Part shown: positions 1 through 54,082 of the stretch, in pieces
Position numbering within the stretch: position 1 is the stretch's first letter
Layout of the letters: every line of letters starts with the position of its first letter
DNA from: a virus
Lineage: Duplodnaviria > Caudoviricetes
Reading direction: 5' to 3' (one strand)
Length of the DNA: 54,082 nt
Virus record (IMG/VR): IMGVR_UViG_3300031653_000003
Span: 1 to 54,082 of that record
Program-made: the position numbers and the translations under genes
The notes under the pieces: model-generated
Database searches by the model: none
What the model was told of the DNA's origin: nothing
Seen by the model: the letters and a program-made list of their open reading frames with translations, nothing else

Positions 1-127
1 TGGGTAGACAAAGGTGTTTCCAGCTTGATAGTTTATCCCAGATGTCAGCACTCAGCCAAGCCACCAACGGCCAGAGATCGAATTGAACGGTTACATGGGG
101 ATGTTTCCAGGGTTGAGTTATTCGCCC
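1..127. repeat. Terminal overlap with 53956-54082 (circular assembly overlap)
   Basis: Bases 2-127 are identical to 53957-54082; only the first base differs (T vs C). An ORF reads in frame across the junction. Confidence 0.95.
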
Positions 128-330
128 GGCAGCCCGTAAATGGGTGGGATGTTTGGGGAAATGAGGTTGAAATTATCTCTCCAAAACTGGCTCCCCTGGC
201 TGATTATATTGCCCCGCCCTATGAGGTTATTGTGGATGAGGATGAATACCAGAGTAGCGAAACCCCGGCAGTTTTATCAGGAATGCCGCCGGCTGCCTAC
301 GAACCAGGCGAGCAAATGGCACTAGTATAA
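1..330 (+). CDS. MT-A70-family methyltransferase, 3' part
   Basis: HSAKP...RVELFARQPVNGWDVWGNE is the typical MT-A70 C-terminus; same frame as 53548 across the overlap. Confidence 0.9.
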   Translation, partial: WVDKGVSSLIVYPRCQHSAKPPTARDRIERLHGDVSRVELFARQPVNGWDVWGNEVEIISPKLAPLADYIAPPYEVIVDEDEYQSSETPAVLSGMPPAAYEPGEQMALV

Positions 331-371
331 AAAACATTGAGCGTAAAATCAAAATGGAGGTTACAAATACT

Positions 372-728
372 ATGCAAAAGAAACAAAGTCCAATCATTAT
401 GAACTGTGCGGATAATCGGCAGGTTGTTGACCAGATGATCAAGTGCAAAGTGTATGATCTGTTTATGGAGCAATCCAAGCGGGTTCGCACAGACCGGGCG
501 CGGCTATTGATGCAGCATTATGACCAGCGTGAGGGGGTGTTATATTTCTTCTTGTTGTTTCTGAATCACCCTAAGCCGAAGGATAACGGCTTTTTTATGA
601 CCTTTATCCCCGACGCTGCCGGGCTTGATTCCGAGATACTGGATGCGATCAAGGCGATTGTGCAGGACTCCGGGCGGGATAGGGAATTAAAAACGTTGTA
701 TCTGGATACCCCGGAAATTAGGAATTAA
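372..728 (+). CDS. Hypothetical protein
   Basis: ORF with GGAGG upstream of the ATG at 372 (the track starts it at 354). Confidence 0.6.
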   Translation: MQKKQSPIIMNCADNRQVVDQMIKCKVYDLFMEQSKRVRTDRARLLMQHYDQREGVLYFFLLFLNHPKPKDNGFFMTFIPDAAGLDSEILDAIKAIVQDSGRDRELKTLYLDTPEIRN

Positions 729-741
729 GGAGAATGTTAAA

Positions 742-1401
742 ATGGGATTAAATAAGTCTAAAGGTAATATGTATGAATTTGTAACTCATACCTGGAACAC
801 GATCAAGGGCGAATGTCCCCATGATTGCACGTATTGCTATATGAAGCGGTGGGGAAAATTAAACCCTGTTCGTTTGGATCGTAAAGAATTCAAGACAGAT
901 TTGGGCAACGGAAATTTTATTTTTGTTGGTTCAAGCTGTGATATGTGGGCTAAAGATATTCCCTATGAGTGGATAGAGGAAACGCTTGCCCACTGCCAAA
1001 AATATGATAACCGTTATTTATTCCAGACAAAAGACCCTATTAGAATGTTGGGTAAATTTGACGGGTTGAACGCGGTTGGATGCACTACAATTGAGACGAA
1101 TCGTTGGTATCCTGAGATTATGCAAAATAGCCCATCTCCAGATTTACGGGCTGATGCTATGTCAATGCTGGATGCTGACCGGTACGTGACCATCGAGCCG
1201 ATTATAGATTTTGACTTGCATGAGTTGGTAGAGTTGATTAAGATGTGCAGACCAAAGCAAGTTAACATTGGCGCGGACTCTGGTAATAATGGTCTGCCTG
1301 AGCCGAGCGCAGACAAAGTGCTGGCCCTGATTAACGCCTTGAGTGAGTTTACTACGATAGACCAAAAGCGGAATTTAGGCAGGGTATTGAATCATAAATA
1401 G
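742..1401 (+). CDS. DUF5131 / Gp37Gp68-like radical-SAM-type protein
   Basis: TWNTIKGECPHDCTYCY (CxxxCxxC), FVGSSCDMW, YLFQTKDP, TIEP, IGADSG; AAGGAG RBS. Confidence 0.8.
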   Translation: MGLNKSKGNMYEFVTHTWNTIKGECPHDCTYCYMKRWGKLNPVRLDRKEFKTDLGNGNFIFVGSSCDMWAKDIPYEWIEETLAHCQKYDNRYLFQTKDPIRMLGKFDGLNAVGCTTIETNRWYPEIMQNSPSPDLRADAMSMLDADRYVTIEPIIDFDLHELVELIKMCRPKQVNIGADSGNNGLPEPSADKVLALINALSEFTTIDQKRNLGRVLNHK

Positions 1402-1428
1402 TTAAAGTCAAGAAAGGGCAGATCAAAA

Positions 1429-1749
1429 ATGACAGTTAAAAAAAGTACTACCTTAGTGTGTAATCATTGCAAAAAAGAGGAAACCTTCACTGGGGATAGA
1501 CCGGCTGAACCTGGCCCATTTTTTATAGAGAAGGATGGAACCGCCTACCTAAGCGGTAGTCTTTATCAGCCGCCCCGTCTATGGTACATAATTGAACCCG
1601 ATAGTAGCAATAGCATTGTTTATGCCTCGGATGATATGATTAGCGGGAATTTTTGTTCGCTTGAATGTATGCGCGATCATATCATCCGGGCGATTGATGA
1701 TAGGGATAACCCAAAACCAATGAAACTCGTGTCTGTAATTACAGAGTGA
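1429..1749 (+). CDS. Hypothetical Cys-containing protein
   Basis: ORF with CxxC and FCSxxC motifs. Confidence 0.55.
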   Translation: MTVKKSTTLVCNHCKKEETFTGDRPAEPGPFFIEKDGTAYLSGSLYQPPRLWYIIEPDSSNSIVYASDDMISGNFCSLECMRDHIIRAIDDRDNPKPMKLVSVITE

Positions 1750-1979
1750 ATTGAATCAGGCTACTTTTTATGGTATCATTTCGTCAGTAGTGAAAAGGAA
1801 AAAATGAAAAAGAGAGTGCGGAAATATTCCATAGAATTTAATTATGATATTGTATCCAGGCTAAACCGAGCCTTGATAATAATGGTAATCATTATCATTG
1901 TGCTAATTTTGGTTTTGTTTGGATTTCTTTGGGCGGTAGAGCATTCATACATACCGGTATTATAGGCGATCAAAAAGAG

Positions 1980-2008
1980 TTGACAGTATTTCTCATCTGT
2001 GATACCAT
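1980..2008 (+). promoter_or_regulatory. Sigma70-type promoter
   Basis: TTGACA-17 nt-TACCAT. Confidence 0.6.
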
Positions 2009-2014
2009 TTCATA

Positions 2015-2120
2015 AGGCGATGGAACGGGCAAGCGCCATTACTCGTTGCTTTTTCTCCTTTTTGATTGACCAATAACCGGGCGCACTCGCTTTTTCCATT
2101 GCTAAGCGATTCCCCGGTTA
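2015..2120 (+). terminator. Promoter-proximal attenuator-like leader / intrinsic terminator
   Basis: 12-bp inverted repeat CCAATAACCGGG/CCCGGTTATTGG followed by TTTTCT. The 5' segment GCGATGGAA..GCGCC can pair with the hairpin interior instead. Confidence 0.55.
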
Positions 2121-2157
2121 TTGGTTTTCTTAACTCTATTTTTTTTGGGGGTCTATT

Positions 2158-2487
2158 TTGTCACCAGAAAGTCAATACCTTATCACTCTATTCCTGTTGG
2201 CCCTGATATTTATCTCAACAATGGTGGTTTTAATTGTAGCCTTAAAAACGCAGCAACTTGTCAGTCATACTCTCCGGCAGATAGAGGACCTCCATACCTG
2301 GGTTGGTAAAGAGGATGAAAATGGAGTCAAATTGGTTTACTTTAGCCGCAGCATGGCTGATACCCTAAAAGACTTGGGGGACAATATACATTTACAATCA
2401 GAGGCGATAAAGGAGCAAACGGAAGCAAGCAACCGTTTGCATTCTTTTTTAAGCGGCGTGAAGTTTGGGGGAGAAAAAATATCTTAA
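2158..2487 (+). CDS. Single-TM membrane protein (possible holin-like lysis protein)
   Basis: N-terminal hydrophobic helix followed by a helical region. Confidence 0.45.
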   Translation: MSPESQYLITLFLLALIFISTMVVLIVALKTQQLVSHTLRQIEDLHTWVGKEDENGVKLVYFSRSMADTLKDLGDNIHLQSEAIKEQTEASNRLHSFLSGVKFGGEKIS

Positions 2488-2493
2488 AGGCAG

Positions 2494-2644
2494 CCGGCAG
2501 GGGTAATCGTGACGCGGTTTGCGCCGTGACTGAGTACGGTATAGCCGTATGATTGTTGACGTTACCCGATCCCCTGCCGGGGAAAGTGGGCTTGCATGCC
2601 CGGTGGTCTGTACATCCTCCGCAGACCATTACCCGGCAGGGGAT
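2494..2644 (+). ncRNA. Candidate structured intergenic RNA
   Basis: Perfect 13-bp inverted repeat 2569-2581/2632-2644 enclosing two hairpins; an upstream multibranch domain GGGTAA..TTACCC. Confidence 0.4.
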
Positions 2645-2682
2645 TAAAATCAAAACACTTATTACTGTGAAAGTGCAAAGAA

Positions 2683-2898
2683 ATGGACAACATAACAAGG
2701 GCAAGAATGGCAATAATTTTCAACGAGTGGGCGAAACGTTATACGGAGAATCCGGCCTGGTTTCTTGATGTGCTTGATGAGAACGGGCACCCAATTGAGG
2801 ACTATGGAGAGCTATGCGCTACCTATTTTGACAAACTAGCAAGAGAATTGGATGCACACGGCAAATTGCCCCAACCTTGGCTCGTTACAAGCCTTTAA
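2683..2898 (+). CDS. Hypothetical protein flanked by 22-bp direct repeats
   Basis: ORF bracketed by TTAAAATCAAAACACTTATTAC at 2644-2665 and 2895-2916. Confidence 0.6.
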   Translation: MDNITRARMAIIFNEWAKRYTENPAWFLDVLDENGHPIEDYGELCATYFDKLARELDAHGKLPQPWLVTSL

Positions 2899-2935
2899 AA
2901 TCAAAACACTTATTACAAAAAAGGAGTAAGACAAA

Positions 2936-3400
2936 ATGTATAAGACTTTATCTGTAGTTTTACTGGTAGTCATTCTCTCCCTGGCCCTGGTGGGCGTAGT
3001 GTTGGCCCAGGATGTGCCGGACGTACCCACCCTGCCGCCGGATGGCACGGCGGCGCAGACTGTGAATCAGTGGATTGATTATTTCTCTGCGCTTTTGGTT
3101 ATGCTGGCGGCTGGTTTGGTCGGCTCGGCAATCACCGACATTTTTAAGAATTGGTTTCCCTGGGTTAATAAAGAATTGCAGGATAAAGCCAAGCAGGGCT
3201 TGACCCAACTTTCTGCGTTGGTTATTACCGGTGGGTTTGCATGGCTGAGTCAATTTCTTTTACCATATACTGATGTGTTGGACACTCCTCAAGCTGGCGG
3301 CGTTTCCATCTGGCAGGGGCTGGTAACTTTGGTGGGCGTGGCCGTGGCGATGATCGGTGGGCAAGTATTCTATCTGGCTAAGAAAAAAGCCAAAAAGTAG
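2936..3400 (+). CDS. Multi-TM membrane protein (holin-like)
   Basis: Four hydrophobic segments and a basic C-terminus KKKAKK; AAGGAG RBS. Confidence 0.55.
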   Translation: MYKTLSVVLLVVILSLALVGVVLAQDVPDVPTLPPDGTAAQTVNQWIDYFSALLVMLAAGLVGSAITDIFKNWFPWVNKELQDKAKQGLTQLSALVITGGFAWLSQFLLPYTDVLDTPQAGGVSIWQGLVTLVGVAVAMIGGQVFYLAKKKAKK

Positions 3401-3403
3401 GCA

Positions 3404-3979
3404 GTGGTTATGGACTGGAACGAAAAAGACGCGGAGGCGTATGGCTTTTATATCGCCAATGGTGCGCCTCTTTTTGAGGAGACCGGTCTGACCTTAATGC
3501 ACCCAGCTTCGGCCCATGATCAAAAGTATTGGGCCGTGCTGGGTGTTTTTAGTTTGCCCCAAAGAGAGAACCGAGTAGCCGTTTCCTTGTTGAATGAAGA
3601 TGGTCAATACCTGGGGCCAATCAAGGAAGCCGTTGGTTGGACGTGGGGTGGCAGGCAAGAAGACGAGGTTGCCGGGCCGATTGAATTGAAGGCGCAGCCG
3701 GAGCGGGGCGGGATTGGGCTTGTTGGCTCCCCGCTTAGTATATGGGCTAAAGAGAGCGGTTTGCCGTCCGATTCGCTGCTTGGGATCGAATCGCCTTGTT
3801 ATGTTGTCTTTGGCCGGGTTGCGGCTAAGAATCCGCCGTCGGATGACGAGCCGGAGCCGGGCGACGTTGCTGAATTTATCGCCAACACTATCGCCGCTAT
3901 TGACGCGCAGGTGGGTAAGCTGGATTTGGCGCGGGCGGCGCTGATAGCGATCAGGGATAGCCTTGCCGAGAAAACTTGA
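3404..3979 (+). CDS. Hypothetical protein
   Basis: 191-aa ORF co-oriented with the holin-like gene. Confidence 0.6.
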   Translation: MVMDWNEKDAEAYGFYIANGAPLFEETGLTLMHPASAHDQKYWAVLGVFSLPQRENRVAVSLLNEDGQYLGPIKEAVGWTWGGRQEDEVAGPIELKAQPERGGIGLVGSPLSIWAKESGLPSDSLLGIESPCYVVFGRVAAKNPPSDDEPEPGDVAEFIANTIAAIDAQVGKLDLARAALIAIRDSLAEKT

Positions 3980-4002
3980 TATTATCGGGAATAGTCCGGT
4001 AT

Positions 4003-4038
4003 TAAAGCCTGGGGTTGCCGCTCTGGGCTTTTATTTTG
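4003..4038 (+). terminator. Intrinsic terminator
   Basis: AAAGCCTGGGG-loop-CTCTGGGCTTT followed by TATTTT. Confidence 0.6.
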
Positions 4039-4073
4039 CCTAAAAGTTTAAGGTAAATTATGTAAATTAACTA

Positions 4074-4120
4074 TTGACGAGTGACAATAAGTATGATATA
4101 CTATTGTCAACTAACAATAG
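4074..4120 (+). promoter_or_regulatory. Sigma70 promoter with overlapping palindromic operator
   Basis: TTGACG-17-TATACT; inverted repeat TGACAATA (4082-4089)/TATTGTCA (4102-4109). Confidence 0.65.
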
Positions 4121-4148
4121 TTAGTTATTAGTTTTACGGAGGAACAAA

Positions 4149-4463
4149 ATGAGCAACAAGACAGTGTTTTTCGGGATTATGGCAGGTGACTTATTTGGCG
4201 ATGTTGATCCAGAGGCCGAAGGTTACGATGGACAAGCCAGTTTGGAAAAATACGGCGAAATGTGCAGCGATGCAATTATTGCTGGATTTAAAAAACACGG
4301 CGAACGTGTGACCACTGAGTGGGAAAGTCAAAATGTTGGTGGTGTAGTACCATTTGGGTTAAAAACCAGGGTTGACGGCGAAACTGATCACGAGGATGTT
4401 GATTTTGTCGATAATATTATTGGTGAGGTTTGGCAATCGTGGGAATGGGTGGTGGAAGTCTGA
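4149..4463 (+). CDS. Small acidic protein (candidate anti-defence protein)
   Basis: D/E-rich 104-aa ORF with GGAGG RBS; first gene after the operator-bearing promoter. Confidence 0.6.
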   Translation: MSNKTVFFGIMAGDLFGDVDPEAEGYDGQASLEKYGEMCSDAIIAGFKKHGERVTTEWESQNVGGVVPFGLKTRVDGETDHEDVDFVDNIIGEVWQSWEWVVEV

Positions 4464-4810
4464 TGCTAAACGAGCGGATCAACTATGAAATAGAAACCGC
4501 TCTCGACACACTACTGCAAGACAAGCCGGGTGGCACAGTCACCCGGCAACGTCTACAAGCCGTGTTAGAGAGATTGGCGCAACAGGTAGCAACAGATGCC
4601 AGAAATGACACATTGTTGAGCCTAAAAACCTCTGCTGATGTGGCAGAAATATATCAATGTAGCAAGCAGGCTATCAATGCCAGAGCTAAACGGCTCAAAA
4701 CTCGATTTGGTAATTTTGGCTGGCAGGTTAGCTCTGGGATGTGGATATTTATACCGGAGGAGGTTGAACAATTGAGGCCGGGAAAACCAGGGAGGCCACC
4801 AAATGAATAA
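4463..4810 (+). CDS. HTH DNA-binding protein
   Basis: TSADVAEIYQCSKQAINARA HTH and a C-terminal GKPGRP hook; TGATG coupling to the upstream gene. Confidence 0.65.
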   Translation: MLNERINYEIETALDTLLQDKPGGTVTRQRLQAVLERLAQQVATDARNDTLLSLKTSADVAEIYQCSKQAINARAKRLKTRFGNFGWQVSSGMWIFIPEEVEQLRPGKPGRPPNE

Positions 4811-5032
4811 ATCCAAATGGAAGGTCGGTTATAGTAGCGCGACTGGCAAATATGTACCAGTCCCATTATTTGGAGATATGAATTACAGAGACGCCAAGGC
4901 CGAGTGCAATCGGCTCAATAAAATCAAAGCGGACGCAAAGCAAAAGAGCGAAAAAAAACAAGATTGACAAACCGCAACCGAATATGATACAATCCCCTTG
5001 AGCGGCAACTCCAGTTATGAGTTGTCGCTTTT

Positions 5033-5449
5033 TTGTATGGAGATCAGATGCTTTTACCATTCGGGCAGAAAGCTAGAATAACTCACCAATATCTCAAGGG
5101 TGAGGTGGTCTGGATCACCGATGCCAGGCTGAGCTATTTCATCGGTCACGACTGGCAGTACAAGGTCAGAACCGATAAGCGGCTTCACTGCGGATACTTC
5201 CTCTGGGGCGGCGCGTGGTTTGATGAGATGTACTTGGAACCACTGCCGGGTGATGGAGTAGTGCCGTCTTATCTCAATATATCTGAGCCGGAAACGTGGC
5301 CGCCGGTGGATGACGATGAACTCCCGCCGGATGACGAGCCTGAACAATATCCGACAGAATGGCCGGACTTTGGCCCAGAGTTGGCGGCGTTGGATGGGGT
5401 GATTGGGCAGATTGATAATATCAAGGAACAGCTATCATCCATTATCTAG
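5033..5449 (+). CDS. Hypothetical protein
   Basis: ORF preceded by a promoter (TTGACA 4964..TACAAT 4993) and a hairpin at 5001-5035. Confidence 0.55.
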   Translation: MYGDQMLLPFGQKARITHQYLKGEVVWITDARLSYFIGHDWQYKVRTDKRLHCGYFLWGGAWFDEMYLEPLPGDGVVPSYLNISEPETWPPVDDDELPPDDEPEQYPTEWPDFGPELAALDGVIGQIDNIKEQLSSII

Positions 5450-5811
5450 TCGCCTTCTTCCTGGCCCTGTCCATCAACGGCGTAGCACTGGCCGAAAATA
5501 ATAAACTCGAAGCCGTTGGCGAAACCAGGCGAGCCGGACTCACGGCCATTGACATCCCGGCCGGCGTTGAGATAAGCGCCTATGAGTGCCGGGTGGCGCT
5601 GCCCTGGCGGTATGGTAATCTGATTGGTAGCGAGGTGTACTTTCTGGAAGATACAGGGCGGCTCTATGGGCCGTGGTTGGTAACAGATATTCAGCAGTCG
5701 GCGCACGATGCTGACCCGTTGCTGAATATGGAGAATAACGGATTATTAGCCGACGTGGACTGTGAAGGGATGGTGCATCGGCGGGGGCAATTATTGGTGA
5801 GGTATAGATGA
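5434..5811 (+). CDS. Putative secreted protein, possibly double-psi barrel (RlpA/3D-like); non-canonical ATC start
   Basis: The frame of track ORF 5593-5811 is open back to 5419. AAGGA precedes ATC at 5434, giving signal-like IIHYLVAFFLALSINGVALA; GPWLVTD motif. Confidence 0.35.
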   Translation: MIHYLVAFFLALSINGVALAENNKLEAVGETRRAGLTAIDIPAGVEISAYECRVALPWRYGNLIGSEVYFLEDTGRLYGPWLVTDIQQSAHDADPLLNMENNGLLADVDCEGMVHRRGQLLVRYR

Positions 5812-6146
5812 TGAAATTACTTCAACTTGTGACGGGGATACTACTTCTTTCTGTCATACTACTTGCTTTGGTACAACCTCAACATGCGGAAGTACGCATT
5901 GAGCATGAGGGGATGCCGGATTATCTAGAGATAGACGGTACATCTGATGCGGTTCTTGTGACGGGCCACGAACCGATTGAATTTAACCGTATTGACATTA
6001 TCAACACCGGGCCGGTAACGATAACCGATGGCACAACCACGGCGGTTTTTAGCGGTACGCTGATTATTAAAACATCCGGTGGGGTTGATCACATTGATAT
6101 TGATCCGGTTTCAATTTTTGAGATAGACGAAAATCCGCAAAATTAA
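5808..6146 (+). CDS. Putative secreted protein
   Basis: N-terminal signal-like helix followed by a beta-rich region. Confidence 0.55.
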   Translation: MMKLLQLVTGILLLSVILLALVQPQHAEVRIEHEGMPDYLEIDGTSDAVLVTGHEPIEFNRIDIINTGPVTITDGTTTAVFSGTLIIKTSGGVDHIDIDPVSIFEIDENPQN

Positions 6147-6158
6147 GAAGGTAAATTG

Positions 6159-6824
6159 TTACGTGGCGGCGTGCGTCCAGCATATAAATTTGCACCCCTG
6201 GTTTAGTGTGATCACCGGTGAAATATGTGTGCAACTTGTCCCTTGATGAAACTTACAATCAACTAAGCGGCAATCAATTTGAGCCGTCTGATCTTCACAC
6301 ATAGAATACCGCTCAGGCGGGGTTGTGTTGTGGCTACCAACTGTCTTGCTTTCGTGGTATGTATTGAGTAATTTATTAAAGGATTGCGACTCTTGTAGTA
6401 CATCCTCTAGTTTTTGTGCCTTATATGACCTCGCACTATCGCTTAATTGTACCGTTCCGTGTAGCCACGCAAGAGCGCCCCAAGCCTCACTAGACAAGTT
6501 TTCTATAATTTTCTCTGCTTTAGATAATAAATATCTTAAGTCATCCTCGTTAGTGCTTGACACGTTACTGTTGTCTAACCTGATTTTGGGGGCAGTAATG
6601 AGTGGCTTATTTGCAGAAAGGAAATACTTTTGCTTATATTGCCCCGTTTCAACCTCTTTTTGTGTAATGCCACGATAAACAGCCCAGCCGGGACATTTTG
6701 GGCAAACAATGGAACCCATAATTTGAACGTCATCAAGGTAGAGGGTTTTGCAGTTTACGCAATAAGCATAGGTTTTTAGTTGACGCCGTTTAAATTCCTT
6801 TTTTAAGGATGGTATGTTTTTCAT
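6159..6824 (-). CDS. Hypothetical protein with Zn-finger-like motifs
   Basis: CxxC pairs at the N-terminus and a Cys-rich C-terminus; AGGAG RBS. Confidence 0.55.
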   Translation of the reverse strand: MKNIPSLKKEFKRRQLKTYAYCVNCKTLYLDDVQIMGSIVCPKCPGWAVYRGITQKEVETGQYKQKYFLSANKPLITAPKIRLDNSNVSSTNEDDLRYLLSKAEKIIENLSSEAWGALAWLHGTVQLSDSARSYKAQKLEDVLQESQSFNKLLNTYHESKTVGSHNTTPPERYSMCEDQTAQIDCRLVDCKFHQGTSCTHISPVITLNQGCKFICWTHAAT

Positions 6825-6865
6825 TTTTGCTCCTCTGATGCTAAATTATGGTGATTAATATTTTC

Positions 6866-6893
6866 ATTTCGTATAAAATGTATTATGCGAAAT
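6866..6893. other. dif/Xer-like recombination site
   Basis: ATTTCGTATAA-AATGTA-TTATGCGAAAT: 11-6-11 near-palindrome with the TAA-N6-TTAT core of dif sites. Confidence 0.6.
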
Positions 6894-6987
6894 ATGACGC
6901 GCCTATAGGGAAATCCATATCGCCAAGATAACGGTTGAATTTACGCGATACGGGTTGGACTCGTACCGACCAATAGAATTAACTTTG

Positions 6988-7161
6988 CTACCCCGGCAAT
7001 GATTTGTTATATGGCGTGGGTGTGGCCCAATGAGTTAATTGTGGATGCTCTGAGTTAAGCCGGGCCACTACTTCTTCAGCTTGATTTACAGGTAAAGCAA
7101 GCGTGCCACCCCCACTATAACCAGTAATTTTGCTTTTCCAGTGTATATATTTTTTAGACAT
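6988..7161 (-). CDS. Cassette-borne small hypothetical protein
   Basis: MSKKYIHWKSKITG... starts just after the attC GTT core and runs into the next attC. Confidence 0.5.
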   Translation of the reverse strand: MSKKYIHWKSKITGYSGGGTLALPVNQAEEVVARLNSEHPQLTHWATPTPYNKSLPG

Positions 7162-7251
7162 TTTGGCCCCCTTAAGCCATATAACGGCGGGCCATAACCC
7201 GCCCGCTTTTAATAATTCAATAACCACCAACTACCCCACGCAAGGCATTAC

Positions 7252-7659
7252 TCAAGCAGCCGACCCGCTCTTGGGGTCGGCGTTGATGGCCTTGTTAGGT
7301 TGCGCTTCTCGAATTTTATCATAAATTTTTTCTATACCGTATCTGTCTGGATTTCTCCATTTCTGAGAATTACGCAACATTATCCATTGTTCTATCGCGT
7401 CCAAAACAAGCAACGGGTTATCATAATCAAGACCCTCAAATAATTCCTCTTTTATCTCTGGCTCACGCCGGATAGTATCTATCCATACGGCTCCCATTAT
7501 GACTTTCTGCATCATTGGGACAAGCGCCCTCATGTCCTCTTGGTATTCAATATAACCATCAATGCTGGCTGTTTTTGCTCCCATCCCATCGTTTGGGAAT
7601 GGGACACGGGTCAAAATGTTATTTAATCGTAGTAATATATCACGCTCATTTGTGTTCAT
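7252..7659 (-). CDS. Cassette-borne hypothetical protein
   Basis: Starts immediately after the attI-like GTTAGGTTGC; the C-terminus AQPNKAINADP is attC read-through. Confidence 0.65.
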   Translation of the reverse strand: MNTNERDILLRLNNILTRVPFPNDGMGAKTASIDGYIEYQEDMRALVPMMQKVIMGAVWIDTIRREPEIKEELFEGLDYDNPLLVLDAIEQWIMLRNSQKWRNPDRYGIEKIYDKIREAQPNKAINADPKSGSAA

Positions 7660-7807
7660 AAGATAGCAACCTAACTCGTTATTATTCCGACTGTCTAATA
7701 CTAGACATTGCTTTCTTTTATTCCGGCCCTGGCTCTAACCGAGGACACCCAAAAGTATTGTTGAGATCACGCGCCCGGCCCGGCTGATTGCCGGTTGGTG
7801 GGCTTCT

Positions 7808-8200
7808 CTACCATTCTGGTAATTCGATCTCAGTTCCTTCGGCTTTGATGTATGCCTTGAGCCATTCCATAAAGTCGCCAACTTCTCTACCGGCAATAAT
7901 GCGCGGAGAGGCGTACCACTCATCCATATCATCATCGCTTTTTGTTAGTACGTATTGGGTAATCAAACGATCTATGTCGTCAAGAGTAAATACCATTTGA
8001 TTGCCCTGTTGGGCATTGTCTGCATTATCTGTGTGAATAGCTTCATAGTATTCATCTTTTGTGCAATCTCTGTCAAGGCAAAAACATAGAGTACACTTAA
8101 AATACCTACTGATTTTGTCAATGCAGGGGCCGTGCCAATCGTGACTACAGCTTAATTGTTGCCTTACCTGTTTTTCTGTGCCGCCATAGAAAATTGTCAT
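7808..8200 (-). CDS. Hypothetical protein; N-terminal Cys/His domain paralogous to 14360-14953
   Basis: MTIFYGGTEKQVRQQLSCSHDW...KCTLCFCLDRDCTKDEYYEA vs MTIFYGGTEDQVRKQLQCKHFW...KCVHCSCLDRRCTEDEYYKA. Confidence 0.65.
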   Translation of the reverse strand: MTIFYGGTEKQVRQQLSCSHDWHGPCIDKISRYFKCTLCFCLDRDCTKDEYYEAIHTDNADNAQQGNQMVFTLDDIDRLITQYVLTKSDDDMDEWYASPRIIAGREVGDFMEWLKAYIKAEGTEIELPEW

Positions 8201-8264
8201 TGGTTCACCTAATAATAAATTTACACCACACTAACATCACGCGCCCGGCCCGGCTGGTTGCCGG

Positions 8265-8714
8265 TTAGTGGGTGGCCCTACGGGTTCGCGTAACCAACTT
8301 TGGTAATAAATCATTTGGCACATCCCACAAACCAAGCTGCCCACGGCACGGAATAGGTTCTACCAATTTTTGGACATCAGCTAACACCCACCCGATGGGA
8401 CCAAAAAACCATTCATTCTCAACGAGATCACTTGGGTGATGTAGCACAATCCCGACCTCAAAACATTGCTCATTAACCCAACTTATTATTTTTGCAGTAG
8501 CTACAATTGAGCCAAGAGGCAAATTTGCGGGAAGCGTGACATGCTTCACTCTTTGGATAGCTGAATATCCGAGCGCGTCACTTTTCTTACTCGTATGAAT
8601 GGCAATTCTTTTGCCAATAATCCAATCTGGTGGTTTCCAAGTCCGGTTTTCAATTCGTTTGTCCAAGTCTGTAATTGCATAAGCCCACGGTTGTTTTATC
8701 GTTAGTGCCTTCAT
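8265..8714 (-). CDS. ASCH-domain protein
   Basis: MKALTIKQPWAYAI...KRIENRTW...IAIH...PIPCRGQLGLWDV signature. Confidence 0.9.
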   Translation of the reverse strand: MKALTIKQPWAYAITDLDKRIENRTWKPPDWIIGKRIAIHTSKKSDALGYSAIQRVKHVTLPANLPLGSIVATAKIISWVNEQCFEVGIVLHHPSDLVENEWFFGPIGWVLADVQKLVEPIPCRGQLGLWDVPNDLLPKLVTRTRRATH

Positions 8715-8745
8715 AGCTTCACCTTAAAATGAATTTACACCACAC

Positions 8746-8779
8746 TTGACATTATAATACAAGTATCATACGATGTCAA
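8746..8779 (-). promoter_or_regulatory. Consensus sigma70 promoter within an inverted repeat
   Basis: Minus strand TTGACA-17-TATAAT; TTGACAT/ATGTCAA inverted repeat. Confidence 0.7.
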
Positions 8780-8810
8780 AAATCACTAAAAACAATTAGA
8801 TAATCGGCTA

Positions 8811-8890
8811 TTGTAAACTAAAACCATCCATGCTATAATCTGAGATAGGCAATGGAACGGGCGCTGATGCGCCTGGTTCCATTTTTTATA
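8811..8890 (+). promoter_or_regulatory. Promoter plus leader terminator upstream of the packaging operon
   Basis: TTGTAA-17-TATAAT, then hairpin AATGGAACGGGCGC/GCGCCTGGTTCCATT and a T-tract. Confidence 0.6.
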
Positions 8891-8902
8891 TCGGGGGCAT
8901 GT

Positions 8903-9232
8903 ATGAACCGGTTACAGGACAAGCTGAATGAACTGATCGAAATATGGACAGAGGCCGGGCAGTGGTCGGAGCCTGATCTTAGCGAGTGTGTCCAGTTCAT
9001 CGTTTTGGAAGCCGTCGAATCCCTAAAAGCCTCAATCTGGCTCGACCCCCCTTTTGTTCGTAACAATCCCCGGGCCATTGATCTGTTAGACCTGGATAAA
9101 GAGGTGGCCGACACCCTGTTTATGTGCCTCTATTATTTCTCTCTCCGAGGACTGTCAGCCGATGAGCAGGTTCGGGCGAAGCTGGCAGAAATGCACCGCA
9201 AGAGAATGGAGGCTGCCCTTGCTAATAAATAA
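8903..9232 (+). CDS. MazG-like nucleotide pyrophosphohydrolase
   Basis: Helical protein with EAVE...DKEVADTLF acidic motif. Confidence 0.5.
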   Translation: MNRLQDKLNELIEIWTEAGQWSEPDLSECVQFIVLEAVESLKASIWLDPPFVRNNPRAIDLLDLDKEVADTLFMCLYYFSLRGLSADEQVRAKLAEMHRKRMEAALANK

Positions 9233-9551
9233 ACCCTCAAGCGTATCAAAAAACTCCCCTTTGGCCCAAAAAGCAAAATATGTGATCAAAAATTACGACA
9301 GCGCCGAAGTCCAGCGAATCCTGATGGACGGGCGGCACAGTAATGACCGGCTGCTGCCCCGGCACTTATTTGAAGATGACCGGGCCTATACTGCATTTAT
9401 TGATCTAAATGAAGAAATCCAAAACTGTGGCCCGGTTATTGCTTCCGAGGTATTCTTCAAGGTGTTTTTATTTCTTGCCGGCGAGGGGTGTTTATGAATA
9501 TTCTTGACCCGTCAACGATCCGCAATATTAAAGAATAGTAAGGGAGATGAG

Positions 9552-10007
9552 TTGACAAAGACAAAAAGAAGTCGTAAGTTAGACCCAGACAGGGTTGCGA
9601 TTATACTTGTTGAGGCTCTATATAATGATGACGCGAAAACTGCGGAACGGTGGGGCATAACAACCAGGACGCTACAAAACTACAGAAGAAGGCTATCAAA
9701 CGATGTAGAACTTTCGCAAAAATTCGTCCTTAAAAAGAAATTATTTGAATCTGATTGGGCCGCAGAAGTACCATCAACGATCAGAGAGGCTATGGAATTC
9801 ATTAGAAGGGCTGCAAAAGAGGCAGATCACAAGGACGCTGAAGTTATACACGCCATTGCAGGGGCAATGAAGGTAACAGCCGAAATGGGGCTAACGAAAG
9901 AAATTATAGATGCTAGGCTTGGGCAGTTTAGACCAGATAGATCGGATAGAGAAGAAGATAGACCGGTGGATACCGTCGAGTCCGGAATCATTATTGATCA
10001 AAAGTAG
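9552..10007 (+). CDS. Terminase small subunit (HTH)
   Basis: HTH (TAERWGITTRTLQNY) directly upstream of the large terminase; start may be 9504. Confidence 0.7.
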   Translation: MTKTKRSRKLDPDRVAIILVEALYNDDAKTAERWGITTRTLQNYRRRLSNDVELSQKFVLKKKLFESDWAAEVPSTIREAMEFIRRAAKEADHKDAEVIHAIAGAMKVTAEMGLTKEIIDARLGQFRPDRSDREEDRPVDTVESGIIIDQK

Positions 10008-11478
10008 CGCCGAAAAATGGGAACCAAGTCCCGGCCCGCAAACAGAGGGATATTATAGCCCTGCTGATATTCTTGGTTATGGTGGGTCAGCCGGGGGCGG
10101 TAAAACTGACCTATTGCTTGGGCTGGCAAAAAATGAGCATACAAACTCTGTAATCTTTCGGCGCGTATTTCCTAACCTGCGGGCCGTGATTGAGCGCAGC
10201 CGGGAGGTTTTTAACCCGACCGGTAGGGATCATCAAAAAGACACGTACAACGAGAGTTTGCATCGCTGGGCTTTAGATGGCCGAATACTTGAATTTGAAG
10301 CATGTCAGTACGAGAAAGATAAAAACAATCAACGGGGGCGACCTCGTGATTTTTATGGTTTCGATGAGGTTACGGAATTCTCAAAGTCGATGGTCGAATT
10401 CATTATGGCCTGGCTGCGGTCTACTGACCCGGATCAACGCTGCCGGGTAGTGATGACCTTCAACCCGCCATCTGATGACGTGGGGACGTGGGTTGTAGAG
10501 TATTTTCGGCCCTGGCTGGCCTATCTGCACCCTAACAATTTTACTCATCCGAACCCGGCCAAGCCCGGCGAATTGCGCTGGTACGCGGTACTTGACGGGG
10601 AAGAAACCGAATGTAAGGACGGCAAGCCCTTTATGTATAAGGGCGAGAAGATACAACCGCTTTCCCGGACATTCATTCCGGCAAAGTTGGATGATAACCC
10701 GTATTTGAGGGATACCAATTACCGATCAATATTGCAGTCAATGCCGGAACCACTCAGGAGCCAATTATTACATGGTGACTTCTCGGCGGCGGCGGGTAAA
10801 GACCCCTGGCAAGTCTTGCCCACTGAATGGGTCAGGCTGGCTCAGGCCAGGTGGTTGGAGAGAGAAAAACCGGACGTGCCATTAACGGCGGTTGGTGTGG
10901 ATGCGGTGCGGGGCGGGCAAGATAAACTTGCGATCTGCAAGCGGTATGATAACTGGTTTGATGAGGTGTATGGATTGCCGGGGGTAAATGTTGAGGATGG
11001 CCCGGCCCTGGCCGCTATTGTTTGGCAGGAGTTGGACGGGGAAAAACCGTCTTACGTGATGAATATTGACGCGGCCAGCATTGGGGCCAGCGGCTATGAT
11101 TCGCTAAAGACAATGTACCGGAACGTGATCCCTCTTAATGCCTCGGAGGGTTCAGACTATCGGGACAAGTCAAAAGCGTTCAAGATGCGTAATACCCGCG
11201 CCGAATACTACTGGCGAATGAGGGAAGCTTTAGACCCGGAGCATGGTGACGACATAGCCCTTCCTCCCGGTAATGAAATTGTAGCCGACCTGTGCGCGGC
11301 CCGGTGGAGCCTGACGGCGGCAGGTATACAGATTGAGAAGAAAGAGGACATTAAGGATCGGATCGGGCGAAGCCCGGACAAGGGCGAGGCGATATTATTT
11401 GCTAATATGCCCAAGCCAAAAGGGAAAGTTCCCGGCATATTAGCTCAGGGAAAAGTAAAAGTGAGGTTGAAAAAATGA
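9910..11478 (+). CDS. Terminase large subunit
   Basis: Walker A GGSAGGGKT, Walker B YGFDE, TFNP coupling motif, nuclease VGVDAVRGGQD and RSPDKGEA. Confidence 0.95.
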   Translation: MLGLGSLDQIDRIEKKIDRWIPSSPESLLIKSSAEKWEPSPGPQTEGYYSPADILGYGGSAGGGKTDLLLGLAKNEHTNSVIFRRVFPNLRAVIERSREVFNPTGRDHQKDTYNESLHRWALDGRILEFEACQYEKDKNNQRGRPRDFYGFDEVTEFSKSMVEFIMAWLRSTDPDQRCRVVMTFNPPSDDVGTWVVEYFRPWLAYLHPNNFTHPNPAKPGELRWYAVLDGEETECKDGKPFMYKGEKIQPLSRTFIPAKLDDNPYLRDTNYRSILQSMPEPLRSQLLHGDFSAAAGKDPWQVLPTEWVRLAQARWLEREKPDVPLTAVGVDAVRGGQDKLAICKRYDNWFDEVYGLPGVNVEDGPALAAIVWQELDGEKPSYVMNIDAASIGASGYDSLKTMYRNVIPLNASEGSDYRDKSKAFKMRNTRAEYYWRMREALDPEHGDDIALPPGNEIVADLCAARWSLTAAGIQIEKKEDIKDRIGRSPDKGEAILFANMPKPKGKVPGILAQGKVKVRLKK

Positions 11479-13844
11479 ACATATTTTCTATTTTTAAGCG
11501 CCAGACAGGCCCGATAGAGTTAGACTTGAACACACGCTCTGCGGAGCGCAAGAAATATGCTGCCCGCGCCCTGGCGAAGTCGATGGCCGGTCGGAGAACC
11601 CGGCTAACCACCGACGCTGCCTATGAATCTTCTATGTTCGCCTCGTTTGATTATATCGAGTCGCCGGAGTCGTCGCTTGAGAAATGGCGGCGGCAAAATC
11701 TCAATGACCAGACTTTGAGCCGGTTGTCTGCGGCTGACCTGGTAGAGTTGATGGCCGATGTCAGCCCGGAGATTAGCCGCGCCCTATGGGACTTCTTGCG
11801 CTTCTGTAATCCTGGCTGGAAAATTAAGGCGATGGTAAGCGAGAACGAATCACCCGCCGGTAAAGCGGCTATAGATAAAATGATAAGTGGTCTTGAAGAC
11901 CTTTACGGCTCTTTTGATGTAGTGATAAACCGGCTTTTTATTGGCGGCTTTTTACGGGGGGCTTTTTTGGGGGAAGTGGTACTCGACCAAAAGGGGCGGG
12001 AATTTTTAGACTTTGCCACGCCTGACCCTTATAGTGTGCGATTCAAAAAGGTCAATGATCCTGACCGGGGCACAGTCTGGCAAATGGGCCAATGGCAGAG
12101 CGGAAGCTGGGTGAGTCTGGAAGTGCCAACCGTGGGTTACGTGCCGATTGACCCTCTACCAGGAAAGCCCTACGGTCGGTCTATGGTCGGATCGGCCATC
12201 TTCGCGGCTCTGTTTTTGATCGGGATGTTACACGACATTCGGCGGGTCGTGGCCCAGCAAGGCTACCCCCGGCTTGATCTATCTATTGACCTGGAGAAGC
12301 TAATTGAGGCAATGCCGGACAGTATAGAGGATGATCCCACCGAGTTCAAAAATTGGGTCAACGGTGTGGTTGATGAGGTCTGCGACGAATACGGCGATCT
12401 GGAACCAGACGATGCTTACGTACATACCGATGTGGTATCAGTCAATAGGCCGGTTGGGGCTATTCATACTGATAGCCTGGGTGCGGTTGATGGCTTAATA
12501 CGCAGCCTTGAGAGGATGGCGACTCGCGCCCTGAAAACAATGCCCCTGCTGATGGCCTCCAATGAAGCGGTATCCGAAACTCACGCGAATCGACAATGGG
12601 AAATACACGTTGCCGGGATCAAGTCAATTCAACATTTATGCGAGAACCTACTGGCCCGGTTATTTACGGTAGCCCTGCACGCGCAGGGGATTCAGGCAGA
12701 CGTCGAATTTAAGTTCTCAGAGTTGCGGGCCTCTGAGGAATTGAGGGACGCGCAGACAGAGGCGATTCTAATTTTAAACGAGACGGCGAAATATAATCAG
12801 GGTTGGACTTCTCAGAACGAGGGCGCGCAGCAGATAACCGGCCACGATGCTGATGTGCCGGGGCCGCGTATGTCCCCAACCCTTGTTGATATTTATCAGG
12901 GCGACGGGGAGGGTGAGGAGCCGATCCGACAATTGCTGGCAAAGTCTGGAGTTGAGTATTATAGAGCCGTCCAGATCGTGCCGGAGGGGTCAGAAGTCCC
13001 GCTGCCCCTGCTGCCCGATGAAGTAATTATCGGAGATCGGGAAATTGACGCGGCCATTGAATTGTGGGATGAGCTAATACCGCGCCTTTACCGGGGGATG
13101 CTGGATGCTGAGGTAGTCGGGCAGACTGACTACGGTGAGAACGGACGGGGAAAACGGGCCGGGGGTAAACCTGTTTGGGAATGGCGGCAGGCGACAAAAC
13201 GATACCATCATAATCCCACCAATCAGTTTATCGGCCAGCGCCGGATGGTTGAGTTGCGGGACGAGTTTGCCGAAAGACAAAAAGAACGGGTGGCCGACAG
13301 TGAGCTAAATGACCAGCTATTGACCGGCGACATCTCTATTCAGCGGTGGGTATTGGGCCAGCGCGAAATAATCAAACAAACATACATTGACCAGTATGTA
13401 ATGGGCAAGGGAGGGCGCAACGCTATGACCCAGGCCGATTGGGGCCGGGTAGGGCGTATGCTGCGGGATCAATACGGCTATCTGCAAAACTTCGGGCAGG
13501 ACATAGCCGACGGTAAAAAGAGCGTTGCCCAGATACGCAACCAGGCGAGTATGTACATCGATTCATCGGTACAGGCATTTGAACGGGGCAAGGCTGCCAG
13601 TTACGGGAATTTCACCTTACCGGCTCACCCAGGCGACGGGCAAACGAAATGCCTGGGGCGTTGCCGGTGCAAGTGGCGCATCAAGGAAACCGACGAGGCG
13701 TGGGAATGTACATGGGTGATTGATAGCGCGGCTGAAAATTGTGAGGATTGTCAGGGAAACGCCCGAAAATGGAACCCGTTGATCATTGAAAAAACGCGGG
13801 CCAGAACCCGGCAACAGTTAGCGGAGGTATTAAACAATGTGTGA
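11475..13844 (+). CDS. Portal protein with C-terminal head-morphogenesis (MuF/SPP1 gp7-like) extension
   Basis: Position after terminase; portal-like N-terminal ~480 aa; C-terminal HPGDGQTKCLGRCRC...ENCEDC. Confidence 0.75.
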   Translation: MNIFSIFKRQTGPIELDLNTRSAERKKYAARALAKSMAGRRTRLTTDAAYESSMFASFDYIESPESSLEKWRRQNLNDQTLSRLSAADLVELMADVSPEISRALWDFLRFCNPGWKIKAMVSENESPAGKAAIDKMISGLEDLYGSFDVVINRLFIGGFLRGAFLGEVVLDQKGREFLDFATPDPYSVRFKKVNDPDRGTVWQMGQWQSGSWVSLEVPTVGYVPIDPLPGKPYGRSMVGSAIFAALFLIGMLHDIRRVVAQQGYPRLDLSIDLEKLIEAMPDSIEDDPTEFKNWVNGVVDEVCDEYGDLEPDDAYVHTDVVSVNRPVGAIHTDSLGAVDGLIRSLERMATRALKTMPLLMASNEAVSETHANRQWEIHVAGIKSIQHLCENLLARLFTVALHAQGIQADVEFKFSELRASEELRDAQTEAILILNETAKYNQGWTSQNEGAQQITGHDADVPGPRMSPTLVDIYQGDGEGEEPIRQLLAKSGVEYYRAVQIVPEGSEVPLPLLPDEVIIGDREIDAAIELWDELIPRLYRGMLDAEVVGQTDYGENGRGKRAGGKPVWEWRQATKRYHHNPTNQFIGQRRMVELRDEFAERQKERVADSELNDQLLTGDISIQRWVLGQREIIKQTYIDQYVMGKGGRNAMTQADWGRVGRMLRDQYGYLQNFGQDIADGKKSVAQIRNQASMYIDSSVQAFERGKAASYGNFTLPAHPGDGQTKCLGRCRCKWRIKETDEAWECTWVIDSAAENCEDCQGNARKWNPLIIEKTRARTRQQLAEVLNNV

Positions 13845-14359
13845 TGATAACTCAGTGAGTACCCAAATAGGCGGGGTCTTATGCCCCGGCTGCAATGGCA
13901 CGATGTTGCGGGATCGAATTGACAACACCTTGACCTGCCGGAATACCGGCTGCAAGTTTTGGAAGGTTAAATTTAATCCACCCGTTATAAAATTAACACT
14001 TGCAGAGGGGGAGAAATGCCAAGCGATAAAAGACCCACGTTTCCAGCTGCCCCGGTAGTTGGCCGGGGTGTTAAGCTAAAGGCCCCGGCTTATATACCAC
14101 TATGGGGCATTAAGCTGGTGCAGCGCATAGCTCAGTTCACCTCGAAGCCGGGAATCTATCCGGCTACCCTGATTGTGGACAAAGATGGCAACCGGGAGTT
14201 GGTTGTCGAAGGCGGGAAAAGGGAAAGGTTAGGGAAGTGATGAATCTTAAATACCAAGTCATTCGAGCGGGTAATAAATAAGTGGACAGAGCAATAATAG
14301 TCATTGTTTATCTTTTGCCGGTTGTATAAAATTGTGGTATAATAACTGTGGGGTGAGCG

Positions 14360-14953
14360 ATGACAATTTTCTATGGCGGCACAGAGGATCAAGTAAGAAA
14401 ACAATTACAATGTAAACACTTTTGGCGCGGACTTAATGCTGATAGAATCAGCGTGTATTACAAGTGCGTTCATTGCTCTTGCTTAGACAGACGTTGTACC
14501 GAGGACGAGTATTACAAAGCTCTACGAATAATGGAACAAACCCCCGCGCCAAGCCCATCCACCCCCCCTCAATTAGGTAGCTTAAGGGGAAAAAAGAAAT
14601 ATCACATTTGTACAATGTGCACCCCCCATCATATTGATAATTGCGAAACCTGTTTTGGATTTGGTGTTCTTAAAAAGCGCACTCAAGATGGTATTATTCC
14701 TGTCAGGGCTAGTCTTATTGAAACTATTGCGGAACGTGACTGCGAGGCTTGTCCAGAGTGCCAGAGTACTTTATCTGGCCCCCCAAGCGAAAGACTCGCC
14801 ACCTATACAGGCGAAGAATATTTTTACGGCCTAAATGATTACAACCCATTTAAGCCTGGGGATAGGATAGACGTTGAGTATGGTGGTGGGTTGCGGCTTG
14901 TTGGAACCGTAGTCAAAATAGACGGGTTGAGAGTTGTTATTAAAACAGAATAG
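14360..14953 (+). CDS. Hypothetical Cys-rich protein (N-terminus paralogous to 7808-8200)
   Basis: Shared ~55-aa N-terminal domain; several CxxC motifs. Confidence 0.6.
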   Translation: MTIFYGGTEDQVRKQLQCKHFWRGLNADRISVYYKCVHCSCLDRRCTEDEYYKALRIMEQTPAPSPSTPPQLGSLRGKKKYHICTMCTPHHIDNCETCFGFGVLKKRTQDGIIPVRASLIETIAERDCEACPECQSTLSGPPSERLATYTGEEYFYGLNDYNPFKPGDRIDVEYGGGLRLVGTVVKIDGLRVVIKTE

Positions 14954-14966
14954 GAGAGGCAAGGCG

Positions 14967-15248
14967 ATGGATAAACTTAAGCAATTAATACAAAAATGCA
15001 AATGTGGAGTATATCTTACAACGAACGAACACCGTGATCTCTATATGACGGTGGAGGATAGACTTCGAGAGTTGTCTGACTTTGATAACCTTCCAGATAT
15101 TGACCCCGAAATAAAACAACTGATGATAGAAAAAAATACAATGATTGAACTTCAATTCTATCCAGTTACGCCGATTGGTTTTTACCGCCTTTTTCATTGG
15201 GATTTAGACCTCGCATTGGATCAGGCGCTAGAATGTATTGATACCTAA
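14967..15248 (+). CDS. Hypothetical protein
   Basis: Start lies within the repeated RBS unit GAGAGGCAAGGCGATGG. Confidence 0.55.
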   Translation: MDKLKQLIQKCKCGVYLTTNEHRDLYMTVEDRLRELSDFDNLPDIDPEIKQLMIEKNTMIELQFYPVTPIGFYRLFHWDLDLALDQALECIDT

Positions 15249-15270
15249 TACGAACATGAGAGGCAAGGCG

Positions 15271-15507
15271 ATGGCAGTAAAAATAATAAACTATGATTTT
15301 ACAAATAAACTATGTGAGGCGCTTGGCTTGAGCGGCGCTTATGTTCGCCGGATGGTGATTGATACCGGAAACCCCGGCGATGCAATTACGATTTATACCG
15401 AGTCCTTTGCTTCCGATAAACTGTTACAAGTTGACTGGTCTGCTTTGAAGGGGCTTGATATTGAAGTGATTGACGTATCTACGATGGGCGGTGATTCCAA
15501 TGGGTGA
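15271..15507 (+). CDS. Hypothetical protein
   Basis: Start lies within the second copy of GAGAGGCAAGGCGATGG. Confidence 0.55.
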   Translation: MAVKIINYDFTNKLCEALGLSGAYVRRMVIDTGNPGDAITIYTESFASDKLLQVDWSALKGLDIEVIDVSTMGGDSNG

Positions 15508-15854
15508 TTGCATTTTCGCCTTTTTATTTTTCTTTGCCGGGTTTATCTTCGGCGGGGTGTGGGTAAAAATTGGCATAGAGAAAAGCGGCCTCAAATTCAA
15601 GTATGCCAAAGGTGGCCGGTGGGAAGTTGTTGACGATACCCGAAAGCCTGAAGATACTTCCATTGGCAAGTGCAAGACGTGCGCTTTTCGTGAGAATGAC
15701 TATTGTATGAATGAAAAGTTACGTGAGGATGACAACGAAACTTTCCATTTGACCTTTGAAGAAAAAAACGATTGTCTTATTTACAGCTATGATGATGGTG
15801 GAAATTTTTGGGTAGGCGAAAACTTCGGGTGTGTCCACTGGGAAGGAATTGACG

Positions 15855-16298
15855 ATGACAAGTAGACGTGATTTTTTGAAATTAGTTGGTACTTTTTTGG
15901 GCGGCGCTGTGGCTGGCGCGGTGGGTATTCAGGTTGGGATTGAATCAGACAACCCGTTCTCTATTCATCCCTGCGATATTTGTGGTAGCCCGGCTGTTAC
16001 TATGGATGAAATAACGCGTGTTCACGGAATCGAAATGGTGCACGAAGTTTATTACTATTGCGACCAGCATAAGGATTTTTACAAAGATAAAGACAACCCG
16101 CTCTATTATTGTTCTGATCTGGATGATAATTTATATGTTGGAGGATATTTTACCACTCACCCATACCAGCCTTACAACACAGAACAATCAGATAGAAAAT
16201 TTATCCCTCCAATAGATGGCACAGACTGGGTACAAGGTTGTGATCTATCTGAGTTTCTCAGGATTCCACATAGCCTGGAGGGGCCAAATGAATCATAA
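15855..16298 (+). CDS. Hypothetical protein with twin-arginine-like N-terminus
   Basis: MTSRRDFLKLVGTFLGGAVAGAVG. Confidence 0.55.
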   Translation: MTSRRDFLKLVGTFLGGAVAGAVGIQVGIESDNPFSIHPCDICGSPAVTMDEITRVHGIEMVHEVYYYCDQHKDFYKDKDNPLYYCSDLDDNLYVGGYFTTHPYQPYNTEQSDRKFIPPIDGTDWVQGCDLSEFLRIPHSLEGPNES

Positions 16299-16678
16299 GC
16301 GCGGGCATATCTACGGCAGGCCGCATAAGCGAAGTTTGGCGCAGTCTTTGATTGCTCCCTGGGAAGGGTGGAGACTTAATAGAGATAGGCAACTTGAATT
16401 TGTCGGCTTTCCGGTTTCTACGCGCGGGCATATCCTGGAGTCCCATACTGAAAAGAGCGCCGGGCAGGATGTCAAGGTGATTGACAAGTATGAAATTGAT
16501 GGCGTGGTGGTGTTGGAGTGATGAGTAAGGCTGAGAGATTTCACTTGGCTACATTGATTATTTGTTGTAGTTTATTTAGTACTAGCAATACAGACAGAAT
16601 GTGGGTTGATTTAATTGTACCATTAGTGCCCTGTCTTGCTGTTGGATTTATTTTTGTGTTTTTCACTGGGGGTAAAAA

Positions 16679-17101
16679 ATGATAGATAAAGATTACATTA
16701 GCTCAGATGATTTTGATTCGCAAAAGCCTGAAACGTGTCCCGGCAAGGTAACATTAATAATAAACGGGGAAGAATTAGGAACGGTAACTTTTATTAAGGG
16801 GAAGCCGGACAAGCGTGTAGTTGAGGTTACATTAGATGGTCTAGTCTTGGAATCTCGTGATCTTGTTGATACGACTGGCCGGTGTGAATTTGTTTTCCCT
16901 GGACAGCACAGTATATCATTTGATGCCCTAATTGTTTTAAGTTCTGTCAATGATGAAACAATTGGGTTTTTAACCATTGTTACTTTAAGCCCCATTGGTT
17001 CACCTGTTGAACATTTAGATGGTGAAGCGTTTCCTTTTCCCTCGGTCGCTGATTATATTGCCGAGGGATCGCAATGGCTAAAAAACAAGATGGCATTTTA
17101 A
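16679..17101 (+). CDS. Hypothetical protein
   Basis: 140-aa ORF in a tandem small-gene cluster. Confidence 0.5.
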   Translation: MIDKDYISSDDFDSQKPETCPGKVTLIINGEELGTVTFIKGKPDKRVVEVTLDGLVLESRDLVDTTGRCEFVFPGQHSISFDALIVLSSVNDETIGFLTIVTLSPIGSPVEHLDGEAFPFPSVADYIAEGSQWLKNKMAF

Positions 17102-17102
17102 T

Positions 17103-17561
17103 ATGAATGAAAAGCGTATCCCGGTAAAGGTAGTTAAGGTTGTTTGGCCCTGCGAAGCCTGCGGCAAGGGAGAGATGGAGTATGTAAAGGGCAATAGTCA
17201 TCTGACTATAACTCCATTTAGGGAGCATAAGTGTAATGTTTGTGGGCATACAGATGACGCAAGAAATAAAATTTATCCCCGTATTGAATATGAGCGGGTG
17301 GACGAGTCGCCTGCTTTCCAAAAACCGCCGAAGAAATTGTATCTCTCAATTTTTACAGATCGCTATAACGATGTTTATGTGCGTGTATTTGATACGCCAG
17401 AAAAGGCTATCTCGTATGCGAAAAAATTAGCTAAAGACTATGCAATGCGCCCCGAAGACATTCAAGAGACAATGTGTTGTGGAAGATGGTTATACAATTG
17501 TGTTTTTTCTCCCGAAGGTTATAGTGTTAGGGTTGAGGAAAGCGAACTAGTGAACGAATGA
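17103..17561 (+). CDS. Hypothetical Zn-ribbon protein
   Basis: CEACG...HKCNVCG. Confidence 0.55.
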   Translation: MNEKRIPVKVVKVVWPCEACGKGEMEYVKGNSHLTITPFREHKCNVCGHTDDARNKIYPRIEYERVDESPAFQKPPKKLYLSIFTDRYNDVYVRVFDTPEKAISYAKKLAKDYAMRPEDIQETMCCGRWLYNCVFSPEGYSVRVEESELVNE

Positions 17562-17769
17562 AAGATATTGATTTCACGGCCTCGATACTGTATATGCGCT
17601 ATAGCTCATTGGTCTATTCAGTCATAGCACTTGTTTTGCTTGTAATGTTTGGTGAGGGAATTGTGGCTAATAGCCATTTTCTGCTTTGCCTGGGCGCTTG
17701 CTTTGCTTTAGTTGGAATAGCAATATTATTATTCCGTGGCTTAATTACTGGGGGTAATTATGAGTAGGT

Positions 17770-17892
17770 GGGCGAGAAGCTTAACGGTAGGCAGCCGGGA
17801 AAGCCCCGGCGGGGACGGTAAGAGAAAAGCAGTCAGGTGCAAACTGATTGATCAATCCCGTATAATTGCAGGTTAGAGTCCTGCCTCGCCCC
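17770..17892 (+). ncRNA. tRNA-like RNA with non-canonical loops and expanded variable region
   Basis: Acceptor GGGCGAG/CTCGCCC, D arm GCTT-AACGGT-AGGC, stem GCCGGG/CCCGGC, ~57-nt insert, T arm GCAGG-TTAGAGT-CCTGC. Confidence 0.6.
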
Positions 17893-17982
17893 TTGCGGTG
17901 TGGTTTTTACTACTTCGTGCCTAAAGTCAGGATATGTCCGCTAGTTGAAATATCACTAGTTTAGTCCTGGCAACTACGCCGC

Positions 17983-18105
17983 ATATAACAAATCGTTGGT
18001 GGGCGAATTGCTACCACCGCGATTTTTGAAACATACTCGCCGGCAGAGTCAATAATCAAGTGGCTTGCGGTGCTGGCCCGCAATCGCCACAACTCAGTGT
18101 TCCGG
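17983..18105 (+). repeat. Solitary attC-like site; inverted near-copy of 40516-40638
   Basis: ATATAAC...GTT cores; its reverse complement aligns along its length with 40516-40638 with scattered mismatches. Confidence 0.75.
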
Positions 18106-18254
18106 CTGTATTTGGACGCTTGACAGATCAAAACACCTGTGATACCATACCCATAACTAAATAAATGCCGGACACCCCCGGCAGCGGAAATTGTGACCCC
18201 TAAGAAACACAATTAAAGACCCGCTATTTAGCGACGTGACCTAATGAATCCACG

Positions 18255-18290
18255 CCGCCGAGTTTAATCGACTCGGCGGTTTTTTGTTTT
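18255..18290 (+). terminator. Intrinsic terminator upstream of the head genes
   Basis: CCGCCGAGT-TTAATCG-ACTCGGCGG followed by TTTTTTGTTTT. Confidence 0.7.
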
Positions 18291-18316
18291 TGCTTACAAA
18301 AAGGATTTTATAACAT

Positions 18317-18742
18317 ATGTTTAATTTCTTAAGGCCAGTTGTTCTCAGTGGCTTTGCCCTCCTGACTGTTTTCTCTTTTCTGCCTCCCGCTGCCGGAACT
18401 GATGTCCAGGCCAATGTATTCACCAACGCCACGATCACCACCACAGCCCAAAGCGAGGTTGTCGCTTGCGGGCAGGGGGCCGGTTCTATTGGCCGAAAGA
18501 CTCTGGTGGTTGAGAACAAGGCGGATGCGGCCAATGGCGCGGTTACGGTAACGGTTGAGCTTAGAGACGCAATTGCCGGAACTGATTTCACCTCCGGCTA
18601 TATGGCAAACGGCGCGGTAGCAACCGGAACCATTACCTATACCGCCAAATATCCTACTGATGATATTGCGGCCAGGTTTTGTAATGTGTCGGCGGTGTCG
18701 GCTTCAACCTCAACTATAACCGTAACACTGCGGAAGGAATAA
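18317..18742 (+). CDS. Signal-peptide-bearing beta-rich protein
   Basis: Hydrophobic N-terminus ending PPAAG; Thr/Ala/Val-rich body. Confidence 0.6.
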   Translation: MFNFLRPVVLSGFALLTVFSFLPPAAGTDVQANVFTNATITTTAQSEVVACGQGAGSIGRKTLVVENKADAANGAVTVTVELRDAIAGTDFTSGYMANGAVATGTITYTAKYPTDDIAARFCNVSAVSASTSTITVTLRKE

Positions 18743-18745
18743 CCT

Positions 18746-19975
18746 ATGTCGAAGTCACAAAACATTTTCCGCTTTCCTGCCAATATCCTTACCCCTTCTT
18801 TGATGGCCGATACTGACCGCGACAACCCTCTGATGCAAGCCGTTAAGAATGAATTGTCTGAGCAATTGGACGGGGTTGAACCGTTTTTCTGGCCTGCGGA
18901 AATTAGCTCGACCCGGCTGGACTCGTATTTTACCCATATGGCCGAGTCTACCCTGCGTAACTTTGCCAGTGATGCGGCAGATGGCCGAACGTTCCTGGAT
19001 AGTCACGACTCCGGAAAGTTAGGTTTTGGTCAATCCTATGATGGCCGGGTAGAGATCAACAATGGCTTGACCCGTGTAGTGGCCGGTTTTTATACTGTGC
19101 CGGGGATTAGGTTTGGCGGAAATCATAGCTACGAGTCAACCGATGACTTCATTATGGCTGTTAAGACCCGGCTGGCGCGTGATGTGTCGGTGGGCTTTTA
19201 TGGCGGGGAGCATGTTTGTGATATTTGTGGGGGTAATTATTTTGATGCTTCTGAATGCCCTCATTTTCCCGGTGTTAAATATCCGGTAGGTGATCAGGGT
19301 AACCAGGTAGTTGTTTGCACCCTCACTATTGAGGATGCCCGTCTATCCGAAGTCTCGGCGGTTTACGATGGAGCCACGCCTGAAGCAATGATCCTTAAGG
19401 CGGAGCGGATGAACAAGGCCGGGGATTTGGATCCAAAAGTTGCCGAGTCCCTGCGAACACAATACCGTATTAAATTACCGGAGCCGGTCAGCCGGTTTGC
19501 CGGTGTTGATATTAAAGACAAAAGGAGCAAGCAAACCATGAACGAATTAGAAGCCATTCGCGCCGCATTACAAGAAGCGGCGGTGAAAAACGCTGAAAAG
19601 GTAGTTGAGGGAGTGCAGGAGTTGATTGATCGAGCCAATGCTTTGCAGGGCGAGAACGATAAACTCACGGTCAAAGTCACCGAACTGCAACCCCTGGCCG
19701 ACGATGGCCGGGCTTATCGGGGCGACCTGGTTGAAGAGGCCCTGGCCGAAGGTGTCCGAGCTATGGGTGACGAATTCCCGATGGAAACCTACCGGGGAAT
19801 GCTGGAAAGCGCCGGGCTGGATCACATCAAGCAGGTTCGGGACACGCTCAAAGCCCAGGGTGACAAGAATTTCCCCGGCGGGCGGCAGACGGCAGATGAA
19901 ACCGAAACACCGGAACCGGAAGGCGGGGAAACTGAAGAGGTTTCTGTGGTTCCCGACTCCGCTTACGCGGCCTAA
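18746..19975 (+). CDS. Prohead protease / scaffold
   Basis: DSHD, DVSVGF..CDICG..CPH, EVSAVYDGA motifs plus a coiled-coil scaffold C-terminus; lies upstream of the capsid gene. Confidence 0.8.
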   Translation: MSKSQNIFRFPANILTPSLMADTDRDNPLMQAVKNELSEQLDGVEPFFWPAEISSTRLDSYFTHMAESTLRNFASDAADGRTFLDSHDSGKLGFGQSYDGRVEINNGLTRVVAGFYTVPGIRFGGNHSYESTDDFIMAVKTRLARDVSVGFYGGEHVCDICGGNYFDASECPHFPGVKYPVGDQGNQVVVCTLTIEDARLSEVSAVYDGATPEAMILKAERMNKAGDLDPKVAESLRTQYRIKLPEPVSRFAGVDIKDKRSKQTMNELEAIRAALQEAAVKNAEKVVEGVQELIDRANALQGENDKLTVKVTELQPLADDGRAYRGDLVEEALAEGVRAMGDEFPMETYRGMLESAGLDHIKQVRDTLKAQGDKNFPGGRQTADETETPEPEGGETEEVSVVPDSAYAA

Positions 19976-20035
19976 TTGACCGTAACCTTAAACAATAAAC
20001 ATTCATTAGCATTTTAACGAAGGGAGTTTTATAAA

Positions 20036-20473
20036 ATGGCTGATCCGAGAGACAACATCAAATTCGATGACATCAAAGCAGTATTTGAAACGTACATAAT
20101 TGATGACAGTTCCATCACCTACGACGCAACCGAAGACCGGGGCTGCGCCTCCACTATGCGTGACATGGCGGTGAGCCTGTCTGCTGCCGGGACCGTACAG
20201 TTAGCCGGGGACGCGGAGCCTGTTGTTGGCAAATTGATTGAAGTCTATGCCGATGACAAATGTCTGGTTCAGGTTGGCGGCAATTTGACCTTGCCGGGTG
20301 GTAGTGGCGCAACTCTGACCCTGGGGTATGCGATTGTCGGTGATCTGGGCGCGGGTTCTGCCGAGGGCTATATTCGCATTTCAGACGGCGCAACTGCCGC
20401 CGAGATTGCGGGCCAGCGCGGGCAAATTCTGGACGCCGGGACTACCACAGCGGTTGTGGTGAAGTTCCCTTAA
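20036..20473 (+). CDS. Capsid decoration/cement protein
   Basis: Small Gly/Ala-rich beta protein between protease and capsid. Confidence 0.65.
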   Translation: MADPRDNIKFDDIKAVFETYIIDDSSITYDATEDRGCASTMRDMAVSLSAAGTVQLAGDAEPVVGKLIEVYADDKCLVQVGGNLTLPGGSGATLTLGYAIVGDLGAGSAEGYIRISDGATAAEIAGQRGQILDAGTTTAVVVKFP

Positions 20474-20538
20474 CCTATTCTGCAAACAATTATTGAAAAT
20501 TTTACGCAACAGGAAATTTAAGTAGAGGAGATCACATT

Positions 20539-21750
20539 ATGACCAAAGCAACAATTACCCGTATGTCTCCGGCTGATATTGTATCCCAAATGAGAGGAAA
20601 CCCCCTTGAAATTGTAGGCGATGCCTATAAACACGAGATGAACCTCTCTGCATTTCTGGAACGCTTGACCCCTTCCGAGAAGGGCGATAAGCTGGATGCG
20701 TTTGGCCGGGTGTTGAAAGAGGCCGGGATAGTTTTACGCAGTGACCCGCAGGCCGGTTATTGGGCTTCCCCAGCCTCTGAATTTCTCAAGGACAAGGCGA
20801 CCCGCACCCTGCTGTTTGAGTATGCGTCCCGTATCTGGCGGCGCGTGGCTTATGGCAACGGCAACCGGGCCACCTATCTGAGCGGGGATAATCCTCCCGG
20901 CTCCTGGGATCGGCCCTACTATGACGCCCAGCAAGCCCGATGGGATGAGCAATTGGCCCCGGCGATTCCTCTCTCTGAGATGGTCGCCATGACCACGCCC
21001 ATCGACGGACAGGATTATCGCGCCTTTTATATGACCTACGATGCCACCGCCCTGCGGCTTTACCGGGTCGGCGAATCGGCTGAAATCCCCATTGCTAACC
21101 TGGCTGATTCCGAGCATACTATCACGCTTCACAAGTACGGGCGTGGAATGCGGGCCAGCTATGAGCAGATGCGCCGGATGCGTATTGACAAGCTGGCGAT
21201 GCAAATTCGCATGATGGCCGTGCAAAATGAGGTTGACAAGGTAGCCGCAGCCCTGGCTATCATTATCGCCGGGGACGGAAACAGCAATTCGGCCACGACT
21301 CACGATCTGACAACCCTTGATACTGATGCGACCGCCGGAACCTTAACCATGAAGGGCTGGCTGAATTTCCGCAAGCAGTTTGCCAACCCCTACAAGATGA
21401 CCACAGCTTTAATGACTGCGGCGTCGGCTCTCCAGTTGGAAATGCTCAACATCGGCAGCGCAAACCTGGCTCTCTTGCAATTGCAGGGGAGTGACATCGT
21501 GGGCACGATCCGGCCCATTAACCGTACTGCTGACGCGGTTGGCTACGGCTGGACATCTGATGCCCCGGCCTTGACCATTACGGCCTTCGACCGGGCATGG
21601 GCGTTGGAGCAGTTGGTCGAGATTGGCGGCGACGTGGCCGAGACTGAACGCTTTATCACCAGTCAAACCGAAGTGCTGACAATCACCGAAGTTCAAGGCT
21701 TTGCCGTGATGGACAATACGGCTAACCTGATCCTTGACATTAACGCATAG
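20539..21750 (+). CDS. Major capsid protein (HK97 fold)
   Basis: Size and position; RVGESAEIP...LHKYGRGMRASYE pattern; strong RBS. Confidence 0.85.
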   Translation: MTKATITRMSPADIVSQMRGNPLEIVGDAYKHEMNLSAFLERLTPSEKGDKLDAFGRVLKEAGIVLRSDPQAGYWASPASEFLKDKATRTLLFEYASRIWRRVAYGNGNRATYLSGDNPPGSWDRPYYDAQQARWDEQLAPAIPLSEMVAMTTPIDGQDYRAFYMTYDATALRLYRVGESAEIPIANLADSEHTITLHKYGRGMRASYEQMRRMRIDKLAMQIRMMAVQNEVDKVAAALAIIIAGDGNSNSATTHDLTTLDTDATAGTLTMKGWLNFRKQFANPYKMTTALMTAASALQLEMLNIGSANLALLQLQGSDIVGTIRPINRTADAVGYGWTSDAPALTITAFDRAWALEQLVEIGGDVAETERFITSQTEVLTITEVQGFAVMDNTANLILDINA

Positions 21751-21958
21751 ATGAAACTTTGGCTGGCGGGGAAGATCAACCCTGACAATCCGAAGGAATG
21801 GCAGTTCATAGGGGTGTTTGGCGGGCAGCTACGCGCAATCAGGGCATGTAAAGATGAAACATTCTTTGTGGCTCCGGTGGAAATGAATCAGGAATTACCC
21901 CTCTCTGTCCGGGATTGGCCGGGCCTGTTTTACCCGATGGCTGGAAAGGAATAGTACA

Positions 21959-22204
21959 ATGCTAAAGAAAATTAAAGTAAAATCTGGCCGGAATGATCGT
22001 CAGGTGGTTTTATTTGAGAAGCATAAGGATCATCCGAGCGGCCAGGCTTTTGTTTCCCAGCCGGACAGGGTTTATGAGGTGGCTGAAACCCCGCTTGTTT
22101 TGAAGCGGTTGAGTCAAAATTGGCTGGTCAGAGTGGAGCAGAAAGCAGCGGTGAAAAAAGCGGCACCGAAAGCGAAGTCGGTAAGTGAAGCAGCCGAAAA
22201 GTAG
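21959..22204 (+). CDS. Small basic protein after capsid
   Basis: ORF with AAGGA RBS. Confidence 0.5.
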   Translation: MLKKIKVKSGRNDRQVVLFEKHKDHPSGQAFVSQPDRVYEVAETPLVLKRLSQNWLVRVEQKAAVKKAAPKAKSVSEAAEK

Positions 22205-22766
22205 TTCGATTTCTACTACCCAGGCAGCGGGAGAATTATTCAATATCATTGATGTCTCCCATTATGAGCAACATCAGGGCCATATGTTTACGGTTGACGC
22301 GATCAACCTTGCAATGGCTGCAACGGACACCATTGCCCTGGCTTTTAAAACGCCGCCGGAACAAGAAAAGACTATTCATATTTACCAGAACTTTATCGCC
22401 CTGGCCTCCGGCCATATGGACATTGTCGAAGGGCCGACCTGGACAACGAACACCGGATTATTGGTACCAATTTTTAACCGGTATCGGGAAGCTACGATGG
22501 ACGCCTCAATTGTTCTTGAGGATAAAACCGCAACCCCGAATTTCACGGCCACAGGGAACATTATTCTCGATCCAACGGCTTTAACGGGAGGCACTATCCT
22601 TAGAACCATTTACGGGTTCGGGAAAAAGGACAAAGCACCCAGTACCAGAGACGAAGCACATGGCTGGATTTTAGCGGCTGACACAACCTATGCTTTTCTG
22701 TTTACCGCTGATGACGGAAGCAATAAGGCCCAGCTTACGCTTAATTGGGCCGAAACAATAATTTAA
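22185..22766 (+). CDS. Hypothetical virion-associated protein
   Basis: Beta-rich ORF in the structural operon. Confidence 0.5.
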   Translation: MKQPKSSSISTTQAAGELFNIIDVSHYEQHQGHMFTVDAINLAMAATDTIALAFKTPPEQEKTIHIYQNFIALASGHMDIVEGPTWTTNTGLLVPIFNRYREATMDASIVLEDKTATPNFTATGNIILDPTALTGGTILRTIYGFGKKDKAPSTRDEAHGWILAADTTYAFLFTADDGSNKAQLTLNWAETII

Positions 22767-22778
22767 GGAGTCAATGAT

Positions 22779-23360
22779 ATGAAAAATCAAACACACGTTA
22801 AGTTTTTAATCTTCGCGCTTTGCCTGTGGGTGTTATTTTGTGTAACGCCCTTTGCCTCGACGGTCAACGCCTCGGTGCAGGCAGGTATATCCAATCTTGA
22901 CCGCCTGTATTTAAGGGCAACCTCAACCGGCCCGATTCTCAATGTCCGGCAAAATGGAACCGGCGACATCGTCCGTTTTCAGGATGGCGGATCAACCGTT
23001 CTAAGCATCGGTGATGGCGGCATGTTTACTATCGACAGCGGCGCGATGGTATTCGGTCAGCAAAGCGAAACCGTTACAGCGACCTTTATCTTGACTCCGA
23101 CAGCCCCTTTTATCCTGATCACGTCTGATTCGGCTTATACCTCGTCAACCGATACGCCGGTCATCACGACCACGGCGACGGCTAACCAAATGTTGATGAT
23201 CCAGAATGGCAACGCCTCTGATGCGTTGACCGTTGACGGAACCGGCGGCACGATAGAGTGTAAGGCCGATGTTGTTCTGGGAGCCGGGGACATTATGACC
23301 CTGATCTATAGTGAGTCAGATTTGGTATGGCACTGTCAAAGCGTTTATGATAACAGCTAA
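22779..23360 (+). CDS. Signal-peptide-bearing beta-rich protein
   Basis: MKNQTHVKFLIFALCLWVLFCVTPFA...; AAGGAG RBS. Confidence 0.6.
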   Translation: MKNQTHVKFLIFALCLWVLFCVTPFASTVNASVQAGISNLDRLYLRATSTGPILNVRQNGTGDIVRFQDGGSTVLSIGDGGMFTIDSGAMVFGQQSETVTATFILTPTAPFILITSDSAYTSSTDTPVITTTATANQMLMIQNGNASDALTVDGTGGTIECKADVVLGAGDIMTLIYSESDLVWHCQSVYDNS

Positions 23361-23370
23361 AGGCTAACCA

Positions 23371-23793
23371 ATGGCTATTTTATCCTCTGACGAATATCCG
23401 GCGATCAGGGCGGTGCTTGACACCGACCTGAATGATAAAAATCTATATGATTCTACGATTGCCCTGGATATTTATCAGGGGGCGGCTGATCAGGATGTAT
23501 TAGACCTTGACCCCGACGCCGAGAGCAGAACCGGCACCGACGCCGAAAGAATCTTGAGAGCCGCTATCTACTTTTGTGCTGCCCGCCTTGCCCCCGCAGT
23601 AGTGAGGATCACGAGTCTGAGCATTCAGGCTCGTGATCTCTCATACAGTAAACCGGTATTTGACCCGGAAAAAAGGGCGGCTGAGTTGCGGTCAATGGCA
23701 GAGGAAGAAATCAACGAAGTATTGCACCCGACTGATACGTCTTATTCGATGCCAACGATGTTCGCCAGGGCCGAGGGAAAACGAGGCTGGTAA
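23371..23793 (+). CDS. Head-tail adaptor/connector
   Basis: Helical 140-aa protein in the neck position (RAAIYFCAARL). Confidence 0.6.
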   Translation: MAILSSDEYPAIRAVLDTDLNDKNLYDSTIALDIYQGAADQDVLDLDPDAESRTGTDAERILRAAIYFCAARLAPAVVRITSLSIQARDLSYSKPVFDPEKRAAELRSMAEEEINEVLHPTDTSYSMPTMFARAEGKRGW

Positions 23794-24216
23794 ATGCCGG
23801 GGCAATTAAAAAATATAACAATCGTTGGTTACAACCGGCTAATGAATAGCCTGCGGCGCATTGCAGCCGATAACCAGGAAATTGGAGACGAGCCGGTCAG
23901 GGCCTTCTCCCAAGAGATGCGGGGGGTATTAAAGAGCGAACCTTACCCCCCCAAAAGACCCGGCCAACGATCTGTCAGAACCGGGCGACTAGCGAACAGC
24001 TGGAAGGTTGAAGGGCAGGGGCCGCCGGCCAGATACCGGATAATCAACACGGCCCGAAGCAAAAAAGGCAAGTTCTATGCCGGGTGGGTTGTTGGCATAA
24101 AACAAGCCTGGATGCACAAGGGCCGCTGGTGGAAAGCAGTGGCCGTGGTTAAAAAACACAGCCACAAATTAAGTGAAAAGTTAAACAGTATCTACAAGGA
24201 ATTGTGGGGTAAATGA
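23794..24216 (+). CDS. HK97 gp10-like neck/tail completion protein
   Basis: RTGRLANSW...YAGWV motif. Confidence 0.75.
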   Translation: MPGQLKNITIVGYNRLMNSLRRIAADNQEIGDEPVRAFSQEMRGVLKSEPYPPKRPGQRSVRTGRLANSWKVEGQGPPARYRIINTARSKKGKFYAGWVVGIKQAWMHKGRWWKAVAVVKKHSHKLSEKLNSIYKELWGK

Positions 24217-24217
24217 T

Positions 24218-24706
24218 ATGTTAAAAGCAACTAAGTTAGCTATGAGTATTTTTTTCGGGGCCTTTATTTTGATTGTCGTTTTAGCGGGGCTTCCTCAGAC
24301 CGATGTTTCCGCTAATCCCCTCGATGCCCCATTGATGACAAGAGCAATTGTCACCACTACCGAAGTTCTGTATGACGGGGTTGATGTTGATCTATTGGCG
24401 GCAACGGCTGACGGGGAGAAATTCACCAATACCGGTAAGGAATTCTTCTTTATCACCAACGACTACACGGATACGGTGACTGCAACCTTTGTAACTGCCG
24501 GAACCTTTGGCGGGTTTGCGATTGAAGACGTTACCGTGCCTATCAGCGCCAGTTATTCCAAGCTGGTTGGCCCGTTCAATATTGCCATTTTTAACCAGAA
24601 AAGCGGCGATGATAAAAATACCATCTACGTCAACTGGGACTCGGTGGGGCAAACCGGCATTGCCAGTATAACGGTACGCGCTTATAAACTGGATGACGGC
24701 AGCTAA
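24218..24706 (+). CDS. Signal-peptide-bearing structural-type protein, similar to 25459-25794
   Basis: Hydrophobic N-terminus; body shares GVD..., DTVT.T..T and NQ..G motifs with 25459-25794. Confidence 0.55.
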   Translation: MLKATKLAMSIFFGAFILIVVLAGLPQTDVSANPLDAPLMTRAIVTTTEVLYDGVDVDLLAATADGEKFTNTGKEFFFITNDYTDTVTATFVTAGTFGGFAIEDVTVPISASYSKLVGPFNIAIFNQKSGDDKNTIYVNWDSVGQTGIASITVRAYKLDDGS

Positions 24707-25185
24707 TGGCCGAACAGGGGACAGGCGAGGCACTGGGGGCGCTCAAACGGGTTTTTGAGAACGTCAACCCGGCCCCGGCCCAAAGCCAGGCGGGTGTCTG
24801 GATTTACCCGCAAGACTTTGAATCGATTGAATTTACGACGCTGCCGGTAGTTGTCTTGTCAGAAGTGGTCAACAATCAGAACCAGTGGCTTTATGACGCG
24901 CACGATTTAAGCGAGTCGGTCTGGGCAATTGAGGCGCTAGTCTTTCTCTATCCCGGCCCGTTGACCACGGAACCGGCGGCGCATGAGGCCGAAAAATTAC
25001 ATAATCCCTGGCCCCTGGCTTTGGCTGACATCCTCTACAATCAGCAGGATTTATACCGGACGGTGGTCAGGGTTGGGCAGGGGAAAAAATTATTTGACTG
25101 GACGGTGGGCCAGATAGATTTTTGGCAGAAGGTATTTTGGGGGATTCGGTTTGTGCTGCCGGTCAGCCAATCACACAGCCATTAA
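24706..25185 (+). CDS. Tail terminator-like protein
   Basis: Position before the tail tube; LPVVVL motif. Confidence 0.55.
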   Translation: MAEQGTGEALGALKRVFENVNPAPAQSQAGVWIYPQDFESIEFTTLPVVVLSEVVNNQNQWLYDAHDLSESVWAIEALVFLYPGPLTTEPAAHEAEKLHNPWPLALADILYNQQDLYRTVVRVGQGKKLFDWTVGQIDFWQKVFWGIRFVLPVSQSHSH

Positions 25186-25196
25186 GGACGGGTAAT

Positions 25197-25466
25197 ATGA
25201 GCAAAAAAAATGTTGATCTGGAAACCAAACCACTCAATGAGCCGGATGCTTCCGCAGTGGAGGTGTCAGGCAACAAGGGAAAAGACAAACCGGTTACAGT
25301 TGATGAGCTTTTCCCGGATAGCCCTGGCATAGCGCGGGCGCTTAAAAAATCCGGGGTCAAGACCCTGGCTGAATTAAAAAACAAAACACTTGATGAAATT
25401 TCAGCAATGCCGGGGATACAATTTACTCGCCTACAGAAAGTCCAGGAGGTTTTGAAGCGTGGCTGA
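25197..25466 (+). CDS. Helix-hairpin-helix protein (RNAP alpha-CTD-like)
   Basis: ARALKKSGVKTLAELKNKTLDEISAMPGI. Confidence 0.6.
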   Translation: MSKKNVDLETKPLNEPDASAVEVSGNKGKDKPVTVDELFPDSPGIARALKKSGVKTLAELKNKTLDEISAMPGIQFTRLQKVQEVLKRG

Positions 25467-25794
25467 TGTAACGCTGACCCGTACCAGTCTCACCAATGAC
25501 GGCGTTGATCTAACCGCCGGATTGCAAGCGATGGTAGCGGCTGATACCTATTATTACGCCAACGCTGACGGCGCGCCGGTCATCTATCTGATCGCCACTG
25601 ACACGGTAACGGTCACGATTGAAACGCCTTTTACGGCCTCCGGCGAAAGCCTGCCGGATAAAACGATCAATATGGTTAACGAGGACGTATTATTGCTCAA
25701 GCCTCGCGTTAAAAAATATTACAACCAGACTGACGGGACGGTGAAAGTCACCGTGACCGCAACGGGCGTCAGTATTGGTATTTATGTACCATAA
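25459..25794 (+). CDS. Structural protein
   Basis: Beta-rich ORF directly before the tail tube gene. Confidence 0.55.
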   Translation: MADVTLTRTSLTNDGVDLTAGLQAMVAADTYYYANADGAPVIYLIATDTVTVTIETPFTASGESLPDKTINMVNEDVLLLKPRVKKYYNQTDGTVKVTVTATGVSIGIYVP

Positions 25795-25821
25795 TTAGAC
25801 TGATAGCAAGGAGATAACAAA

Positions 25822-26250
25822 ATGAGTAAATACGATGGCAAAGGCGTAGTTTTGGAGTGGGATGCAGCAGGGGGAACCGATTACACAACGATTGCCCAAA
25901 TTTTTGAGATCACCCCGCCCGGCCCTTCCCGCAACTCAATTGATGTAACCGCGCACGATTCAACCGATGACTGGAAGGAATTCATCAAGGGCATTAAAGA
26001 CGGAGGCGAAGTTAGCTTCGGATTGATCTATGACCCGGTTTTAGGGACTCACGATGCCTCAACCGGTATTCTGTCAGATTGGGATGAGGACTCAACGATC
26101 CCGACATGGCGGATCACGTTCCCGGATGCAGCCTTAACCAAATGGACGTTCCCCGGCTTTATCACGGCTACGACTCCGGCGACCCCTCTTGAGGATAAGA
26201 TGACAATGGGCGTTACCTTGAAGGTAAGCGGGAAACCGACCCTGGCCTAA
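25822..26250 (+). CDS. Tail tube protein (lambda gpV-like)
   Basis: IDVTAHDS...WKEFIKGIKDGGEVSF...WRITFPD...FPGFIT...LKVSGKP. Confidence 0.9.
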   Translation: MSKYDGKGVVLEWDAAGGTDYTTIAQIFEITPPGPSRNSIDVTAHDSTDDWKEFIKGIKDGGEVSFGLIYDPVLGTHDASTGILSDWDEDSTIPTWRITFPDAALTKWTFPGFITATTPATPLEDKMTMGVTLKVSGKPTLA

Positions 26251-26270
26251 AATAAAATTTAATAAATAAG

Positions 26271-26765
26271 GTGGGCAAAATGGCAGCAGAGAAAAAGAAG
26301 TTTTTAACAAAAGACGATATTTTTAATGTCCCTCTAAGGATTGAAGAACTGTATATCCCTGAATGGGACGGGGTTGTTTTTATCAAGGAAATGACCGCCC
26401 TGCAAATTGAGCAAGACGGCCAGTTTATGATCAAAAACAACGGCAAGCCGGACTACAGCAAGGCGATCCAGATTCCGACTCGCTCCTGCGCCCGGCAGGT
26501 GGTTGACAAGGACGGCAACCGGCTATTCTCCGAGCGGGATATTAACGAGCTTCGGCAGAAGCATGGTTCGGCCATTACCCGCATCTCAAAAGCGGTGCGG
26601 GAGTTGTCCGGGCAAGGAACGAAGGCTGGGGATTCTGAGATAGCCCAATGGCTTGAGAAAAACTACCCGGAAACCCTGGCAGAATACCGGGAGGAAACCG
26701 GGGCTATTGCTGAGGCCGAGGAAAATTTTACGCCAACCCCCTCCGACGATTCGCCTTCGGATTAG
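26271..26765 (+). CDS. Tail assembly chaperone (gpG-like)
   Basis: IPEWDGVVFIKEMT...VVDKDGNRLFS; lies between the tube and tape measure genes. Confidence 0.85.
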   Translation: MGKMAAEKKKFLTKDDIFNVPLRIEELYIPEWDGVVFIKEMTALQIEQDGQFMIKNNGKPDYSKAIQIPTRSCARQVVDKDGNRLFSERDINELRQKHGSAITRISKAVRELSGQGTKAGDSEIAQWLEKNYPETLAEYREETGAIAEAEENFTPTPSDDSPSD

Positions 26766-27091
26766 CTACCAAGCTGGGCGGGGATAACGTTAATGTTGAC
26801 CTGATGCTATCCCGAATTCCAGCCTCCATGCTTTGGGAGTGGATAGCCTATAGCCGGATCGAGCCGTTTGACGAGGAGCGGGCAGACCTGCGGGCCGGGA
26901 TTGTGGCTTCAGTTATTGCCAATACCAACCGCAAGAAAGGTTCTCCCCCATTCAAAGCCAAAGACTTTATGCCTAAATACGGGCGGCGACAACAGCAGTG
27001 GCAAGATCAATTAAAAATAGTGGAAATGCTCAACCAAGCCTTTGGGGGAGATGACCTAAGAACCGACGAACAAAAGGAATGGCAACAATAA
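26723..27091 (+). CDS. gpGT-like extension made by programmed -1 frameshift
   Basis: Slippery A-AAT-TTT at 26723-26729; the -1 frame is open (YANPLRRFAFGLATKLG...) into track ORF 26804-27091. Confidence 0.8.
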   Translation, partial: KFYANPLRRFAFGLATKLGGDNVNVDLMLSRIPASMLWEWIAYSRIEPFDEERADLRAGIVASVIANTNRKKGSPPFKAKDFMPKYGRRQQQWQDQLKIVEMLNQAFGGDDLRTDEQKEWQQ

Positions 27092-27133
27092 AGGCTTGCC
27101 ATTCCTTATTTTTTAATAACCGTTAGGGTTTTA

Positions 27134-30100
27134 ATGGACCAGATAGATTTAATTGTCAAGATGGCAATGGATACAAAAGAATATGCTGACGGGCTGGCCG
27201 AGTCGACAAAGGGAACAACGGCCTGGGCCGGAGCGTTGGGAACTGCGGTCTCTGCCGGTGTTGCTGTTGCTGTTGCCGCGCTTGCTTTTTTGGCTGGAGC
27301 CATCATTGGCATAGGGGTTGCCTCGTTTAATGTCGCCAACGAAACCCAAGAGGCGTGGAATCAGTATGCTGCCCAGACCGGGGCGGCAAATGAGGAAATG
27401 GAGCAGTTTAAACAAACTGCGCTTGATATTTATTCCTCAAACTGGGGGGATAGTATAACCGATGTCGGGCAGGCAATGACAACGGTAAAACAGATCACCG
27501 GGGAAACCGGCGATGAGCTTGAATCCCTCACCACAAAAGCCTTGATAATGCGGGATGTCTTTGGCAAGGATATTAATGAGAGTATCCGGGCGGTTGATAT
27601 AGCCGTAACCAATTTTGGAACTAATGGGTCACACGTTTTTGACCTTGTGGCTGCTACGATCCAAAAAGTGGGTGATCCCGCCGATGATCTCCTGGATACC
27701 GTTGGGGAGTATGCCCCCATTTTTGCCGCCGCCGGTTATTCTGCTGATGAAATGTTCGGTATCCTGCAAGCCGGGGTAGCGGCCGGGGCCAGAAACTTTG
27801 ACGTTGTAGCAGATGCGGTCAAAGAATTCCAAATAAGAATTATTGACGGCTCCGACCAAACCGAAAGCGCGATGAACACCCTACTCGCTTCAACGGGCCG
27901 GGTAAGCGACGAATATGTCACCCTTGAATCTAAGTTAAAAGATACCAGTGATGCACTGGAAGCAAACACAGAGGCGCTAGACAGTGCCGAGGGCGCATAT
28001 GCTGCCAGTAAAGCGGTTGTTGATGACCTAAGCCGGGCATTAGGGGAAGCCAAACGGGCCTTGAGTGACCTTTCCCATCCTAACCTGGCCGGGATGGAAG
28101 CATACGACAATCAGCTTTTTGAACTGGAGCAGCAGAGTAAAGCCGCAAAACTGGCGATGTTGGATATGGTTCCAGATGGCGATGCCTATGAAGCCGCCAA
28201 ACAACAGCTTGATGATATTAACAAAGAGATGGACAAGGTTGCCTTACAACGTGATCTTCAATTTGACCGGCAACTGCGGGATATTGAAAAAGCGGCCACC
28301 GAAGGGCAAGAACCCCTGACAACCTATGACGAAGTGATGGGCCAGATCGGGGCTAAAAAGGGAGAGATAGCAGAACTTGAGGGGGCTTTTGCCGGGGCTA
28401 CTGCCGAGATGGAAGGTAACGCGGCGGCGGTTGCCGCACTTGAATCTGAAAACAAACGACTGACCACAAATATTGACGACCTCAAAGCCGGGTTGGAGGC
28501 TATTGGCTCACCGGCTGAACAGTGGTTAAAAGGGCTTGAAGATGGCTCCATGTCCGGTAAGGAGGCAATGGATCAGGTCAACCAGATGCTGCGGGAATCT
28601 GACCAGGCCACGCGAGACGCGGTTGGGCCACTTATTTACGGGACAAAATGGGAAGACCTGAAAGATACTATTATTCTGTCAATGGGCGAGGGCGTGCATT
28701 ACGCCCAGGACGTAGACGGAGCTTTAGCCGATGCCGGGGAAACGGCCCATCGTGGACTAGGGTGGGCTTTCGACCAGCTTAAAAAACGAGCCTTGACTTC
28801 CTTGCAACCACTTGGCGATGCTCTTTATGACTTAGCTGAGAAAATTATGCCTTTCGTAGGGGAAGCATTTAATTGGTTTGATGAAAAGCTACCCGGTATT
28901 ATGGAAACCGCCGGTTATTGGATTGGCTACTTAGGTGATGTCATCGCGTGGGACGTTGTACCGTATGTGAATAATGAATTGTTACCGGTATTTATGGAGT
29001 TTGCCGATTGGCTGGTAGGCGAGGGAATACCCGCCTTTGTGGAATTTATCACCCCGATCATTGACCAGGTTGTGCCGGGTTTAAAATTGCTTGGCAGTAT
29101 CGCAATGGATATAGCAGGGTTCGTTTTGCCGTTGCTTGTGCAATGGTGGCAATTCCTGGCCGATCATATGAACATTGTAATGCCAATTATAGCGGCGGTT
29201 GGTGTGTTGATCCTGGCCCTCACCTCCCCGGTGTCTTTAGTGATTGGGGCCATTGTCCTGCTGGCGACTGCATGGGCCAATAACTGGGGCGGGATTCAAG
29301 AGAAAGTCCAGGCCGTGATGGACTTTGTAATGCCGTATATCCAGGCGGGCATGGCGTTTATTTCCAAGGTTGTGTCTGATGTCCTGGGTTATATTCAAGG
29401 CTGGTGGAAGGCCCACGGCGAATCGGTGATGGCCCTGGTCAATGCCGCGTGGCAATTTATTACATTTGTAATTGATAAAAACCTTAGCACTATCTGGACG
29501 GTTATTCAAGTTGTATTGGCCCTGGCTCAACAGTTTTGGGAAGATTGGGGAGAGACCATCATGACGGTAGCTGCCCTGGTATGGGATACAATAACCGTTA
29601 TTTTCTCAACGGTCTTTGATAACTTAGGCTATCTCCTGGATGCCTTTGTCGCTCTGTTTAAAGGAGATTGGAAAGGATTCGGGGACGCGCTGGGGAGTAT
29701 CTGGCGTAACACATGGGGGGCAATAGAGGATATTTTGAACAATGCCAAAACAGCCATAATAACCGTTATTGTCGGTTTTATCTCAAACTTTATTGATAAC
29801 TACTGGCAACCCTTTGTAGATGGCATCTCCGAAGCCTGGGATAATGTTTGGAACGGACTTGCGGATATTGTTAACGGGGTAATGGATACGGTTCAAACAG
29901 CGATCCAGCCGGTATCAGATTTCATTGATGATATTTGGCAAAAGATTCAAGGAATTCTTGACACCCTGCCGGGCTTGCCGAGCTTTGGCGGGGAGGCGGC
30001 AGCAAATAACTTTGCGGCCAATGTTCCCGGCGGACGGGGTGATGAAACAAACAACAACTTCACCCAGATCAATAATTTCTCAGGCTCCGGTTTTGACTCA

Positions 30101-30142
30101 ACCGGTCAATTTGCACAGACGAAGGCGCTTCTGACAACCTGA
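27134..30142 (+). CDS. Tape measure protein
   Basis: 1002 aa, helical; DDLLDTVGEY...VADAVKEF...GTKWEDL core and Trp-periodic C-terminal repeats. Confidence 0.9.
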   Translation: MDQIDLIVKMAMDTKEYADGLAESTKGTTAWAGALGTAVSAGVAVAVAALAFLAGAIIGIGVASFNVANETQEAWNQYAAQTGAANEEMEQFKQTALDIYSSNWGDSITDVGQAMTTVKQITGETGDELESLTTKALIMRDVFGKDINESIRAVDIAVTNFGTNGSHVFDLVAATIQKVGDPADDLLDTVGEYAPIFAAAGYSADEMFGILQAGVAAGARNFDVVADAVKEFQIRIIDGSDQTESAMNTLLASTGRVSDEYVTLESKLKDTSDALEANTEALDSAEGAYAASKAVVDDLSRALGEAKRALSDLSHPNLAGMEAYDNQLFELEQQSKAAKLAMLDMVPDGDAYEAAKQQLDDINKEMDKVALQRDLQFDRQLRDIEKAATEGQEPLTTYDEVMGQIGAKKGEIAELEGAFAGATAEMEGNAAAVAALESENKRLTTNIDDLKAGLEAIGSPAEQWLKGLEDGSMSGKEAMDQVNQMLRESDQATRDAVGPLIYGTKWEDLKDTIILSMGEGVHYAQDVDGALADAGETAHRGLGWAFDQLKKRALTSLQPLGDALYDLAEKIMPFVGEAFNWFDEKLPGIMETAGYWIGYLGDVIAWDVVPYVNNELLPVFMEFADWLVGEGIPAFVEFITPIIDQVVPGLKLLGSIAMDIAGFVLPLLVQWWQFLADHMNIVMPIIAAVGVLILALTSPVSLVIGAIVLLATAWANNWGGIQEKVQAVMDFVMPYIQAGMAFISKVVSDVLGYIQGWWKAHGESVMALVNAAWQFITFVIDKNLSTIWTVIQVVLALAQQFWEDWGETIMTVAALVWDTITVIFSTVFDNLGYLLDAFVALFKGDWKGFGDALGSIWRNTWGAIEDILNNAKTAIITVIVGFISNFIDNYWQPFVDGISEAWDNVWNGLADIVNGVMDTVQTAIQPVSDFIDDIWQKIQGILDTLPGLPSFGGEAAANNFAANVPGGRGDETNNNFTQINNFSGSGFDSTGQFAQTKALLTT

Positions 30143-30242
30143 TAATTTTGTGACACAATTATAGTGTAGATTCTATTCACAATTTATTACTGCGGAGGCG
30201 CAAAAAATAAAACATCTATTTAATATTTTGGTGGTATTAATT

Positions 30243-33200
30243 ATGGGCATGTGGCAAATCACGATCCCGGAAGCAACAACGAATCTAGATAATAACCCCT
30301 CGTTTGAAAAAAGCGTCAGCAGTTTGGCGGCGGCAAATGGCGCGGCCATTGCTCAAAGTTCAGACGAACAGGCTATCGGGTTTTATTCGGCCAAAGTAAC
30401 CCCCACGGCTGCTACTGATGACGGGGTTTACAGGGCTTATACCCTGACCGCCTCAACTACCTACACATTTAGTTTTTCGGTAAAGGCGGTTGATGGCATT
30501 GGTTATAAGGCTTACTTTTATGATGTAACAGCAGCCGGGCAATTAGGCGAGGCGGTTTCCTTTGTCGGTGACGGGACATGGCGGCGATATAATATCACCG
30601 TAACTACAAGCGCCAATACATCATATCGGGTTTATATTATTAAAAATGGCGATGCCTCAACCGGGGCATTTTATCTTGACGCCTTCCAGTTGGAAACAAA
30701 GGGCCACGCTACCACATATGGCGATGGGGATCAGCCGGGATGGATTTGGACAGCCGGAGCGCATACGTCAACCAGCGCCCGCAGTGGGCAAAGTACCGCC
30801 GGGGGGCGAGTAGAGGATTTGGGCCAAGACAAGTATCCCAAAATCCGTCATGCTCTGGGCGTTGGAGCAGCGCCTGTTGAGATCATAGATACGCTTCCGG
30901 CTCAAAGTGACGGCGGCGATTATCAGGATACTTTGATCCGGCCTCGGCAATTCCAGCTAATCGGCTATGCCGAAGGCAAAGGCAACGGGATAGATGGCCG
31001 GATTGACTATCATAGAAAACGCCGGAACCTACTACAGGCATTTAACCCTCACGGTGTAACCCCCAAGCAGCCGCGCAATTTACGTTACCGGGTAGATGGA
31101 AACTCGGTGATGATCCGGGCCGATTATGAAACTGGCTTACAGCGGCAAAAAACCCCAGACGCTTTTGCTAAAGAGGGTTTCAGCCTGGGCCTCAAGGCTC
31201 AAGACCCGTTTTTTAGGGCCGTAATGGGCGTAGCTAATAGCGATAATGGAGCCAACGGGATCGACGGGCAAGGGGCCAGTGTGCTAACCGCCCAGAGTAC
31301 CGTTACCGATGCCGATTATATTTTGCAAAAAGGAATTACCGGCGAATGGGCAGCAATGGGAACGGGGTTGAGTTTACCCATTCCTGGATTGCCAGATGGT
31401 GAAATAACCACAATGGCTATTGGCATTGACGGTTTCTTTTATATTGGCGGTCAGTTCTCTTCTGTTGGTGGAGTTGCTAATACAGCGGGGATAGCCAAAT
31501 GGGACGGGACAACCTGGTCAGCGTTGGGAACTGGGGCGAGTGGTGGCAATGTTCAATCTATTGTTATGGATTCGAGTGGCGATTTTTTTGTTGGTGGGAA
31601 TTTTACATCAATGGGTGGGGTTGCTAATACAGCGGGGATAGCTAAGTGGGACGGGACAACCTGGTCGGCATTATCAACGGGAGTTGATAATAACGGTGTT
31701 TATGCTCTTGCCATTGATTCAAGTGATAATTTATTTGCGGGCGGGAACTTTACCTTAATGTCAGGGGTTGCAAATACGGTCAGGATAGCCAAGTGGGATG
31801 GAAGCAATTGGACACCTTTGGGAACGGGAGTCAATGATATTATTTATGACCTTGCTTTTGACTCAAGTGATAATTTATTTATTGGTGGGTATTTTACTTT
31901 AGCGGGTGGGGTTGCTGATACGAATAAGATAGCCAAGTGGGATGGAAGCAATTGGACACCTTTGGGAACTGGGGCAAACAATACGGTTCATGCTCTTGCC
32001 ATTGATTCAAGTGATAATTTATTTGCGGGTGGAACTTTTACCTTAATGTCAGGGGTTGCTGATACGGTCAGGATAGCCAAGTGGAATGGATCAGCTTGGT
32101 CGGCGTTGGGAACGGGAGTCGATGACGGTGGAGTATGGTCTATTGTTATAGATAAAGGTGACGATTTATATTTGGGGGGCAATTTTACCCTAATTGGGGG
32201 CGACTCTTTTGCCGGAATAGCAAAATGGAACGGAAGTACTTTTTCGCAGCTTGGCTCAGGAGTCGATGCTATTATTTTTGCAATGACAATAAGCTATGAT
32301 GGCCAGCTATACATTGGTGGTGAATTTTCTTCTGCTGGTGGGGTATCTGATACGGACTATTTTGCTAGATGGACAGGAGTCGCATGGCGGACAATTGCAC
32401 TGTCCACAAAAGCTATACTGCAAGCCACCGATGGAAAAATTTACATGGGTGGTGGTTTTATAAATGCCGGGGGCGTGGCTAACGCTGACCGGATAGCTTA
32501 TTATGACCCGGAAACCATAACATTTATCGCTTTATCTACCGGGGCGAATGGTATAGTTAATGCTATCGCCGAAGCACCCAATGGTGACATCTACATAGGC
32601 GGATCATTTAGCCTGGTTGGAGGCGTGGCCGATACCGTTGGAGTAGCTTATTGGGATGTGTCTGCGTCCGTTTGGCTTCCTCTTGATACCGGGATAAATG
32701 GCACAGTGCTATCGCTGGCTTTTAGTCCTGACGGTGATCTATACATCGGCGGTTTATTTGAGGACGCCGGTGGGGTTGCCGATACTCAAAATCTGGCGAT
32801 ATGGGACGGCAGCGCATTTAATGCGCTATCAGATGAGCCTGACGGGGCTGTCAATGCCTTGTTGTTTGACAACGCCGGGACTCTCTGGCTGGCCGGGACG
32901 TTTGAAGATATTGGAGCCACAAACGTTGACTACATTGCCAGTTATAATACCTCGACAGACACTTTTAGCGCCCTGGAAACCGGCACGAATGGTTTTGTTA
33001 ACGATTTGGCTTTGGGGCCGAATGGCAATATTTATTTGGTAGGGGCTTTTACCCAGGCCGGGAGCATAGCCGGAGTCAATTATGTCGCCAGGTGGAACGG
33101 GACTCAATTTAGCGGGTTCGGGAGTGGTTTTAATAATGTTGCCTTTACGGTTGGGGTTGATGGGGATGGAAAAATCTATGTGGGCGGTGCATTTACCACA

Positions 33201-33734
33201 GCCGGGGGGGGTGAGTTACCGGACAAGGTGGCGGTATGGACAGGCTCAACATGGACGAGCGTTGACGTTGACCTGCCGGGGACGGCTACGGTTGAGGCTA
33301 TTTTGGTAACAAACGTTAGTATTTTTCTAGGCTTTGATACCGAGGGCAGCGCAACGGCTAACGGGGTAACGAGTCTCACTTATAATGGGGATGCTTATGG
33401 CTATCCGGTAGTTACGGTCAATGGGCCGGGAAGATTGTACGAGATAACGAACATCACCACCGGTCAGAGTATTTATTTTGACCTTGACCTGGAAGATGGC
33501 GAGGTTTTAACTGTTGACTTGACTCCGGGGAACAAAACAGTAGTGAGCACATTCCGGGGGGCGATTCCAAATGTGGTTTTAGAGGGTAGCGATTTGGAAA
33601 CATTTTACCTCAACCCTGGGGCCAATAGCATGTCGATTCTATTAGACGATGCCGGCGGGTCGGCTTATATGTTATGGGATGAGGTATTCCAGAGCTTTGA
33701 TTCGGTTATTTATTTGCCGATAGTGAGTGGTTAG
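30243..33734 (+). CDS. Distal tail protein with N-terminal carbohydrate-binding-like domain and inserted beta-propeller repeats
   Basis: TNLDNNPSFE CBM-like start; many repeats of YIGGxF...IAKWDGxxWxxLG; Dit-like C-terminus (YPVVTVNGPG...FYLNPGAN). Confidence 0.8.
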   Translation: MGMWQITIPEATTNLDNNPSFEKSVSSLAAANGAAIAQSSDEQAIGFYSAKVTPTAATDDGVYRAYTLTASTTYTFSFSVKAVDGIGYKAYFYDVTAAGQLGEAVSFVGDGTWRRYNITVTTSANTSYRVYIIKNGDASTGAFYLDAFQLETKGHATTYGDGDQPGWIWTAGAHTSTSARSGQSTAGGRVEDLGQDKYPKIRHALGVGAAPVEIIDTLPAQSDGGDYQDTLIRPRQFQLIGYAEGKGNGIDGRIDYHRKRRNLLQAFNPHGVTPKQPRNLRYRVDGNSVMIRADYETGLQRQKTPDAFAKEGFSLGLKAQDPFFRAVMGVANSDNGANGIDGQGASVLTAQSTVTDADYILQKGITGEWAAMGTGLSLPIPGLPDGEITTMAIGIDGFFYIGGQFSSVGGVANTAGIAKWDGTTWSALGTGASGGNVQSIVMDSSGDFFVGGNFTSMGGVANTAGIAKWDGTTWSALSTGVDNNGVYALAIDSSDNLFAGGNFTLMSGVANTVRIAKWDGSNWTPLGTGVNDIIYDLAFDSSDNLFIGGYFTLAGGVADTNKIAKWDGSNWTPLGTGANNTVHALAIDSSDNLFAGGTFTLMSGVADTVRIAKWNGSAWSALGTGVDDGGVWSIVIDKGDDLYLGGNFTLIGGDSFAGIAKWNGSTFSQLGSGVDAIIFAMTISYDGQLYIGGEFSSAGGVSDTDYFARWTGVAWRTIALSTKAILQATDGKIYMGGGFINAGGVANADRIAYYDPETITFIALSTGANGIVNAIAEAPNGDIYIGGSFSLVGGVADTVGVAYWDVSASVWLPLDTGINGTVLSLAFSPDGDLYIGGLFEDAGGVADTQNLAIWDGSAFNALSDEPDGAVNALLFDNAGTLWLAGTFEDIGATNVDYIASYNTSTDTFSALETGTNGFVNDLALGPNGNIYLVGAFTQAGSIAGVNYVARWNGTQFSGFGSGFNNVAFTVGVDGDGKIYVGGAFTTAGGGELPDKVAVWTGSTWTSVDVDLPGTATVEAILVTNVSIFLGFDTEGSATANGVTSLTYNGDAYGYPVVTVNGPGRLYEITNITTGQSIYFDLDLEDGEVLTVDLTPGNKTVVSTFRGAIPNVVLEGSDLETFYLNPGANSMSILLDDAGGSAYMLWDEVFQSFDSVIYLPIVSG

Positions 33735-33737
33735 ATA

Positions 33738-34610
33738 ATGATAAAAGCAGCTTGGGTACAATCCTACGCATACGGGGCGACGAGCGTCGAGGACATGAGA
33801 GAGTCAATTAGGTACGATACACTAGAGTTGATTGAGATAGCAGGATATAACCGGCTTTATATTAAATTACCGGCTGAGTTGTCGGACGGTGTTTTTCGTG
33901 ACTCCAAAAGACAATTTGAATTGTTCCTGTCTGAGTTGCCGGATACTGTCGAAAAGCACATCGGCATTTTTAATGCCCGCCCGCCTGGTGTAGAGGAATG
34001 GGTGGATTTTAGAGACGGCGAAGTGCGTTTATCTCAAGAGCAATGGGTTGCCGAATTATTAGCAACATACCCCAATGTTAATGGGATACACTTAGACGGT
34101 ATAAGATTTCAAGGTACTGATTACAAAGTAGATGGTTGTCCAGTTAACGATCCTCAGCGCCGCGAAGCTGTTACCGACACGGTGCGCCGCATCCGGGCCG
34201 TGACTGGTGACAAGGTTTTAACAGTGGCATCCCGGCAAATTTCCAGCGGGGGTCATTTAAGCGGCGGGCCATTCGAGTTTTGGGAGAAGGACATCCCCTA
34301 TATGCTGGAGGACGGGCAAGATATTTTGTCTTGGATAGATAATAACTTGATAGATTACGCCGTGACGATGACTTATACCGTAGATATTGATTACTGGCTA
34401 TACGAGTTAGAATGCTGGAAAAGCGCCGCACCTGGGCAGTTTCTAATTGGCATTGGCTGGGAGAAAAACAAAAACGTAGAGGCCACGATGGAGAAAATAA
34501 CCAGAGGAGAGGTGCGGGGGTCGCCTGGTTTCTGCGTTTTTAATTTATACGATTATCCACCCGATGTTGCGGCAGAGCAAGAGCTTGCCGATGCAATTGG
34601 CGCGATATAA
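33738..34610 (+). CDS. Glycoside-hydrolase-like TIM-barrel protein (GHL10-like)
   Basis: VNGIHLDGIRF and QDILSWIDNNLIDYAVTMTY motifs. Confidence 0.6.
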   Translation: MIKAAWVQSYAYGATSVEDMRESIRYDTLELIEIAGYNRLYIKLPAELSDGVFRDSKRQFELFLSELPDTVEKHIGIFNARPPGVEEWVDFRDGEVRLSQEQWVAELLATYPNVNGIHLDGIRFQGTDYKVDGCPVNDPQRREAVTDTVRRIRAVTGDKVLTVASRQISSGGHLSGGPFEFWEKDIPYMLEDGQDILSWIDNNLIDYAVTMTYTVDIDYWLYELECWKSAAPGQFLIGIGWEKNKNVEATMEKITRGEVRGSPGFCVFNLYDYPPDVAAEQELADAIGAI

Positions 34611-34626
34611 AAAAGGAGAATAAATT

Positions 34627-35736
34627 GTGGCTGGCAGCGGCGCAGCTAAATATCCGGTATGGCTACTCAATCCACAGGGTCAGGTCATAAAATTATTGGA
34701 TCGATTCATAAAACTAAAATATGTATTAGCTACCAACGGAATCGGCGTAGCCAATATACAGCTGAACCCGTCCTTTGACATGAGTATGGTACAAGAGGAC
34801 AGCCAGTTAATGATCTATCGCCAACTCCCCGGCCAACAAAAATATCGGGACGGGGATGCGGTTTGGCTGGTACGCGATTGGGACTGGATCATGTCTCAAC
34901 GGGGACAGGAACAAATAGGGCTGGTGGGGTATTCGGCTAATGAGATTCTAGACCGGGCCATCGTAGCATACGCCGCCGGAACAAGTCAGGCAAAAAAAAG
35001 CTCAACGCCCGTTGATAATTTAATTAAGGCACTGGTACGGGATAATCTTGGCTCACTGGCTACTGATGCGGATCGGGATAAGTCCGACTATTTATTGGTT
35101 GAAGCTGACTTGGGGTTGGGGCCTAGTACAAGTAAGTCAATGTCTTGGCGACAGCTATTACCAACGGTGCAAGAGTTAGCCGGTGATGCGGCTAACCTCG
35201 GTACGCCCGTATATTTTGACGTAATCCGGCGTCCTGGGGACAGTCAATTATTTACCCTGGCAACCTGGGCCGGCCATCGGGGGGTTGACCGGACAGGTGA
35301 TAACCGGGTCATTTTATCGGTTAGAAATGGGACGCTATCAGAGATAAAATGGCAGTATAGCACCATTGACGAGCGCAATTATATTTATGTAGGTGGGCAA
35401 AATCAGAAGTCAGACCGGATCATAGTGGAGGTTGAATCGGATCGGGCTAACCTCTCCCCGATGGCCCGGCGTGAATTATTTGTAGATGCCAGAAATTCTA
35501 CCAAGGCCGGGTTACAATCGGATGGGGAAGCGGCAATTAATAAATACCGACCAACTGAAACATTTACGACAAAGATCAGGGATACAAAGGCGATCCGGTT
35601 TGGACGTGATTATAATTACGGCGATATTATTATCGTGGACATAGGGCGGCGGGTGGTCAATGTGCGGGTTGATGCTGTAGAGGTTGAGGTAAGCCGGGGA
35701 CAAGAATCAATCAAGGCACAATTGAAGGTGGTATGA
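34627..35736 (+). CDS. Siphovirus baseplate hub/minor tail protein (ReqiPepy6 Gp37-like)
   Basis: NYIYVGGQ...RRELFVDAR...FGRDYNYGDII motifs. Confidence 0.8.
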   Translation: MAGSGAAKYPVWLLNPQGQVIKLLDRFIKLKYVLATNGIGVANIQLNPSFDMSMVQEDSQLMIYRQLPGQQKYRDGDAVWLVRDWDWIMSQRGQEQIGLVGYSANEILDRAIVAYAAGTSQAKKSSTPVDNLIKALVRDNLGSLATDADRDKSDYLLVEADLGLGPSTSKSMSWRQLLPTVQELAGDAANLGTPVYFDVIRRPGDSQLFTLATWAGHRGVDRTGDNRVILSVRNGTLSEIKWQYSTIDERNYIYVGGQNQKSDRIIVEVESDRANLSPMARRELFVDARNSTKAGLQSDGEAAINKYRPTETFTTKIRDTKAIRFGRDYNYGDIIIVDIGRRVVNVRVDAVEVEVSRGQESIKAQLKVV

Positions 35737-36809
35737 TGTCGGATTTGGTTAAAAAAATTGTAGAATTACAACAGGAAGTTGAACGGCTAAAGACACGGGA
35801 CGCGCACCCGTATAGCAACTATTCGGCCACGGCTGCGCCTGGGGTGAACGATGATGCCGACGATGGTTATCAGCCCGGTTCGTTGTGGATAGATACGGTA
35901 AATGATAACGCCTATGTTTGTTTAGATTCTAAAGTGGGGGAGGCGGTGTGGGAACTTGCCAGCCCCAGCACAATCCTTAATTCTATAATTGGATTTAATC
36001 TAAGCTCGGCAACTGAGCTAACGATAAAGGTGGGGGCGGTAACAAAGACCCAGGCTAACCACACTATTGATACCGAGTCAGACGCCGCAACTGATGATTT
36101 GGATACTATAAATGGCGGCGCTGCGGCTGATATTCTTTTTGCCAGGCCGGAAGATTCAGCGCGAAACGTAAAAGTAACAGAGAATGGGAATATCTTCATT
36201 CCCTCCGGCCCAGATTTATATCTCGATAATACGAGCGACATATTAGGGTTACTCTTTGACGGTACGGACTGGCTAAATTTTGCCAATCCGTTTGGCCGAA
36301 TGTCTCTAATTGCGGAACACGAACTTGCCGCGCCGGACACCGACTTCACATTTGCGGATATTCCACAGACGTTCCGGCATCTGATGATGTGGCAACAACT
36401 CAGAACAGACAGGGCAGCCGTGTCGGATTTACTATACACACAAATAAACGCTGACGCCGGAAATAATTATGATGATATAGCCATTGTGGGAGGAACCGGC
36501 GGCACGTCAACCAGCGCCAACGCTGCCGGGGCTTGGACTTTCACGGGATACACAGCGGGGGCCAATTCAAGGGCAAATAACTTTTACCCAACAATTACTT
36601 TTATCCCGAATTATACAAACACAAATTTTGAGAAAAGTGGGCTGACTTTATCGGTTAGCTTTGCGGACGTTGCGACTGGAAATATGCGGCTAATTGTTGA
36701 CGCCATTCACTGGCGCAGCAGCAACGCCATTGCATCCATTACGTCACTACCAGGCGTTGGGCCTAACTTTGTGGAAAATTGTATTTTTCAATTGTACGGG
36801 GTGTTATAA
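35733..36809 (+). CDS. Tail fibre/receptor-binding protein
   Basis: APGVNDDADDGYQPGSLW and DDLDTINGG modules; FADIPQTFRHL...FQLYGV C-terminal domain. Confidence 0.7.
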   Translation: MMSDLVKKIVELQQEVERLKTRDAHPYSNYSATAAPGVNDDADDGYQPGSLWIDTVNDNAYVCLDSKVGEAVWELASPSTILNSIIGFNLSSATELTIKVGAVTKTQANHTIDTESDAATDDLDTINGGAAADILFARPEDSARNVKVTENGNIFIPSGPDLYLDNTSDILGLLFDGTDWLNFANPFGRMSLIAEHELAAPDTDFTFADIPQTFRHLMMWQQLRTDRAAVSDLLYTQINADAGNNYDDIAIVGGTGGTSTSANAAGAWTFTGYTAGANSRANNFYPTITFIPNYTNTNFEKSGLTLSVSFADVATGNMRLIVDAIHWRSSNAIASITSLPGVGPNFVENCIFQLYGVL

Positions 36810-37033
36810 TGAGTACCACATTAAAATGTAAAACAGGTGAAATAAGTAAAGTTCCCCAAACAGCCACCGAGTTAGCCGAGGCTGATGCGCGGCGGGTAGA
36901 AATAGCGGCGCGGGAGGCGGAAGAGGCAGCCAAGAAAGAGAAGAAAGAGAAAGCGTTGGACAAGCTACGGAAGTCGAGCGCCCCGGACATCAAGGATTTA
37001 TTAGTGTATCTGGGGGCAGGCGTCATTGAGTGA
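36809..37033 (+). CDS. Small tail-fibre-associated protein
   Basis: Coupled to the fibre gene stop (TAATG). Confidence 0.5.
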   Translation: MSTTLKCKTGEISKVPQTATELAEADARRVEIAAREAEEAAKKEKKEKALDKLRKSSAPDIKDLLVYLGAGVIE

Positions 37034-37050
37034 GGGCTTTACAATTGATC

Positions 37051-37467
37051 TTATGAGCCTAATGTCTTGGCGAAATAAGAACGTATTTCGCCAATCCTAT
37101 CCAGGTAAATTTTAACCACTTCCTGACCAAATTCATTATTTTCCAACAAATCGTTCTCGAATGACCCTAGCGCGTCGTATAGAGTTATAGCTTGTGATTC
37201 TGTCAACTTGATTCCATTTATTTCAATTGTAGATGGGTTGGCAGAGAAAAAATGTTGAAATCGTAAAGCAGTGCAAAGTTCGCCTATAATAGTTAGCTTT
37301 CCGTATTTCGGGGATGTCTTTTTGACAATCTTTACTTGCTCTTCGTTGAGACTGCCATAAATTTTTGCTAATTCATGCTCAATATCCGCGATAGTATCAT
37401 CGGGGAGTAGGCCCTTCCATTGTCTTTGAATTTTCTGAATCTCTTCTTTGCTGTAAGGTTTTTTCAT
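37051..37467 (-). CDS. Hypothetical protein
   Basis: MKKPYSKEE... with GGAGG RBS, downstream of the ParR-like gene. Confidence 0.55.
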   Translation of the reverse strand: MKKPYSKEEIQKIQRQWKGLLPDDTIADIEHELAKIYGSLNEEQVKIVKKTSPKYGKLTIIGELCTALRFQHFFSANPSTIEINGIKLTESQAITLYDALGSFENDLLENNEFGQEVVKIYLDRIGEIRSYFAKTLGS

Positions 37468-37468
37468 T

Positions 37469-37807
37469 TTAATCCTCCAAGTTTTCCATTTGATCAAGCA
37501 TATCAAGGGCCATTTCCCTCATGTTCTCATCTGCCGAATGGTCTGATCCATCATTATCTGACCCGTTAACATATCGTAGATTATTAACCCTTGCTTCAAT
37601 TGCGCTGACTACCTCCAATATCTTGGGGATCAGCTTTATTTTATCGGCCAGATTTGCAAGGTCTAAGGCGTCCTCCATATCTTTATATAGGTAAAGGGCC
37701 TTTTTTGTTGTTTCGCTTTTTTTCCCTTTTTTGTTGGGATGATTAAGCCATTCTATCAAACCTCGATCATTTTCAGGATCAAGCGAATAAGACTCGTTAT
37801 GCGCCAT
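37469..37807 (-). CDS. ParR-like ribbon-helix-helix adaptor
   Basis: SYSLDPENDRGLIEWL...KSETTKKALYLY N-terminus and acidic tail; directly after the ParM-like gene. Confidence 0.65.
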   Translation of the reverse strand: MAHNESYSLDPENDRGLIEWLNHPNKKGKKSETTKKALYLYKDMEDALDLANLADKIKLIPKILEVVSAIEARVNNLRYVNGSDNDGSDHSADENMREMALDMLDQMENLED

Positions 37808-37815
37808 GTTATCTC

Positions 37816-38805
37816 CTAACTGCCAAATTTTGCCCAGCCGAGGGTCATCATTCCCATTGCCTCGGCCCAGCGCGGGTCGTTAACAACTCTTGCCGGGGCA
37901 TATCTTTGCGCCAGGGTATGGCCTATCTCAATGGCTCCCCCGCCGCCGATTCTAAAATCATTGATAAACGGCATAACGGTTTTTGAGTTCCAAACGCTGT
38001 CGATCAGGGAGAATGAGGCATCAATATATGGAGTAAGTACGTCTTTTACCAGATCGGAGATTGATTCCGGCCCACTAGATAAAAGAATCTGCTTTCGCTC
38101 CATTGCCTTGATCCATTCCTGGGTCGGCATTTCGATGTCATACTTCCGCCCGGCAACATAAGCCAATTCATCCACAGCGTCAAGCAACCCGCCTTCTTCG
38201 CTGTTGGTTTGATCGGTAATAATTCTCCCGGTTTTTCCAACCGTTGCATAGGTTTTATTTCTTCCCCCAAGGCCGAGCCATGCAACCTGCTCGCCATCCT
38301 TTATGCCATCGGCCATCAAAGCAGACCAGCCCTGGATCGTAAACAAGACATTATTTATGTTAACGATCAGCGATTTTTCTCTCTGAGGTATATCCACAAA
38401 ATGAGTCCCCCTCAATACCGAGGCTATATCTTCCCGGTCTTTATAATCCTTGCGGGGTAACCCGGCAACCAGATCAACGTCAACAACGCGGGTTGAATAG
38501 CCAACATGCCGGGCGATAGCATACAAATTCATTGCCTCATAATGGGGGCCGGTATACCATTTCAAACCGCCCTTGCCCCAAATAAAATTGTGGCATTTGT
38601 GTTCCTCGGTACTCCCCCCGACAAACCATTTACCATAATTAGTGGACACCTGCATTAGATCAGGATCAGGAGACAGGAGGTCTTTAACCTCACCCAGTAC
38701 TGACTCAAACTCAAGGCGGTGAGGCTTTCCCGGCCTGGTCTTATAAATGCAAATACTCTTTGTTTGCGTGGTTCCAATATCATTTACGACAATTATATCT
38801 GTCAT
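37816..38805 (-). CDS. parM: ParM/StbA-family actin-like segregation ATPase
   Basis: VNDIGTTQTK (phosphate 1), LVAGLP, QG, GLGG (degenerate phosphate 2), IGGGGA. Start set at MTDIIVVND (38805). Confidence 0.8.
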   Translation of the reverse strand: MTDIIVVNDIGTTQTKSICIYKTRPGKPHRLEFESVLGEVKDLLSPDPDLMQVSTNYGKWFVGGSTEEHKCHNFIWGKGGLKWYTGPHYEAMNLYAIARHVGYSTRVVDVDLVAGLPRKDYKDREDIASVLRGTHFVDIPQREKSLIVNINNVLFTIQGWSALMADGIKDGEQVAWLGLGGRNKTYATVGKTGRIITDQTNSEEGGLLDAVDELAYVAGRKYDIEMPTQEWIKAMERKQILLSSGPESISDLVKDVLTPYIDASFSLIDSVWNSKTVMPFINDFRIGGGGAIEIGHTLAQRYAPARVVNDPRWAEAMGMMTLGWAKFGS

Positions 38806-38939
38806 TTCCTTGCCCTTTCGATTGTTATTATTTGTTAATATTATACAATAATATTCAGGATGCACAAAACATAGTAGAGCGTATTTTAACGGTTTCGCCC
38901 CCTCTTGGGGGGTGAATTCTCCCCACCACCCCCACCTGT

Positions 38940-39674
38940 TTAATTCTCGACAATTGACCAACTGCCGGTATCATCCGGCGGGGTAGGGTTCACGGCCACC
39001 GGAATATCGTACAATTTCCAGAGCAGATGGTTGACGGTACGTAGGTCACCATATCTCTTCGTATTCACCCGGTCTGCTATAATAATTCTATGAGCCTCAA
39101 GGAACGGCCTCACTCGCCGGGCCATAGTCTCGCCCACCGCCTTGGTTTCATTCGCCAATATCAGGTCTTTACAATTGCGCCACGCCCACGGTTTCCCTCC
39201 AGACACGTTGCCAAGTTCATCCATTCGATCATAGGCGTGCCACATCACCAACAAAACCAGATTGGCAAAACGGGTATCCTCGGTATTGGCCCTGCCCACC
39301 GGCGCGGTCTGCGCGGCGAGTTGATCATACCTCATCGCCTCAATTTCAAGCTGTTTTAACTCAACACGGTTCTGTAAAAACATCCCCACCAGATCGGCCA
39401 AAACAAACTTCGCTATCATAATCACAATTGAAACAATAAGCATGGCAACGATGAATTGTGCCACCGCCTCCCCCGGCTTACGCGCACCCAGTTGCGAGGC
39501 AATGAATATTGCGCATCCCCACATCACCGGCAAAAATAAAATAAGCGCACCTGCCCCGGCGAAGATAACGCCTGGCCAATTTGTGGCGTATTGATGAATA
39601 GTCGGCGGCTTGTCGTTTGGTAATACCCCCGGTGCTGTATTTTTCATTTTCCGGGCCATAGTAGACCTGCCCAT
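38940..39674 (-). CDS. Membrane protein (2 TM)
   Basis: Two hydrophobic helices followed by a soluble domain. Confidence 0.55.
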   Translation of the reverse strand: MGRSTMARKMKNTAPGVLPNDKPPTIHQYATNWPGVIFAGAGALILFLPVMWGCAIFIASQLGARKPGEAVAQFIVAMLIVSIVIMIAKFVLADLVGMFLQNRVELKQLEIEAMRYDQLAAQTAPVGRANTEDTRFANLVLLVMWHAYDRMDELGNVSGGKPWAWRNCKDLILANETKAVGETMARRVRPFLEAHRIIIADRVNTKRYGDLRTVNHLLWKLYDIPVAVNPTPPDDTGSWSIVEN

Positions 39675-40133
39675 ATTCGAGATAAAAAATATAATACCAA
39701 CAGGTGAGGTAGTTGAAGTATCCTATAATAGATCGTGTAATTAACCGAGCGAATTGTCAACAGCACCGCCAATACCGAGGCCACTAACATCCACGCGATA
39801 GACAGGGGGAGCCAAAATTCACGCCGTAAAAATACGTGATCAATAGCTGCCCCGTCTGACCTAGCGGATAAAGATAAAGTTATAGTGTGTTCGGCTTGCT
39901 TCATATTTTATGACCAGGATAACGGCAATGGCTATTAGTTGGAACGGGGGCGCTTTGGGCAGTTCGCGGGGTCTTTTGTAGTAATTGCTCTCGCACAAGC
40001 TACTGCAAAACGTGGAAGACATGCAGGATTGGAAATCAAATTCTCGACCACAAGAATAACACTTTACAATGGTATTCATTTTTGCGCCCCCGCAAAAATT
40101 ACGATACGTGTTTATTTAACGACGACGGGTGAG

Positions 40134-40508
40134 CTAACGCGCCCGCCCGTGATAATTGATTAAAAACCTACTCACCCACGCAAGACACCACTCATTTAGA
40201 GGCGTGGCTCTTGGGGTCGCTGTTGAGCGATTTGTTAGGGGGATTTCTTCAACGGCAATAGGAATAAGATCCCAATCAGATTCACCGGGAGCGTCCCAGC
40301 CCTCATATGTACCGCGCTCAAACCAATAATCTATTTTACACCTATAAACACCTGGCTTAGATGGGTATTTGTCTATTGATTGGGTGTTATCCTCTATATG
40401 CTCCCCATCCAGCAGGCCAATCATATCTTTTGGTGCGCTAACAACAAACTGACCACCATAAGCCGACACAGCTATAATCACGTTTTCAAAAGTTCTTATA
40501 TGTTGCAT
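40134..40508 (-). CDS. Cassette-borne hypothetical protein
   Basis: Starts right after the attC core and reads into the next attC. Confidence 0.6.
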   Translation of the reverse strand: MQHIRTFENVIIAVSAYGGQFVVSAPKDMIGLLDGEHIEDNTQSIDKYPSKPGVYRCKIDYWFERGTYEGWDAPGESDWDLIPIAVEEIPLTNRSTATPRATPLNEWCLAWVSRFLINYHGRAR

Positions 40509-40632
40509 TTTATCCCCCTAACGCTAAGTTGTGGCGATTGCGGGCCAGCACCGCAAGCCACTTAATTATTGACTCTGCTGGCGAGTGTTTTTTCAAAAAC
40601 CGGGCGGTAGCAATTCGACCACCAACGATTTG

Positions 40633-40902
40633 TTATGTGGTAGCCTCTGTCTTGCAATTAGCAAGATAGCTATCAGCCGCCTCTTTTGCTTCTGCTTCTG
40701 TTTCAAAAGCATGTTGACCGGCAGAATTTTCTATGATAATTCCTCGCACTTTTCCGACGTACTTGTGGACGAGTGACCGATCTAAAACTTGTGTTATTCT
40801 GCCAACGGTAGCCCGTCCACCAGAGAAGAATGCTGCTTTTGACTTCTTGTCCGGTAACGCTTCTAAAATTTTTAGATTTTTTGTATTTGATAATTGTGCC
40901 AT
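40633..40902 (-). CDS. Cassette-borne hypothetical protein
   Basis: AGGAG RBS after GTTATGT; the stop TAA lies inside the ACATAAC core. Confidence 0.7.
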   Translation of the reverse strand: MAQLSNTKNLKILEALPDKKSKAAFFSGGRATVGRITQVLDRSLVHKYVGKVRGIIIENSAGQHAFETEAEAKEAADSYLANCKTEATT

Positions 40903-40948
40903 TGTTTTCTCCTGTCCACATAACGGTTGAAATAAGCCGATTGCGGCT

Positions 40949-41227
40949 TTAACCTACTATATCTAATACATCACCAGATAGCCGATAATCACCATTCAAA
41001 TCTTCATCTGGTAGCAATTCGGCTTGATTGATTTGTTCTGCGGCGCATTGCTGGCAATAGTATCCAACCAGAACAATGTGTGTACCGCAGTTTGGGCAAT
41101 GCTCATAATGCGCCGGGCTATTATGGTACTGTTCAGAATGGCCGTGTTCGACTTTTATATTTGGCTCTTGGCAGACAGCACATGTTTCAAAGGTGATGTT
41201 ACCATTAAGGGTTATTGATGATGGCAT
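40949..41227 (-). CDS. Cassette-borne Zn-finger-like protein
   Basis: MPSSITLNG with GGAGG RBS; three CxxC motifs; reads through attC. Confidence 0.55.
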   Translation of the reverse strand: MPSSITLNGNITFETCAVCQEPNIKVEHGHSEQYHNSPAHYEHCPNCGTHIVLVGYYCQQCAAEQINQAELLPDEDLNGDYRLSGDVLDIVG

Positions 41228-41385
41228 AGTACCTCCAATTTTAAGATGCCGCAGAACGGGCCGCATTTCAGGGGCGCGCCCATTGCCCCACTAAATAAAC
41301 CTACTCACCCACGTGAGGGGACGCCGATAAAATGTGTCGCTCTCGGCGTCCCCTGCAAATGCTGGTTAGCGGGACGTGAAACCAA

Positions 41386-41589
41386 CTATACCAGAGGGTC
41401 AGGTTCACTATTTTGCAGGCGGTCAAATTCCTCTAATTCGCGTTTTGCGCTTTCCTGAGCGTGTATACGCTCAACACACCGGGCGATAACCTGAGTATTA
41501 TGCCGGGTGGCAGGTAATCCCCACCACCCGGCCAACTCAGCTATCATTCGGAGCGTTTCATCATCCGCTTGATAGCTGAATTGATTCAT
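41386..41589 (-). CDS. Ribbon-helix-helix-like regulator
   Basis: MNQFSYQADDETLRMIAELA...NTQVIARCVE; coupled (ATGA) to the upstream gene. Confidence 0.55.
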   Translation of the reverse strand: MNQFSYQADDETLRMIAELAGWWGLPATRHNTQVIARCVERIHAQESAKRELEEFDRLQNSEPDPLV

Positions 41590-41834
41590 TGCAGCAACAA
41601 CTCCGCAATCTCCTCGGCGGTGGCGTCGTTTAAGCTGTAGCCGGTGGCGGTTTCGAGGCCATTGCTGAGGTCAACAGCGATTTCGTCATATTCCTCGGTG
41701 AATGAAATATCGCTTAGGTGGGCTTTTGGGTAAGCCTCGTATTCGCCATTGCTCAATTTGAGTACAACCGCCCCGTTCATCCAATTATCGGCGTTTTGAA
41801 CTGCTTCTACTGTTGCGTTAAATTTTGTAGCCAT
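41586..41834 (-). CDS. Small highly acidic protein (candidate anti-defence protein)
   Basis: 82 aa, E/D-rich; AAGGAG RBS. Confidence 0.6.
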   Translation of the reverse strand: MATKFNATVEAVQNADNWMNGAVVLKLSNGEYEAYPKAHLSDISFTEEYDEIAVDLSNGLETATGYSLNDATAEEIAELLLQ

Positions 41835-41879
41835 TTTTTATCTCCTTGACTAAATGCTAATGTTTAATAGATATGCCTA

Positions 41880-41908
41880 ATTATAATACGATTATCGTAT
41901 GTTGTCAA
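41880..41908 (-). promoter_or_regulatory. Consensus sigma70 promoter with palindromic operator in the spacer
   Basis: TTGACA-17-TATAAT; ATACGATTATCGTAT palindrome at 41886-41900. Confidence 0.8.
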
Positions 41909-42024
41909 GGGGTTTTTGACATAATATACAAAACTCGTCAATAAATTTAAGGTTCACTCAGTCTCGCTAACTATTTATTAAGTGAACAACAGTTCGCGCT
42001 AAGTCAATAACAACGAAACTGTTA

Positions 42025-42414
42025 CTATATTCCCCGATCTCCCTTTTCCCTGGCATATTTCCTCCATGCCTCAGCCCGTTCATCTGGGGTCAAGTTTAAC
42101 GCCTTGATTTCCTCCGGCGACAATGGCACATAGGCGGAGACCCCGACTCCCTGCGGCCTTGTCGGTTTCCGCCCATAGGGGTTGCCCCGCTTGGCCCATG
42201 TTCCGGCTTCCATTTCTTTTTGCATCCGGGTCAATTCGGATTCGGGAATGAGATACCAACCCTTTTGTGAACCGTATTGTCCTTTCGGTTTCTTCTGCCT
42301 GATGGCCTTTAGCTTGCCGGTAGAGCAATACTTTTGAATAGTGATAACAGAATAGCCGGTTTTCTCGGCTACCTTGTAAGTGGTGTAATGGTTTTGTCCT
42401 TCAAGTTCAATCAT
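42025..42414 (-). CDS. HTH (excisionase/MerR-like) DNA-binding protein
   Basis: YTTYKVAEKTGYSVITIQKYCSTGKLKA...WYLIPESEL. Confidence 0.75.
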   Translation of the reverse strand: MIELEGQNHYTTYKVAEKTGYSVITIQKYCSTGKLKAIRQKKPKGQYGSQKGWYLIPESELTRMQKEMEAGTWAKRGNPYGRKPTRPQGVGVSAYVPLSPEEIKALNLTPDERAEAWRKYAREKGDRGI

Positions 42415-42833
42415 AGTCTGCCTCGAATTATATTAGAATTGTAATTGATTTTATCATAGAAATGGCCCCCCGTCAAGTCTGGAATGTCTAAAAAGCGCCT
42501 GACTAGCTAGGGTAAGAACACACCATCAATTCTCTATATAATCCCCTCCTGTTCGATCTGGGGCGATTCTGTGGAGGAGTAAGTCTTTTTAATTTTTCTG
42601 ATCTTATCCCTGATAGCCTTTGAAACATTCCCGATATAACCCTGCTGCTTTGTTTCTAGCCACGCTTGATAGATCAGGCTGCGGCGTAATCTAATAACGG
42701 TTTGTTTTTGGCGAGTGGGGTTGATCATTTGTAGAACTCCTGGATACTCTGAGTAGCTAAGTAAATTAACGGTTTTGGGAACCCGGGTTCCCAAGAATAA
42801 GTGTTGGACTCCCCCGGTTAGGCGGTCTTTAAT

Positions 42834-43304
42834 TTAGGCCAAATGGTGGTCTTGCCAGCCATAGTGCCGATGGTGGCAGTAATCACAAATTGGCGGTTGG
42901 TTTGCTTCCTCTGCTACCTGCAAGGATTCTTTTACCTCTCCCGATTCAACCAGTTCCCGGTCAGCGTCCAAACCCTGGAACATCTCCGAGATGGCGGCGG
43001 GGAGGGCTTGCGCCTCGGTGCTGCCGTGTACGTTCTGATACTCCACAAACATACTGATTGTATCTGACAAAATCCGATAAAGCTGCTCGCTTGTAAATGT
43101 GTATTTGACCCCTACTTTTCCCTTTTCTATTTCTTCCAAAATGTCATCATAGCAAAACCCCACCTTGGCCTTTTCAAACGCTTGCCCGGACGGGCAGGTA
43201 GCCACAATGGTAGACGTGCCGTAGGCTTTTAGAATATGCTCCGGCGTTTCTTGGGGCAGATGAACAAAACAACGATGATTACAAAATTTACAGTACGGAC
43301 CCAT
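42834..43304 (-). CDS. Hypothetical protein
   Basis: AAGGAG RBS; its own consensus promoter at 43357-43385. Confidence 0.65.
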   Translation of the reverse strand: MGPYCKFCNHRCFVHLPQETPEHILKAYGTSTIVATCPSGQAFEKAKVGFCYDDILEEIEKGKVGVKYTFTSEQLYRILSDTISMFVEYQNVHGSTEAQALPAAISEMFQGLDADRELVESGEVKESLQVAEEANQPPICDYCHHRHYGWQDHHLA

Positions 43305-43356
43305 TTTTTACTCCTTCATCTAATTGAATAACTTAATTGTTTTTAACTCTGTAGGG

Positions 43357-43385
43357 ATTATATCATAATAATACCATACTGTCAA
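43357..43385 (-). promoter_or_regulatory. Consensus sigma70 promoter
   Basis: TTGACA-17-TATAAT. Confidence 0.75.
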
Positions 43386-43569
43386 ATTACAATCTCAATA
43401 ATTGTTATGATTTTTGAGGGTTAAAAATCCCCCCGGTCAGATCAACCGGGGGGAGCCTTATTTTGTAATATCATCCAGGGGCTTAAAAAGTTTCCTGAAA
43501 TCGTCTAGCGTAACCGGATCACTGCTATACTGCCGGATTACAGTTTGGGCAAAGAGCAGCCCGGCCAAT

Positions 43570-44163
43570 CTATGCGGCCTCGCTTTCGGGGAACAACGGC
43601 TCAGGCTGCTGTTCTTTTTCCCAATATGATTTGGCCTGTTCGAAGGCTTCTTTTCCGGTTCCCTCATAGAGATTCATACCGTCCCAATCTAGCACCCCAA
43701 CTGCGGAAAAAAGAACTGTAATTGGGATGTTGTGGTTGGCAAGATTCTCTGCCATTTTTAATCGATTCTCCTCACTATCTGACCAGTGCCGAGGGGGAAG
43801 GGGTGGAAGTTCTTGTTTTTCCTCCAATGGCACGCTCAACGACTCAACTTCAAAATCCTTGAACGTTATCAGCCTGGCATACTCTGTACCGTTTTCGCCT
43901 TGGCCGGTGGCCCGGCTGAACCAAATACCATTCCCGAATTTCCCGGTGCCGGAGCGCCGGATAAACTGGTGATTGTTCCACAGCACAACGTTGACGCCAT
44001 GCTGGTCACTGGTCACAACTTCCGCGCCGATACTGGCCCAGTCAAAGGTTTGGTAAGCGGCCATCTTACGCCGGTAGTTAGGGGAAGCCTCGCCATGCTG
44101 GGCCAAAATTTGATTGAGTAAGTCAGTTTGCTTTTTGAGTTCTGCTAAAATCTGTTCATTCAT
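43570..44163 (-). CDS. DdrB-like single-stranded DNA-binding/annealing protein
   Basis: FDWASIGA...HQFIRR...WFSR...EYARLITF resembles my recollection of Deinococcus DdrB (FDWSLIGA...HAYRRR...YSRG...EYVTLAIF). Confidence 0.6.
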   Translation of the reverse strand: MNEQILAELKKQTDLLNQILAQHGEASPNYRRKMAAYQTFDWASIGAEVVTSDQHGVNVVLWNNHQFIRRSGTGKFGNGIWFSRATGQGENGTEYARLITFKDFEVESLSVPLEEKQELPPLPPRHWSDSEENRLKMAENLANHNIPITVLFSAVGVLDWDGMNLYEGTGKEAFEQAKSYWEKEQQPEPLFPESEAA

Positions 44164-44192
44164 TTTTGATTTTTCCTCTCTAATTTATTTGA

Positions 44193-44411
44193 TCATCTGT
44201 GTATGCTTGTTTGGGACAAGGGGAGGCAGGAAAGCCCACCTTTCTCATAGTTGCCATATACCCAACAAACAACCCCGGCTTCGTCGTCAACATAACGAGT
44301 GATGTTATAGCGTATATCGTTAATACTTTCCGTTTTTAACTGTTCTTTTGGCGGAGGCGCGGAACATGCGGTCAAGATAAGCGCCAGTAAAAAAATAATT
44401 AACCTTTTCAT
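44193..44411 (-). CDS. Lipoprotein
   Basis: MKRLIIFLLALILTAC lipobox. Confidence 0.7.
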   Translation of the reverse strand: MKRLIIFLLALILTACSAPPPKEQLKTESINDIRYNITRYVDDEAGVVCWVYGNYEKGGLSCLPLSQTSIHR

Positions 44412-45512
44412 TTCAAATCCTCTCTATGGGCCACAAAGCCGGTACTAGTACCAAAAATTTTAAACTGTCCATTATCAACAGCTACATTTAGTATACCCAA
44501 AAGCCTGGTTAGGCTGGCCGGGGTAAGGTTATACTTTCGCGCTGCCGGTAGTTTATCATATGTAATAGAGATAACGGTATTTTCTATCAGATTACAGCTA
44601 AAAGCATTTGTTTTCATTTCAAAGTCCTCTCTAATAATGACCGGCCTCACCCCTTAGCCGATCTGAGTCATTGGTGGGGTGGCTCATTGGGCCAAAGACC
44701 CGCGTCCACTATAACCGGCCTCGCTACCGGTAGCAAGCCTCCCACTGCACAGGATAAAAGCGAGAGTATTAGAGGAGGGAGACAATATCAGGGATGCCAC
44801 CATTTTTAATTACAAACTCCGGGGGTCTGCGGGTTCTTCTGGGTCGTCATATTCGGCGACCTCCCCGCAATCCAAACACTCGACCGACCACCCTCGCCAG
44901 TTACGGGTCACAACTCTTTGGGCTGCCACATCTCCAGAACCACACGCCGGGCAGGGGTTGTTTTTTTCGATTTCATTGGCTAACTGTTCATCTGTTTGAT
45001 ACCATTTAGTCATCTTAGCCTCGCTGGGAAGATAACTGACGTGGTTGAATTGTAACCACTCCCTCGGATATAACATCAAGGGCCTCGCCAGTATCAATAA
45101 GAATAGTCGTTTCCGGTCCACACACCATAATACTCAACACTTCGGCATTGATATTATCACCGAGTAAAATGTCACCTTCCCTTAGTTGGTCTGCGCGTAT
45201 TGATTGTGTTACCATAATTTATCCTCCACTCCTGTTGAGTTTTTAACATCCTGGGTGATCTGGCCTAAAGTACCATCGTACCCATAAATGTCTTTCCCAA
45301 TTTGTACTCTCCATTCTCCGTTTCTTGGGTCTTCGGTTGGAAGCCGGCGGCGCATCTTAACATCCGGATTAGATTCCAACTGCCAAACCCGGCCCCCGCT
45401 CTCTAACCGTTTGACCGGCTTCCAGCCGTGGAATAATGGGGAGTCGCTGATCTCCGGGCCACTTCTGTGTTTGTATCCGTTTCCCATAAAAACACCACCT
45501 CTATATCTAGGG

Positions 45513-45980
45513 TCAGCCATTTTGCCCCGCCTTGCTCATATTTTCCGCAAAATTAGAGCCAACCTTCCATTTTCCAGCGAAATCAGTTGAGACTACCGAG
45601 TCGTCCCTACCCCAATATCCCACGTACCAGGAAGACGCGCCCCGGAATAACCGCAGGTCATCATTTGGCATTCGGCGTAATTCAAACTCTGTGCCGGGGA
45701 CATCTATCATCTGCCCGGGTCTAATGATCGGCTGGGCCTCTATCAATTGTTTTACAATTTCGACCTGGGTTGCCGGGGGTAATAATTCCGGTTCCGGCTG
45801 TGGGTTTAACAGGCGATCCATTAAAATCTTCAAGCCCTGGGCCGGGGACATTTTGCCCAGCAGGACTCGCCGGTAAAGATCGGGAGCATGGCGTTGCAAT
45901 TGCAATGCTTGATATTTCTTGCGCCGCGCCGGGGGAAATAATTTGACGGCTGCATAATTCTGTGATAAACTTTCCATGTA
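45513..45980 (-). CDS. Hypothetical protein
   Basis: GGAGG RBS before MESLSQNY; first gene of the leftward operon. Confidence 0.55.
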   Translation of the reverse strand, partial: YMESLSQNYAAVKLFPPARRKKYQALQLQRHAPDLYRRVLLGKMSPAQGLKILMDRLLNPQPEPELLPPATQVEIVKQLIEAQPIIRPGQMIDVPGTEFELRRMPNDDLRLFRGASSWYVGYWGRDDSVVSTDFAGKWKVGSNFAENMSKAGQNG

Positions 45981-46141
45981 ATGACCTCCATCGTTACGCT
46001 TAATTGTTTTGGGGTTTGCTCTGCAAGCCCCTCGAAATTTCAACAGGGTTAAGAATTATTAACCCTGTTTTATTATAACTGATTTTTATTCGATTGTCAA
46101 ATTACGATACATATAATAAAGCGAGAAAGGAAGCGTAGAGG

Positions 46142-46426
46142 ATGGAATTGCACGAACTGACAGGGGAAATTGAAGCCAGGATCAGACGGATTTCACAGAC
46201 TGAGAAGTTGTCGATTGCAGAAATAGCGGAGCAAAAATTTGGTCTAACCTTTTCCGCGCTTTACAAATACATGGGCGGCGTGCGGGTCAAACCTCGCAAG
46301 ATTCTGATCAACACAACCGGGCTGCGACGGCTAGGCCCGTATTTTGCCCAAACCGGCGATATTGAAATGCTGAACTACCTGGCAAGCTACGCTCTGGGGG
46401 TTGAGGTAGAGGTGAGAGTAAAATGA
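46142..46426 (+). CDS. HTH transcriptional regulator
   Basis: LSIAEIAEQKFGLTFSALYKYMGG; sits at a divergent promoter region. Confidence 0.65.
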   Translation: MELHELTGEIEARIRRISQTEKLSIAEIAEQKFGLTFSALYKYMGGVRVKPRKILINTTGLRRLGPYFAQTGDIEMLNYLASYALGVEVEVRVK

Positions 46427-46827
46427 GCCAGCTAGAATTAACTGTAGTTATGCCGTACATTCCCCAGACCAGCGTTAACGCCTGTTACGGGCAATCACGG
46501 TGGGGTGGAAAATATCTCAAGCCGGAGGCCCATTGGTGGAAAAACATTTTTCGACAGCGACTGGGAAACCAATTAGAGCGCGGGCAATTAAAAAACATAA
46601 CGCCTGATGTAAAAATAAGGCTTTCGGCCTTTTTCCCCCTGCAAAAAGGGCAGAAGCCGGACGCGGAGAATTTTCTCAAATTGGCCTCGGACGCTACCGC
46701 CGAAGAACTTGGCTTTCACAGTGACCATACCTTTATAACCGGCGTGGAGCAGGTGAGCCATAGCAAGGACAATGGCCGGGGGATATTGGTTTACGAGATC
46801 AAAATACCGTTAAAACTCAAGGGGTGA
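46423..46827 (+). CDS. rusA: RusA-family Holliday junction resolvase
   Basis: PQTSVNACY...KPDAENFLKLASDA...SDH. Confidence 0.75.
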   Translation: MSQLELTVVMPYIPQTSVNACYGQSRWGGKYLKPEAHWWKNIFRQRLGNQLERGQLKNITPDVKIRLSAFFPLQKGQKPDAENFLKLASDATAEELGFHSDHTFITGVEQVSHSKDNGRGILVYEIKIPLKLKG

Positions 46828-46830
46828 ATT

Positions 46831-47199
46831 ATGGAAATACCGGAACTGCCGGAGTTATCGTTTGAAGTAACTTATAATCCCGAAACTGAAAACACGGCGA
46901 TTATAACAGAGCTATTATCAAGAGCGAGGACGCAGCATTTCAGGTATAGGCCGAATGGTGATAAATGGTTCCTCGCTGATCTTGAGTTCAAGGGGTGGGT
47001 AAACGAGACAAAAGACGGTACAGATGAGGATGGCAATATACTTGTTGATGTTGGCTTTGAACTTCTCCCCGGCTCATTTGTAGATCGTACAGACCAACGG
47101 CTTTATGCCAGAATCCTCCGGTATCTTTATAGGTTCCGGCGGCTGCAAGGTGCTATTGATAAAGTGGCAGAACTATACCGGCCAAAAGTCAAAACCTGA
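46831..47199 (+). CDS. Hypothetical protein
   Basis: ORF with RBS in the early operon. Confidence 0.55.
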   Translation: MEIPELPELSFEVTYNPETENTAIITELLSRARTQHFRYRPNGDKWFLADLEFKGWVNETKDGTDEDGNILVDVGFELLPGSFVDRTDQRLYARILRYLYRFRRLQGAIDKVAELYRPKVKT

Positions 47200-47201
47200 A
47201 T

Positions 47202-47229
47202 TTTACAATCGGACAAAAACGAGTATAAT
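47202..47229 (+). promoter_or_regulatory. Sigma70 promoter for the DIP1984-RNA unit
   Basis: TTTACA-16-TATAAT. Confidence 0.65.
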
Positions 47230-47276
47230 GCTATTACGTAGCATAAAATTATTAACTATTAACGGAGGATATTCTA

Positions 47277-47588
47277 ATGTCTCAAAAAATTAAGTTGGCA
47301 GAGGCGCTCTTGCGCCGCAAGGAATTACAAAACAAGGTTGACCAGTTGCGTCAAATCCAACGCGACATGTTGTCTAAAATGGTATATAAGCGGCAAAAGG
47401 TTTCCGAGGATTTTGACGACATTGCGGCGCAGATTCCTACCCTGGAAGCAAACCAGGTAACGGCTGAATATGACCACTACGCCAAACAATTACGTTTGGT
47501 TGATGCGGCTATTCAGCAAGCCAACTGGACAACTGATATTGAAGTTGGCGTTACCGTAATGCAGGACTACAAGGCCGAAACCGAATAA
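47277..47588 (+). CDS. DIP1984/DUF6847-family coiled-coil protein
   Basis: KLAEALLRRKELQ N-terminus and AKQLRLVDAAIQQANWTT C-terminus; GGAGG RBS. Confidence 0.8.
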   Translation: MSQKIKLAEALLRRKELQNKVDQLRQIQRDMLSKMVYKRQKVSEDFDDIAAQIPTLEANQVTAEYDHYAKQLRLVDAAIQQANWTTDIEVGVTVMQDYKAETE

Positions 47589-47595
47589 TTAAATT

Positions 47596-47950
47596 ATTGC
47601 CGGGTTGATAGTGGTAACAATCGCGTTGGGGTAAAGGCTGCTCGGTGCCTTAAACCGGAGGGGAAGGCCTACCCCGTTGCAACTGAAGCCGAACAGTAAA
47701 ACGGCCATAAAGCGGTACTTGATGTCACTGGTTCAAATCCAGTTAGGAGCGATTGTTCCTATAGCTCAGTGGTGAGAGCGCAAGTCCTTAATGTAGAGGT
47801 CGGGACTCTCTTTAAACTCCTGGTAACTCCGAATATAATAATCTTTTACAGATTACACCCGATTGGCCGATTAAGATTACACCCGATGTCCGATTGTAAT
47901 TATTCCGACTAACCAAACCCTGGGGTTGTTACCACTATCAACCCGGCAAT
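47596..47950 (+). ncRNA. Large structured RNA with permuted tRNA-like (YrlA-like) domain
   Basis: Perfect 25-bp terminal inverted repeat; T arm, closed acceptor stem and D arm in permuted order at 47717-47785; CCGA repeats. Confidence 0.8.
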
Positions 47951-48413
47951 TAAGGAAATTCAAAAATGAACACCCAAACCGATCTAAGTGACCTTGAATT
48001 ATCTACCCGGCTGACCGTAATGCTGGACTCCAGAATTGCCATAAAGCGGCTGGCAGATCAGCAGCCGAGGGACTCGCTTGAGAGAGAGTTGTACCTGGCC
48101 GAGGCCGAGCGATTGGCCGATGAGGCGCGGGAATTGGAAGCAATATTGAAATTGTTAAAAGTGGGGTGATGAGCTAATGTTGTTCATACCAAAAATTAAG
48201 CCTAAATTACGATGTGTTATTTTGGGACACGTATACAAATTTGATTGGTGGGGCTATCCGGTTGACTGTCCGGTTTGTGAACAATGTTTATACATAGGTG
48301 GAGGCTGGCCTAGTCTGAATTTGCAGCGCCGGGGCAGTGGAATTTATTGGAGGATCAGAAGCGCAATGAATCTCTTATTTGAAAGCGATGAGATACCGTT
48401 TTAGAAATTTAAG

Positions 48414-48595
48414 TTGACAAATTCGGCAAAATGCTTAAAATAGAGAGTGTAGTATACAAACGGCTGTCGCAGAGCCTATAGCAAACACGCACAACAAAAG
48501 TTAACCACTTTTTTGGGTTGCCTTTTCGCCCCCCTTTGTGTGTTTAGGGACTGCGAACAGGCGGAAGGCAACCCAAAGGGGTGGTTATTTTTATT
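48414..48595 (+). promoter_or_regulatory. Promoter and attenuator-like structured leader of the replication initiator
   Basis: TTGACA-16-TAAAAT; alternative pairings 48464-48494 with 48536-48560 versus terminator 48502-48524 with 48565-48587 plus T-tract. Confidence 0.6.
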
Positions 48596-48614
48596 CCCCA
48601 TAGACGAGGACAAA

Positions 48615-49439
48615 ATGAGTGGAATATACCGAACAGTCAAGAACAAAGAATACTTCCATGCCAGCAACGAACCCTTCAACGATGAACGTCTATCATGGGA
48701 AGCGAGGGGAGTTATCGGGTATCTTCTCAGTAAGCCGGATGGCTGGGAATGCAGAAATTATGATTTATTAAATAAAGGGCCATCAGGGGAGCATAAACTA
48801 AAACGAATCTTGGCAGAACTCCGGCAGTATGGGTATTTGCGACGTTACCGGGTTCATGCGGATGGCGGGAGATTTGATTGGGTAACAGAGATTTATGAAT
48901 CGCCAAAACTCAATCCAACCATAGGGCGGTTTTCCACCAATGGTTCACCCACAGATGGTTCACCCACAGATGGAAAACCGCCCTGTATAGATAAGACTGA
49001 TTTAGATAAAACTGATTTAGATAAAACTGAAGAAGAAGCCCCCCCTCCCCCTAAAAAAGAAAATGGAAAATACGAACCCTGGCAACTATTAGCCCGGCAG
49101 GTTGCAGTAAATTGTAAGCATGATCTGAAGCTTCTTCGTAACGGCTCATTAAAGAAAGTATCACAACGTTGTGATATTGCCGGCCAATCCCTGGCCGAGA
49201 TAGGGGCCACGGTTGACAACCTCAAAGATCATGCCGAATGGTGGTATAAAAACGACTGGCGAGGCAAGCAAAAAGAAGATGGAATCCCCGGCAGTCCACC
49301 GACCCCGGAGCAAATATTGGAGACCTGGGGCCAATTCAAAAATGGCTGCACCAGTAATGGCAATGGCCGGGTGGCTGCACCTTTGACCCCGGCGCAGATG
49401 AAACGGGCGGAACAAATCAGGCAGGAAGATAAACAATAA
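48615..49439 (+). CDS. Phage replication initiator (N-terminal winged HTH)
   Basis: DERLSWEARGVIGYLLSKPDGW...ELRQYGYL; GAGG RBS; lies upstream of DnaB. Confidence 0.8.
   Translation: MSGIYRTVKNKEYFHASNEPFNDERLSWEARGVIGYLLSKPDGWECRNYDLLNKGPSGEHKLKRILAELRQYGYLRRYRVHADGGRFDWVTEIYESPKLNPTIGRFSTNGSPTDGSPTDGKPPCIDKTDLDKTDLDKTEEEAPPPPKKENGKYEPWQLLARQVAVNCKHDLKLLRNGSLKKVSQRCDIAGQSLAEIGATVDNLKDHAEWWYKNDWRGKQKEDGIPGSPPTPEQILETWGQFKNGCTSNGNGRVAAPLTPAQMKRAEQIRQEDKQ
48923..49030. repeat. Origin-like repeats inside the initiator gene
   Basis: 14-bp inverted repeat AGGGCGGTTTTCCA/TGGAAAACCGCCCT enclosing 2x ATGGTTCACCCACAG, then ~3x TAGATAARACTGATT. Confidence 0.7.
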
Positions 49440-49751
49440 TTTGACAATCGAATAATAATCTAGTATAGTATCTACACCATCAACAATCATCAAATATTAA
49501 CTAACCATCAAAAGGATTATTATGGCAGGAATTAAATTGTTTAGAATGAAAATTCATTGTATGTATTGCGGTTCAAACTATGTCACCGAGCCATCATACA
49601 AACCCGGCAATAGCTACGGTGGATGTTGCCCGTCATGTGCAGTGGAACAGAAGTCAATTATTCGCCGGACTATAGCCGAATTTCAACGGCTGCGTGGGAA
49701 ATAAAACAATTAAGCATAGACGAAAGTTATAAAAACAATGGAGGCATTACC

Positions 49752-51125
49752 GTGACAGAATCATTACCAGGAACGATCCCCGATAGACTACAACCCCATA
49801 GTGTTGAGGCCGAGCAAGCTGTTCTGGGCAGCCTGGGCCTTGACCCCGGCCTTATCGTAAAAATCGCTACGGTACTTAATCCGGCTGATTTTTATATCGA
49901 AAAAAATGGCTGGATTTATTCAGCTATCCACGATCTTTGGAATGAGGGCATTCCCGCCGATACCGTAACCCTCAATGATAAATTGGAACAGCGGGGCCAA
50001 TTGGCCCAGATTGAGCCGGGCTATTTTGGCGATTTGGTAAACCGAACGCCGACCTCTTTTCATATCGGCTATTATGCCAAGATCGTGCGGCGTATGTCAG
50101 AACTGCGTCAGCTTGGAGACGCTGCCGGGGAGATCGCCCGCCTGTCCTATCAAGACACCGAGGATACCGGCGAGGTTATGGGCCGGGCCGAGGAAATATT
50201 ATTCAAGGTCACTTCTCAGGATGTAACTAACGGCCCCCGACCACTGCGGGTGGGCATTGAAAAACATTATGACCGGGTAGATTATCTTCAGAATCACAAG
50301 GGGCAGCAAATTGGAATCCCTACCGGTCTTTATGATCTGGACAAGTTATTGGGCGGCTTGCAGCGGTCTGATATGATCGTTATGGCCGGGCGAACCAGGA
50401 TGGGAAAAACTTCACTGGCCTTGAATATTGCCCTTAATGCGGCCAAGAATTATCAACGCCGGGTAGCTGTTTTTAGCCTGGAGATGTCAGAGGAACAACT
50501 GGCTCAGCGTATGATCAGCGCGGAAACCGGAATCGATTCTATGCGACTCCGCAACGGCGATATTAAGGAGGATGAGTGGCCGGTATATTTGCAGGCCACT
50601 AACATGCTGGCCGCCCTCCCTATTTTCATTGATGACACCCCGGCTATTTCGGCTTATGACCTGCGGAGCCGGGCGCGCCGGTTACAAGCCGAGCATGGGC
50701 TTGATCTACTCATTGTAGACTATATGCAGTTAATGAGGGGGGATAAAAAGAGTCAGAATCGGGAGCAGGAAATAGCCGGGATCAGCCGGACGATCAAGGC
50801 CATTGCCCGTGAGTTGAACATCCCTGTTCTGGCCCTTAGCCAACTCTCAAGGCGGCTTGAATCACGGAATGACAAACGCCCGATGCTTTCAGACTTGAGA
50901 GAATCCGGTGCGATTGAGCAAGATGCTGACGTGGTGCTGTTCATTTACCGGGATGAGATTTATAACCCGGATACCGAATTCCCCAACATAGCCGAGATCA
51001 TTGTGAGCAAGCACCGCTCAGGCCCGTCGGGTGTTATGTCTGCCTATTTCAAGAAACATCTAACCCAGTTTGTTGACCTGACTATAGAGCAGGCAGACCC
51101 GCAGGCGTGGGTGATGGAGTATTAG
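49752..51125 (+). CDS. dnaB: Replicative DNA helicase
   Basis: PHSVEAEQAVLG, AGRTRMGKT, FSLEM, IVDYMQL, LSQLSR, DLRESGAIEQDAD; GTG start after GGAGG. Confidence 0.97.
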   Translation: MTESLPGTIPDRLQPHSVEAEQAVLGSLGLDPGLIVKIATVLNPADFYIEKNGWIYSAIHDLWNEGIPADTVTLNDKLEQRGQLAQIEPGYFGDLVNRTPTSFHIGYYAKIVRRMSELRQLGDAAGEIARLSYQDTEDTGEVMGRAEEILFKVTSQDVTNGPRPLRVGIEKHYDRVDYLQNHKGQQIGIPTGLYDLDKLLGGLQRSDMIVMAGRTRMGKTSLALNIALNAAKNYQRRVAVFSLEMSEEQLAQRMISAETGIDSMRLRNGDIKEDEWPVYLQATNMLAALPIFIDDTPAISAYDLRSRARRLQAEHGLDLLIVDYMQLMRGDKKSQNREQEIAGISRTIKAIARELNIPVLALSQLSRRLESRNDKRPMLSDLRESGAIEQDADVVLFIYRDEIYNPDTEFPNIAEIIVSKHRSGPSGVMSAYFKKHLTQFVDLTIEQADPQAWVMEY

Positions 51126-51126
51126 A

Positions 51127-51534
51127 ATGAGACTATGGCACCCCCTTATGATCCCCCACCTCCCCCACCGGCAGCTACAAAGCCAGCATTGCGAAATCTG
51201 CGGGATGCGCGGCAACGGCTGGGGTAAGCCCCACGCGACGGTGGACTATGTATGGCAATATCCGCCGGGCTACCTATACCGGTATCACGTGCGGGTGATG
51301 GATGAACTAATCCGGCGCGGCGTGAATGTTGACCTCAAGTGGTACGATAAACGATACCGGGGCCGCAACTGTAAGCCGTGGATATTTACCGGCCCAGAGA
51401 ATGACTACCCGGAACATAACACCGTCTACCTGGCAGAGTGTATCCTTAATCTAATGAGCGGCGAGAGGCCGGGCGGCGGGCGTAAAAACAAGGTGCTTAA
51501 CCCACTGTTGGACGGGGTGGGGGTGATGCGATAG
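51127..51534 (+). CDS. TIGR02328 / pyrimidine-dimer glycosylase-like protein
   Basis: MRLWH...LP..QL..QH.E...RGNGWGKPHATVDYV...YPEHN..YL.EC..NL. Confidence 0.8.
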   Translation: MRLWHPLMIPHLPHRQLQSQHCEICGMRGNGWGKPHATVDYVWQYPPGYLYRYHVRVMDELIRRGVNVDLKWYDKRYRGRNCKPWIFTGPENDYPEHNTVYLAECILNLMSGERPGGGRKNKVLNPLLDGVGVMR

Positions 51535-52271
51535 TGCAATATTTAGGTGGCAAGTCCAGAACGGCAAAACAAATCGGCGCGTATCTTAACGCCATCCGTA
51601 AACCAGGGCAACCATACTGGGAGCCGTTTGTCGGGGCCGGGTGGGTATTAGTACAAATTGCGGGCGGTGACAAGTTCGCCAGCGATGCAAATGCGGCCCT
51701 GATTGAGATGTGGAAGGCTCTGCAAAATGGATGGGTGCCGCCGGATAACGTGACAGAAGCAGAATACAAAAAAGCTAAGGACGGGGAAGGATCGCCAGAG
51801 TTACGGGCATTTATAGGGTTCGCGTGTTCTTATGCTGGTAAGTGGTTTGCCGGATATGCCAGAGACAATAGAGGACAAAACTATGCAAAACAGAGTTACA
51901 ATAGTTTACTTGAGAAATCAAAACACATTTACGGTGTCAATTTCTTTTACGGTAACTTTTTAGAGTGCTATATTCCGGCCCGGAATTGTCTTATTTATTG
52001 TGACCCGCCATATGATGACACAACCGTTTATGGTGCAACGGGTAATTTTAACACCACTCAATTCTGGCAGCGGGTGCGCTGGATGGAAGAGCGCGGTCAC
52101 ACTGTTATCGTGTCAGAGTATGAAGCGCCTGATGATTTTAGCATCGTATGGGAGCATCGTACTAAAACCGATATGCACACCAAGAACGGGAAAGACCCAC
52201 GTATTGAGCGGCTTTATAGACTTGGCAATCACAGCAAGATTAACCCAACGTTGTTTGATCTTATTGGATAA
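51534..52271 (+). CDS. Dam-like (D12 class) N6-adenine DNA methyltransferase
   Basis: YLGGKS, EPFVGAG, YCDPPY, VSEY. Confidence 0.9.
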   Translation: MQYLGGKSRTAKQIGAYLNAIRKPGQPYWEPFVGAGWVLVQIAGGDKFASDANAALIEMWKALQNGWVPPDNVTEAEYKKAKDGEGSPELRAFIGFACSYAGKWFAGYARDNRGQNYAKQSYNSLLEKSKHIYGVNFFYGNFLECYIPARNCLIYCDPPYDDTTVYGATGNFNTTQFWQRVRWMEERGHTVIVSEYEAPDDFSIVWEHRTKTDMHTKNGKDPRIERLYRLGNHSKINPTLFDLIG

Positions 52272-52287
52272 TTAAAACAACCACCAT

Positions 52288-52323
52288 GCAAAGCAAAATA
52301 AATTCATACTATCGAAATCAAAA
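52288..52323 (+). repeat. 36-bp direct repeat, copy 1 (copy 2 at 53129-53164)
   Basis: GCAAAGCAAAATAAATTCATACTAT(CG/TA)AAATCAAAA, 34/36 identical. Confidence 0.9.
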
Positions 52324-52355
52324 CAATTATTTAATAAAAAGGGCAAGGTGAAAAA

Positions 52356-52952
52356 ATGGATAAGTATCATGTAAAACTAACGTTTGATGAACCGATTTTA
52401 GGAACAGTCCCAAAAGACCCGGAGATTTACAGCAGTTACATAGCCGGGAAAGCAGCGCCGCCGCTCGATGAATCCAAACTTAATGAGGAATTGGAAACGG
52501 TTGAGCATGTCGAAGAAAAGGGATGGACGGGGTTTCACAAAAAAGACGACTCACCTATCCTATACGACTATGTCATTAAGGGCTTTTTCAAAGATGCTTG
52601 CAGTATGTTACGCCGGGTTACGGGGTCAAGTAGTTCAAAAATGAAGGCCCACAAAAAGATCATTGACGGGTTGGTATTTGTGGAACCTCGCCAGATACCA
52701 ATTACGGTTAATGGGGAAGTGGAAGTTTTGGAGCGCCCCCTTCGCGCTCAGACCGCACAGGGGGAGCGGATTGCCCTGGCCCGTTCTGACACCTGCCCGG
52801 CAGGGTCAACTATTGAATTTGATGTTGTTATACTTGGCGGGGTTAGTCAAGGCGTGTTGACCGACTGGCTTGATTACGGTTCCATGCGTGGCCTGGGCCA
52901 GTGGCGTAACGCCGGTTATGGTAAATTTCGGTATACAATAGAAAAACTGTAA
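52356..52952 (+). CDS. Stand-alone Cas7/RAMP-like protein
   Basis: N-terminal strand VKLTFDEPILG, IKGFFKDA helix, thumb-like ERPLRAQTAQGERIALARSD, PAGSTIEFDV, and a C-terminal Gly-rich loop GLGQWRNAGYGKF typical of RAMPs. Confidence 0.75.
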   Translation: MDKYHVKLTFDEPILGTVPKDPEIYSSYIAGKAAPPLDESKLNEELETVEHVEEKGWTGFHKKDDSPILYDYVIKGFFKDACSMLRRVTGSSSSKMKAHKKIIDGLVFVEPRQIPITVNGEVEVLERPLRAQTAQGERIALARSDTCPAGSTIEFDVVILGGVSQGVLTDWLDYGSMRGLGQWRNAGYGKFRYTIEKL

Positions 52953-53136
52953 GCAATGGCAAAGCGGGGTTAGGCAGAAGCCTTGCCTGGTGAAACATGG
53001 CGATGCAATGGCTTAGAATGGTGCAACCTAGCACCGCAATGGCAAAGCGAGGTTAGGCAGATCACAGCAAAGGCAAAGTTTAGCCAAGCGAAGACGAGCA
53101 AGGGCAGTACAAAGTATGACTTTTCAACGCAAAGCA
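52953..53136 (+). ncRNA. Pentameric RGY-NN repeat array with 31-nt units (candidate guide-RNA array)
   Basis: GCAA(T/A/G)GGC at 52953, 53005, 53036, 53067, 53098 and GCAAAGC at 53129; interiors are 5-nt periodic. Confidence 0.7.
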
Positions 53137-53178
53137 AAATAAATTCATACTATTAAAATCAAAATGGAGGCTATAATT

Positions 53179-53385
53179 ATGATACGTTTTCCGATCCCTA
53201 TGGAGTTCCCGCTTAGTACGCCTCTCTCAGCTTTGCCGGAGCGAGGGCGACGGGTCGATATGGAAAATGAGGTTATCAGGGTTCGGTTTATGACCAGGGC
53301 CAGCCTGCAAGAAACCGTTGAGGCGTTGCAATTGATCAACCTGGCGGTCAGTCTGGGAGGGGTGGTGAATGATGAAATTATCTGA
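53179..53385 (+). CDS. Hypothetical protein
   Basis: GGAGG RBS downstream of the repeat copy. Confidence 0.45.
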   Translation: MIRFPIPMEFPLSTPLSALPERGRRVDMENEVIRVRFMTRASLQETVEALQLINLAVSLGGVVNDEII

Positions 53386-53547
53386 GAGGAAAGCGGCCTA
53401 TTATCTGGCCCTTGAGTTGGTTGAGAAGATAGACCGGTTTGTATGCGGGTCGCACCTTCGCACTATTGAAGGGAAGTCGGTCTTTACGCTGGATCAGGCC
53501 GTGTGCGCGATTCTGGAAGATAAACTCGCGCCGGTTGGGGGGATGAG

Positions 53548-54082
53548 ATGAAATTAACTAATTGGTTTAGTTCGTCCGGTCATTACAGAATAATTCACGC
53601 CGACCCTCCCTGGCGATTCAAGAATTGGAGCATGAAAGAGTTAGTTGAACGCGGGGAAAAATGGGCCAGGAAAAACGGGCGCAGCCCCTACCCGGTAATG
53701 ACTACCGACGATATTTGCAAAATGCCTGTTGAGAAAATAGCGGATAAAAACTCCCTTTTGTATCTCTGGGGAACATGGCCAAAATTGCTCGACGCCTTGC
53801 AGGTGATGGACGCCTGGGGCTTCACTTTTACTACTCAAGCGTTCACCTGGGTTAAACAAAATCCATCCGGCATTGGCTGGCATTTTGGATGCGGCTATTA
53901 TACGCATGGCAATACTGAATTTGTCTTGATTGGCAAGCGGGGCAAGGGGGTAAAGCGGGTAGACAAAGGTGTTTCCAGCTTGATAGTTTATCCCAGATGT
54001 CAGCACTCAGCCAAGCCACCAACGGCCAGAGATCGAATTGAACGGTTACATGGGGATGTTTCCAGGGTTGAGTTATTCGCCC
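53548..54082 (+). CDS. MT-A70-family (Spo8/IME4-like) adenine methyltransferase, 5' part; continues across the junction to position 330
   Basis: ATG at 53548 gives MKLTNWFSSSGHYRIIHADPPWRF...LYLWGTWP...WGF...FTWVK...GCGYYTHGNTEFVLIGKRG. The DPPW motif is present and the frame continues into HSAKP...RVELFAR. Confidence 0.9.
   Translation, partial: MKLTNWFSSSGHYRIIHADPPWRFKNWSMKELVERGEKWARKNGRSPYPVMTTDDICKMPVEKIADKNSLLYLWGTWPKLLDALQVMDAWGFTFTTQAFTWVKQNPSGIGWHFGCGYYTHGNTEFVLIGKRGKGVKRVDKGVSSLIVYPRCQHSAKPPTARDRIERLHGDVSRVELFA

Follow-up and report, generated by a model that had tools for sequence, protein, structure and literature searches.

Clusters of attC-type sites without an integron integrase gene in an apparently complete tailed phage genome

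Integron cassettes are usually thought to be carried by plasmids and transposons. The 54,082-nt window analysed here (IMG/VR record IMGVR_UViG_3300031653_000003, positions 1 to 54,082) comes from a tailed phage (Duplodnaviria; Caudoviricetes), and it raises the question of how a series of units with the ends of integron cassettes came to lie in a phage that encodes no integron integrase. An attC site has an inverse core R'' (RYYYAAC) at its 5' end and a core R' (G|TTRRRY) at its 3' end, 57-141 nt apart. An earlier note on this DNA had described four consecutive minus-strand units, each beginning at a GTT core and ending in its complement, and all eight motifs that it listed were found in place on the minus strand. 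Unit 1 (41365-41971) starts with GTTAGCGAGAC and ends with GTCCCGCTAAC, complementary over 11 nt with one mismatch (core motifs GTTAGCGAG at 41971-41963 and CCCGCTAAC at 41373-41365), and carries two ORFs that overlap, 41834-41586 of 82 aa and 41589-41386 of 67 aa. The motifs of unit 2 (41035-41257), GTTCTGCGGC at 41257-41248 and GCCGCAGAAC at 41044-41035, form a perfect 10-nt pair, and those of unit 3 (40632-40924), GTTATGTGG at 40924-40916 and CCACATAAC at 40640-40632, a perfect 9-nt pair. Unit 4 (40234-40522) runs from GTTAGGGGGAT to ATCCCCCTAAC, perfect over 11 nt, with the 7-nt motifs GTTAGGG at 40522-40516 and CCCTAAC at 40240-40234.

The junctions of this first array measure 121-126 nt, in agreement with the separators of about 120 bp given before. 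The unit limits of the earlier note stood and its array start at 40110 was slightly off, the last site most likely ending with GTTAAAT at 40121-40115. The ORF of unit 3 (40902-40633, 89 aa) takes its stop from the TAA of the inverse core, inside R''; those of unit 2 (41227-40949, 92 aa) and unit 4 (40508-40134, 124 aa) extend about 95-110 nt into their junctions, the former into attC B and the latter through attC D, so that the earlier claim of ORFs stopping within an attC or continuing across it holds for these three. With 7-nt cores, chains of at least four units appeared in 6 of 300 Markov-1 windows; with perfect cores of at least 9 nt and junctions of 60-160 nt, the observed chain of three appeared in none of 1000 and a chain of two in 15 of 1000. 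The chain of units is beyond chance. Complementarity of a cassette start to its own R'', the footprint of circular cassettes to which the earlier note had drawn attention, was borne out over 9-11 nt in six units of two arrays, five of them without and the sixth with one mismatch, and is also present in the loci L023 and L027 and in the metagenome-assembled genome (MAG) G001.

The picture of a single array was too small, as it missed a second one at about 8800-6150 and a solitary site on the plus strand. Array 2 opens with two units (7766-8714, minus strand) that hold ORF 8714-8265 (149 aa, ASCH-like, phrog_3193) and ORF 8200-7808 (130 aa), with a 36-nt repeat before each and a 46-nt repeat after each (8281-8236 and 7811-7766, 87% alike). 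Two further minus-strand units follow, 7294-7675 with GTTAGGTTGC and GCAACCTAAC (10 nt, perfect; ORF 7659-7252, 135 aa) and 7006-7185 with GTTATATGGC and GCCATATAAC (10 nt, perfect; ORF 7161-6988, 57 aa). Beyond them lies H (6926-7012, minus strand), a degenerate attC-like junction with an intact R'' (ATATAAC) and R' (GTTATCT) and no convincing L boxes, and ORF 6824-6159 (221 aa) comes next. The solitary site C' (17983-18105, plus strand, opposite to the arrays) occupies a non-coding gap between structural modules and is identical to attC C at 110 of 124 aligned positions; a repeat search returned C and C' as an inverted repeat of 120 nt at 88%.

The sites separating the units, all on the minus strand, have the parts of attC sites, with R''/R' cores set off by an unpaired spacer from an L box that has a bulged base on the R''/L'' arm. 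attC A (41251-41371, 121 nt) consists of R'' CGCTAAC, L'' TTT-G-CAG, L' CTGAAA and R' GTTCTGC, and attC B (40918-41041, 124 nt) of R'' GCAGAAC, L'' AAT-C-AAG, L' CTTATT, an inner stem CCGA-A-TTGC and R' GTTATGT. attC C (40516-40638, 123 nt) has three single-base bulges in its 5' arm (GTTG-G-TGG-T-CGA-A-TTGC) and R' GTTAGGG. attC D (40115-40240, 126 nt), homologous to L027 and to attC G, has R'' CCCTAAC, L'' GCT-C-AAC and L' GTTAGC, followed at an irregular 3' end by an over-long spacer and GTTAAAT. In array 2, attC G (7179-7300, 122 nt) combines R'' ACCTAAC, L'' CAT-C-AAC, L' GTTATG, an inner stem from which a G and an A bulge, and R' GTTATAT. AAC and GTT ends are present in A, B, C, D, G and C', at lengths of 121-126 nt; the core consensus GTTRRRY fits loosely only (GTTCTGC, GTTATGT). 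The extrahelical bases named in the earlier note were found, and in A, B, C, G and C' every bulge of the L boxes and inner stem lies on the R''/L'' arm, which is the 5' arm of the top strand. As a single strand, the bottom strand (the plus strand of the window for both arrays) would fold with R' pairing to R'' and L' to L'', and the bulged bases on the R''/L'' arm would mark it as the strand recombined by an integron integrase at G|TT.

Ten copies of the D/G-type junction were found outside the phage, seven in G001 and the others in L023 and L027; they share the element alone with the phage, the flanking DNA and proteins being dissimilar. An attC-type structure laid on these ten copies pairs 87.3% of cells, against 27-42% when slid, with compensatory changes in 10 of 19 pairs and a covariation score reached in 0 of 500 shuffles. 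Pairing amounts to 92.7% in the L box and 93.0% in the inner stem, compensatory changes affecting 7 of the 12 pairs of these two, and columns 19 and 27 of the alignment are unpaired; RNAalifold recovers the inner stems unaided. We made two covariance models with shortened calibration, R1 from the ten non-window copies only and R2 from eight integrase-linked attC sites, which are not fully independent because the R2 alignment was fitted to the R1 structure. On class 1 cassettes, R1 matched the 3' ends of all five that are annotated (loci L073 and L074; E 5.7e-7 for aadA1, 1e-6 for dfrA14, 9e-6 and 2e-5 (2.2e-5) for blaVIM-24, 0.2 for aac(6')-31) and nothing else in these loci below E 3. It also yields three sites divergent from the intI of a Kovacikia plasmid, and these three together with the five class 1 sites are the eight from which R2 was made.

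With R2, sites G, A, B and C were the top four in the 108 kb searched (E 4e-8 to 1e-3), and six other phage contigs (95 kb) gave no match at E ≤ 1. attC G is the best attC of the genome (R1 102.5 bits, E 2e-27; R2 41.9 bits, E 4e-8) and is 95% identical to the L023 copy over 44 nt. attC A scored 69.2 bits with R1 (E 9e-18) and 26.4 bits with R2 (E 2.9e-4); attC B scored 25.2 bits with R2 (E 5.9e-4) and 15.7 bits with R1 (E 0.028), both matches running from unit boundary to unit boundary. attC C scored 24.2 bits with R2 (E 0.001) and 11.5 bits with R1 (E 0.49, again boundary to boundary), and was matched in three contigs of G001 (C285, C459 and C40). attC D reached 86.9 bits with R1 (E 7e-23) and failed as a full-length site with R2, which gave a local match only (11.7 bits, E 1.3); C' likewise drew a local R2 match (10.6 bits, E 2.5). 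H was recognised as a site by neither model, R2 giving a partial match at 7015-6975 (10.4 bits, E 2.8). The junctions E and F of the first two array 2 units were considered as attC and rejected, matching neither R1 nor R2, and their pattern is absent from 41 relatives of G001. When enforced on the bottom strands, the attC-type fold is stable (-6.4 to -20.0 kcal/mol), yet it lies 2.6-12.3 kcal/mol above the unconstrained minimum free energy (MFE) because the long centre forms hairpins of its own, and the unconstrained MFE folds do not display the attC hairpins. Taken on covariation and model matches, the units of array 1 are very probably integron-type cassettes bounded by genuine attC sites.

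The term CALIN is applied to two or more close attC sites with no intI nearby (Cury et al. 2016, PMC4889954). With four attC within 1.26 kb (41371-40115) and no intI in the record, array 1 is a CALIN; array 2 alone is a borderline one because it has one strong site, G, plus the degenerate H. A complete integron it is not, as intI is absent and a phage consensus promoter stands in place of Pc. The stretch Z upstream of unit 1 gave no attC match, so that neither an attI nor an upstream attC can be named.

The missing integrase carries more weight because the record closes on itself. Its last 126 nt (53957-54082, plus strand) are identical to positions 2-127, a terminal overlap that marks assembly closure of an apparently complete phage genome of 53,955 bp, and a MT-A70 ORF (245 aa) is unbroken across the closure junction. 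Six-frame searches of the closed genome gave no match to Phage_integrase (PF00589) even at E ≤ 10, to the integron integrase profile TIGR02249 at E ≤ 1 or to Resolvase at E ≤ 0.1; the earlier statement that the genome lacks a tyrosine recombinase thus stands by profile search, and a serine recombinase is absent likewise. Its genes include one for ParM-type partition and one for a replication initiator, because of which a plasmid-like prophage state is possible.

Both arrays form the head of leftward operons, with one strong promoter each. The window has four perfect sigma-70 consensus promoters, all on the minus strand, where 0.01 would be expected by chance. One of them (TTGACA-17-TATAAT, 41880-41908) heads array 1 from inside unit 1 and another (8751-8779) heads array 2, the two having 23 of 29 positions in common when counted by eye. 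Since the arrays sit directly behind these promoters, promoterless cassettes would be transcribed from phage promoters much as from Pc in an integron. The cargo, including both ORFs of unit 1, gave no Pfam or PHROG match save the ASCH-like phrog_3193 and a weak double zinc ribbon in ORF 41227-40949. ORF 40902-40633 of unit 3 found no homolog but itself among 5.8 billion proteins, and each of three cargo ORFs had homologs in 0 of 41 genomes of the G001 clade; with three ORFs lacking homologs in the clade and one lacking any, no cassette can be named as common to the phage and a bacterial integron. The sole homolog of ORF 7659-7252 (P0002, 92% identity) stops at residue 119, the point from which the phage ORF runs on into R'' of attC G.

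Where might an integrase acting on these sites come from? The earlier note had proposed matching the attC to host integrons, and the sub-family was indeed found in an IntI-encoding clade of Anaerolineae. R1 matches occur in 15 of 41 relatives of G001, whereas a sample of 41 genomes from one cyanobacterial order gave none. The IntI of G001 scores 324.5 bits, above the TIGR02249 cut-off that none of 14 control genomes exceeds; G024 and G005 both encode an IntI of full length (461 bits), L023 has five attC sites in one orientation as in a classical array, and L088 has an attC 0.9 kb upstream of intI and divergent from it. The phage sub-family is typical of this clade, and on the single ground of attC type the host may be of Anaerolineae type. 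GC content was uninformative on the host, the portal protein had no match in G001, and tblastn with the TerL and prohead-protease-like proteins yielded no host. A 17-mer scan gave 18 genome and 22 metagenome matches, about the number expected by chance, with extension to the whole element in three only; three cyanobacterial 17-mer matches were set aside as chance, as they lie inside a conserved gene in that order without R1 matches. Nothing among 50,697 phage records matched positions 36000-46000 by megablast, and viral contigs contained neither the D/G-type pattern nor close relatives by the ParM-like and HTH proteins. Terminase relatives were at most 45% identical and had no attC matches, so cassette turnover is not visible, and neither the viral contigs nor the terminase relatives included a related phage whose cassettes stand in another order.

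Two parts of the earlier interpretation stood, the integron-type nature of the cassettes (by covariation, R1 and R2) and the integrase-free genome (by profile searches); for the acquisition of the cassettes, a host IntI acting in trans would be the best reading. Three observations speak for it indirectly, namely the attC sub-family of an IntI-encoding clade, a contig of run X2, from another sample, that diverges at GTT, and attC at three loci. A host IntI would insert cassettes into phage DNA while the phage resides in its host, at first into a plain GTT serving as a secondary site and later into the resident attC sites. We consider it likely that the whole is an integrase-less CALIN in a complete tailed phage, with cassettes inserted by host IntI in trans, and on balance IntI probably acted on the phage genome itself.

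The main competitor to this reading grants that the attC are genuine and takes them for passive relics, a stretch of host array that homologous or illegitimate recombination brought in en bloc and on which no integrase acted once it lay in the phage. Qi et al. 2023 (PMC9892861) raised off-target recombination of either kind as a route of entry into phages, D and H are among several sites with a decayed appearance, complementarity within each cassette would outlast en bloc capture, and turnover among relatives is not demonstrable. Against such capture, three distinct loci carry attC, with both strands involved, and C and C' form an inverted pair 89% identical and 22 kb apart. Unit 1 and the unit starting at 7675 begin at a GTT outside any recognisable attC and yet match their own inverse cores, as expected for secondary-site insertion, and both arrays lie precisely behind phage consensus promoters. 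The X2 contig is identical to the window over 41788-41971 and unlike it past 41971, the break falling precisely on the G that opens the first GTT core; this junction is a single 197-nt contig at depth 2.9, from a run with small pieces only, in which missing cover of other parts has no meaning. We regard passive capture as unlikely, if a reading to be reckoned with.

That a recombinase of the phage itself, not recognised as such, acts on the sites and makes a host enzyme unnecessary is very improbable. Many phage ORFs have no family, and RusA and a DdrB-like single-strand-binding protein are encoded; the profile searches of the closed genome described above speak against it, as do the match of the sites to the substrate of IntI and the presence of IntI in genomes with the same attC sub-family. 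Equally little can be said for phage regulatory hairpins, terminators or RNA elements whose GTT/AAC complementarity is a by-product. Weak terminator-like hairpins do occur inside A and C, ORFs overlap the elements, and the conserved centre CGTGGGTGAGTAGGTTT of the D/G family has no explanation. Terminator-like sites, however, number three against 3.0 expected from shuffles, Rfam at gathering scores gave no match in the whole 54,082-nt window, and conservation does not follow the reading frame, which differs between D and G; the same element family occurs in bacterial cassette arrays and near intI, and a model trained on attC sites linked to an integrase recovers the junctions. With these considerations the hairpin explanation is exceedingly unlikely. 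A misjoin of bacterial integron DNA to a phage contig is just as remote, for, metagenome assembly though it is, with C/C' repeats that do break contigs (those of Logan run X1 break in C for this reason), two Logan contigs, 8.6 kb and 31.5 kb long, link phage genes to either side of the array with no break other than that inside C (the independence is that of the assembler alone, as run X1 may be the source), phage promoters and same-strand phage genes alternate with the three attC loci, array GC (45.5% and 42.6%) is near that of the genome (47.8%), and the contig closes on itself.

If insertion by a host IntI in trans is accepted, a wider and quite tentative proposal can be made. The phage, probably a plasmid-like prophage in an Anaerolineae-type host, might serve as an integrase-less integron platform on which IntI repeatedly inserts and excises cassettes behind the consensus early promoters of the phage. 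It could thereby sample the pool of its host clade for accessory (perhaps anti-defence) genes and ferry them between cells, with insertion at a plain GTT seeding new arrays. If true, this would be the first integron-platform link of such kind for Chloroflexota, in which phages and integrons are both poorly known. The phage is in any case an unusually clean example, with a closed recombinase-free genome, base-exact site boundaries and a sub-family traced to integron-bearing Chloroflexota. Phage, host and integron form a testable triangle: is phage DNA, infecting or resident, a substrate for host integrases, and are captured cassettes placed behind early promoters? The type of attC may also be usable as a host clue for uncultured phages.

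T4-type promoter-stem-loop 'mobile regulatory cassettes' have an early promoter and a stem-loop at each ORF, recombine by homology and carry small accessory ORFs of the early region between repeated elements by which these could be shuffled. The first two array 2 units, with their repeated 5' UTR and 46-nt 3' repeat, are nearer to these than to integron cassettes; unlike them, the arrays have one promoter each and junctions that match attC models, which places them outside that class. Compared with class 1 attC (aadA1, dfrA14, blaVIM-24, aac(6')-31), the phage sites share the order R''-spacer-L''(3+bulge+3)-stem(3+bulge+3) ... L'-spacer-R', and the R1 and R2 models cross-detect the two; class 1 sites, however, are 65-91 nt long with a short terminal loop, and the phage sites have a centre of about 65 nt whose own hairpins compete with the attC fold in silico.

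Chloroflexi are among the integron-bearing phyla listed by Cury et al. 2016 (PMC4889954). The integrons and CALINs of Chloroflexota (G001, G024, G005, G008, G014) have the same sub-family of sites, at 123-127 nt, with the same R and L boxes and the same conserved centre, and the phage copies score 69-103 bits under the model built from non-window copies. They differ in that IntI is encoded in those genomes and not in the phage, and the cargo is not common to both (three ORFs, each absent from all 41 genomes). In bacterial genomes, insertion of cassettes by IntI at non-att sites has been described (bioRxiv 10.1101/2022.09.11.507474); judged by sequence pattern, it would explain the units whose first GTT belongs to no attC (unit 1 at 41971 and the unit at 7675) and the solitary C'. 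Phage-borne attC clusters are rare, and the idea of them is not new: Qi et al. 2023 (PMC9892861) reported 17 CALINs in 10,705 phage genomes, from temperate and virulent phages alike, with 5 of 6 tested phage attC sites recombined by IntI1, and since such clusters have been published the present phage is a further case of them. Like theirs, it has small co-oriented cassettes separated by attC and no integron integrase, and the gain and ferrying of cassettes by phages was proposed in that report. Unlike the CALINs in the portion of it available, this genome has three attC loci and both its arrays behind consensus phage promoters, and its sites, read here from sequence, are of a long form (121-126 nt) that has a conserved centre and a sub-family traceable to an IntI-encoding clade of Anaerolineae.

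Array 1 (41971-40115, minus strand) is a genuine integron cassette array of the CALIN type, a cluster of attC sites lacking an integron integrase, carried in a closed, integrase-less phage genome, where it is accompanied by a second array (about 8800-6150, minus strand) and a solitary attC site, C' (17983-18105, plus strand). The window is the complete IMG/VR virus record, labelled there as linear and 76% complete. It has a 126-nt perfect terminal overlap (positions 2-127 = 53957-54082) across which a 245-aa MT-A70 methyltransferase ORF runs unbroken, which makes a complete genome unit of 53,955 bp very probable. Terminase, portal, a tape-measure-size gene and tail genes lie on the plus strand. 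A 1168-aa ORF (30228-33734) containing four to five tandem 144-147-nt units that are 64-87% alike (31437-32125) is probably a tail fibre or host-recognition protein with a repeat domain. Other genes encode a ParM/ALP-type partition protein (37816-38961, minus strand), a replication initiator (48513-49439, plus strand), a DnaB helicase (49623-51125, plus strand), RusA, DdrB-like and Lar-like proteins and two DNA methyltransferases; no tRNA was found by ARAGORN. The earlier note had reported no tyrosine recombinase in the genome, and a six-frame search of the record with Phage_integrase was indeed empty even at E ≤ 10, as were those with the integron integrase profile TIGR02249 at E ≤ 1 and with the serine recombinase profile Resolvase at E ≤ 0.1. 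With a partition protein, a replication initiator and DnaB but no integrase, the phage may be maintained as a plasmid-like prophage.

All four GTT.../...AAC pairs that the earlier note placed on the minus strand were recovered there at the same positions, their cores extending to 11 nt (one mismatch), 10 nt, 9 nt and 11 nt. With 7-nt cores and 60-160-nt junctions a chain of at least four units arose in 6 of 300 Markov-1 sequences; with perfect cores of at least 9 nt the observed chain of three units was reached in none of 1,000 null sequences. Listing all such units revealed a second adjacent pair in the other minus-strand block (7675-7294 and 7185-7006). Junctions D (40240-40115) and G (7300-7179), from arrays 1 and 2 respectively, are homologous, yet the ORFs that overrun them read the two in different frames.

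The junction family was traced beyond the phage by scanning genome and metagenome collections for a 17-mer common to junctions A and D. The 18 genome and 22 metagenome matches are about the number expected by chance; at three of them the whole element of ~125 nt is reproduced, namely on a contig of the Anaerolineae MAG G001 (L014) and on two metagenome contigs (L023 and L027), none of which has DNA or protein similarity to the phage beyond the element. Each of the two metagenome contigs has chains of its own, made of units bounded by GTT and AAC. In G001 the element occurs in at least 8-12 copies, in three places with the complement of the inverse core 1-1.3 kb upstream, and junction C has matches there as well.

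Alignment of the junction copies (123-132 nt, n=13) gives an R'' box of (Y)CTAAC, a spacer of about 5 nt, an L'' box of 3 + 1 bulged + 3 nt, an inner stem in which an invariant unpaired A separates two 3-bp stems, a centre of about 65 nt with the conserved block CGTGGGTGAGTAGGTTT, and a 3' arm comprising the complementary arms, L', a spacer and R' (GTT...). Within the D/G family (window 40164-40180 and 41297-41313, and the L014, L023, L027 and G001 copies) the centre carries a strongly conserved block outside the R/L stems, CTTGCGTGGGTGAGTAGGTTTT, whose conservation may stem from a host-factor site or from shared ancestry alone. When the structure was tested on 10 copies from outside the window only, 87.3% of cells were paired in the attC-type structure compared with 27-42% for slid partners, both-sided changes were present in 10 of 19 pairs, and the covariation score was reached by none of 500 shuffles. 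RNAalifold unaided recovered the inner stems with 16 pairs, 7 of them showing compensatory changes. Extrahelical bases on the R''/L'' arm of canonical attC sites select the bottom strand, and the bulges in these stems of A, B, C, G and C' are placed alike, all on that arm. Computed with DNA parameters, the attC-type fold is stable for the bottom strands (-6.4 to -20.0 kcal/mol), but it lies 2.6-12.3 kcal/mol above the unconstrained optimum.

Two covariance models were made as attC proxies, the E-values of which are rough and the models not fully independent, because the R2 alignment was fitted to the R1 structure and calibration was short. R1, built only from the 10 external copies, matched G (102.5 bits), D (86.9), A (69.2), B (15.7 bits, E 0.028) and C (11.5 bits, E 0.49), in every case end to end at unit boundaries. 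At two plasmid loci with five annotated class 1 cassettes it matched every cassette at its 3' end (aadA1, E 5.7e-7; dfrA14, 1e-6; blaVIM-24, 9.1e-6 and 2.2e-5; aac(6')-31, 0.2), with no further match there below E 3, and it found three sites on a Kovacikia plasmid on the strand divergent from an annotated integron integrase. These eight integrase-linked sites were used to build R2, whose best four matches in the window were G (E 4.2e-8), A (2.9e-4), B (5.9e-4) and C (1e-3). Junction D gave a local match only (E 1.3), the degenerate junction H a fragment (E 2.8), and a C-type copy on the plus strand (17987-18101, 110/124 identical to C) E 2.5. In L023, R2 found five co-oriented sites; six contigs of distantly related phages, 95 kb together, gave no match at E ≤ 1. 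A long hairpin (48496-48592, plus strand) bounded by GTTAACCAC / GTGGTTAT, 3' of a promoter-like site and 5' of the replication-initiator gene, matched both models weakly (E 0.44 and 0.88); it may represent a decayed attC or a leader structure, or the matches may be fortuitous.

Some bacterial genomes with this attC type encode the recombinase. The G001 IntI scored 324.5 bits, above the TIGR02249 cut-off, which none of 14 control genomes exceeded, and as a fragment it shares 57% identity with IntI1; two relatives, G024 and G005, carry a full-length IntI (461 bits). R1 matched 15 of 41 G001 relatives at E ≤ 1e-5, with copies of 85-126 bits in four genomes, and none of 41 sampled genomes of a cyanobacterial order. 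At one locus (L088) an attC match is found 0.9 kb upstream of intI, in divergent orientation. Chloroflexi are among the integron-bearing phyla named by Cury et al. 2016 (PMC4889954). A 265-aa integron-integrase ORF in G001 (L058, contig C156, 9284-10081, minus strand) matches only TIGR02249 positions 1-190 and 291-314, and appears to be an internally deleted IntI.

The best explanation, an inferred one, is that a host IntI acted in trans on the phage genome, the main rival being en bloc capture of host array DNA. Two breakpoints hint at mobility. A 197-nt contig from an independent sequencing run (depth 2.9) matches 41788-41971 without a difference and departs from the window past 41971, the position of the G in the first GTT core; and the only homolog of a 135-aa cargo protein, the database protein P0002 (92% identity), stops at residue 119, precisely at the entry of the window ORF into R'' of attC G. 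Counted against mobility or exchange are three cargo ORFs with homologs in none of the 41 genomes of the G001 clade, one with no homolog among 5.8 billion proteins, and our finding no close phage relative.

Four perfect TTGACA-17-TATAAT sigma-70 promoters are present in the window (0.01 expected by chance), all on the minus strand, at 41880-41908, 8751-8779, 43357-43385 and 46072-46100, and two of them head the two arrays. The region 46072-46104 has an inverted copy (85%) at 49437-49470 (plus strand), upstream of the DnaB helicase gene, and together these look like a phage early promoter set. In array 2, a 46-nt 3' repeat (7766-7811 / 8236-8281, 87%) and a 36-nt 5'UTR/RBS repeat (8197-8232 / 8711-8746, 86%) are common to the first two units, whose ORFs are unrelated; the junctions of these units are recognised by neither attC model and the pattern occurs in none of 41 G001 relatives. 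These units are another, homology-based module type beside the integron-type cassettes. A 71-nt inverted repeat (80%, 8130-8200 / 14360-14430) relates the first ~24 codons of the cassette-like ORF 8200-7808 (minus strand) and ORF 14360-14953 (plus strand) at the DNA level. Elsewhere, a perfect 25-nt inverted repeat (47596-47620 / 47926-47950, plus strand) surrounds 305 nt of non-coding DNA with a weak match to the bacterial Y-RNA-like family YrlA (RF02553; 47701-47806, 29.7 bits against a gathering score of 69, E 1.7e-4); the element is a possible Y-like RNA carried by the phage and closed by a long terminal stem.

Qi et al. 2023 (PMC9892861) reported CALINs in phages, with functional attC sites in virulent phages too, and the present array therefore belongs to a known kind. 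Clean boundaries, Chloroflexota-type sites and a location behind phage promoters make it notable.

Follow-up and report, generated by a model that had tools for sequence, protein, structure and literature searches.

A DUF6847-family gene and a structured RNA with an optional tRNA-shaped module form one unit in many phages

Bacteria and phages have few large structured RNAs in which several conserved elements look tertiary, and new biology has come from each new class. Among the described classes, the YrlA Y RNAs of bacteria share several features with the RNA reported here: the tRNA-like domain is made of a T arm, a loop-closed acceptor-like stem and a D arm; both RNA ends pair in a stem around this domain; and there is a short CGA-containing motif, with a dedicated protein gene nearby on the same strand. 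According to Chen et al. 2014 (PMC4201824), the gene for a YrlA RNA shares its strand with a Ro60/Rsr (TROVE) gene that is no more than about 4 kb away. GOLLD and ROOL, as described in PMC12990946, also resemble the present RNA, since they are large structured RNAs of phages and prophages linked to tRNAs and some members have a tRNA embedded in a variable region. They self-associate by loop-loop pairing, which is a proposal for the RNA considered here.

The present locus lies in a stretch of phage DNA of 54,082 nucleotides (the window), in which a DUF6847-family gene is followed by an RNA region of 355 nt. Literature on DUF6847/DIP1984, on YrlA in phages and on structured or permuted-tRNA RNAs of phages yielded no description of this RNA. 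It may be among the candidate RNAs from IMG/VR, about 8,500 in number, that Fremin et al. 2023 (PMC10690425) list. The gene-RNA pairing, which occurs in many phages, has apparently not been described before.

Gene, protein and RNA in the window

All features are on the + strand, and every sequence element named in an earlier note on this DNA was found, on reading the sequence, where that note had placed it. The gene (47277-47588, 103 aa, assigned by Pfam profile and structure model) has a ribosome-binding site, GGAGGA, at 47264-47269. Upstream of it is the promoter-like site TTTACA-16 nt-TATAAT at 47202-47229, which matches at 11 of 12 positions; the dedicated promoter proposed in the note stands, as a consensus match only. 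A promoter-overlapping operator was considered on account of an inverted repeat-unit copy in the -35 region and was rejected, as a reverse copy occurs within 300 nt upstream in only 3 of 62 loci.

The DUF6847/DIP1984 relationship that had been suggested for the protein is upheld by the Pfam profile PF20935, which matches with E = 4.8e-9 and 36.8 bits (cut-off 27) over profile positions 63-141 of 141, i.e. the C-terminal 79 positions only. NF038048 (DIP1984, NCBIfam) gave 41.8 bits, under its cut-off of 70, and PDB 3kdq gave a sequence-family match with E = 0.0015. Cellular DIP1984/DUF6847 (3kdq, 'uncharacterized conserved protein') belongs to the same sequence family as the phage protein, which is only about half to two thirds as long. 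When longer (fused) forms were sought, 2 proteins turned up, and sampling of 151 genomes of one class for cellular DUF6847 returned 2 matches over the cut-off, one of them the prophage copy itself. The AF2 model of the protein consists of a helix, a beta-hairpin and a helix (mean pLDDT 77). Its homodimer model scored 0.45 compared with 0.00 for the best control, a value attained by 20 of 30 solved homo-pairs and by 1 of 23 single chains in the benchmark; contacts agreed to at least 92% between runs, with a partner pLDDT of at least 76. The protein is therefore predicted to be a coiled-coil homodimer. Foldseek of the model against PDB found nothing at E <= 0.001, with prefoldin and V-ATPase stalk coiled coils in the top rows; the fold gave no significant match to any RNA-binding family, and PHROGs returned nothing meaningful for the protein. 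Two leads, and leads only, are a resemblance in the ESM Atlas to the N-terminal arm of seryl-tRNA synthetase (TM 0.74, under the bar of the tool) and a Pfam Seryl_tRNA_N match at E = 0.029.

The RNA region (47596-47950) begins 7 nt beyond the stop codon, so that the terminal helix P1 starts from the 8th base. Here the perfect inverted repeat described in the note was recovered (47596-47620 and 47926-47950; 25 nt, 100% complementary, 305 nt between the arms), and the helix lengthens to 27 pairs including one G-U (47596-47622 with 47924-47950). Next comes an asymmetric internal loop, GCGUU (47623-47627), facing GG at 47922-47923. Its GCG is nearly invariant in the family, with alignment positions 28 and 30 invariant and position 29 at least 90% conserved; a K-turn at this loop was dropped, the register misfitting the tandem G-A rule (by eye only). 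P2 pairs GGGG (47628-47631) with CCCU (47918-47921), so that the 3' strand of P2, the GG and the 3' strand of P1 occupy 47918-47950. Within P2 there is an H-type pseudoknot at 47634-47658, in which stem S1 joins AAGGC (47634-38) to GCCUU (47647-51) and stem S2 joins UCGGU (47642-46) to ACCGG (47654-58). It is followed by the hairpin P4 (47660-47675; stem GGGG/CCCC, 8-nt loop), whose loop centre GGCC (47666-47669) is self-complementary, and by a GUUGC junction and putative hairpin region (47676-47716) with a CAGUAAA motif that is conserved, by eye, in most aligned members.

Beyond the tRNA-like module (47717-47785), a linker and hairpin region (47786-47827) is assigned tentatively from alignment by eye; relatives share a loop motif of the CUUUAAA / ACUUGAAA type there, and RNAalifold gave no consensus pairs. 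The last large element is an array of six CCGA units at 47828-47915, recognised by direct repetition and conserved primary sequence: UCCGAAU (47828-34), CCCGAUU (47858-64), GCCGAUU (47866-72), CCCGAUG (47882-88), UCCGAUU (47889-95) and UCCGACUAACCA (47904-15). An exact 14-nt direct repeat lies within it (47850-63 and 47874-87). A promoter inside the RNA (47811-47839) was rejected, as the sixth position of the -10 hexamer varies in relatives (by eye). The pseudoknot, the palindromic-loop hairpin and the CCGA array do not appear in the earlier note.

That this is a real RNA, as the note had held, agrees with the folding energy of a 367-nt stretch, -131.8 kcal/mol compared with -101.5 +/- 6.2 for shuffles (z = -4.89; 0 of 100 shuffles equal), and with the compensatory changes given below. 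In the Rfam scan over all families no gathering score was attained at this locus, so no already described Rfam family was matched; at E <= 10 over 47150-48050 only YrlA, tRNA and three chance-level rows were returned. For a retron ncRNA, no RVT_1 was found in the record.

The tRNA-like module has the permuted order that had been read from the sequence. It runs from the 3' strand of the anticodon stem (ACTTG, 47717-21) through the variable loop (ATGTC, 47722-26) and T arm (47727-43) to a 7-bp acceptor-like stem (TAGGAGC 47744-50, GTTCCTA 47755-61) closed by GATT at 47751-54 (GAUU in the RNA), then through TA (U8-A9), the D arm (47764-79) and a G (G26) to the 5' strand of the anticodon stem (CAAGT, 47781-85). 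The module has the tRNA elbow marks G15/C48, G18G19 and T-loop consensus, and it has neither an anticodon loop nor CCA. Our own module detector returned a permuted module at 47717-47785. YrlA (RF02553) matched 47701-47806 over the full model 1-114 with 29.7 bits and E = 3.3e-4, below its gathering score of 69; the tRNA model (RF00005) gave 20.3 and 17.8 bits in two half-overlapping placements, below its gathering score of 29, and ARAGORN called 0 tRNA and 0 tmRNA in the whole window.

The module order and this covariance-model match would suit a true Y RNA (YrlA) working with a host Ro60/Rsr. The UCCGA repeats, too, resemble the Ro60-contacted GGUCCGA and the YrlA GNCGAA motif as given in PMC4201824. 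Against this, 29.7 bits is far under the gathering score, the RNA at 355 nt is much longer than a Y RNA, as the note had remarked, its size being roughly threefold, and the 5' motif GNCGAAN0-1G of YrlA is replaced in the window by the loop GCGUU, although some relatives read GGCGAA there. The absence of Ro60 was also confirmed and extended: no TROVE/Ro60 was found in the 54-kb record, estimated 76% complete, nor in any of the 23 module-bearing virus records of 90% completeness or more, and TROVE occurred in 1 of 39 module-bearing records and genomes overall and in 1 of 5 bacterial genomes with the module. The genome of Deinococcus radiodurans, which served as a control, contains the DUF6847/DIP1984 family as well as Ro60. 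Since Ro60 is lacking from 23 such phages, the present module is not a YrlA/Ro60 system, and we regard a Y RNA proper as highly improbable.

Core and tRNA slot of the RNA family

Compensatory changes were found in 26 of 27 alifold pairs, counted on MAFFT alignments of related sequences. In P1 all 13 columns carry such changes (18 sequences), and in P2, where columns 36-39 pair with 408-411, 3 of 4 pairs do. For the pseudoknot, all five S2 pairs change on both sides, with 82.9% of cells paired, and S1 keeps its pairing in the variants AAGGU/ACCUU, AGGGC/GCCCU and AAGGG/CCCUU and, read by eye, AAGCA/UGCUU and AAGUG/CACUU; S1 is out of register in alignment A3, so the tool counts underestimate its pairing. 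All six stem pairs of P4 are compensatory. For S2 and P4 together, 82.1% of cells are paired; shuffles give 60.0%, none of 500 reaching the observed value, and slid partners give 33-47%. The covariation score is 0.572 compared with 0.209. G-U pairs exceed A-C mismatches by 43:12 and 38:10, a bias that indicates the + strand.

Of 42 sequences, 30 have a Watson-Crick palindrome as the 4-nt apex of P4; chance would give about 1 in 16. GGCC (13) and GCGC (11) are the most frequent, GUAC, UCGA, ACGU, UGCA and AGCU also occur, and several of the non-palindromes are CCGG or UGCA displaced by one alignment column. The CCGA array behaves differently from the helices. Its primary sequence is conserved across 46 sequences, in which RNAalifold found 0 conserved pairs for the 3' domain and array, and its motif is oriented, with 135 forward and 2 reverse occurrences between +400 and +799 relative to the start of the gene (62 unique loci). 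This shows about 90 nt of oriented CCGAYU-type repeats without conserved pairing.

The slot of the tRNA-like module is much more variable. Among 70 family RNAs the module is permuted in 17, an ordinary-order tRNA in 20, a T loop alone in 11 and without any tRNA shape in 22; in the 20 ordinary-order cases an ARAGORN-callable tRNA occupies the same slot. On the protein tree the module state changes at least 29 times, and each class needs at least 5-6 changes to account for the well-supported branches. The tRNA-shaped part of the RNA is thus optional and plastic, and the conserved core is the pseudoknot, the palindromic-loop hairpin and the CCGA-repeat array rather than the tRNA mimic. The mimic on which the earlier note had centred is present in the window, but it is not the core of the element. 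One scaffold wires the same tRNA fold in at least three ways, which argues that tRNA shape, and not decoding, is selected.

These tRNAs could still be what the RNA offers to its host. A decoy or supply of tRNA against host tRNA-targeting defences, with the anticodon-like loop of the displayed tRNA or mimic as the active part, would fit the 15 different anticodons among the 20 normal-order tRNAs, which include a UUA suppressor in locus L047 and A34 forms; A34 anticodons are unusual in bacteria. It would also fit four loci (L002, L003, L005 and L016) with near-identical tRNA bodies that differ mainly at loop positions 33-35. On the other hand, U33 is missing from the tRNAs of L003 and L016, the permuted modules, that of the window included, have no anticodon loop, and the 22 RNAs without tRNA shape retain both core and gene. 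Because so many members are without tRNA shape, a tRNA decoy, which the note had raised as a possibility, is not the general function, and we consider this account unlikely.

A DNA-level element was also weighed: the locus might be an iteron-bearing origin, an array bound by protein, a MITE or what is left of two neighbouring tRNA genes. The array, conserved in sequence and unpaired, could in principle act as DNA, and the P4 palindrome could also be a DNA-level feature. The locus adjoins replication genes, the perfect 25-bp terminal inverted repeat resembles a MITE end, and the tRNA-like piece shows about 80% identity with the junctions between tRNA genes (tRNA|tRNA) of T5-like Vibrio phages. 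Opposed to this are the four helices with compensatory changes, the excess of G-U over A-C, and the strict single orientation of the repeats inside P1/P2. Moreover, in relatives P1 varies in sequence and length at the same spot, several having only 11-14 uninterrupted pairs, and in the 17 permuted modules (the window and 16 others) the acceptor-like and anticodon-like stems vary in sequence and remain complementary. A DNA-level role is very unlikely on this evidence. A MITE in particular was rejected, the RNA being single-copy in each relative at a fixed place beside the gene, with a varying P1 and no flanking duplication (by eye).

Linkage of gene and RNA across loci

The RNA was followed in both directions. 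Starting from the protein, the profile of the 3' domain of the RNA matched 64 of 67 loci plus the window, always on the strand of the gene and adjoining it, and the three misses (L055, L057 and L058) share the pseudoknot and the palindromic hairpin but differ in their 3' part. Conversely, a DNA pattern built from the RNA alone gave 28 stretches, of which 23 were true RNAs, and in each of the 8 RNA contigs not reached via the protein a same-strand DUF6847 ORF lies immediately upstream. No other neighbour is common to the loci, the next real gene cluster being found in only 17 of 75. The family RNAs, of 250-440 nt, exist as a strand-specific family, and the DUF6847 gene and the RNA are one unit, near-obligate in both directions. 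The note had proposed such a unit from the window, and conservation beside homologous genes bears it out. Carriers of the module include Zobellviridae phages and cultured Vibrio phages.

The arrangement in the window might also be that of a cis-acting 3' UTR or intercistronic element (an RNase III site, mRNA stabiliser or antitermination RNA) that controls DUF6847 or the replication genes downstream and does nothing in trans. Only 7 nt separate the stop from P1, no terminator flanks the RNA upstream or downstream, and the next ORF begins 16 nt past P1; the module sits in early or replication gene blocks. Such an element is nevertheless quite unlikely. The RNA is mostly 3' of the gene but lies 5' of it in L024, L044 and L063; it is several hundred nt away in L011/L013, L027, L029 and L046; the downstream genes vary between loci; and an RNA of this length with a pseudoknot and a repeat array is more complex than known processing sites.

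A small protein gene adjoining an RNA with short direct repeats also recalls a type III-like toxin-antitoxin, one of the functions that the earlier note had offered; the protein would be the toxin and the repeat RNA its antitoxin. In type III (ToxIN-like) systems the gene of an endoribonuclease toxin is preceded by tandem near-identical repeats of ~34-36 nt, and a terminator lies between repeats and gene. By comparison, the RNA here has imperfect units of ~12-25 nt within a larger fold, its only exact repeat being the 14-nt one that occurs twice; it usually lies downstream, no terminator separates RNA and gene, and the structure model of the protein is a coiled-coil hairpin and not a nuclease fold. 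Searches of the protein against the PADLOC toxin-antitoxin families at E <= 1 gave no match, PADLOC matches otherwise being weak and partial (E >= 0.002), and the module is found in Zobellviridae phages. This proposal fails on the defining features of the family, and we find it scarcely credible.

Proposed ribonucleoprotein and known systems

We lean towards regarding the locus as a phage module of two parts that travel together, with the DUF6847 protein and the ornate RNA encoded on the same transcript. The best reading, slightly favoured on the linkage and the predicted homodimer, is a phage ribonucleoprotein in which a dimeric coiled-coil protein is joined to a scaffold RNA that pairs with itself; the note, too, had proposed an RNP of a DIP1984 oligomer and RNA. 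The RNA would be released from a transcript of the early or replication module by cutting at the long terminal duplex, which is RNase III-substrate-like; the helix length is what suggests this processing, and in several relatives the helix is much shorter (11-14 uninterrupted pairs). Two RNA copies would then pair via the palindromic P4 loop, and the dimeric protein would bind, the multivalent single-stranded repeat array being the likeliest site, to give a symmetric ribonucleoprotein. The tRNA-shaped insert may be accessory, stabilising the RNA or engaging host tRNA-recognising enzymes, as has been demonstrated for the tRNA-like domain of YrlA. The location of the module suggests an early, host-directed or replication-linked function.

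A bolder form of the proposal is a self-assembling phage ribonucleoprotein in which at least two RNAs are joined by the palindromic kissing loop, coiled-coil dimers coat the CCGA arm, and a swappable tRNA module serves as a programmable adaptor or decoy against host tRNA-recognising enzymes and tRNA-directed immunity. We put it forward as speculation with a fairly low chance of being right. If true, it would be a ribonucleoprotein of a kind not yet described, by which a phage engages or blunts tRNA-directed immunity.

The RNA might instead be a machine by itself, as in GOLLD and ROOL, multimerising and acting alone, for example to hold or store the embedded tRNA, with DUF6847 merely co-transcribed or a helper in folding or processing. 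The palindromic apex and the tRNA embedded in a variable slot speak for this, and so does the account of GOLLD and ROOL in PMC12990946, where they stand in tRNA arrays of phages and prophages, some with an embedded tRNA, and form kissing-loop multimers. It is harder to reconcile with the near-obligate linkage in both directions, with a size far below that of GOLLD and ROOL, and with the 22 of 70 members that have no tRNA shape, and we judge it rather unlikely. The ribonucleoprotein reading also lends itself to experiment: the near-obligate RNA partner gives DUF6847/DIP1984, a family with a solved structure, a testable hypothesis, and the presence of the module in cultured Vibrio phages (e.g. 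PS32B.1 and 1.264.O) makes it directly testable.

When compared with known systems, the circularly permuted (two-piece) tmRNA resembles the present RNA in that the T arm and 3' acceptor strand precede the 5' acceptor strand, and in having pseudoknots. Permuted tmRNA uses a tag reading frame, the partner SmpB and a CCA end. Here there was no ARAGORN call (permuted tmRNA included), no tag frame or SmpB-like gene was identified, and the acceptor is closed by 4 nt without CCA. Relative to GOLLD and ROOL, for which the present RNA gave no Rfam match, the core differs and the RNA is much smaller. To our knowledge neither of them has a near-obligate protein partner gene.

The comparison with YrlA is the closest in the tRNA-like domain and parts elsewhere. 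YrlA RNAs are about 80-130 nt long compared with 250-440 nt in the present family (355 nt in the window), and the pseudoknot, palindromic hairpin and repeat array are not YrlA features. Unlike in YrlA, the tRNA-like domain of the present family is optional and takes several topologies, and the protein partner is a 103-aa coiled-coil protein instead of Ro60/Rsr. YrlA-type tRNA mimicry therefore exists outside Ro60 systems.

Linkage of the RNA to the DUF6847 gene

The gene of 103 aa lies at 47277-47588 and is preceded by a promoter-like site at 47202-47229 (11 of 12 matches). The inverted repeat that the earlier note described as closing the region was recovered as a perfect 25-nt repeat, 47596-47620 with 47926-47950, starting 7 bases past the stop codon; in its full extent it comprises 27 pairs, one G-U among them. 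In the window, no terminator-like site was found between gene and RNA or after the RNA. The protein is a DUF6847/DIP1984 relative: it passes the Pfam DUF6847 threshold (36.8 bits against 27, over profile positions 63-141 of 141 only), but its NCBIfam DIP1984 score of 41.8 bits is under the cut-off of 70.

The window record, with an estimated completeness of 76%, carries terminase, portal, major head and tape-measure genes, and the neighbours of the gene and RNA are a RusA-like gene, a replication-initiator-like gene and a DnaB-type helicase. The phage also has a DNA methyltransferase (51534-52268, plus strand) and a partition-protein-like gene (37816-38958, minus strand), the latter suggesting a plasmid-like prophage lifestyle. 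A 19-nt direct repeat, 89% identical, links the 3' end of the gene (47553-47571) with the next ORF past the RNA (48014-48032).

Searching viral contigs with the protein yielded 58 loci. Another 9 came from a set with one genome for each prokaryotic species; by record title these are MAGs or genomes of Pseudomonadota, Planctomycetota, Bacillota, Acidobacteriota and Latescibacterota. With the window RNA as sole query, nhmmer gave matches at E < 0.01 in 42 of the 58 viral loci, and the matches adjoin the gene in all except one (L024, where the RNA is upstream). The conservation beside homologous genes on which the earlier note had staked its reading is seen also with a profile of the 3' domain, which matches 64 of the 67 loci and the window, always next to the gene and on the same strand. 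A converse test, in which viral contigs were scanned with a DNA pattern drawn from the RNA alone, returned 28 stretches, 23 of them true RNAs and 5 chance matches (four without a profile match and one a tandem repeat of (GAATGACC)n). For all 8 true RNAs on contigs not reached via the protein, a DUF6847 ORF was immediately upstream on the same strand. The linkage is near-obligate. The tandem (GAATGACC)n array, at L078:4885-4949 of an unrelated viral contig, itself lies right past an ORF stop codon.

No other conserved neighbour was found, the largest further cluster occurring in 17 of 75 loci with the gene and two clusters of its antisense shadow ORFs (38 and 19 loci) set aside. The neighbours include polymerases, clamp-loader-like, RecA-like, RecT, SSB and exonuclease genes, and therefore the conserved unit is the gene plus the RNA, placed in varied early or replication contexts. 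Such adjacency could also, less probably, be read as a purely cis-acting element; the RNA is mostly 3' of the gene, and it is 5' in L024, L044 and L063. Among cultured phages, tblastn found carriers in 13 Vibrio phage records, from the PS32B/PS35B series and 1.264.O. Both carrier records examined are Zobellviridae, and in each the RNA occupies an unannotated gap of 300-370 bp past the gene.

The three loci without a 3'-domain profile match (L055, L057 and L058) have the proteins of greatest divergence (31-47% identity). After the gene they keep the same pseudoknot, palindromic hairpin and tRNA or tRNA-like module, while their 3' part is unlike the others and lacks CCGA repeats; protein and repeat may vary together. 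The 3' part of L058 contains purine-rich CUAAGAAA repeats.

Architecture of the RNA

The RNA is a strand-specific structured family. For 18 full-length members, RNAalifold gave 27 pairs, of which 26 show compensatory double changes. The pairs make up the terminal helix P1, a hairpin, one stem of the pseudoknot and a further helix, P2, which reads GGGG/CCCU in the window. When the named structure was scored on 42 distinct 5' domains, 82.1% of cells were paired. Shuffles gave 60.0%, with none of 500 reaching the real value, and sliding the partners by 1-3 columns gave 33-47%; the covariation score was 0.572 against 0.209. Both-side changes occur in 5 of 5 pairs of pseudoknot stem S2 and in 6 of 6 of hairpin P4. 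The other pseudoknot stem, S1 (AAGGC/GCCUU), is out of register in the 42-sequence alignment; its pairing-preserving variants are AAGGU/ACCUU, AGGGC/GCCCU and AAGGG/CCCUU as parsed, and AAGCA/UGCUU and AAGUG/CACUU by eye. Since S1 and S2 interleave, the pseudoknot is of the H type.

G-U pairs are more frequent than A-C mismatches (43:12 and 38:10), which points to the gene's strand as the functional one. This speaks against the rival reading of a DNA-level element. The central four bases of the P4 loop form a Watson-Crick palindrome in 30 of the 42 sequences (GGCC, GCGC, GUAC, UCGA, ACGU, UGCA or AGCU), and several of the other rows hold CCGG or UGCA one column off. As neighbouring bases of a single hairpin cannot pair with each other, the palindrome suggests that pairing of one molecule with another has been selected, and it could also be a feature of the DNA.

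In the 3' domain the pattern is different. Across 46 sequences the primary sequence is conserved, in units such as AACUCCGAAUA, CCGAYUGACCGAYU and UCCGACUAACCA, and RNAalifold found no conserved pair in the domain. From +400 to +799 relative to the gene start, YCCGAHU occurs 135 times forward and 2 times reverse in 62 unique loci, and the window array has six units (47828-47915). A repeat array beside a small gene could also, though very improbably, belong to a type III toxin-antitoxin pair, with the RNA as antitoxin. Unit 5 (47887-47899) is a 13-nt perfect inverted match to the promoter -35 region (47203-47215); chance occurrence within 1 kb is unlikely, and reverse motif copies 5' of the gene were seen in only 3 of the 62 loci.

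The variable tRNA slot

Every tRNA-like element of the first reading was confirmed by a sequence check. In order, these are the 3' strand of the anticodon stem (47717-21), a variable loop, the T arm (47727-43), an acceptor-like stem of 7 bp with a GAUU loop (47744-61), UA, the D arm (47764-79), G, and the 5' strand of the anticodon stem (47781-85). The whole 367-nt stretch with the RNA folds markedly better than its shuffles (z = -4.89; 0 of 100 equal). The likeness to YrlA was only partly sustained in Rfam: the YrlA model matches 47701-47806 over its full length (E = 3.3e-4), but its 29.7 bits are well below the gathering score of 69. The tRNA model gave 20.3 and 17.8 bits, under its own gathering score of 29. 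No family reached its gathering score anywhere in the window, and ARAGORN found neither tRNA nor tmRNA there.

The slot is variable. After removal of 16 locus ids duplicating counted contigs, the 70 non-redundant RNA regions comprise 17 with a permuted module passing all pairing tests, 20 with an ordinary-order tRNA detected by ARAGORN, 11 with a T-loop motif of unassigned class and 22 without any. Some RNAs have two successive modules. Permuted modules have acceptor-like stems of 5-7 bp and loops of 3-16 nt, and the sequences of the acceptor-like and anticodon-like stems vary by locus with complementarity kept. Because both split stems stay complementary across the 17 modules, the permuted fold is maintained and is not a remnant. 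On the protein tree, which is poorly resolved (105 columns, 68 rows), the four slot states require at least 29 changes, and well-supported branches alone at least 5-6 per main class.

Over 57 nt, window positions 47724-47780 (T arm, acceptor, D arm) share about 80% identity with sites in large T5-like Vibrio parahaemolyticus phages (records H14-H18) where one tRNA gene adjoins the next (annotated tRNA-Ile and tRNA-Met). The similarity would fit a descent of the permuted modules from tandem tRNAs.

The 20 ordinary tRNAs have 15 different anticodons, UUA, AAU and AUG among them, which would fit a tRNA decoy or supply function, a further rival. For example, the embedded tRNA at L047:2051-2126 (anticodon UUA) would read the UAA stop codon. 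In L002, L003, L005 and L016 the tRNA bodies are near-identical and differ mainly at loop positions 33-35 (UGU, GCC, GUC and UGA, with U33 gone in two). Judged from these sequences, the anticodon loop may be under diversifying selection.

Proposed protein partner and comparison with known systems

AlphaFold2, run with 27 sequences, gave helix 7-25, a beta hairpin at 33-54 and helix 58-85 (mean pLDDT 77). Foldseek returned no significant PDB match for the model, and the best PDB relative by sequence is 3kdq, an uncharacterised protein (E = 0.0015). The homodimer model exceeded the tool's mark (median 0.45 against 0.00 for the best control). Of 30 solved homo-pairs 20 attained this mark, as did 1 of 23 single chains. 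Contact agreement between runs was at least 92%, partner pLDDT at least 76, and the modelled interface consists of the conserved N-terminal and C-terminal segments. The modelling supports self-pairing of the protein, short of proof, and has no bearing on RNA binding.

A ribonucleoprotein of the DUF6847 protein and the RNA has, in our judgement, slightly better than even chances. Cleavage at the long P1 duplex would free the RNA from a polycistronic transcript, and the RNA would pair with itself via the palindromic loop; the protein dimer would bind it, most likely at the unpaired repeat array, and the tRNA shape would be accessory, for stability or for engagement of tRNA-recognising enzymes. 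One rival is an RNA-only assembly similar to GOLLD and ROOL, which occur within tRNA arrays and sometimes contain an embedded tRNA (PMC12990946).

Another rival is a Y RNA working with host Ro60. As the earlier note had remarked, Ro60 is missing: no TROVE/Ro60, reverse transcriptase or RtcB was found in the window record (76% complete by estimate), TROVE was in none of 23 module-carrying virus records at least 90% complete, and it occurred in 1 of 39 records and genomes searched, a bacterial MAG. Among the search's 14 named control genomes, a DUF6847 match was seen in Deinococcus radiodurans only, one of the two with TROVE/Ro60.

No Rfam 15 family matched the RNA at threshold. A DUF6847-linked RNA was not found described in the literature searched, and the supplements of a candidate-phage-RNA catalogue (PMC10690425) may list it uninterpreted. 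In Chen et al. 2014, YrlA candidates had to be on the same strand as Ro60 and within 4 kb of it, and the YrlA 5' motif GNCGAAN0-1G is said to resemble the Ro60-contacted GGUCCGA (PMC4201824). The CCGA repeats of the present RNA are similar, and GGCGAA occurs in the 5' internal loop of some relatives; because Ro60 is absent from the phages and most hosts examined, we regard this as resemblance only. The RNA is outside the YrlA, tRNA, GOLLD and ROOL families, and we place it with the ncRNAs that combine a tRNA mimic with a dedicated protein partner, here a proposed one.
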